29,956 nt of DNA from Promethearchaeota archaeon (GCA_048941265.1 JBHLNT010000037.1:1-29956), one strand, 5' to 3'. Counted from the first letter of the stretch, positions 1-29,956 are shown. Translations and numbers: made by a program. Notes: generated by a model not told the origin, from the letters alone.

Positions 1-129
1 TTGTTTATAATTCTTTTAATTTTTTACCTTTTATTTAATTAATTCTAAAATTAATCATATTTAATTTTTTAGCTTTTGGTTTTTAAAGATTTTATTCATG
101 ATTTAACAATAATCATTTTCTAATTTTAT

Positions 130-1248
130 TTATTCTTTATGTTTGTATTTACGAGGTTTCATCATTTTATCGCCAGTTTCATCTGTTAACTCTTCAATAG
201 CGTCAACCGCAATTTCAGCTTTTTTATAGGGTATAGAAGGTTTTGATTCATCAAAAGGTGCATTACACACCCAACACGCATTTTCTAAATTTGTTAATGC
301 CTCTACACATTTTTTACAATAGAATGCACCACATTTGGAACATGTAAATACATTAAATCTACTTAAATTTCCTTTACATATAAGACATATGCCCTGTTCA
401 CGATATAATGAGATTTCTTCAGGAGTTATTTCCATCGGCCTTGATTTGGATAAAGTTTCGATAAATGAAATTCGAGCATCCATATCCCTCAGTTTAACTC
501 TTTCTTCTCTTTTAAATTTAATCTCTTCTCTCTCGGACACCACTTCCTCTTTTAATCCGAGATACCATAACCAAAAACAGAGAATTAAGGTAAATCGAAT
601 AATAACCAAAGCAATATGCAGAGAAATATACGTTTCTAAAATAAAACAGGTAACATATGTGAGATATCCTACTGATAGTAATAGGAATTTTCTGCGGATC
701 ATTCCAGATGATTGGATACTTTTGAATAAATATCCCAGACCATTGAAAATTAACAATGAGAAAAGAAAAGTAATTGATAGAATAAATAGGGGGGTTCCAT
801 AATTTATCTGGGTATCGATTACATCTTCACCCGGTTTATCGGGATAAGTAAAAGTAAAAAAGCTTGTGGGACCAAAGAAAAGGAATAGTTCCCATAAAAC
901 TCCTAAAACGAGAAATATTGATACAATATACCATTTTTTTCTCGGGATAATAAGTTCTGCTCCTACATATATTCCAAAGATTGTAGCTGGAGCCGCACTG
1001 AAACCACTTAATTTCCCCACTAAAGCATAACGATTATCTAAGTTTCTGCCGGTTAGAATAATGCTTAAAAAATCACAACACGGTCCTAAAATTAGAAGTC
1101 CCGCAAAAAATATCGTTAAGCCCATGAGTGTTAATAGAGGAGCTTTCAATTTCCGAGATCTATAAACAATTATTAGTCCAAAAGTACACCCAAAAATGGT
1201 ATAGCCCAGAGCACTCATACCATTTAACCAACCTGAAAAAGATAACAA
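130..1248 (-). CDS. 7-TM membrane protein with C-terminal C4C4 RING-like zinc finger
   Basis: 372 aa, TTG start. About seven hydrophobic segments in aa 10-231, then a charged linker, then CLIC-x11-CSKC-x4-CKKC-x10-CWVC. Confidence 0.75.
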   Translation of the reverse strand: MLSFSGWLNGMSALGYTIFGCTFGLIIVYRSRKLKAPLLTLMGLTIFFAGLLILGPCCDFLSIILTGRNLDNRYALVGKLSGFSAAPATIFGIYVGAELIIPRKKWYIVSIFLVLGVLWELFLFFGPTSFFTFTYPDKPGEDVIDTQINYGTPLFILSITFLFSLLIFNGLGYLFKSIQSSGMIRRKFLLLSVGYLTYVTCFILETYISLHIALVIIRFTLILCFWLWYLGLKEEVVSEREEIKFKREERVKLRDMDARISFIETLSKSRPMEITPEEISLYREQGICLICKGNLSRFNVFTCSKCGAFYCKKCVEALTNLENACWVCNAPFDESKPSIPYKKAEIAVDAIEELTDETGDKMMKPRKYKHKE

Positions 1249-1530
1249 TTAGAATTCACTCTTTCTAGGGATTATTTATCAATATTCGCCTTAAAAAACT
1301 AATATATTGGATATTATTTTACAATAATTATCAAGACAATATTAGATAATTAATACACTATTTATCCTTATAAATATTTTTACAATTATTTTAAAAGACT
1401 TAGATTCATTTGCGTGAAAAATCTTTCTTAATGAGTACTATCAAGCTTTTTAATTAGTACTTTACCAATAGTGAATTTTTTGATAAAATTTAATATTTTT
1501 TAAACATTCTTCAAAAGAAAAGAATTAGAT

Positions 1531-2697
1531 TTGGTAATAAAGATCACACATTTCGAATTTTTAATTTTGTTTTATGATTTGTTTTTTAGCCTTTTTTTCT
1601 TTATTTTAGCGTTGATTATGTTTTTTATAGGATTTAAAGGTCACACAGTTCAAAATCATTACGGTGGTATATCTACTATTATATGTGGAATTATTTTTAT
1701 TATATTTGGATTTTATCAGATTTTTTTTGGATTGTTTCTTTATCCCTACATTGGTTTTACTGTGTGGTGGATGGGAATAATAATTGCCATCAACGGAATT
1801 TTTGGGTTATTTGTCCGTAGGGAATTAAAAAAAATAGGGATTGAGCATCAAAATGGGGCTTACCCTGCCTCTGCAACTTCTCAAAAATCATCTCTCCGAA
1901 AATTTATTCATATCATGACTCAGCAAAATCCAAATGGGGATAATATTTCTCTTAAGATGGAGGCATTTAGAAAAAGCTTTCACTTATGGGGGATCTTATT
2001 TATATTAGCTTATTTTGGATTCTTCTTTCTGCCTCCTTTAACTGAAATGGTCAATAGAAATGTAATTGATTTTATCAAAGAAACAAAATGGCTCTATAGT
2101 ATTATATGGGGTGATGTTGATAAATATCCCTATAAAAAGAAAGATTTTCAAGCAGTTATTGATATTACAATGTTTGCTTTAATTGGAGCGTTATTTTTTA
2201 CAGTAATTCCCGACATAATTAGAGTTATATGGGGTCCAGAATATTCTTTTTTAAATTTTATAACTAAGCCTATACTAAGAAATAAAGAACAAAACTCGAT
2301 TGGTCCTCAAATATTTTTACTCATAGGAGTTTCATTTTCTTATATGCTATATATCATGGGCTTAGTAAATGTCTTAGTTGCTTTTACCGGTATATTAATC
2401 GCCTGTTTTTCAGATGCTTTGGCAGCATTAGTAGGTAGATTTTTTGGAAAGCATAAAGTTAAATGCATTGTCGGAAATATTAAAAGTATTGAGGGCTTTA
2501 TAGCAGGAACGTCTAGTGCTTTTATCATCGGTTTGATTTTATTGGGGCCTATTTATGCTTTTTTAGCTGCTTTCATCTTCTTCTTATTAGATTATTTTCC
2601 TATTTATATCGCTGATAACATCTTAAATCCTATTGTAATTATAATAGTCATCCATCTTGCAGTTTTCTTCTCTGGAATTCCTATTGGATGGTATTAA
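1531..2697 (+). CDS. CTP-dependent diacylglycerol/polyprenol kinase-like membrane protein (cytidylyltransferase / SEC59-DGK1-VTE5 family)
   Basis: Motifs EAFRKSFHL, SDALAALVGRFFGKHK, KSIEGFIAG and DNILNP; polytopic. The TTG start is uncertain. Confidence 0.8.
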   Translation: MVIKITHFEFLILFYDLFFSLFFFILALIMFFIGFKGHTVQNHYGGISTIICGIIFIIFGFYQIFFGLFLYPYIGFTVWWMGIIIAINGIFGLFVRRELKKIGIEHQNGAYPASATSQKSSLRKFIHIMTQQNPNGDNISLKMEAFRKSFHLWGILFILAYFGFFFLPPLTEMVNRNVIDFIKETKWLYSIIWGDVDKYPYKKKDFQAVIDITMFALIGALFFTVIPDIIRVIWGPEYSFLNFITKPILRNKEQNSIGPQIFLLIGVSFSYMLYIMGLVNVLVAFTGILIACFSDALAALVGRFFGKHKVKCIVGNIKSIEGFIAGTSSAFIIGLILLGPIYAFLAAFIFFLLDYFPIYIADNILNPIVIIIVIHLAVFFSGIPIGWY

Positions 2698-2762
2698 TTT
2701 AGTATTAAAATACCAATTTAGCAAAGCAAAAAAATATATATTTAATCTTCACAATTTGAATT

Positions 2763-3893
2763 ATGGCGAATAATAATTCAGATCAATTGCTTACACACCT
2801 TCCATACCTCGAATGGTTGGAAAATGAGTGGGCTAACGATCATAAGATGCAAAGATTCTTTCCAATTCCTTATCCCAAAAAAGAAATATTTAGATGGTTC
2901 ATTAATCATATTTTTGGTCCCTCTAAAAGACGTAGAAAGAAATACAAATTTTTACAGCACGAATCAATATTGAATGAACTAACCACAGTAAACTATAAGA
3001 TTGGATTTGTAGGCGATATTATGAAAATGTTTCAATATTATCTTGTATTTGACCAATCTGTTATAAATTTTTTCGAGGATGTCGAATTAGTCGTAGGGAA
3101 TCTAGAGGGAATATTAACTTTACAACCTGGTTTCATTGCCGCACAAAGACATAATAAAGAAATCGTACAACAATTAAAAACTTTAAAACCAGCTGATAAA
3201 TGGTTATTATGCCTGAGTAATAACCACAGCGGAGATTTTGGTCTTGCAGATTTTGTTTTACACTTAGATCGCTTAAGATTTGAAGGTTTTAATGTATTTG
3301 GAAGAAAAGATATGCCAAATTATGTCTATGATAACAGATTAAATTTTGTATCAGGGACAATGTGGACTAATCAGAAACGCACTAAATATATAACACGTTT
3401 TGAAGAAATAGAAAATTATTATGCTGACGAATCAAATGTCTTTAATATTTTATATCCACATTGGTATTATGAATATGAGTTATATCCACGACTAAAAATT
3501 AAAAAAATTGCTGAAAATCTCCTTGGTAATTGGGATTTAATTTTTGGACACCACCCTCACGTTGTACAACCAATTACTAAAATAAAGGTTGGTGAAATTA
3601 ATAAATTATTGGCTTATTCAGCAGGGAATTTTACAGCAGGTCTCGAAATAGATGCTCATAAGTATGGCTTGATAATGAAATGTGAAATTGGACCATTAAA
3701 ATCAGACTCTTCAAAATTAGCTGTTGGGAAAGTAGAATGGAAGTTTACATATAATGATAATGAAATTGATGAAAATAAAGCAAAATATGTAAAATTCAAA
3801 AAAAATATGCTTAAACCTGCAGATGGACCTATCATTGAAGTTAAAATAGTAGAAGAGAATGAATTTTTTACCCATATAAATTACATGGATTAA
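2763..3893 (+). CDS. CapA (PGA_cap) family metallophosphoesterase
   Basis: FVGDIM, VGNLEG, SNNHSGDFG, PHWYYE, GHHPHVVQP and YSAGNF motifs in the canonical order. Confidence 0.85.
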   Translation: MANNNSDQLLTHLPYLEWLENEWANDHKMQRFFPIPYPKKEIFRWFINHIFGPSKRRRKKYKFLQHESILNELTTVNYKIGFVGDIMKMFQYYLVFDQSVINFFEDVELVVGNLEGILTLQPGFIAAQRHNKEIVQQLKTLKPADKWLLCLSNNHSGDFGLADFVLHLDRLRFEGFNVFGRKDMPNYVYDNRLNFVSGTMWTNQKRTKYITRFEEIENYYADESNVFNILYPHWYYEYELYPRLKIKKIAENLLGNWDLIFGHHPHVVQPITKIKVGEINKLLAYSAGNFTAGLEIDAHKYGLIMKCEIGPLKSDSSKLAVGKVEWKFTYNDNEIDENKAKYVKFKKNMLKPADGPIIEVKIVEENEFFTHINYMD

Positions 3894-3985
3894 TTTTTTC
3901 CCGTTTTTTTTTATTTTTATTTATCTCTTTAAAATTTTTTTAAAAACTAAAGCCATAAAAACCATTCCTTATTACTTTATGCAAG

Positions 3986-4834
3986 ATGAGAGAATTTATC
4001 GATGAATTAAATAATATTAAACTGGCAATATTTGATTTAGATGGTGTAATTTATCGTGGTAAAAATTTAATCCCAAATGTAGACGGGATTATAGCAGAGT
4101 TGAGTAAATTATCTATCAAAGTAGTATATAATTCAAATAATTCTACGATAACTCGTGAAATGTATGTAGAAAGGCTGAAAACTTTTAATATCCCTAGCAA
4201 AATTTCTGATTTTTACACAAGTGCTTCTATCACTTCATCAGAAATTACTAAAATAAAAAAAAATGCAAATATTTTCGTAATAGGAGAAATTGGTTTAAGA
4301 GAAGAATTAAAATCAATGGGACACACAATATTGACCAATCCTTCCAATTATGATGATATAGATTTTGTAATTGTAGGTTTAGATAGAGATTTTAAATATG
4401 CTAATTTAGCTATAGCTCAAAAGTGTATTTTAGAGGGCCATGCCCAATTTTATGCGACAAATGCAGATGCAACCTTGCCTGCTGCGAGAGGTTTTTTACC
4501 TGGCGCTGGAGTCATGGTTAAGGCTGTAGAAACTTGTACTTCAAAAAAACCAGTAAAAATATTTGGTAAACCTCATCCTTATGGAATTCAAATGATATTA
4601 AATGATTTAAAGATTCCGGCCAAGGAAGCATGTATTTTTGGGGATCGCTTAAATACGGATATTTTGGCAGGTAATCGTGCTGGGATAATTACTGTTGTGG
4701 TGTTAACTGGAGTCACGACAATTGAACAAATTGAAGACTTAAAGAAAAAATACAAAGAATTTGATAATTTTGATAAAGATTTAATGCCAGACTTAGCCCT
4801 TAATTCTCTGGATGAGATTTTTAAAGTTAATTGA
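3986..4834 (+). CDS. HAD-IIA family hydrolase (NagD-like phosphatase)
   Basis: FDLDGVIY, SNNS, ATNADATLP, GKP, GDRLNTDILAG and VLTGVT motifs. Confidence 0.92.
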   Translation: MREFIDELNNIKLAIFDLDGVIYRGKNLIPNVDGIIAELSKLSIKVVYNSNNSTITREMYVERLKTFNIPSKISDFYTSASITSSEITKIKKNANIFVIGEIGLREELKSMGHTILTNPSNYDDIDFVIVGLDRDFKYANLAIAQKCILEGHAQFYATNADATLPAARGFLPGAGVMVKAVETCTSKKPVKIFGKPHPYGIQMILNDLKIPAKEACIFGDRLNTDILAGNRAGIITVVVLTGVTTIEQIEDLKKKYKEFDNFDKDLMPDLALNSLDEIFKVN

Positions 4835-4862
4835 TAAAGGAATTTTTATTTAAAATCTTATT

Positions 4863-6098
4863 TTAATCTGTTATATGAGAATCTTCTTTATTTGATTTTA
4901 ATTCTTCTAAGAACTTATCGAAATCCTCAATTTCTAAGCGATATAATAGAGCAGGATAAAATTTTTGTAAATTAACAAGAATTTGTTTTATATCTGAATC
5001 ATCGAATCCATGATATCGTATATCATAAAAGCCACTGAAGATATCGATTAAGTTCTTATTATTTATGATCTCAGAACCTTTACTAATTATATTTGCTAAA
5101 AGTTTCGAAATTTCGATATATGAGAAATTAGTTGAAATTAATGAAGCCATTATCCTAAAATCGAATCTATCATTTGAAAATTCATCTCTTAATAGGAATC
5201 CTAATCGCTTTATATTAATGATTGAATTATCAATTAAATATTTAAAAGCTTCAGCCAATACAGGAGTAGCATTTTTCCATAATACTAAATTTATAATATG
5301 AGCAACTGATTTGTTTTCATATAAGTAATTTGAAATAATAATTGTTAAACCAGTAGCTTGATCACTTATATAACTTGGATCAGTTAAATATTTTAAATCA
5401 GGATTATTTAACTTTAAAATTTCTTCAATAAGACTGTTTACAACGTTAATAGAAGAAATTTTTCTATTAGAGCCAATTAATATCTCTGAAATTTGTTTAA
5501 TATTTAAATTTAAGTCAATTCTTATTTTTTGGATAATATCTATAACTTTATTCGATTTTACTATATTGTATTCTATTAGTGTTCCCAAAAATCTTCCAAT
5601 TCTTACACTACTGGCATAATCATTTATAAAAATATTTTTTAAAATTTCAGTTAAGTTTTCTATTATGATAAGAGCATTCTCTAAAAGATAATCAATGATT
5701 TGAGAAATTTGATAACTCATATCTCCTTCATGATCAAGTTGTAGAAATCCTCCAATTATCTTATCTATATCAAATCCCATTTCATTCAATTTAGCTAACG
5801 TTAAAGCAGGTAGAATCACATAATTTCTTTCATTTTCTTCACTTCCATAATGTTCTGGAGCTCTTAAACCAAAAACCTCAATAAAAAAAATGGAGATTAA
5901 TCGTGAATTAAGTTTATTAAATTCTTGTATGATAAAGAAAGAGAAGCATTCGATAAATTCTTCAATTTCGTATTTTGTAAAGATTTTTTGAAAAAACCCA
6001 ATTGCATTTTCTAACTTTTCTTCAATAGATTCATTTAAATTTAACAACTCGTTTATTTCTTTCTCATCTTCATTACTAAGAATATCCATTCGCACCAT
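4863..6098 (-). CDS. hypothetical protein, predicted alpha-helical
   Basis: 411-aa ORF with ATG start, I/L/E/N-rich amphipathic pattern, no recognised motif. Confidence 0.7.
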   Translation of the reverse strand: MVRMDILSNEDEKEINELLNLNESIEEKLENAIGFFQKIFTKYEIEEFIECFSFFIIQEFNKLNSRLISIFFIEVFGLRAPEHYGSEENERNYVILPALTLAKLNEMGFDIDKIIGGFLQLDHEGDMSYQISQIIDYLLENALIIIENLTEILKNIFINDYASSVRIGRFLGTLIEYNIVKSNKVIDIIQKIRIDLNLNIKQISEILIGSNRKISSINVVNSLIEEILKLNNPDLKYLTDPSYISDQATGLTIIISNYLYENKSVAHIINLVLWKNATPVLAEAFKYLIDNSIINIKRLGFLLRDEFSNDRFDFRIMASLISTNFSYIEISKLLANIISKGSEIINNKNLIDIFSGFYDIRYHGFDDSDIKQILVNLQKFYPALLYRLEIEDFDKFLEELKSNKEDSHITD

Positions 6099-6237
6099 GA
6101 ATTCAAAATTTCCTAGAATTTATTATTCAAGTTTTTCAACGACATAATTAAAAGCTAATACATTTTAATATTTTCATCATTATATATGTAATTATTAGGA
6201 AAATTATATCTGAAAACATATTTAGACTTCTTAAACA

Positions 6238-8673
6238 ATGGAAGATTTTCAAGAACACTCGATTAAAATTATCGTAGTTGGAGATTTTAAAGCAGGTAAG
6301 TCATCTATAGTAAAAAGAATAGTAGAAAACGAATATAGTGCTGCATATAATCCCACTACGGGATTTCACATTTCAAAGAAAATTCTTAATATTGAAGATA
6401 CTATCATTCGATTTAGCATCTGGGATACAGGTGGTCTGATTAGTCAAATTCCTCCCATGAAAAATAAAATTTATAATCATACGGACGCAGCTCTAATTAT
6501 AGTTGATAAAACCCGATCTAACAATGTAAAAAGTATTAAAAAATGGTATGATGAGATAACTAACTCTGTTTCAGAAAAAGTCCCAATAATTGTTATTGGA
6601 ACTAAGAGTGATAAACCTTCGGATAATGTAACAAGTGAAGATGATATTAAGAATATAACAAAAGAATATAATATCCCATATATTTCAGTATCTGCCAAAA
6701 AAGGTGAAAATCTTAATCGTGTACTTATCGAATTAACTCGTAGAATTAGAGAAGATTTAAATAAATTAAAAAATCAACCAATAACAAATAAATATAAATT
6801 CCACTATTTAAATTCTGATGAGACTGAAGCTTTAGAAGATTTAGAAAAATCAATAATAGAAAATTCTAAGAAATCCTTTAATACTAAATTTCAATATGAT
6901 TTAACGAAACTCAAAAATAAAGGCTTCCCTATAATTTTAGATGTAAATGAAACCTCATTTGGGATTAATATTCAAAATGGAAACGTCGTAGAAATTGGTT
7001 TATTTAATTGCAATTTGACAAAACTGCCTGATTCTTTTGCTAATTTTAAATCACTTAAGAAACTTATCTTAAGATGTAATCCCCTTAAGTCTTTTCCTGA
7101 TGCAATAAGCAAATTAAATACTCTTGAAGTATTAGATATGTCCCTTGCAAATCTTAATGAAATACCAATTTTCATTTCAAATCTGCATAATCTCAAGGAA
7201 CTCAATTTAGAAAATAATTGGCTAAGATTCCTTCCCGAATCATTTGGTAGGTTGATTTCTCTAATATTTTTAAATTTAGAAAATAATCCAATCGATCATT
7301 TACCAAAATCTTTTGGAAATCTAAAATCACTCAAAAAACTGTTATTAGAATCTGCTCCTTTCGAATCGAGTGGATATTTAATTAAACTTCCTAAAAATTT
7401 TGGCGATCTTCACTCTCTCCAAGAATTAGATTTAAGTTCTCATAAATTAAGGACACTTCCCGAATCATTTGGAAATCTAAAATCATTAAAGACACTTGAT
7501 TTATTTAATAATCGATTCAAAACACTTCCTATTTACTTTGGAAATCTAAAGGCACTTGAAAAATTAAATTTAGAGAGAAATTTAATACAATTTTTTCCAA
7601 AAGCTTTTGCTAGTTTATCTAATTTAAGATCTATTAACTTAAAAAACAATATTATACCACCAAAAGTAGCATCTAAAAGATTTAAAGCCCTTGCTTTTAA
7701 ATCTGTCGGAGACGATTATAATAGATGGATAAAAATCGCTGAATCATTAGAAAACCACGACGATCAAATGCATTTAGTTAGATCTGATTTAACAGAGAAA
7801 TTGATTTTTAAAAATATAATAATTCCATTAATTTATGCCTGTTCCATTGCGTTTATTGGATTATTGACTTTTTTAACCCTTGACATCGCATCTTTGAAAC
7901 TTGATGTAACTCTTATCTGGGTTCTTTTCTTAGGTGCTCTCATAATAAATCTACTCATCGGAACTTCAATAATCTCTACCATTTCTACCTATTTCAAATT
8001 TTCAATCTCAAAATTCAGTATGATGGTTCAAAAAAATATTCTTAAAAATTTTGATGTTCTTGTAGCTATTTTATTGATTTGGGCTATAAGAGCGGCCGTT
8101 TTGGCAGCATTAAGCATAGAACTCATTCCAGCTATTAATTTTTTATTTGAATTTACAATACCGAAGTGGATTTTAAATATCTTAATCCTTTTTGGATATA
8201 ATATTGATTTAACATTTTTAGAAAATATCGATCTTTTCTTAGGACATTTTTACCTGAAATTATTTAGTGCAGCATTAGTATTTTGGGCATTATATAGAAA
8301 TGGTTTAAATTATATTAGAAAAACTGCATTTGATGAGACTGAAAATAAAAATTTGTGGGGTTTTTTGATAATAGGGCTATTTGGAGCTTTTTGGCTAGCG
8401 ATTATGGATTATAGTACCTTAAAACCAATGTTAAGCATTGGTTACTATGTGGGAGTGTCTTTAGGAGCATTCGTCTTTATATGGGAAAAAAATAAAGAAA
8501 ATAAATTCATATTTTATCTCTATTGTGCAATTTTTGGATTTGGAATTTTAACAGTGTGGTTGTTCTCTCTGTGGAATCTTATGATTTCGCTCTTATTTGG
8601 AATCATGTTTGTCGTTATATTCTTCATATTACGATGGCGATCCCATCAAATTCCGGAAAAAGGTAGGGATTAA
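6238..8673 (+). CDS. Rab-like small GTPase - leucine-rich repeat - multi-TM fusion protein
   Basis: G1 GDFKAGKS, G2 PTTG, G3 WDTGG, G4 GTKSD and G5 SAK in aa ~10-170. About 9 LRRs of LPESFGNLKSLKTLDLFNNRF type in aa ~250-470. About 8-9 hydrophobic helices in aa ~525-800. Confidence 0.88.
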   Translation: MEDFQEHSIKIIVVGDFKAGKSSIVKRIVENEYSAAYNPTTGFHISKKILNIEDTIIRFSIWDTGGLISQIPPMKNKIYNHTDAALIIVDKTRSNNVKSIKKWYDEITNSVSEKVPIIVIGTKSDKPSDNVTSEDDIKNITKEYNIPYISVSAKKGENLNRVLIELTRRIREDLNKLKNQPITNKYKFHYLNSDETEALEDLEKSIIENSKKSFNTKFQYDLTKLKNKGFPIILDVNETSFGINIQNGNVVEIGLFNCNLTKLPDSFANFKSLKKLILRCNPLKSFPDAISKLNTLEVLDMSLANLNEIPIFISNLHNLKELNLENNWLRFLPESFGRLISLIFLNLENNPIDHLPKSFGNLKSLKKLLLESAPFESSGYLIKLPKNFGDLHSLQELDLSSHKLRTLPESFGNLKSLKTLDLFNNRFKTLPIYFGNLKALEKLNLERNLIQFFPKAFASLSNLRSINLKNNIIPPKVASKRFKALAFKSVGDDYNRWIKIAESLENHDDQMHLVRSDLTEKLIFKNIIIPLIYACSIAFIGLLTFLTLDIASLKLDVTLIWVLFLGALIINLLIGTSIISTISTYFKFSISKFSMMVQKNILKNFDVLVAILLIWAIRAAVLAALSIELIPAINFLFEFTIPKWILNILILFGYNIDLTFLENIDLFLGHFYLKLFSAALVFWALYRNGLNYIRKTAFDETENKNLWGFLIIGLFGAFWLAIMDYSTLKPMLSIGYYVGVSLGAFVFIWEKNKENKFIFYLYCAIFGFGILTVWLFSLWNLMISLLFGIMFVVIFFILRWRSHQIPEKGRD

Positions 8674-9582
8674 AGAACGAAAAAAAAGAATTTGGTTTTT
8701 AAAAATAAGATTTCTGAGAAAAAATCTCAGATTTTATTTACTCGTTAATAATTTTCAAATTTGCCCTCAAAATTTTTTATGGGTCTTCTTCAAAAGTTTT
8801 TTATTGAAATCTTATAATACTATTGGGAAATAGATTAAAATATATTAAATGATTTTACTCCTTTTTATTAGCAAATAAAAAATTCACATTTTTCATTATT
8901 TTTCTCGATATTTCTTTATACGCTCCAAAATTATTGTTCAACTGAACTCTTCAATTCTAAGACTTATATCCAATTTGTTGACTAAAATTATTTGATATAA
9001 TTACGAGTTTACACCGATTTATATTAATACGTGAATTATAAGAGAGATTTTTGTCACATTTTTTCTCATAAATTACCCATTTATTAACCGACAAATAAAT
9101 ATTCGAACCAATAATAGCAGGTTAATAAGAGAGTTTTATATATTCTCAATCATATTTTTTCTAGATTGAACTTTTCAATTGAATTTATAAGGGTTTTATC
9201 TTATAACTTATAAAATCTGATTTAAATAACAGTTAAAACTATCGCAAATATGTTAAAATTAAATATTGGTTAAATAATTTGCCGTTAAATCTCCGACAAA
9301 TTATGATTTTCCTCCTTTTTTTTGAACTTATAAATCTGGAATAGAAATTAAGAAATTTATATTTATTTTAGTAATAATATAAATAATTTATATTTTTAAC
9401 TAATTATTGATTTATTGGGCTAAATAATTTTAAGATTTTTTCTTATATGCCCCTCAATTTCAAAATGGATTAGGTTAAATTTTATATTAATATTATTAAT
9501 CCTTTAATATTCTCTATTTTTTCATATTAATCCTGAATCATGGGAAAAATCTTAAATTTATTTCAAACCTCCTATTGAATTA

Positions 9583-9765
9583 TTAAAAATAAAATCTAAA
9601 TATGATTCCAATGGTAAATATTATTAATGAAAATAATATTTTAGGGGATAAAATAGGACCTGAAAGCATAGTTATATTAAGAGATCCATCTTTAGATATG
9701 AAAGCGTTAAAATAATTAAGATATAAAGCAATAAAAAGAAGAAAAAAGATTGAAAGATTGAACAA
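9583..9765 (-). CDS. small 2-TM ORF or remnant of a membrane protein
   Basis: 60 aa, TTG start, two hydrophobic stretches. Lies 45 bp downstream of the last GTPase on the same strand. Could be spurious in T-rich DNA. Confidence 0.3.
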   Translation of the reverse strand: MFNLSIFFLLFIALYLNYFNAFISKDGSLNITMLSGPILSPKILFSLIIFTIGIIFRFYF

Positions 9766-9810
9766 GAAGTTTTAATTAAGAATATAACAACCTAAATTGT
9801 TATGTTTAAT

Positions 9811-10347
9811 TCATTTCAGATATAAAGCAATCTCAAGCATTTTCTGGGAGATAGTATAAAAAATTTCTTCCACATTTTCTCCTGTTTTGGAGGAACATTC
9901 TATAAACTCGTAAAAATTATACTTTTTAGCAAGTTCATTTCCCTCTTCGCTGGAAATTACCCTTTTTTGTTCTAAATCCTTTTTTCCTCCAACCATAATA
10001 AGTGGTATATCAATAAATCTGCTTTCAAAGCTTTTTTTAAACACTTCTAGCCAACTTTCGACATTTTCAATACTCGAATGCCGTGTAATGTCATACATAA
10101 AAATCCCGCCAGAAGATCCTGAAGCATAAGTTGGAAGCAAAAATCTGAATTTATCCTCGCCCGCGAAGTCCCATATTTGTAAAGTTATATCTTTATCGCC
10201 TAAATCTAATTTTTTAATATAGAAATCTGCACCTATTGTAATTTTATATTCACCTTTGAAGGTACCAGTGAGATAACGATTCACCAACGTAGTTTTTCCT
10301 ACGCCTCCATCTCCAAAAACGCAAACTTTAAATTTTGCATAAGGCAT
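9811..10347 (-). CDS. Rab-like small GTPase (4th in transcription order)
   Basis: GDGGVGKT, TIGADF, TLQIWDFAGE, FMYDIT, GGKKD, ECSSKTGENV. Confidence 0.95.
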   Translation of the reverse strand: MPYAKFKVCVFGDGGVGKTTLVNRYLTGTFKGEYKITIGADFYIKKLDLGDKDITLQIWDFAGEDKFRFLLPTYASGSSGGIFMYDITRHSSIENVESWLEVFKKSFESRFIDIPLIMVGGKKDLEQKRVISSEEGNELAKKYNFYEFIECSSKTGENVEEIFYTISQKMLEIALYLK

Positions 10348-10588
10348 AATTAATCCCTCATCATAGAAAATCTCAACATAACTTTCTCCCAGTTAATAAG
10401 CTTAATATCTTAAATTTTATTTAAATTTTTTAATTTTTAGATCACAAAATGAATCATAAATGTAAAAATTATCCAATATATCAGAAAAATTACTAAGTTT
10501 TTTAATAAATCAGCTTACTTTTAAATCTTATCTTATTAGGAGTCATAATTTTTTTATTTTTCTAAATAAAAAGGAAACTTTAAGGTAA

Positions 10589-11116
10589 TTATTGTCTTTC
10601 CATCATCATTTTAGTTAATTTTTCAAAAATTAAAAGGACATTTTCTCCAGTTTTTGCAGAGCATTCTATACAGTCACTAATTCCATCAAGAGAGTCCACA
10701 ATTGCTTGAGCATCTTCATAAGATACTGCCCTTTTAAAATCCAAATCTTTTTTGCTCCCAACCATCAATAGAGGAATATTCATTTCATTTCTTTTACTCC
10801 CTTCTTCAAAGACTTCCATCCAATTGTTAAAATTTCTAAAGCTGGAAAATCTTGTAATATCATACATGAATATTGCGCCGGATGCCCCTAGTAAATAGCT
10901 AGGTAAGATGAAACGGAAACGGTCTTCTCCAGCAAAATCCCATATTTGTAAGGTGACTGACCGTCCATTGCTCTCAAATTTTTTTACATAAAAATTAACA
11001 CCAATTGTTATTTTGAGGTGATCTTTAAAAGCGCCTGTCAAATAGCGATTAACTAAAGTTGTTTTACCTACTCCTCCGTCACCGAGGATACAGATCTTAT
11101 AGATTGATTGTGTCAT
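10589..11116 (-). CDS. Rab-like small GTPase (3rd)
   Basis: GDGGVGKT, TIGVNF, TLQIWDFAGE, FMYDIT, GSKKD, ECSAKTGENV. Confidence 0.95.
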   Translation of the reverse strand: MTQSIYKICILGDGGVGKTTLVNRYLTGAFKDHLKITIGVNFYVKKFESNGRSVTLQIWDFAGEDRFRFILPSYLLGASGAIFMYDITRFSSFRNFNNWMEVFEEGSKRNEMNIPLLMVGSKKDLDFKRAVSYEDAQAIVDSLDGISDCIECSAKTGENVLLIFEKLTKMMMERQ

Positions 11117-11172
11117 TTGTGACTGCCTAATTGTAAAAAAAATCCTTTTTCTTTAAAATCTAATAAAACTAG

Positions 11173-11186
11173 TTATTTATAATTTT
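11173..11186 (-). promoter_or_regulatory. candidate TATA-box region upstream of GTPase 10589..11116
   Basis: Reads AAAATTATAAATAA on the - strand, ~57 bp upstream of the start. The identical 14-mer lies upstream of the neighbouring paralog (11886-11899). Confidence 0.35.
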
Positions 11187-11313
11187 TTTTAATTGATATT
11201 CTTTAAAAACAAAGATGATTAAAAAATTTTTGAATTCATTAGAGTATCCTAATATTTTACAAATATAATGGAATTTTTGTTATCTATCGATATATGATTT
11301 ATTCATAAAATGC

Positions 11314-11841
11314 TTAATTTGTTTTTTCTAACATCATTTTAGTGATGCTTTCGAAAATTTCGTCTACATTTTTGCCTGTTTTCGAGGAACATTCAAAATA
11401 TTGAGAAAATTTGTGTTTTTCAGCAATTTCTATAGCATGATCAGTCATTACGGTTCTTCTATGAATTAAATCTAATTTTCCTCCAACCATAATAATTGGA
11501 ATTTCTTTATTATAATTTTTAGTTCCTTTGTGAAATACGTCCATCCAATCGGTTAAATTATAAATACTTGAATCTCTAGTGATATCAAACATAAATATAC
11601 AACCTGAACTACCAATAATATAACTAGGTAATATAAATTTGAAACGCTCTTCTCCAGCAAAATCCCAAATTTGCAAGGTTATTGTTGCTCCATCTACATT
11701 TATTCTTTTAACAAAAAAATCTGCTCCTATAGTAATCTTATAATGTTCTTGAAAGATGCCAGTAAGATAGCGTTTCACAAGTGTTGTTTTTCCCACACCA
11801 CCATCGCCGAATATACAGATTTTAAATTTTTCCGTCTTCAA
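11314..11841 (-). CDS. Rab-like small GTPase (2nd)
   Basis: GDGGVGKT, TIGADF, TLQIWDFAGE, FMFDIT, GGKLD, ECSSKTGKNV; TTG start. Confidence 0.95.
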   Translation of the reverse strand: MKTEKFKICIFGDGGVGKTTLVKRYLTGIFQEHYKITIGADFFVKRINVDGATITLQIWDFAGEERFKFILPSYIIGSSGCIFMFDITRDSSIYNLTDWMDVFHKGTKNYNKEIPIIMVGGKLDLIHRRTVMTDHAIEIAEKHKFSQYFECSSKTGKNVDEIFESITKMMLEKTN

Positions 11842-11885
11842 TATGAGATTATTAATTTTCGAAATTTGAAACTGTAATGGGCTTA

Positions 11886-11899
11886 TTATTTATAATTTT
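11886..11899 (-). promoter_or_regulatory. candidate TATA-box region upstream of GTPase 11314..11841
   Basis: AAAATTATAAATAA on the - strand, ~45 bp upstream of the TTG start. Confidence 0.35.
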
Positions 11900-12008
11900 A
11901 TTTTATTCGGAAGTTCTATTACTCCAATTTAAAAAAAAATATAGATAAAAAAATAGAATTTTCTCCAATTTTCGAAATCTATCCTTATTTTCCCCTAAAT
12001 TAAGTGGG

Positions 12009-12542
12009 CTATATTAAATTTGCCCGTTTGGTAAGTTCTAAGGCTAGCTTATAGAAGATAATTTCTACATTTTCTCCAGTTTTAGCGGATGTTTCAATAT
12101 AATCTAATAGATTAAGCTTTTTCGCCATATCAACAGCGTCCTTACTAAAAACTGATCTTCTATCATGTAAATCTAATTTTCCTCCAATCATAATGATCGG
12201 GACATCGATTTTCATATCTGCTGTTCCTTCTTTAAATATTTTAAGCCAATCGTCAAAATTACGTAAACTAGAACGTCTAGTAATATCAAACATAAATAAT
12301 CCGCCTGATGCACCTTTTACATATCCTGGAAGAAGAAATCGGAAGCGATCTTCACCAGCAAAGTCCCATAATTGTAAAGATACTCTTTTGCCATGGAATT
12401 CAAATTTTTTCATGTGAAAATCTACCCCAAGAGTCATACTTGAATCTCCAGTGAATAATCCAGTAAGATATCGCTTAACTAAAGAAGTCTTACCTACACC
12501 TCCATCTCCAAAAATGCAAACTTTAAAAAGTGCATCCTGCAT
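12009..12542 (-). CDS. Rab-like small GTPase (1st)
   Basis: GDGGVGKT, TLGVDF, SLQLWDFAGE, FMFDIT, GGKLD, ETSAKTGENV. Confidence 0.95.
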   Translation of the reverse strand: MQDALFKVCIFGDGGVGKTSLVKRYLTGLFTGDSSMTLGVDFHMKKFEFHGKRVSLQLWDFAGEDRFRFLLPGYVKGASGGLFMFDITRRSSLRNFDDWLKIFKEGTADMKIDVPIIMIGGKLDLHDRRSVFSKDAVDMAKKLNLLDYIETSAKTGENVEIIFYKLALELTKRANLI

Positions 12543-12727
12543 TATATTCTCCCGCGGAAAAGTGTTTATTTGTAGAAATTCATTATAAAATGATTATAAA
12601 TATTTCCTTAATAAAATATTTAAGAATTTCAATTAATATTAAACCATCTTTTATTTTTATAATTTTAGTTGGAATAATTATTGATGGGTATGAATCAGAT
12701 TGCAAATAGAGAATTTGAAAAATAAGG

Positions 12728-12847
12728 TTATTTCAGATAAAATGTCTCATTTTTTATTTCCAACTTACCAACGCTTTTTAATAATTTAAGCATTATCCCT
12801 CTTTCTTTCAAATATATATCAAGTAGATCATACCCAAATGATAGATT
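12728..12847 (-). pseudogene. possible 3' gene relic (39 codons, no upstream start)
   Basis: Stop-to-stop frame NLSFGYDLLDIYLKERGIMLKLLKSVGKLEIKNETFYLK*. Reads like a helix plus beta-hairpin (winged-helix-like) C-terminus. Confidence 0.3.
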
Positions 12848-12981
12848 TTATTCATCTTTTATATTAATTCAGTGAAAGTGTAGAAAGTATAGAAATTAAA
12901 CTAGAAAAGAAGTATTATAATAACCTTCATGCGAAAATAGAGGTGCTTTAGGTGAAATCCGTATTTTATGAGGAGCAAAAT

Positions 12982-14406
12982 TTATTCCTCCTCACTTTTA
13001 TTTTTTTCTTTTAACATATGAAAATAATTTATTAGAAAATAGAAATTTGATAATCTTGTATTGATAATTGAATTTATTTGAACGAATTCATTTGGAGCAT
13101 GCGCAAATCCTCCAATTCCTAATCCTCCAACAATAAAATTAAGCCCTAATTCTTTTTGAATTTTACTCAATGGTGCTGCTGCGGCACTAAAAGGCCAGAT
13201 TTCTGTTTGAACTCCTAAAATATCAAAGCTTTTTATTAAACTCCTAACTAAAATGGAGTCTCTACTAACTCTGGAACCTTCATAGCCCACATTTCTAAGT
13301 AATTCAATGTGAGATGTGGATTTCTTTTCGTAATTTTTAACCTTTTCTTCGATTTCTTTAAATATTATTTCAGTTGAAATATTGTGAGCAAACCTTATAT
13401 CAACATTACATAATGCTTGATTAGGAACCATATTCTTAGTTCCTTCCCCTAAAAATCCTGATTTAAGTGTTGAAATATTGAAAGTCGGCTTAAAAAGATA
13501 ATCTGTAAAAGCTTTCTTGGGATTATTTTCTATTGTTTCAATAATTCCTGCTTTTTTTTTAATTATTTCAAGATCAAATTGTTTCATTAAATTTTCAATA
13601 GTATCACGTTCTTCTTCGGTATAGATATATGCATTTTTCAAGCTATCAATCAGAAACTCATTATTCGAATAAATTCTATTAAGAAGTGAGATCAGCTCTG
13701 TAGCTGGATTAGGTATCATTGCACTAAATGCTGAATGCGATTCCTTGTTTTTTGAATGAATCTTTAGAGTTAACGAGAGAATGCCTCTGTAGCCTAACTT
13801 CAATACAGAAGTACCGTTTATATCTTGTTTAATTGAAGGATAATACGCATCAATACATTGTTTGAATACTTCTTTTTTATGTTCTAGAAGGTTTAATAAT
13901 GATTGAGAGCCAATTTCCTCCTCACCATCAAAGAGTATTAACAAGGATAAAGGAAGTAAATCATTTTCTTTCAGTAACTTTATGACATTTAAAAAGCATA
14001 GAAGTGCTGATTTGGTATTATATGCACCTCGAGCTATTATACATTTGCCTAGTGCATCTAAGGGGGGTGGAAGGATCTTAACTTTTGCTTCAAATGGATC
14101 ACTAATCCATTCTCCTTCATTATTAATCGGTTGAGTATCATACATCATATATATCAGTAGGCTCTCATTTGATTTTCCTTTAACCTTAACTAAAATTAGG
14201 GGATTAATTTCTCCCTCAAATTCCGTGATTTCTTCAGAAAATTCCGATGTATAAGATTTAATAAAATCCGCGGCTTTCCTAATCCCCGCCTTATTAAGGG
14301 TTATACTTGGGATTCTTAGAAAGGGTTTAAGATCGTATTCGAGGAATTCTCCATTACTTCTTGTAATTAAATCTTCAATATTATGAATTGAATTTTCATT
14401 AAACAT
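12982..14406 (-). CDS. M20/M25/M40 family metallo-hydrolase (ArgE/DapE/dipeptidase-like)
   Basis: YMMYDTQP, W-x-SDPF, ARGAYNTK, DGEEEIGS, LGYRG, ESHSA, PTFNI, AHAPNE. Confidence 0.88.
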   Translation of the reverse strand: MFNENSIHNIEDLITRSNGEFLEYDLKPFLRIPSITLNKAGIRKAADFIKSYTSEFSEEITEFEGEINPLILVKVKGKSNESLLIYMMYDTQPINNEGEWISDPFEAKVKILPPPLDALGKCIIARGAYNTKSALLCFLNVIKLLKENDLLPLSLLILFDGEEEIGSQSLLNLLEHKKEVFKQCIDAYYPSIKQDINGTSVLKLGYRGILSLTLKIHSKNKESHSAFSAMIPNPATELISLLNRIYSNNEFLIDSLKNAYIYTEEERDTIENLMKQFDLEIIKKKAGIIETIENNPKKAFTDYLFKPTFNISTLKSGFLGEGTKNMVPNQALCNVDIRFAHNISTEIIFKEIEEKVKNYEKKSTSHIELLRNVGYEGSRVSRDSILVRSLIKSFDILGVQTEIWPFSAAAAPLSKIQKELGLNFIVGGLGIGGFAHAPNEFVQINSIINTRLSNFYFLINYFHMLKEKNKSEEE

Positions 14407-14476
14407 ATAGAATATAATAGTTAAATTGCATTAATTAATTATCATTATTATTCTAATTATTGATATCATCCTAAAA

Positions 14477-14851
14477 ATGAATGAAAATAGTAAATCTAAA
14501 CAATTATATCTTATATTAGATGATATTAAAAACAAGGGTAAACTTAAAGGGGTCATATTTGCTAAACGAGATGGTGATCTCATAGCAGAAAACATTGAAA
14601 ATAATTTTGATGGTGTTACATTCGCTGCAATGTGTGCTTCCGTGCTAGAAAGTTCAGAGGATCTCAAAAAGACTTTAGGATCTAAAAAAATTGGCAAAAT
14701 AAGTGCAGATCTAGAAAATGGTCAAACAATCATTATTATTGAATGTGATGGTAAAACATTTATTTCATTTATCCTTGGGAAGGAATCTCAAATTGAACAA
14801 ATTCTAAAAAATATTGAAGAATATTGCTTGAAAATTTTAAAAAGTTGCTAA
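14477..14851 (+). CDS. Roadblock/LC7 domain protein
   Basis: 124 aa. GVIFAKRDGDLIA followed by helix FAAMCASVLESSE and alternating beta strands, the typical Roadblock/MglB pattern. Confidence 0.85.
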   Translation: MNENSKSKQLYLILDDIKNKGKLKGVIFAKRDGDLIAENIENNFDGVTFAAMCASVLESSEDLKKTLGSKKIGKISADLENGQTIIIIECDGKTFISFILGKESQIEQILKNIEEYCLKILKSC

Positions 14852-14895
14852 TAGAAGTGGTAAAAAAATTAAAAAAAAATTTGAAGTTTAGCTTA

Positions 14896-16089
14896 TTAAC
14901 TTTGATCTACTAATTCTACAAAATGTAGTGCTATTTCAGTTGCTTGCGCTATTCTCTCTCCGGATAGCCTCTCTGCAATATCATTCTCTGTATGCCAATC
15001 TGGAGGAGTTCCCTTTTTTGAAAGTCCAAACAACGTCGTTGCATGAAGTCCTTTTCTTGAGAAATTGGCTGCATCACTCCCTGCAAATTTTAATGGTTCA
15101 ACTTCAATTGCGATTTTTAAATCCTCAGCAGCTTTTTTAACAAAATCTATAACTCTAGTAGAGTGCTTTGCCAAATATGTTGGCTCAGCAGTAGCAAGCA
15201 AAAATCTTTCAGCACTTAAACATTCCAAATTAAATAACATTGCTTCACGTTCCATTAGTTCATGTTTATATTTTGATACAAAACGTTTCGAACCTCTCAT
15301 ATGTTCTTCTCCTGCAAAACTTACAATCCATAACTCCGTTTCTTTTGGTTTATTTTTAGAAAAATATTTACCGCATTCAATAGCTGCTGCAACAGCGGAT
15401 AAGTTGTCGTTAGCACCCATTACTACTTTATTTGAGCGTAAAAATTTTGCGAAAATTAATACTAAAATTACCCCTATAATAAAAAATATCACTTGAATAA
15501 AATCTATTAATGCAATATAATCCTGCGCTTCTATCATAATAAAAATAGTCTTAATTATTCCTAGGATTATGTTAACAAAAGAAATAAGCAAAACAGATAT
15601 TATTAACAATGCCGATTTTTCTCCTAATTTACTTAATAATGGAAATTCATAAGCCGAGTCATGGTGCCCTGCTAATAATACTAACTTTTTTGGTGTGTTT
15701 TGTGGCTTTATTTTTCCTATCACATGAAAAGATTTCTTTTTTGGGAAAAAAAAATCAACTACTTCCATCAAAAGCATTTGCTGAAAGAAAAAGATAAGTA
15801 TTGCTAAAATTATAAAAATTACAGAGAGAATCGGAATAAAGAAATAACTAATTACTCCTGCGATATAGAGCACCGCAGTGATATAAATCCAATCAAGAAA
15901 TCCTCTGGGGTGGCATTCAAAATCATGTCTTTCCACTTGATCGCAAAATGTCGACATTTTATTTTGGATTAATTCTCCGGCTTTTCTTTCTTCTTCAGAG
16001 CCCCCTATTCTAGGGCCAACCTCATCACAAATCATCTTTACAAATTCCAGCATATCCTTTCCAGAAGGATCAATCTTAGTAGTCATCAT
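14896..16089 (-). CDS. membrane-embedded M28 family Zn peptidase
   Basis: GPRIGGS, AGHHDS, GANDNLSAVA, GEEH, NLE, GSDA and WHTEND motifs, with two inserted TM hairpins. Confidence 0.88.
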   Translation of the reverse strand: MMTTKIDPSGKDMLEFVKMICDEVGPRIGGSEEERKAGELIQNKMSTFCDQVERHDFECHPRGFLDWIYITAVLYIAGVISYFFIPILSVIFIILAILIFFFQQMLLMEVVDFFFPKKKSFHVIGKIKPQNTPKKLVLLAGHHDSAYEFPLLSKLGEKSALLIISVLLISFVNIILGIIKTIFIMIEAQDYIALIDFIQVIFFIIGVILVLIFAKFLRSNKVVMGANDNLSAVAAAIECGKYFSKNKPKETELWIVSFAGEEHMRGSKRFVSKYKHELMEREAMLFNLECLSAERFLLATAEPTYLAKHSTRVIDFVKKAAEDLKIAIEVEPLKFAGSDAANFSRKGLHATTLFGLSKKGTPPDWHTENDIAERLSGERIAQATEIALHFVELVDQS

Positions 16090-16236
16090 TACCCTCTCAA
16101 AAAATTTTTTTAATCAGTTGTAATTAAATGATTGTATTTAATATTTAGATTTAAATAATTGAAATAGTCAAAAAAATAAGAAGTCACGTAATCCAAATAA
16201 AACACTAAAATCGCTTTAAATTAGAAGAAAGATTTT

Positions 16237-17679
16237 TTATTTTATATTCATTCGATTGAGTAATTTGTTTAAAAATCTTTCCAATAACTCTTGGAGCACC
16301 GATTTGTAGGATTTGTTCCGTACAAGATTATTTAACTCTTTAGGATCTTTTATAAGTTCATATAATTCTACAGGTCTACGGGTATTAGATTTGACTACCA
16401 TTTTATATTGGTCAGTACGAATCATTGAAAATCCATGAACTTCACTGAAAATACCCTCTTTTCCCTCTTGAGCACTTGATCCATAAGGCCCTTCATTAAT
16501 TTTCTGAATAAATGATTGCCCATCGCTTCCTGCTAAGGGTTTAGCATGAGCGATATCGATAATAGATGCTGCAATATCCAAATGATCGGTTAAACCTTGG
16601 CTTTTCCATCCCTTAATTCCTCCTGGAGGTCGAAAAATGCATGGAATACGTAATGCTCCTTCATAAAATACGATCTTATGACTCATCATATGGTCTCCAA
16701 GCATTTCCCCATGATCAGAGTTATAAATTATCCATGTATTTTCCATTAAGTTCTTTTTTTCCAAGGTTTTCATGATTTTTCCTATATATTCATCAATTAA
16801 GGTGATTTTGGCATAGTAAAATGTTCTAAGAAGCTGATTTTGGGCTGGTGTCATATCTTTAAGTCCGCTCCAATTAAGAACCATTCTAACATTGCTAGGT
16901 ATCGGTTTTTGAGGCCATTCCAGAATTCCAACCGGCATATTTTCAGGTTTATACATAGCTCTATATTCGGCTGGTGAATCAAAAGGATCATGAGGTCCAG
17001 GAAATAGAACTTGAAGATAAAAAGGTTTATCATCCTTATAGTTATGAATCCACTCTACAGCCTTTCTACCAGTAAAGCTATCTAAATGGTCTCCCACAGG
17101 CAAGGGACATGGTGGTTCCTCCCAAGGTTTGGCATGCCCTCGAGACCATTGAGTAAAATATTTAATCATGTATTTTCTATGAGTTTTCAATAATCCTTTT
17201 TCTTTCAAATAATCTGTATAGGGTGAGTCATTCACGATAGTTGCAATAGGTCCGGTTAACTCATAGATATCTTCAAAACCCCAATCTTTCAACACTGGAA
17301 GTTTATCTCTGGTGTGTCGTGAAGTTTGACGCCTTTCCCCTCTTTCCCCATGAATCCAGAGATGAGTTTTACCAATAAGAGCTGTATGATAACCGGCTTG
17401 GCGTATGTTTCGTACATGACTAGGCCCATTAGGATTAGCTTCAATAAAATTTGTCCATACCCCATGCTCATTTACATACTTTCCGGTCATCATTGATGCT
17501 CTGGCTGGCATACAAAGAGGAGAGTTGGTACAGCATCTAGTAAAATTTACTCCTTCAGATGCTAATTTATCCAAATTCGGAGTTATAACTGCAGGATGTC
17601 CCACACAGCCAAGAGTATCACCTCGATGTTGATCTGAAAATATATAAACTATATTTGGTTTTTCTGGCATAGTATTCAA
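16237..17679 (-). CDS. Cys-type sulfatase (arylsulfatase/choline-sulfatase-like)
   Basis: KPNIVYIFSDQHR, TPNLD, CMPARAS (CxPxR), GKTH, PHDP, SDHGEMLGDH, ELYEL-x2-DP-x-E. The true start may be the ATG at 17670. Confidence 0.93.
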   Translation of the reverse strand: MNTMPEKPNIVYIFSDQHRGDTLGCVGHPAVITPNLDKLASEGVNFTRCCTNSPLCMPARASMMTGKYVNEHGVWTNFIEANPNGPSHVRNIRQAGYHTALIGKTHLWIHGERGERRQTSRHTRDKLPVLKDWGFEDIYELTGPIATIVNDSPYTDYLKEKGLLKTHRKYMIKYFTQWSRGHAKPWEEPPCPLPVGDHLDSFTGRKAVEWIHNYKDDKPFYLQVLFPGPHDPFDSPAEYRAMYKPENMPVGILEWPQKPIPSNVRMVLNWSGLKDMTPAQNQLLRTFYYAKITLIDEYIGKIMKTLEKKNLMENTWIIYNSDHGEMLGDHMMSHKIVFYEGALRIPCIFRPPGGIKGWKSQGLTDHLDIAASIIDIAHAKPLAGSDGQSFIQKINEGPYGSSAQEGKEGIFSEVHGFSMIRTDQYKMVVKSNTRRPVELYELIKDPKELNNLVRNKSYKSVLQELLERFLNKLLNRMNIK

Positions 17680-17836
17680 TATTTTAAAAATAAATTCTTA
17701 TTTTAAATAAATGAAATCCATTTAAATTTAAATAGTTAGAATAAATTAGAAAAAAAGTTTTGTTAAATATATTCAAAGGGGTAAAAATTGATTATTATCA
17801 ACTTACAAGTGAAATAAACCTAATATTTCCTTGTTA

Positions 17837-20728
17837 TTAAAGATAAAGTTCAAAAGTACAAATTTCAAATCTTCCTATATCGAATTTAAGAATACCGCTT
17901 TTTTGATTCCAATTAAAGTTGTATTCAATTTCTCTTTCCAACAAATCAATTGCTTTTATTGTAGATACCTTTTGTGAAATTTTATCATTAAATTTCACTT
18001 CAACGGTCGAAAGTACTCCAGAACTTTCAATAAATCTGGCAATTATTGTCTCTTTTTTGTCCCATTCATTCATTTTTAGTGTACCTAGATATACATTAGG
18101 AGTCATGATTTCTAATAGGGATTTACCCGAAGTTAAGACATTTTCTTGATTTTCATTAATATTTCGTGTTGGTATTATCATAATTGGCTTATTAAATTCT
18201 TCTGCTTTTCTTTTAACAATTACATTAGGAGTTCCATCAGAATTTATTAAAGCCCCTCCATTATGAGGTAATAACGCATATCGACATTTGAAAGGTCCAA
18301 GCCCGCTATATTCTGGAACTTTATGATTAAATAATCTTTCATTTTCAGCACGTTCAAAGTTTACCCATGCTTCCGGTGCAGGAGAAGGATAACGGCAAGC
18401 ACGTAACATGGTAAGCCTCATATCACCACCATTTACATCAAAAGCATATTTACCTTCATTGAGTAAAGCCAAACCCCATTCGTTATCAGGAGTACTAACA
18501 TCAAAATATTTATGACAGATTTTTTCATAACGGGCTTTATCACATGGTACATCTGGATTAGTTTTAAATTGAATAGCACAATACATCCCATCAGCGGTTG
18601 CAATTTGAGCATTTGTCGAAGTGCTATATAATATTTTTAGCATGATATCTTTTTGTTTCCAATCTGTTAAATACTCCAGAAAAATTTCTTGAGAATCCTT
18701 AAATAATGATAATTTTTGGATAATCGAGCTTATTCCTAATGCTCTAGAAATTTCTAAGGTATTAAATATCGGCCCCGATTCAGAAATCCTAATTTTAACA
18801 TCTTCTTCATTAGAGAGTTCAATTGGATGTTCCCAATATTGAGGCGTTAAATTCCAGGCATGACGAGAAATAGGCTCATTATCAAGAAAACCATATGTCA
18901 GATTTGACGATTGCTCCTTCACCAAATTCTCTCCATTGTTAATATTTTCGACTTTTAATTCAACGAGAGCTCCGGATTTTGGATCAACTTTAATTGCTAG
19001 TTTTTGATTAGAAATTGAGTAATTTGAAACAGGGGTAGATAAATTCTTTTCTATTTCTTCGGTTAAAATATCAGATAAAATCTCTAATTTGGCCTTAGTT
19101 ATACTTAAAGGATTTAGTTTAATTACTGTCCACCATCCCGCTGGCATTCGATCAGTTGTATCCTCTAGTTCAGCTGTTACTGGTTGACATAGATGTTCGC
19201 TATTTTCACTATTTAATATTGTTAACTTAGCATAATTGGGTTTGTTATCTTTTTCATGGACTTGTTTATCCTTAATAAGACTAACCGGAATAAAAACTCT
19301 TGACTTTCTTTCCCATGATAGGGGATTGAAAAGATAAAATTCTATAACATTTTGAATACTATTAGAATATTGATTTCCAGATAATTTTGCTCCAATGTTG
19401 TCTATTATTTCTTGAATTATTTTATCTTGTTCATTCCAATCATCCCATACATCATCATATACTTCTGGAATAGAACTACCTGGTAAAATATCGTGAAATT
19501 GATTTTTAAGTGTAGTTTTCCATAAATATTCTAATTTCTTTATTGGATATTCAAATTTCGAATTAAGCAAGGATATTAAAACTGAGAGTTTTTCTAGAGA
19601 AATGATTAAATTTTCATACTTACGATTATATCTTTTAACATTTGCATGATTAGAAAAACAGCCTCTGTGATTTTCTAAATAGAGCTCATCATTCCAGACT
19701 GGAAATTTTTCAGAGTTTTTTTCGATATCTTTGAAAAAATTCCTGATATTACTCCATTTAAACATAGGGTGTTTAGCAAACTCATTAGCAGTTGCTACTT
19801 CTTTATGAGTAGGACCATGACCTCCATCACTTAATCCATAAAAGCATCCTATGTGAGGACAAATATCATCTAGCACATGTTCTTTTAATTCACTATAATC
19901 AATTGTATAATTCCATACTTTTTTGCCATTTTCTTTGAGTAAATGTCTTCCAATCTGAAATTTTTCCCAATTTTCGAGAACTTGTATGGTAATTTCACTA
20001 TAATGGAAATTTGTTGACAATATTCGTGTTCCATTAGGTCCTTGCCACCAAAAGTTAACGAATGGAAATATCGTATTTTTATTCCAAGTAAGTTTGCTTG
20101 TCCAGAAATATTTCGCACCAGATTTCGCTAAAATTTGTGGTAATCCATAATTATAGCCAAAAGAATCCAAGAACCATTCAACAAAAGGCAAAATATTAAA
20201 ATTTTCGCGATAAAAACGCATACCGTATAGTCGCTGCCGTATCATAGCTTCCCCGGAAGGCATCATGCAATCAGGTTCAACATAGGATCCACCAACAAGC
20301 TCAATATTACCTTTCCTAACTTTATCTTTAATTTGATTAAATAATTCTAAATTATCTTGTTTAATCCATTCGAGAAGTAAGGGTTCACTTAAAGCAAAAT
20401 GAAACGTATTCGGAAACATATCAGAGTGTAATATTGCTTTACTGAAAGTCACTTGTGCTTTTTTCCTTGTTTGTTCAGCTCTCCACATCCACGCACAATC
20501 AATATGAGATTGCCCAATTATATGAACTTGAATTTTATTAGGATCTACGATTTTTGAAATTTTATTCAAATACCGATTCAACTTTTTCCCGATTTTAATC
20601 TCTTTTTTTCCACCCAACCATTTTTCTAATGTTTTCTCATTATCAAATCTGGGTTCATCAAAACCAGAAGTATTTAATCTTTTATTTCCTGAATAATATC
20701 CTATTTTATCGGTGAGTTCATAATCCAT
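17837..20728 (-). CDS. alpha-mannosidase, glycoside hydrolase family 38
   Basis: GQSHIDCAWMW, GGSYVEPD, GEAMIRQ, DSFGY, LPQIL, LYLENHRG, NQFHDILPGSSI. No signal peptide. Confidence 0.95.
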   Translation of the reverse strand: MDYELTDKIGYYSGNKRLNTSGFDEPRFDNEKTLEKWLGGKKEIKIGKKLNRYLNKISKIVDPNKIQVHIIGQSHIDCAWMWRAEQTRKKAQVTFSKAILHSDMFPNTFHFALSEPLLLEWIKQDNLELFNQIKDKVRKGNIELVGGSYVEPDCMMPSGEAMIRQRLYGMRFYRENFNILPFVEWFLDSFGYNYGLPQILAKSGAKYFWTSKLTWNKNTIFPFVNFWWQGPNGTRILSTNFHYSEITIQVLENWEKFQIGRHLLKENGKKVWNYTIDYSELKEHVLDDICPHIGCFYGLSDGGHGPTHKEVATANEFAKHPMFKWSNIRNFFKDIEKNSEKFPVWNDELYLENHRGCFSNHANVKRYNRKYENLIISLEKLSVLISLLNSKFEYPIKKLEYLWKTTLKNQFHDILPGSSIPEVYDDVWDDWNEQDKIIQEIIDNIGAKLSGNQYSNSIQNVIEFYLFNPLSWERKSRVFIPVSLIKDKQVHEKDNKPNYAKLTILNSENSEHLCQPVTAELEDTTDRMPAGWWTVIKLNPLSITKAKLEILSDILTEEIEKNLSTPVSNYSISNQKLAIKVDPKSGALVELKVENINNGENLVKEQSSNLTYGFLDNEPISRHAWNLTPQYWEHPIELSNEEDVKIRISESGPIFNTLEISRALGISSIIQKLSLFKDSQEIFLEYLTDWKQKDIMLKILYSTSTNAQIATADGMYCAIQFKTNPDVPCDKARYEKICHKYFDVSTPDNEWGLALLNEGKYAFDVNGGDMRLTMLRACRYPSPAPEAWVNFERAENERLFNHKVPEYSGLGPFKCRYALLPHNGGALINSDGTPNVIVKRKAEEFNKPIMIIPTRNINENQENVLTSGKSLLEIMTPNVYLGTLKMNEWDKKETIIARFIESSGVLSTVEVKFNDKISQKVSTIKAIDLLEREIEYNFNWNQKSGILKFDIGRFEICTFELYL

Positions 20729-20826
20729 TTTATCTTTTACCCTTAATTTACATTAAGATAAAGAGAATTTTCTTTTTATATCATTCTAAAAATGAAAAAT
20801 TAAGAAAAAATATTAAGAAAAAAATA

Positions 20827-20952
20827 TTAAAGTTTTGATTTCTTCTCAGCATGAAGTCTTTGTTGAGCTTCTTTTACTTTTCTTAAACGTTCTCTATGAA
20901 ATGGATAGATATAAAAACCAAATATTGCGATTGCTAGCGCAATTAATTCCAT
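20827..20952 (-). pseudogene. 41-aa ORF resembling the last TM helix and tail of a GPH/MelB-type MFS transporter
   Basis: Hand translation: MELIALAIAIFGFYIYPFHRERLRKVKEAQQRLHAEKKSKL*. TM helix followed by YP(L/F) and a charged helical tail. Confidence 0.45.
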
Positions 20953-21068
20953 TTTAGAGGGTGTAATTAAATATTAAATAAAAATTAATATTTTATAAAA
21001 AAATAGAATCATTAAGCTAAAAGCTGAAAAGCAAAATATAATATTTTACCTAAAAAATGTGAATTATC

Positions 21069-22529
21069 ATGTCGATTAAGGAAAAAATAGTTAATCAACT
21101 AAGAAAGGGATATTCTCCTATTGAGGCAGGTCCTAATGAAAATATAAACAAAATCTATAAAAATTTTTTCAAACCACGTGTCGACAAAAAAGATCTGGAT
21201 TTCTTTATCGAACTTTTTGATACTAATGAATCATGTTTAAGAGCTTGGGGCTTTCTAGGAATTCAAAATATATTAAAAGATTCAATCGTGTATGATGATG
21301 AGAAAAAAACGAAAATCCAAAAAATCGTTAGTGATTTATTAAATGATAAATGTGTGATTAGTTATTATGGAGGATCAACTGAAATCTGTACCCCATTAAG
21401 AGAACATCATGTAAGAAGATTGTGTGAACTGGATACCACATTAATTTTCGAGCCGGTTTATGAATATGTTAAAACATCAGAAGGAAAAATAGATGATGTT
21501 ATAGTTGATTTATTAGAAAGGGTATTATCAAAGGTTCCAGACTCCAGAGTAGAACCACTTCTTTTAGACCACACTAAAAATATAAATCCAAAAGATTTTA
21601 CGTTGAAATCTATTGTGATTAACGCTTTCGAGCATCTTGGTGAAAATGGACCGATTAAAAATAAAGATGCTGTATTACACATCTTTAGGACTTATTTAAA
21701 AGAAATTGAAATAGAAATATCTGAAGTAGGGGAGATTGAAGAAAAAAGAAAATTAGAGAAACTAAGAGAAAATATTTTTAAAGTTGCGGCAGTTTTGGAC
21801 CTTGATTTAGAAATAGAAACTTTAGAGTTTTTAGACAAATTAGCCCATCCCTATAATTATTTACCTCTAATCGCTACAAAATATAAAAATAATGAGAAAT
21901 TTATTTCAATTCTTCTCAAAAAATTAAATAATACCAATAATCCAAATTTTGTTAAAGATATTTTAATAGCAATTCTCATAATACGCGGAAATATTAAGAA
22001 TTGGAAAAATCTCGTGATTGACAACATAAATAAATATCAAATTATCGATGGAGATTTGATTGTAGAGATGGAAAAAGCGAATCTCTATAATGAAGATATG
22101 TTAATTAATTTCTTGAGGGAGGGAAATAAATGGCAACTTGAATTTATTAGGGAATTTCTTGTAAATAATCCACAAAAACTTGATAATTGGCCAAAATTTC
22201 AGAATGAATTTATTAATGTTTTAAAAACATTTAAATCACCTACTGAAGATTGGAACAAATATCCGAACCTCAAAGAAAAAAAGGAATTAGCCTTAAAAGT
22301 TGTCATTGACCTAGAGAAAAAGGATTTGACTGAATACGCTTTGGATAACTTTAAAAATCTGGAGGATGACGAGTTACGAAAAATAGCATTATTCACAATT
22401 ATCAAACTTGGAAAAGATGATGTATTGATCGAATTAAAAAAATACTTAGAAAAGGACAAGGAATCCTCTGAATTTTTTAAAAAGTTTTGGAGAAGCTTAG
22501 AAGCTCGTGATATGCAATTTTACTATTAA
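21069..22529 (+). CDS. hypothetical alpha-solenoid (HEAT-like) protein
   Basis: 486-aa ORF with HEAT-like segments (NESCLRAWGFLGI; DDELRKIALFTIIKLG). Confidence 0.7.
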   Translation: MSIKEKIVNQLRKGYSPIEAGPNENINKIYKNFFKPRVDKKDLDFFIELFDTNESCLRAWGFLGIQNILKDSIVYDDEKKTKIQKIVSDLLNDKCVISYYGGSTEICTPLREHHVRRLCELDTTLIFEPVYEYVKTSEGKIDDVIVDLLERVLSKVPDSRVEPLLLDHTKNINPKDFTLKSIVINAFEHLGENGPIKNKDAVLHIFRTYLKEIEIEISEVGEIEEKRKLEKLRENIFKVAAVLDLDLEIETLEFLDKLAHPYNYLPLIATKYKNNEKFISILLKKLNNTNNPNFVKDILIAILIIRGNIKNWKNLVIDNINKYQIIDGDLIVEMEKANLYNEDMLINFLREGNKWQLEFIREFLVNNPQKLDNWPKFQNEFINVLKTFKSPTEDWNKYPNLKEKKELALKVVIDLEKKDLTEYALDNFKNLEDDELRKIALFTIIKLGKDDVLIELKKYLEKDKESSEFFKKFWRSLEARDMQFYY

Positions 22530-22562
22530 AAAAATAGATTTATTTTCTAATTAATAAAGATA

Positions 22563-23660
22563 ATGAAATCTTTTAGAGATCTAATTAAGGAAGTACATCA
22601 AAGAGGAATTTGTCAACAATGTGGAGGTTGTGTTAGTTTCTGCAATTCAATTGAGCATCAGGTAATCGGATTTAAAGGTCCTAACTCACCTCCAGAATAC
22701 TTAAACAAGGATAAATGCCTTAAATGTGCATTATGTTATTTAATTTGCCCACAGACTCATGCTTTAGAACAAGAAATCAATAAAACCTATAAATTTTCAG
22801 ATTTCTCTACTATGCCTTTAGGATTTTTCTTTAATATATATTCTTGCCAATCTACCGATAAAGATTATTTGAATTATGGAACTGATGGAGGGATTGTAAA
22901 CACAATAATAAATTTTTTGTTAGAGAAAAAATTGATTGATGGAGCAATTGTAGCAAGAACTTTAGGCCCCTTTTCCCGAGATGCTATAATTGCCGAAAAT
23001 AAAGAAGACTTATTAAAAGCTTCAGGAATAAAATTGGATATATCTCCACAATTGGAAAAGATCCAAAAATTCCATACCTATACTAATTCACTTCCCAAAT
23101 TAAATCAATATCGATTTAAAAAATTAGCAGTAGTTGGAACTCCTTGTCAAATTTACACTATTAGATGTATGCAGAATTTAGGTATCATGCCCTCGCAAAA
23201 TATTGAGATTTGTTTAGGACTTTTTTGTTATGAAAACTTCTTCTTTGATATAAACCATGTAGAGAAGTTTGAAAAAGATTTTAATCTTAAATTCGAAAAT
23301 ATTGAAAAAATAAACATTAAAGAAGATTTAATTATTACTATGAAAGATATACAAACAACAAAAAGAATAATTCGTATTCCCTTTAAAAAGCTAAATGCAT
23401 ATATGCGGGCAGCATGTAATGCTTGTAATGATTATACTAATATTTACGCTGATATCTCATTTGGAGGATTAGGTTCACCTGATAAATATACTACAATACT
23501 CACTCGATCTGAAAAAGGGAGAAGCATTATATTAAAAGCGATAAAAGCAAAAAAAATTAGATGCACCCATTTAAATACTTTAGCGAAAAAAAAGGTGAAA
23601 GATCTAATTACTAAATATTCTTTAAAAAAAGTTAAAAGAAGAGAGAATTTTTTTAAATAA
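22563..23660 (+). CDS. coenzyme F420 hydrogenase/dehydrogenase beta subunit family (FrhB/FdhB) with N-terminal 2x[4Fe-4S]
   Basis: CQQCGGCVSFC, CLKCALCYLICP, DGGIV, VVGTPCQ, GLFC, CNACNDY, ADISFGG. Confidence 0.9.
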   Translation: MKSFRDLIKEVHQRGICQQCGGCVSFCNSIEHQVIGFKGPNSPPEYLNKDKCLKCALCYLICPQTHALEQEINKTYKFSDFSTMPLGFFFNIYSCQSTDKDYLNYGTDGGIVNTIINFLLEKKLIDGAIVARTLGPFSRDAIIAENKEDLLKASGIKLDISPQLEKIQKFHTYTNSLPKLNQYRFKKLAVVGTPCQIYTIRCMQNLGIMPSQNIEICLGLFCYENFFFDINHVEKFEKDFNLKFENIEKINIKEDLIITMKDIQTTKRIIRIPFKKLNAYMRAACNACNDYTNIYADISFGGLGSPDKYTTILTRSEKGRSIILKAIKAKKIRCTHLNTLAKKKVKDLITKYSLKKVKRRENFFK

Positions 23661-23715
23661 TAAAATTAGAGAGAAAAGTCTACTATTCAAATTAAGAAAG
23701 AAGGAGTTTTATTTT

Positions 23716-24714
23716 ATGATTCAATCAAAATTTAAATTTCTTAGGTGGACAAAAGAAAACCATAGTAAATTAAAAATTATTTTTCTAATTACAATTGTTA
23801 TAATTGGAACATCCCTCGGGGTATTGCTTACATTATATTCTTTAATTAATTTTAAAAGACCTAAATTTGAATTAGCAGATAGACAAATTGATGATTTCGC
23901 TTATTGGATTAATGATATTGATAAAAAACAGATTAGAGATTCTAAATATGATTTAATCATTATTGACTATTCTGCAGATGGTTCCGAAGATGAAGAATTC
24001 ACAGATGATGATCTTGACTATATGAAATCCTCGGGAGATGAAAAAAAGCTCCTTATCTCTTATATCAGTATAGGAGAAGCTGAAGATTATAGATATTATT
24101 GGGAAGATTCATGGGATAGCGACGAGGATGGTATACCTGATAGTGGTGCTCCTGCTTGGTTAGATGAAGAAAATCCTGATTGGGGCGGGAATTATAAAGT
24201 AAGATATTGGATGCAAGGCTGGCAGGATATTATTTATGATTATTTAGATCGCATTATTGACGCCGAATTTGATGGAATATATATGGATCTTATTGATGCA
24301 TATGAATACTATGAGGATGATATTCCGATTTCCGATTGGTTAATGATTGATTTTGTAAGTAACATTTCTGATTATGTCAAGTCAGATCAAGGTAAAGACT
24401 TCTTAGTATTTGTGCAAAATGGAGATAACTTGTTGAAAAACTCAACATATCTCGATCATATTGATGGAATTGGTCGTGAAGATTTATTTTTTGATGATGA
24501 TGATCCAACAGATGAGGAAGATCGTGTAAAAAGTATCAAAAATCTAAATAAAGCATTAGAAGAAGAAAAAGCGGTCCTTATTATTGATTATCCAACCAAT
24601 TGGATTAATAATTATGAATTCTATAAAAATTGTGCTGATAATGGTTTTTTAGGTTATGCCACAAATAGAGAATTAGATCGATTATACGAATACTGGTATT
24701 TCCCTGCAACATAA
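23716..24714 (+). CDS. membrane-anchored MJ1477/TM1410 family (GH114-like, endo-alpha-1,4-polygalactosaminidase-like) protein
   Basis: N-terminal TM anchor; SYISIGEAEDYRYYW, ENPDWGGNYKVRYW, FDGIYMDLIDAY, VQNG, GREDLF. Confidence 0.85.
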   Translation: MIQSKFKFLRWTKENHSKLKIIFLITIVIIGTSLGVLLTLYSLINFKRPKFELADRQIDDFAYWINDIDKKQIRDSKYDLIIIDYSADGSEDEEFTDDDLDYMKSSGDEKKLLISYISIGEAEDYRYYWEDSWDSDEDGIPDSGAPAWLDEENPDWGGNYKVRYWMQGWQDIIYDYLDRIIDAEFDGIYMDLIDAYEYYEDDIPISDWLMIDFVSNISDYVKSDQGKDFLVFVQNGDNLLKNSTYLDHIDGIGREDLFFDDDDPTDEEDRVKSIKNLNKALEEEKAVLIIDYPTNWINNYEFYKNCADNGFLGYATNRELDRLYEYWYFPAT

Positions 24715-24924
24715 CCTCAAAATGTCCAAAATTATTTGATAAATTTGATAAACGAAGGTTTAAAAAGAGGAAAAATTTAGAAAAAAACAAAGGGACAAAA
24801 GAAAGAGAGCTAGACAAAAAAAGAAAGAACTAAGCGATAAAATGGAAAAGTATTTACAATGGAAAGCTAGAAAAAAACCAGACTAACAAAGTTAATTAAA
24901 AAAAAAAGAAAAGTATTGTTTTTT

Positions 24925-25164
24925 TTAACCAATATCTACATCCATTTTCTTACGCTCTTCAAGAAGAGAATCAACAACGGAAGGATCTGCTAAGGTTGTG
25001 ACATTTCCGATATCGGTTCCAGAGGCAATTGCTTTCAAAATTCTTCGCATAATCTTACCACTGCGTGTTTTAGGCAAATCATCAGCAAATTGGACGACAT
25101 CTGGCTGAAAAACAGGACCGATTTCTTGTCGAACATGCATTATTATATCCCGTTTCAATTCCAC
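24925..25164 (-). pseudogene. acs: C-terminal fragment of acetyl-CoA synthetase (AMP-forming)
   Basis: HVRQEIGP, DLPKTRSGKIMRRIL and GNVTTLADPSVV are the Acs C-terminal signature. Only 79 aa, with an in-frame TGA ~15 codons upstream of the GTG and no room for the other ~570 aa. Confidence 0.85.
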
Positions 25165-25327
25165 TGATTTTTCAACTCTTAGTATTCCAGTTAATTTCTC
25201 ACAAATATGTCATTTAATTCGCTTATTTTTCCAGTATTAAGGAAATTATATATAAAAATAGTACATATTATGCAACCAAGGCAGAAATAAAATAAATTAT
25301 AACTATTAAAATTCATCACGGATAGAG

Positions 25328-27560
25328 ATGAAGCATTTAAAAGAATATAATACATATGAGTTTGAAGTTCCTGAACAAATTATAGATGATCTATCCGCAG
25401 ATGAAGAAATTCTCTTTAAATTAAATACAATAAGTCCATCAATATACGAAAAGATTTTTAACTATATGATATATGGGTTAGGAGTTTTTGTTATTGTTAG
25501 TGCTATTTTAATAATTATTAGGACGAATGGAAAAGCAATCAATTCTTTTTTTTTTTTGGCCTATTTTTTTGATTTTTCTTCCATCAATTTTTTTATTTTT
25601 AATATTTACAGACATTAAAAGCGGTTTTACAACAGAATTTTTTCTTATTATCACTAATAAAAGAATCTTTCTATATACAAAGGATTACCCAAAAAACCGC
25701 TCTGAACATATTGAGTTTTATGATTCATTTGATTTAGATTCTGCAATTTTTTTAACATATAAGATAAAGAAATGCAAAAATCAAACAATATTTAAAGGAG
25801 ATATTAATATGATTTTAGAGCACGGTATTTCGATTAAGAATGTGCGAAATATAGAGAAAAATATTAACTTAATTGAATCAATTTTATGGATTTATGGCAA
25901 TTTTAACAAAAAACTAAAGGAAATTAATGAGAATAAACAAATTACTTATCCTCGTATATTTAATATTAAGAAAGAACTGTGGGAAGACTTTTATGTTTCT
26001 AAAAAAAAAAATACTATCGCATTTGGATTAAGCCTATCAGCGTTAATATTAGGAATTATCGGTTTAATCTTTATGCTAATGATTCGTGAGGATTTGGGGA
26101 TAACTGTTTTAAGTTTTATTTTTCTCTCAAGTTTTGGATTTTCATTTCTTATCTTTCCAACGAGTCGATTAATTCAAATTAAAAAAAATTTAGCTTCTAA
26201 TAAGGATATAACTTTAGTTTTAAATAAGGATAAAATTTCTTTTACAAATTTGGATTCTTCTAAAGAAATAAATTTTAATAACAATATATATATAAATTTC
26301 TCTCAAATGATCAATTTTAAATCAAAATCTAGAGAGTATGTTGGTGCTTTGCATATTAAACCTTATTTTGATTCTCAGAATTATATAAAATTTGGACCTA
26401 TAGATAATTATGGTGAATTAATTGAGATTATATACCTCAATTTGCTTGAATGGAAAGCTAAACAAGGTATTTTAGAAAATAAACAACAAATTATAGAAAA
26501 ACAAAAATGTATTCAGAAGGAACAATTAATCATAGATGAGAAAGAAAAATTGTTAGTAATAGATAAAAAAGGGGAATATCTTGTTTCAGATTTAACGTTA
26601 AACACAAAAATTTTACTCTCATTATGTATAATAATTACAATTCTAATTGGGGTACCCTTCATAGTTAATTTAATATATTTTTCAATATTCGACATTAGCG
26701 ATCCATTTTATATCACAGGATTCCTAATTAGCATTTATGGAATATTAAGAAAAAAAAAATATGGATTCATAATAATAATAATAGAATCTGCTTTTCATGT
26801 AATTATTTCCATTATATTTCTTTATGAAATTGATATAATCATATTTGGAGTAATTTTAGTCATATCGGTTTTGGAATTCCGAAATTATAAAAAGAATTAT
26901 CAACAATCAATTGAGGCAGAGGATACCGGAATTTGTCCAAATTGTGGAAAATTAATATATGGCAAATTCTGTAGTTTTTGTGGATACAATTTAGATTCTT
27001 TAGAAAATATTTTACATTTAAAACGTGATAATCCAAATTTAGGACCATTTCTAAATTATCTAAATCCTAATGAGAATGTTTTTTTTAGTTTCATACCAGA
27101 AATCAATATTAATAAGAAAATATTACAGATAATAATCGGCTTTATTTGTTTAATGATGTTTTTTGTAATATTGTTTATTTCATTAGTATTATTTCTCATT
27201 CTTTTCATTCCTATAATTATAGGAATGATATGGGGTATTATGACATTATGTTCTTTATCTGGAAGTCTAGCAATGAAAAGATCAATTTTTATTTTTACAG
27301 ATCAAAAAATTATAGCTAAATATGACAAACATATTCTAATGACTCCCTACTTAAATATAGCATCAATATCTTCTATGACCAAAAAAACTCATTATGAGGT
27401 AGAAATATTATTAAAGAAAGCGATCGAGTCAAGTCCTTTTATCAATAAATTCGGAATATATATCCCGCATGTTCCAAAAAATTCTGACCTAATAGATAAA
27501 ATTAAGCACTTAAGGAAAAAAGCAACCCAATCTAACAATAATTTAATAGGAGATGGTTAG
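25328..27560 (+). pseudogene. frameshifted polytopic membrane protein with repeated PH-like modules and a zinc ribbon (ORFs 25328..25618 + 25527..27560)
   Basis: The 96-aa ORF matches the N-terminus of the downstream paralog (EFEVPEQ vs EFEIPEQ) and the 677-aa ORF matches the rest. The frames switch at a T12 run (25546-25557). CPNCG-x6-FCSFCG zinc ribbon. Confidence 0.8.
25546..25557 (+). repeat. T12 homopolymer at the frameshift site
   Basis: aattc-T12-ggc read directly from the sequence. Confidence 0.9.
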
Positions 27561-27562
27561 AA

Positions 27563-29695
27563 TTGGAAGATTCTCAAAATGAGTTTGAAATCCCTGAACA
27601 ACTTTATAATAATTTAATACCAAATGAAAAAATTCTTCATAAATTTAGGGCACATAAACCTTCAAAAATTGATAAAATTTTTATCCTTTCAATCGTAGGA
27701 ACGATAATTACAGTGATAATAACAAGTATAATCTCTGTAATTAGGAGAGGATTAGGTTATTTATTTTCGCCGTATTTATTGCTAATGTATTTTATTTATT
27801 TTCCTTTAGTGTTAATAGTTTCTTTAATTATGAGGAAGAAATTGAGTTATAAAAGAGAATATTATGTGATTTTTACAAATAAAAAAGTTTATATATATGA
27901 GAGTGCGCATCAAGAAGAATATATTAATTCGATAGAGTTGAAGTCTATTAAACTAATCACATTTAAATTTAAGAGACATTCGGACAAATTAAACGCTAAT
28001 GGAACAATTGATTTTTTCTCAGATGAGATAAAACCTGAGCAAAAAAATAGAATCTTAATCAGAGGTGTTCAGAACTTATTAATAAATCAAAATATAATAG
28101 AGTCTATAATGTGGGATTATGGAAATGTAAAAGAAAGATTAGAAACTATAAAAAGCGAGAATCAAATAAGACTTCCTTATGATTTTGAACTGGATAAGGT
28201 CTTATGGAAGAAAGTAAATAAATCAAATAGGATATCAAGTACCTTTATTATAATAAGTATAATTTCAATTGTAATTGGATTGATTGGTATTATATACGAT
28301 TTCATAAATAGTAAAGATACAACCATTTATAGTTTATTATTTGTCTGTATTTTAAGTATTGGTTTAACGGACATTTTAATTTCTCCAAGACGTAAAATTA
28401 GCTTATCAAAGATACTATCTCCCAAAAATGATATTATTTTAAGGTTAATAGAAAAGGAACTTATTTTAATTAAAGGAGATTCATCAAATTCTTTTCCATT
28501 TAATTCAAGTTTTTATATTGATCTATATAATACTTTTTATTCATCCAAAATAGAGGCAGAAAAATTCATTGGAGGGATCAAAATTAAGTCTGCATATGAG
28601 GATATAGAAGAAATAAAATTTGGACCGACTAAAGATTATCTTAAAGTAGCAGAGATAATTTATCTCAATTACTTATCTTGGAAAGCTAAACAAGGATTTT
28701 TAAGAAATGAAAAAACTTTTACTCAGTCTAAGGAAACTCTTGCAGTAGATCTTCCTATTCGTGATTCTCAGCTAAAGACTGATAAAGAAGAAATAAAAAT
28801 ATCTTTTACCCCTCTTACTATTATTTTGTTAGTTATGTGTGTTGTATATACTGGCTTGTATATCTCCGTCTTTACCAGCAATTTAATACTGCATTCATTT
28901 TTTGATATTTTTGATTTATTATATATTACTGGTTTTCTAATTACTATATTTGTAATTTATAAAAAAAAGAGATATGGTTTTATCTTTGCTATTATTATTT
29001 CGGCTGGATTAGCAATATTATATACCTTAATTTTGGCATATATAGATATAGTTTACATGGGATCTATGTTGGTATTAGCGATTTTAGAATATCGAAATTA
29101 TGCTAGGAATTATCAATTACCAATTGAAAACTCAAGTTATCGAGAACTATCTGATCAAATGATGCAACCATTCTATAAATATTTGAATCCCGAAGAAGAG
29201 ATCCTGCTTACATTCAAACCTCAAATTTCAATTCAGAATCATATCCTAATGATAATTGTGGGATTTCTTAGTATGATTTTGTTATTTTCTATGATATCAT
29301 TTATCATCAGGTTCTCTTTTATTTTATTCTTAATTATACTCACGTTAGCAATGTTTGGATCACTTTTTGGTATGATTACACTTTGTATGTTACCGGGTAC
29401 ATTATTGATGAAAAATTCAATTTTTCTTTTTACCAATGAAAAAATCATAACTAAATATGGAAAGGATTATCTTATGATACCTTATATCAATATAAAATCT
29501 ATCAAGTCTTCAAATAAAAGAATGCATTATGACATTGAAATATCATTAATACATGATCTTGATTCCAATCCGTTTATTGATAAAAGTTTAATATATGTAC
29601 AACATATCCCAAAAAATTCAGATATTTTAGAAAAAATTAAGTCTATTAGAAATAATGCGATTACTGTAAATAATGATAACCAAGAAAATGAGTAA
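27563..29695 (+). CDS. polytopic membrane protein with repeated PH-like modules, paralog of the upstream gene
   Basis: 710 aa, TTG start with GGAG ~10 nt upstream. Shares IESI-x-W-x-YGN, IKFGP, EIIYLN-x-L-x-WKAKQG, YITGFLI, YLNP-x-E and H-x-PKNSD with the upstream gene. Confidence 0.85.
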   Translation: MEDSQNEFEIPEQLYNNLIPNEKILHKFRAHKPSKIDKIFILSIVGTIITVIITSIISVIRRGLGYLFSPYLLLMYFIYFPLVLIVSLIMRKKLSYKREYYVIFTNKKVYIYESAHQEEYINSIELKSIKLITFKFKRHSDKLNANGTIDFFSDEIKPEQKNRILIRGVQNLLINQNIIESIMWDYGNVKERLETIKSENQIRLPYDFELDKVLWKKVNKSNRISSTFIIISIISIVIGLIGIIYDFINSKDTTIYSLLFVCILSIGLTDILISPRRKISLSKILSPKNDIILRLIEKELILIKGDSSNSFPFNSSFYIDLYNTFYSSKIEAEKFIGGIKIKSAYEDIEEIKFGPTKDYLKVAEIIYLNYLSWKAKQGFLRNEKTFTQSKETLAVDLPIRDSQLKTDKEEIKISFTPLTIILLVMCVVYTGLYISVFTSNLILHSFFDIFDLLYITGFLITIFVIYKKKRYGFIFAIIISAGLAILYTLILAYIDIVYMGSMLVLAILEYRNYARNYQLPIENSSYRELSDQMMQPFYKYLNPEEEILLTFKPQISIQNHILMIIVGFLSMILLFSMISFIIRFSFILFLIILTLAMFGSLFGMITLCMLPGTLLMKNSIFLFTNEKIITKYGKDYLMIPYINIKSIKSSNKRMHYDIEISLIHDLDSNPFIDKSLIYVQHIPKNSDILEKIKSIRNNAITVNNDNQENE

Positions 29696-29709
29696 AGTGG
29701 AGTAATTTT

Positions 29710-29956
29710 ATGAAAAACTTGAAAATTTCTGATAAAATTAGAAATATTATTTCTAATTATTATAAAATTGTATTATTTGAGGAAGATCCTTTTAGTTTTG
29801 AGCCAAAAGTGGTAATTAGCATGGCAGAACCTGAACCACTAGAGCATTTTGAAAACACCCAATCTGAAATGCGAAAAATAGGATATCAGATTAAATTACA
29901 TTATTTAAAGGATTATGAGTTAAAAAACTATGATTTCGAAAAAAAAGAAGATGAAA
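29710..29956 (+). CDS. partial hypothetical protein (runs off the window end)
   Basis: ATG at 29710 preceded by GGAG (29699-29702). The frame MKNLKISDKIRNIISNYYKIVLFEEDPF... stays open for 82 codons to the edge. Confidence 0.65.
   Translation, partial: MKNLKISDKIRNIISNYYKIVLFEEDPFSFEPKVVISMAEPEPLEHFENTQSEMRKIGYQIKLHYLKDYELKNYDFEKKEDE

Follow-up and report, generated by a model that had tools for sequence, protein, structure and literature searches.

A Lokiarchaeial locus with a GTPase-LRR membrane protein, four tandem Rab-like GTPases and a Roadblock gene: a possible patchwork of parts of different ages

The window analysed here, a 29,956-nucleotide stretch of a Promethearchaeota archaeon genome (GCA_048941265.1, JBHLNT010000037.1:1-29956), carries a membrane-bound GTPase-LRR fusion, four tandem Rab-like GTPase genes and a Roadblock gene (Table 1), which a first-pass annotation had grouped as a candidate signalling module. 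The locus does not provide a ready-made module of anchor, GTPase and GAP. We put the chances at about even that it is a patchwork whose three parts differ in age and evolve separately, and not one dedicated module. Among the genes noted by that annotation, only Roadblock-1 and one small GTPase are kept close to each other across related genera.

Table 1. Features of the window and the basis of their assignment.
Feature	Position	Strand	Basis or remark
Cytidylyltransferase-like membrane protein	1531-2697	+	Pfam; older conserved-block member
PGA_cap-like gene	2763-3893	+	Pfam; inserted between cytidylyltransferase-like and HAD in this clade
HAD phosphatase	3986-4834	+	Pfam; older conserved-block member
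411-aa all-helical protein, divergent from fusion	4863-6098	-	no family assigned
Fusion: Ras-like GTPase-LRR-polytopic membrane protein, 811 aa	6238-8673	+	ORF and Pfam
Spacer between fusion and array, 1.1 kb, AT-rich, non-coding	8674-9810		
G4, Rab-like GTPase, 178 aa; WDFAGED, GKKD	9811-10347	-	Pfam Ras 165.9 bits
G3, Rab-like GTPase, 175 aa; WDFAGED, SKKD	10589-11116	-	Pfam Ras 150.6 bits
G2, Rab-like GTPase, 175 aa; WDFAGEE, GKLD	11314-11841	-	Pfam Ras 160.1 bits
G1, Rab-like GTPase, 177 aa; WDFAGED, GKLD	12009-12542	-	Pfam Ras 148.1 bits
M20-family gene	12982-14406	-	Pfam Peptidase_M20 and M20_dimer
Roadblock-1, 124 aa, full-length MglB-type	14477-14851	+	Robl_LC7 21.6 bits

Open reading frames and Pfam matches confirmed the five Ras-superfamily G domains, one of them joined to LRRs and a polytopic membrane domain, and also the Roadblock gene beyond the array with a peptidase gene in between, but this M20-like gene has three changed metal-ligand positions. 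The annotated inventory is correct as far as it goes and lacks a second, canonical Roadblock gene (Roadblock-2) just beyond the left edge of the window; it sits at the terminus of C294, the contig abutting the window at its start. The fusion is likewise as described, except that the Roadblock domain carried by most of its orthologues is absent here. Fusion and array are convergent onto the 1.1-kb spacer, and the fusion, the array and Roadblock-1 are never found in one operon. The spacer contains no ORF of at least 80 aa, no tRNA and no Rfam match; it is 68.5% identical to the corresponding spacer of the related genome G001 across 448 bp, and a 60-aa ORF within it (9583-9765, minus strand) is not conserved. 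The 411-aa helical protein gave no match in a Pfam search, and its structural neighbours in the Atlas are HEAT/TPR-like with TM < 0.5; its gene is found in G001 and is absent from the same place in G008. Insertions are frequent in the region, namely the PGA_cap-like, 411-aa helical, 350-aa and 387-aa genes, as well as TnpB-like pieces in G008.

The oldest layer of the locus would be a block that most of one Lokiarchaeial family retains, in which the order is Roadblock-2, cytidylyltransferase-like, HAD, one Rab-like GTPase, M20-like and Roadblock-1, with M28 peptidase genes following at the end. The GTPase, the M20-like gene and Roadblock-1 occur together in 20 of the 25 other related genomes examined (genera g1, g2, g3, g4, g5, g6 and g11), and the co-location of Roadblock and GTPase extends over at least eight genera of the family. 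Roadblock-1 adjoins the M20-like gene in 21 of these 25 genomes, and in 20 of them the cytidylyltransferase-like and HAD genes border the block on its GTPase side. Roadblock-2 was seen in 12 of the loci, and the three copies scanned match PF03259 with 74-76 bits. At no locus does the GTPase adjoin Roadblock-1: the two are encoded on opposite strands and separated in every case by one or two genes, of which the M20-like gene is always one, and in six loci an opposite-strand 387-aa gene separates the GTPase from the M20-like gene. Roadblock-1 is gone from two genomes that keep the GTPase (G121 and G017). In the two g8 genomes, the locus lacks both Roadblock-1 and the Rab-like gene; the M20-like gene persists there and is adjoined by a 412-aa Arf/Gtr1-like GTPase gene. 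Since the block also holds enzymes without an evident tie to GTPases, gene order alone does not single out the Roadblock-GTPase pair.

The best solved relative of the M20-like protein is Sso-CP2 (6e-43). At the five positions taken as the metal ligands of the M20 family (His, Asp, Glu, Glu/Asp, His), comparison with Sso-CP2, 2pok and CNDP2 revealed Met in place of His, Asn in place of Asp, and Tyr or Ile in place of Glu or Asp (Tyr for Glu relative to Sso-CP2), the catalytic Glu-Glu pair and the last His being kept. The changed pattern, affecting three of the five positions, is invariant in 25 of 25 orthologues, which argues for a conserved function other than ordinary dinuclear peptidase chemistry; given the retained Glu-Glu and His, the protein may also be simply an enzyme with altered metal use. 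Orthologues (E <= 1e-40) are present in 85 of 101 genomes of the family and in none of 19 from sister families. The gene is transcribed divergently from Roadblock-1, across a spacer of 70 bp in the window and of at most 119 bp in the loci measured (mostly 24-77 bp; a single spacer of 16 bp is attributed to an over-long ORF call).

As a single sequence, Roadblock-1 scores just below the Pfam cut-off for Robl_LC7 (PF03259; 21.6 bits against 23). A profile built from 20 orthologues, when compared with the PDB, matches 9jue (MK-D1 Roadblock3; 8e-12) and MglB (2e-5) over its full length, and by its sequence Roadblock-1 belongs to the Roadblock/LC7 family, MglB type. Modelling of a Roadblock-1 dimer with the GTPase (2:1), an analysis proposed in the first-pass annotation, resulted in a weak pass, with a score of 0.52 against 0.01 for the best control, agreement between runs in at least 90% of contacts and a partner pLDDT of at least 87. 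Of 80 solved complexes, 58 attain the mark for such models, as do 2 of 110 mismatches; at scores of 0.60 or lower it is attained by only seven of those 80 complexes, together with both passing mismatches. Furthermore, structures of MglA-MglB have been solved, so that the pass may reflect likeness only. By analogy with MglB and MglA, a single link strikes us as plausible, at a level well short of even: Roadblock-1, either as a homodimer or jointly with Roadblock-2, would regulate or hold the GTPases of the syntenic lineage. Clear Roadblock-GTPase units elsewhere in this genome (C159, C282, C140) consist of adjoining or fused genes, unlike those of the window.

The second part of the locus is the array. 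G1-G4 are 50-53% identical to each other and 26% identical to the G domain of the fusion. Because their DNA copies are 62-74% alike and spaced at 701-769 bp, the array is a tandem duplication and not a chance assembly. Four copies are limited to one clade of the genus, comprising the genome of the window (G000), G001 and G008. The single GTPase that the family retains at this position has G1 as its orthologue: G1 shares 55-89% identity with 22 syntenic orthologues and groups (99/99) in the tree with the single syntenic genes of G002, G005, G006 and G009. The G4 clade consists of copies from G001, G008 and G009 only, and the best match of G4 is the single syntenic gene in four of five queried genomes, all four outside the genus. 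The G3 clade unites the G001 and G008 copies with a dispersed extra copy (C138:8237-8731), and the G2 clade contains the copies of G001 and G008 alone. We propose that in one clade of the genus a single GTPase gene would have become two and then four tandem paralogues, with G1 as the original and G4, G3 and G2 as the copies; as the deep nodes joining G1-G4 lack resolution, a duplication predating the genus and followed by loss may have occurred instead.

G1-G4 (175-178 aa; Pfam Ras, PF00071, 148-166 bits) possess the P-loop (GxxxxGK[ST]), switch-I Thr, DxxG and G5 (SAK) elements of the Ras superfamily, and 26 aligned sequences of the array lineage show little or no variation in GDGGVGKT, T37, WDFAG and S[AS]K. 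The catalytic position is occupied by Glu in G1-G4 and in 25 of the 26 sequences, as it is in 17 of the best 60 Ras matches of the genome, and [G/S]KxD stands in G1-G4 where NKxD is expected. None of the 26 sequences (the four array proteins and the 22 syntenic orthologues) has a C-terminal Cys, which bears out the description of these GTPases as tail-less. The closest solved relatives of G1 are Rab43, Rab30, Rab11, Sec4, Rab14 and Thor-Rab (E 2e-37 to 5e-33); nonetheless, the prenylatable C-terminal cysteines of the eukaryotic Rab family proper are found in none of the 26. None of the five G domains of the locus has a C-terminal cysteine or the catalytic Gln, whose place is taken by Glu in the array and by Leu in the fusion. 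The array paralogues would thus be soluble switches with Glu for the catalytic Gln, [G/S]KxD for NKxD and no lipid-anchor cysteine; being without that cysteine and the Gln, they plausibly need partners.

The third part, the fusion, belongs to a Lokiarchaeial (Roadblock)-GTPase-LRR-membrane family and represents its form without a Roadblock domain. Its G domain (residues 10-171; Pfam Ras, 109 bits) is followed by a linker, LRRs (~245-500; LRR_8, 94 bits; LRR_14, 96 bits) and a polytopic membrane module (~520-811), in which seven hydropathy segments lie between residues 527 and 798 and a low-confidence AF2 model places eight helices. The G domain is Rab/Roc-like (GDFKAGKS, T, WDTGG with switch II WDTGGL, G4 TKSD, SAK). 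Six of 40 other related genomes contain a fusion orthologue with this membrane module (E 1e-83 to 1e-154); the module also occurs in 40 database clusters and in 30 representative clusters. Family relatives are 48-83% identical in this module, with the motifs GYNxxLxxLENxDLFxxHF and KTAF[DE]E conserved, and share the G domain-LRR-membrane order and a hydrophobic residue at the catalytic Gln position. The constant core of the family is the LRR and membrane module: LRRs are present in 9 of 10 scanned relatives, and 6 of the 40 database clusters have no G-domain Pfam match. Orthologues of 946-949 aa carry ~142 extra N-terminal residues, which are missing in frame from the fusion of the window (between MEDF and QEHSIK, relative to the G001, G008, G012 and G024 copies). 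The missing domain models as alpha-beta2-alpha-beta3-alpha (pLDDT 79), and this model matches LAMTOR, MK-D1 Roadblock and MglB (Foldseek E 3e-5 to 1e-4). The junction left by its loss is bridged by contigs from both run X1 and run X2.

G000 and G001 are the only genomes in which the fusion certainly adjoins the array; G008 has both genes. In four genomes from two other genera (G010, G022, G012, G024) the orthologue occupies another site, and the flanks examined contain no further Ras or Roadblock profile match; the genera with the fusion elsewhere still keep a single-copy GTPase in the block. In the clade with the array, a (Roadblock)-GTPase-LRR-membrane gene would have landed between the HAD gene and the array, and the fusion of the window has lost its own Roadblock domain. 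Most likely, the fusion works alone. Its G domain is tied via the LRRs to a conserved, polar-studded membrane module, and its nucleotide state would gate LRR-mediated binding at the membrane; with Leu at the position of the catalytic Gln, the domain itself may be slow or locked.

Against the patchwork stands the integrated module of the first-pass annotation, in which the LRRs of the fusion recruit the four tail-less GTPases to the membrane and the free Roadblock serves as GAP or adaptor, perhaps replacing the lost domain. We regard it as very improbable. The conserved co-location which it calls for holds family-wide for one GTPase with Roadblock-1 and fails for the fusion and the four-copy array, whose sharing of a site in G000 and G001 (both genes being present in G008) amounts to one evolutionary event in one clade; since it is one event, a functional tie retains some small likelihood. 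It is true that the GTPases have no lipid-anchor cysteines, that the LRR and membrane module, as a conserved unit, must have some binding partner, and that a fusion without its own Roadblock is flanked in this neighbourhood by two free Roadblock genes. However, fusions that are Roadblock-less by length are common (14 of 40 clusters), and that of G010, also Roadblock-less, is not beside the free Roadblock of the block. The role of the fusion as anchor is contradicted by the orthologues that lie away from Ras and Roadblock genes, by the single-copy GTPase kept at the block where the fusion is elsewhere, and by the convergent arrangement across the spacer; nor do the LRR genes of this genome show a significant enrichment near Ras genes, as 5 of 26 lie within 3 kb against 2.5 expected (P ~0.11). 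A GAP or adaptor role of the Roadblock fares better, being favoured by the family-wide co-location and the weak model pass, and disfavoured by the ever-intervening M20-like gene and the opposite strands.

A stronger competitor, which we consider a serious possibility although somewhat less than even, is that there is no functional link at all, the adjacencies reflecting inherited order or chance insertion and Roadblock-1 having another partner. The genome is crowded, with 90 Ras matches (arrays are common, other runs of Ras genes lying on C164, C241, C237, C339 and C341), 20 Roadblock matches and about 26 LRR loci in 5.0 Mb. Four of the 20 Roadblock matches lie within 2 kb of a Ras gene, where 1.4 are expected, and 4.8% of 2000 placements reach that number, so that the 2-kb distance is close to chance within this genome. 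The presence of unrelated enzymes in the block, the double loss of Roadblock-1 with retention of the GTPase, and the readiness of the region to take up insertions point the same way. The earlier caveat that the proximity could be accidental fits these counts. Against the absence of any link, two Roadblock genes and a Rab-like GTPase are kept in one block in at least seven genera while the flanks change, g8 has a different GTPase gene beside the M20-like one, and the complex model gave its weak pass. A further proposal, by loose analogy with Ragulator-Rag, is that the M20-like protein would bind a peptide or amino-acid ligand and serve as sensor or effector, with the Roadblock dimer linking it to the Rab-like GTPase; this is consistent with the invariable position of its gene between the GTPase and Roadblock-1, the short spacer towards the latter, the M28 peptidase genes that follow and the invariant ligand changes. 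Synteny is its sole evidence, however, and the M20-like gene persists in g8 without either partner, and we find the idea improbable. Equally improbable is its fuller form, in which the conserved part is one nutrient- or peptide-sensing switch, made of a Roadblock-1 dimer (perhaps with Roadblock-2), a Glu-type GTPase and the M20-like sensor, and was later multiplied fourfold beside a Roadblock-less LRR platform. If true, a dead or altered peptidase acting as ligand sensor would be an archaeal counterpart, in logic, to Ragulator-Rag with enzyme-derived sensors.

How tail-less Asgard switches are regulated and arrive at membranes bears on how eukaryotic membrane traffic began. The locus offers a Roadblock and a Rab-like GTPase lineage kept together across a family, which makes the pair testable, and a natural series in which the paralogues number one, two and four. 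In addition, close relatives provide natural forms of a membrane-embedded GTPase-LRR protein with and without the Roadblock domain.

Among known systems, the closest parallel to the conserved pair is MglA-MglB of Myxococcus and Thermus, with a full-length Roadblock near a single-domain Ras-superfamily GTPase; MglB is a GAP dimer, and both the profile match to solved MglB and the 2:1 model recall it. The mglA and mglB genes are adjacent, in one operon, whereas here the M20-like gene intervenes and the strands are opposite; MglA keeps the catalytic Gln, in contrast to the Glu of the locus GTPase, which is Rab-like and not MglA-like. ROCO proteins (LRRK2, Chlorobium Roco) likewise combine a Roc-type G domain (PF08477, 77 bits in the fusion) with LRRs in one chain; we rejected the fusion as a ROCO protein, as its G domain precedes the LRRs, Pfam detects no COR and a membrane module stands at the end. 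In Asgard archaea, GTPases resembling Rab, Arf and Rag occur by the dozen, together with Roadblock or longin proteins. In the parts of Tran et al. 2024 (PMC10933270) considered here, 74 paralogues are given for MK-D1 (90 matches here), with Rab-like cores without C-terminal cysteines, free Roadblock dimers, and Roadblock-GTPase architectures such as those of C282, C140 and the orthologues of the fusion. The closest solved relative of Roadblock-1 likewise comes from MK-D1 (Roadblock3, 9jue). The same parts of that paper describe no LRR-membrane fusion, Glu-type tandem array or Roadblock/M20-like/GTPase block, although its supplements may list such. Finally, according to the preprint of Liu et al. 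2020 (10.1101/2020.10.19.343400), an operon of LAMTOR1-like, Rab-like GTPase and DENN genes is predicted in most Asgard; it resembles the block in that a Roadblock-superfamily gene is conserved near a Rab-like, not Rag-like, GTPase, and differs in that no DENN-domain gene is present here and the genes are neither adjacent nor co-directional.

A patchwork, rather than one integrated module, is the best reading of the locus. Three layers would make it up: an old, family-wide block in which one Rab-like GTPase and two Roadblock genes stand amid unrelated enzymes, a fourfold, clade-specific amplification of the block GTPase, and a recently arrived, Roadblock-less member of a membrane GTPase-LRR family. 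Every gene element named in the first-pass annotation was confirmed by ORF listing and Pfam searches (see table), in a window of 23-34% G+C from a 5.0-Mb genome (361 contigs, 91% complete) whose close protein relatives are labelled Promethearchaeota or Lokiarchaeota in the sources, i.e. Asgard. The window holds no tRNA and no Rfam family, and a promoter and terminator scan, made with a bacterial model on an archaeal host, gave scores at shuffle level only. A 60-aa two-helix ORF (9583-9765, minus strand) was rejected as a gene, as it is not kept in the related genomes G001, G008 or G009.

Table. Positions of the features discussed, in the window or on the contig or locus named
Feature	Contig or locus	Position	Strand	Description
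RING-like gene	window	130-1248	-	372 aa
Fusion	window	6238-8673	+	811 aa; Ras-family G domain aa 10-171, LRRs ~245-500, hydrophobic C-terminal third (ORF, Pfam)
Spacer fusion/array	window	8674-9810		1.1 kb; without gene, tRNA or Rfam match
G4	window	9811-10347	-	Rab-like GTPase (ORF, Pfam Ras)
G3	window	10589-11116	-	Rab-like GTPase (ORF, Pfam Ras)
G2	window	11314-11841	-	Rab-like GTPase (ORF, Pfam Ras)
G1	window	12009-12542	-	Rab-like GTPase (ORF, Pfam Ras)
M20-family gene	window	12982-14406	-	ORF, Pfam
Roadblock-1	window	14477-14851	+	124 aa; ORF, Pfam and orthologue profile
M28 gene	window	14896-16089	-	four predicted membrane segments
Roadblock-2	C294	24066-24440	-	PF03259, 73.8 bits
Roadblock-Ras ORF	C282	4882-5811	+	325 aa
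Roadblock-Ras ORF	C140	6207-7109	-	319 aa
Roadblock-GTPase pair	C159	24927-25865	+	adjacent genes
M28 gene of other genera	L008	16828-18096		422 aa
350-aa gene	L008 (G001)	13436-14491		between G1 and M20-like gene
350-aa gene	L014 (G008)	5082-6134		between G1 and M20-like gene
TnpB/IS605-like fragments	L014 (G008)	6662-7576		G1/M20-like gap
384-389-aa gene	L020	4854-6014
384-389-aa gene	L022	4864-6018
384-389-aa gene	L026	4849-6018
384-389-aa gene	L016	8504-9667
384-389-aa gene	L038	7394-8557
384-389-aa gene	L039	4913-6076
Arf/Gtr1-like gene	L023 (G058)	4646-5881		412 aa
Arf/Gtr1-like gene	L024 (G016)	7495-8730		412 aa
Similar gene	L017	3496-4743
Similar gene	L035	1401-2648

The proposal that the fusion, the GTPase array and the Roadblock protein act together as anchor, GTPase and GAP fails the synteny test that its author had named, and an integrated module is not supported. 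The membrane module, the C-terminal part of the fusion, is present in 6 of 40 other related genomes. The entire window order is preserved in G001, of the same genus; in G008 the array, the M20-like gene and the Roadblock gene lie on one contig and the fusion and a HAD phosphatase gene (HAD) on another, contigs that may adjoin, as they have one exact 31-mer in common, though the array contig runs on into a UvrC-like ORF. In two further genera, g2 (G010, G022) and g4 (G012, G024), fusion orthologues 48-52% identical to that of the window are placed elsewhere, and a profile search of their fetched flanks detected neither another Ras-like gene nor a Roadblock-1 relative; in G010 a paralogous GTPase lies on the same contig, 11 kb away. 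Genomes with the fusion elsewhere, among others, retain a single Rab-like GTPase in the block.

Judged within the genome alone, neither Roadblock-Ras nor LRR-Ras proximity is compelling. Ras matches number 90 in the genome, Roadblock matches 20 and LRR loci about 26. Four of the 20 Roadblock matches lie within 2 kb of a Ras match, against 1.4 expected at random, and four or more were reached in 4.8% of 2000 random placements; three of these cases are adjacent or fused units (C159, C282, C140), and Roadblock-1, at 1986 bp, is the fourth. Of the 26 LRR loci, 5 have a separate Ras match no more than 3 kb away, against 2.5 expected (P ~0.11). The C282 and C140 units are single ORFs in which Roadblock precedes Ras; the Roadblock protein of the C159 pair is the closest paralogue of Roadblock-2 (54.5%).

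What is kept in other genomes is the order cytidylyltransferase-like gene, HAD, single Rab-like GTPase, M20-like gene, Roadblock and M28. Of 101 genomes sampled from the family, 85 have the M20-like orthologue; of 19 from the sister families, none has it (E<=1e-40). Among the 25 genomes whose loci were read besides that of the window, Roadblock-1 is divergent from the M20-like gene in 21, a GTPase lies on the opposite side of the M20-like gene in 22, and both hold in 20; the contig of G014 stops too early for its locus to be scored. Roadblock-1 is missing from the loci of G121 and G017, and both it and the Rab-like gene from those of G058 and G016 (genus g8), where a 412-aa Arf/Gtr1(Rag)-like GTPase, extended on both sides, adjoins the M20-like gene. 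A second, canonical Roadblock gene (Roadblock-2) lies past the cytidylyltransferase-like gene in 12 loci, scoring 74-76 bits in the three copies scanned. The copy in the genome of the window, 96% identical to that of G001, sits on contig C294, about 170 bp past the RING-like gene and immediately left of window base 1; placed on G001, the end of C294 and the start of the window share about 77 bp, so the two contigs join.

The block is not an operon, since Roadblock-1 is on the opposite strand, the spacer between GTPase and M20-like gene varies (140 bp to 1.6 kb across loci) and other genes intervene. Six loci carry between these two a conserved opposite-strand gene of 384-389 aa that the window lacks, and the G1/M20-like gap appears prone to insertions. 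A 350-aa gene, likewise missing from the window, occupies it in G001 and G008, and G008 has TnpB/IS605-like fragments there as well. As for the flanking genes, the RING-like protein has six membrane segments by hydropathy and, at its C terminus, weak similarity to a C3HC4 RING finger (E 4e-4, below cut-off), and may be a membrane-bound RING E3-like protein; it has a counterpart in G001, and none was seen in the blocks of other genera. The M28 gene of the window is orthologous to the second M28 gene of G001. In other genera Roadblock-1 is followed by another M28 gene, which the window does not have and whose product is about 30% identical to the window M28. For a 411-aa helical protein the protein atlas returned only HEAT/TPR-like models (TM <0.5).

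The M20-like protein matches Sso-CP2 at 6e-43 and was also compared with 2pok and CNDP2. It departs from these relatives at three of the five metal-ligand positions of the M20 family: Met stands for His, Asn for Asp, and Tyr or Ile for Glu or Asp. The Glu-Glu pair and the last His are retained. As this pattern is invariant in 25 of 25 orthologues, the protein has probably become a pseudo-peptidase or an enzyme with different chemistry; judged from sequence, it is conserved and probably does not work as a dinuclear peptidase. In databases it carries the annotation of an ordinary metallo-hydrolase.

The four array GTPases are co-directional ORFs of 175-178 aa (Ras scores 148-166 bits), 50-53% identical to one another (62-74% at the DNA level) and 26% identical to the fusion G domain; the best solved relatives of G1 are Rab43, Rab30, Rab11 and a Thorarchaeal Rab. 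P-loop, switch-I Thr, DxxG and SAK are all intact, with Glu replacing the catalytic Gln (WDFAGE[D/E]) and [G/S]KxD replacing NKxD. The Glu variant is not peculiar to the array, since among the 60 best Ras matches of the genome 17 carry it, as a large group of paralogues. The earlier description of these GTPases as tail-less is borne out: neither G1-G4 nor their 22 syntenic orthologues have a C-terminal cysteine. In a maximum-likelihood tree of 46 sequences, G1 clusters with the single syntenic genes of G002, G005, G006 and G009 (support 99/99), orthologues of G2 and G3 come from G001 and G008 only, and those of G4 additionally from G009. In four of five queried genomes, all four outside the genus, G4 finds its best match in the syntenic single gene. 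Our reading is that a single gene became two and then four within one clade of the genus, and that the copies then diverged. The array could also go back to an older duplication with later losses, as the nodes linking the four types lack resolution. An extra, dispersed G3-type copy lies on C138, where three genes for LRR proteins of 455-505 aa stand 3-6 kb away from it (C138:8237-15186).

The fusion belongs to a small family. Its membrane module occurs in 40 protein-database clusters, of which 14 have a G domain at 788-817 aa, 20 a G domain at 934-964 aa and six no G-domain Pfam match; an exhaustive profile search of 1.84 billion proteins gave just 30 representative clusters. Some clusters hold the module stand-alone, at about 300 aa. 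Arrangements were read from proteins P0014, P0035, P0043, P0044, P0045, P0047, P0053, P0058 and P0060; in 9 of 10 scanned members LRRs precede the module, follow it or flank it on both sides, so the constant unit combines LRRs with the membrane module, and the G domain and Roadblock are add-ons. Hydropathy gives the hydrophobic part seven segments and a low-confidence model eight helices. Invariant polar residues (Asn, Asp, Glu, His, Arg) inside the helices suggest that the module is more than a passive anchor. An AF2 model of it from seven orthologues was too poor for a fold search (pLDDT 47, pTM 0.26), and the protein atlas offered no usable neighbour (best 0.81). The G domain has Leu at the catalytic position (WDTGGL), orthologues Leu or Phe. 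Membership of the ROCO family was rejected: there is no COR, and the domain order is wrong.

Orthologues of 946-949 aa (G001, G008, G012, G024) carry about 142 extra N-terminal residues, which the window protein lacks through an in-frame gap (MEDF|QEHSIK); the G010 copy is likewise short. By sequence this extra domain is weakly matched (hhalign probability 29%, PDB E 0.4-0.5). It was settled as a Roadblock fold only by the AF2 model, which has the Roadblock order of elements (pLDDT 79) and matches LAMTOR, an MK-D1 Roadblock and MglB (Foldseek E 3e-5 to 1e-4, TM 0.52-0.69). The assembled order of the window exists in contigs of sequencing runs X1 and X2 (X3 gives no cover at 6148-6484); contigs from both runs cross the junction, so a one-off assembly error does not explain the short form.

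The piece of the locus worth bench testing is the pairing of Roadblock-1 with a GTPase. Roadblock-1 alone scores 21.6 bits, below the 23 that Pfam requires; a profile built from 20 orthologues finds the solved MK-D1 Roadblock3 (9jue) at 8e-12 and MglB at 2e-5. The idea that a Roadblock dimer engages one of the GTPases survives in part. A model of two Roadblock-1 copies with G1, GTP and Mg, built on orthologue alignments, passes at 0.52 against 0.01 for the best control, with contact agreement between runs of at least 90% and partner pLDDT of at least 87. The result counts as weak support. In calibration, 58 of 80 solved complexes passed, as did 2 of 110 mismatched pairs; passes at 0.60 or under comprise only 7 of the 80 and both of those mismatches. 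Since MglA-MglB complexes have been solved, the pass may reflect likeness to them rather than binding. We regard a functional pairing as plausible, if rather doubtful.

Our literature search found no paper on this block or on the fusion family (a GTPase-LRR-membrane fusion) in Asgard archaea, though architectures of this sort may be listed in the supplementary files of Tran et al. 2024 and of Liu et al. 2020, and none for structure 9JUE. An operon of Roadblock, Rab-like and DENN genes predicted by Liu et al. 2020 differs from this locus. The nearest known systems are the MglA-MglB pair and the Rab-like and Roadblock proteins of Asgard archaea treated in Tran et al. 2024 (PMC10933270).
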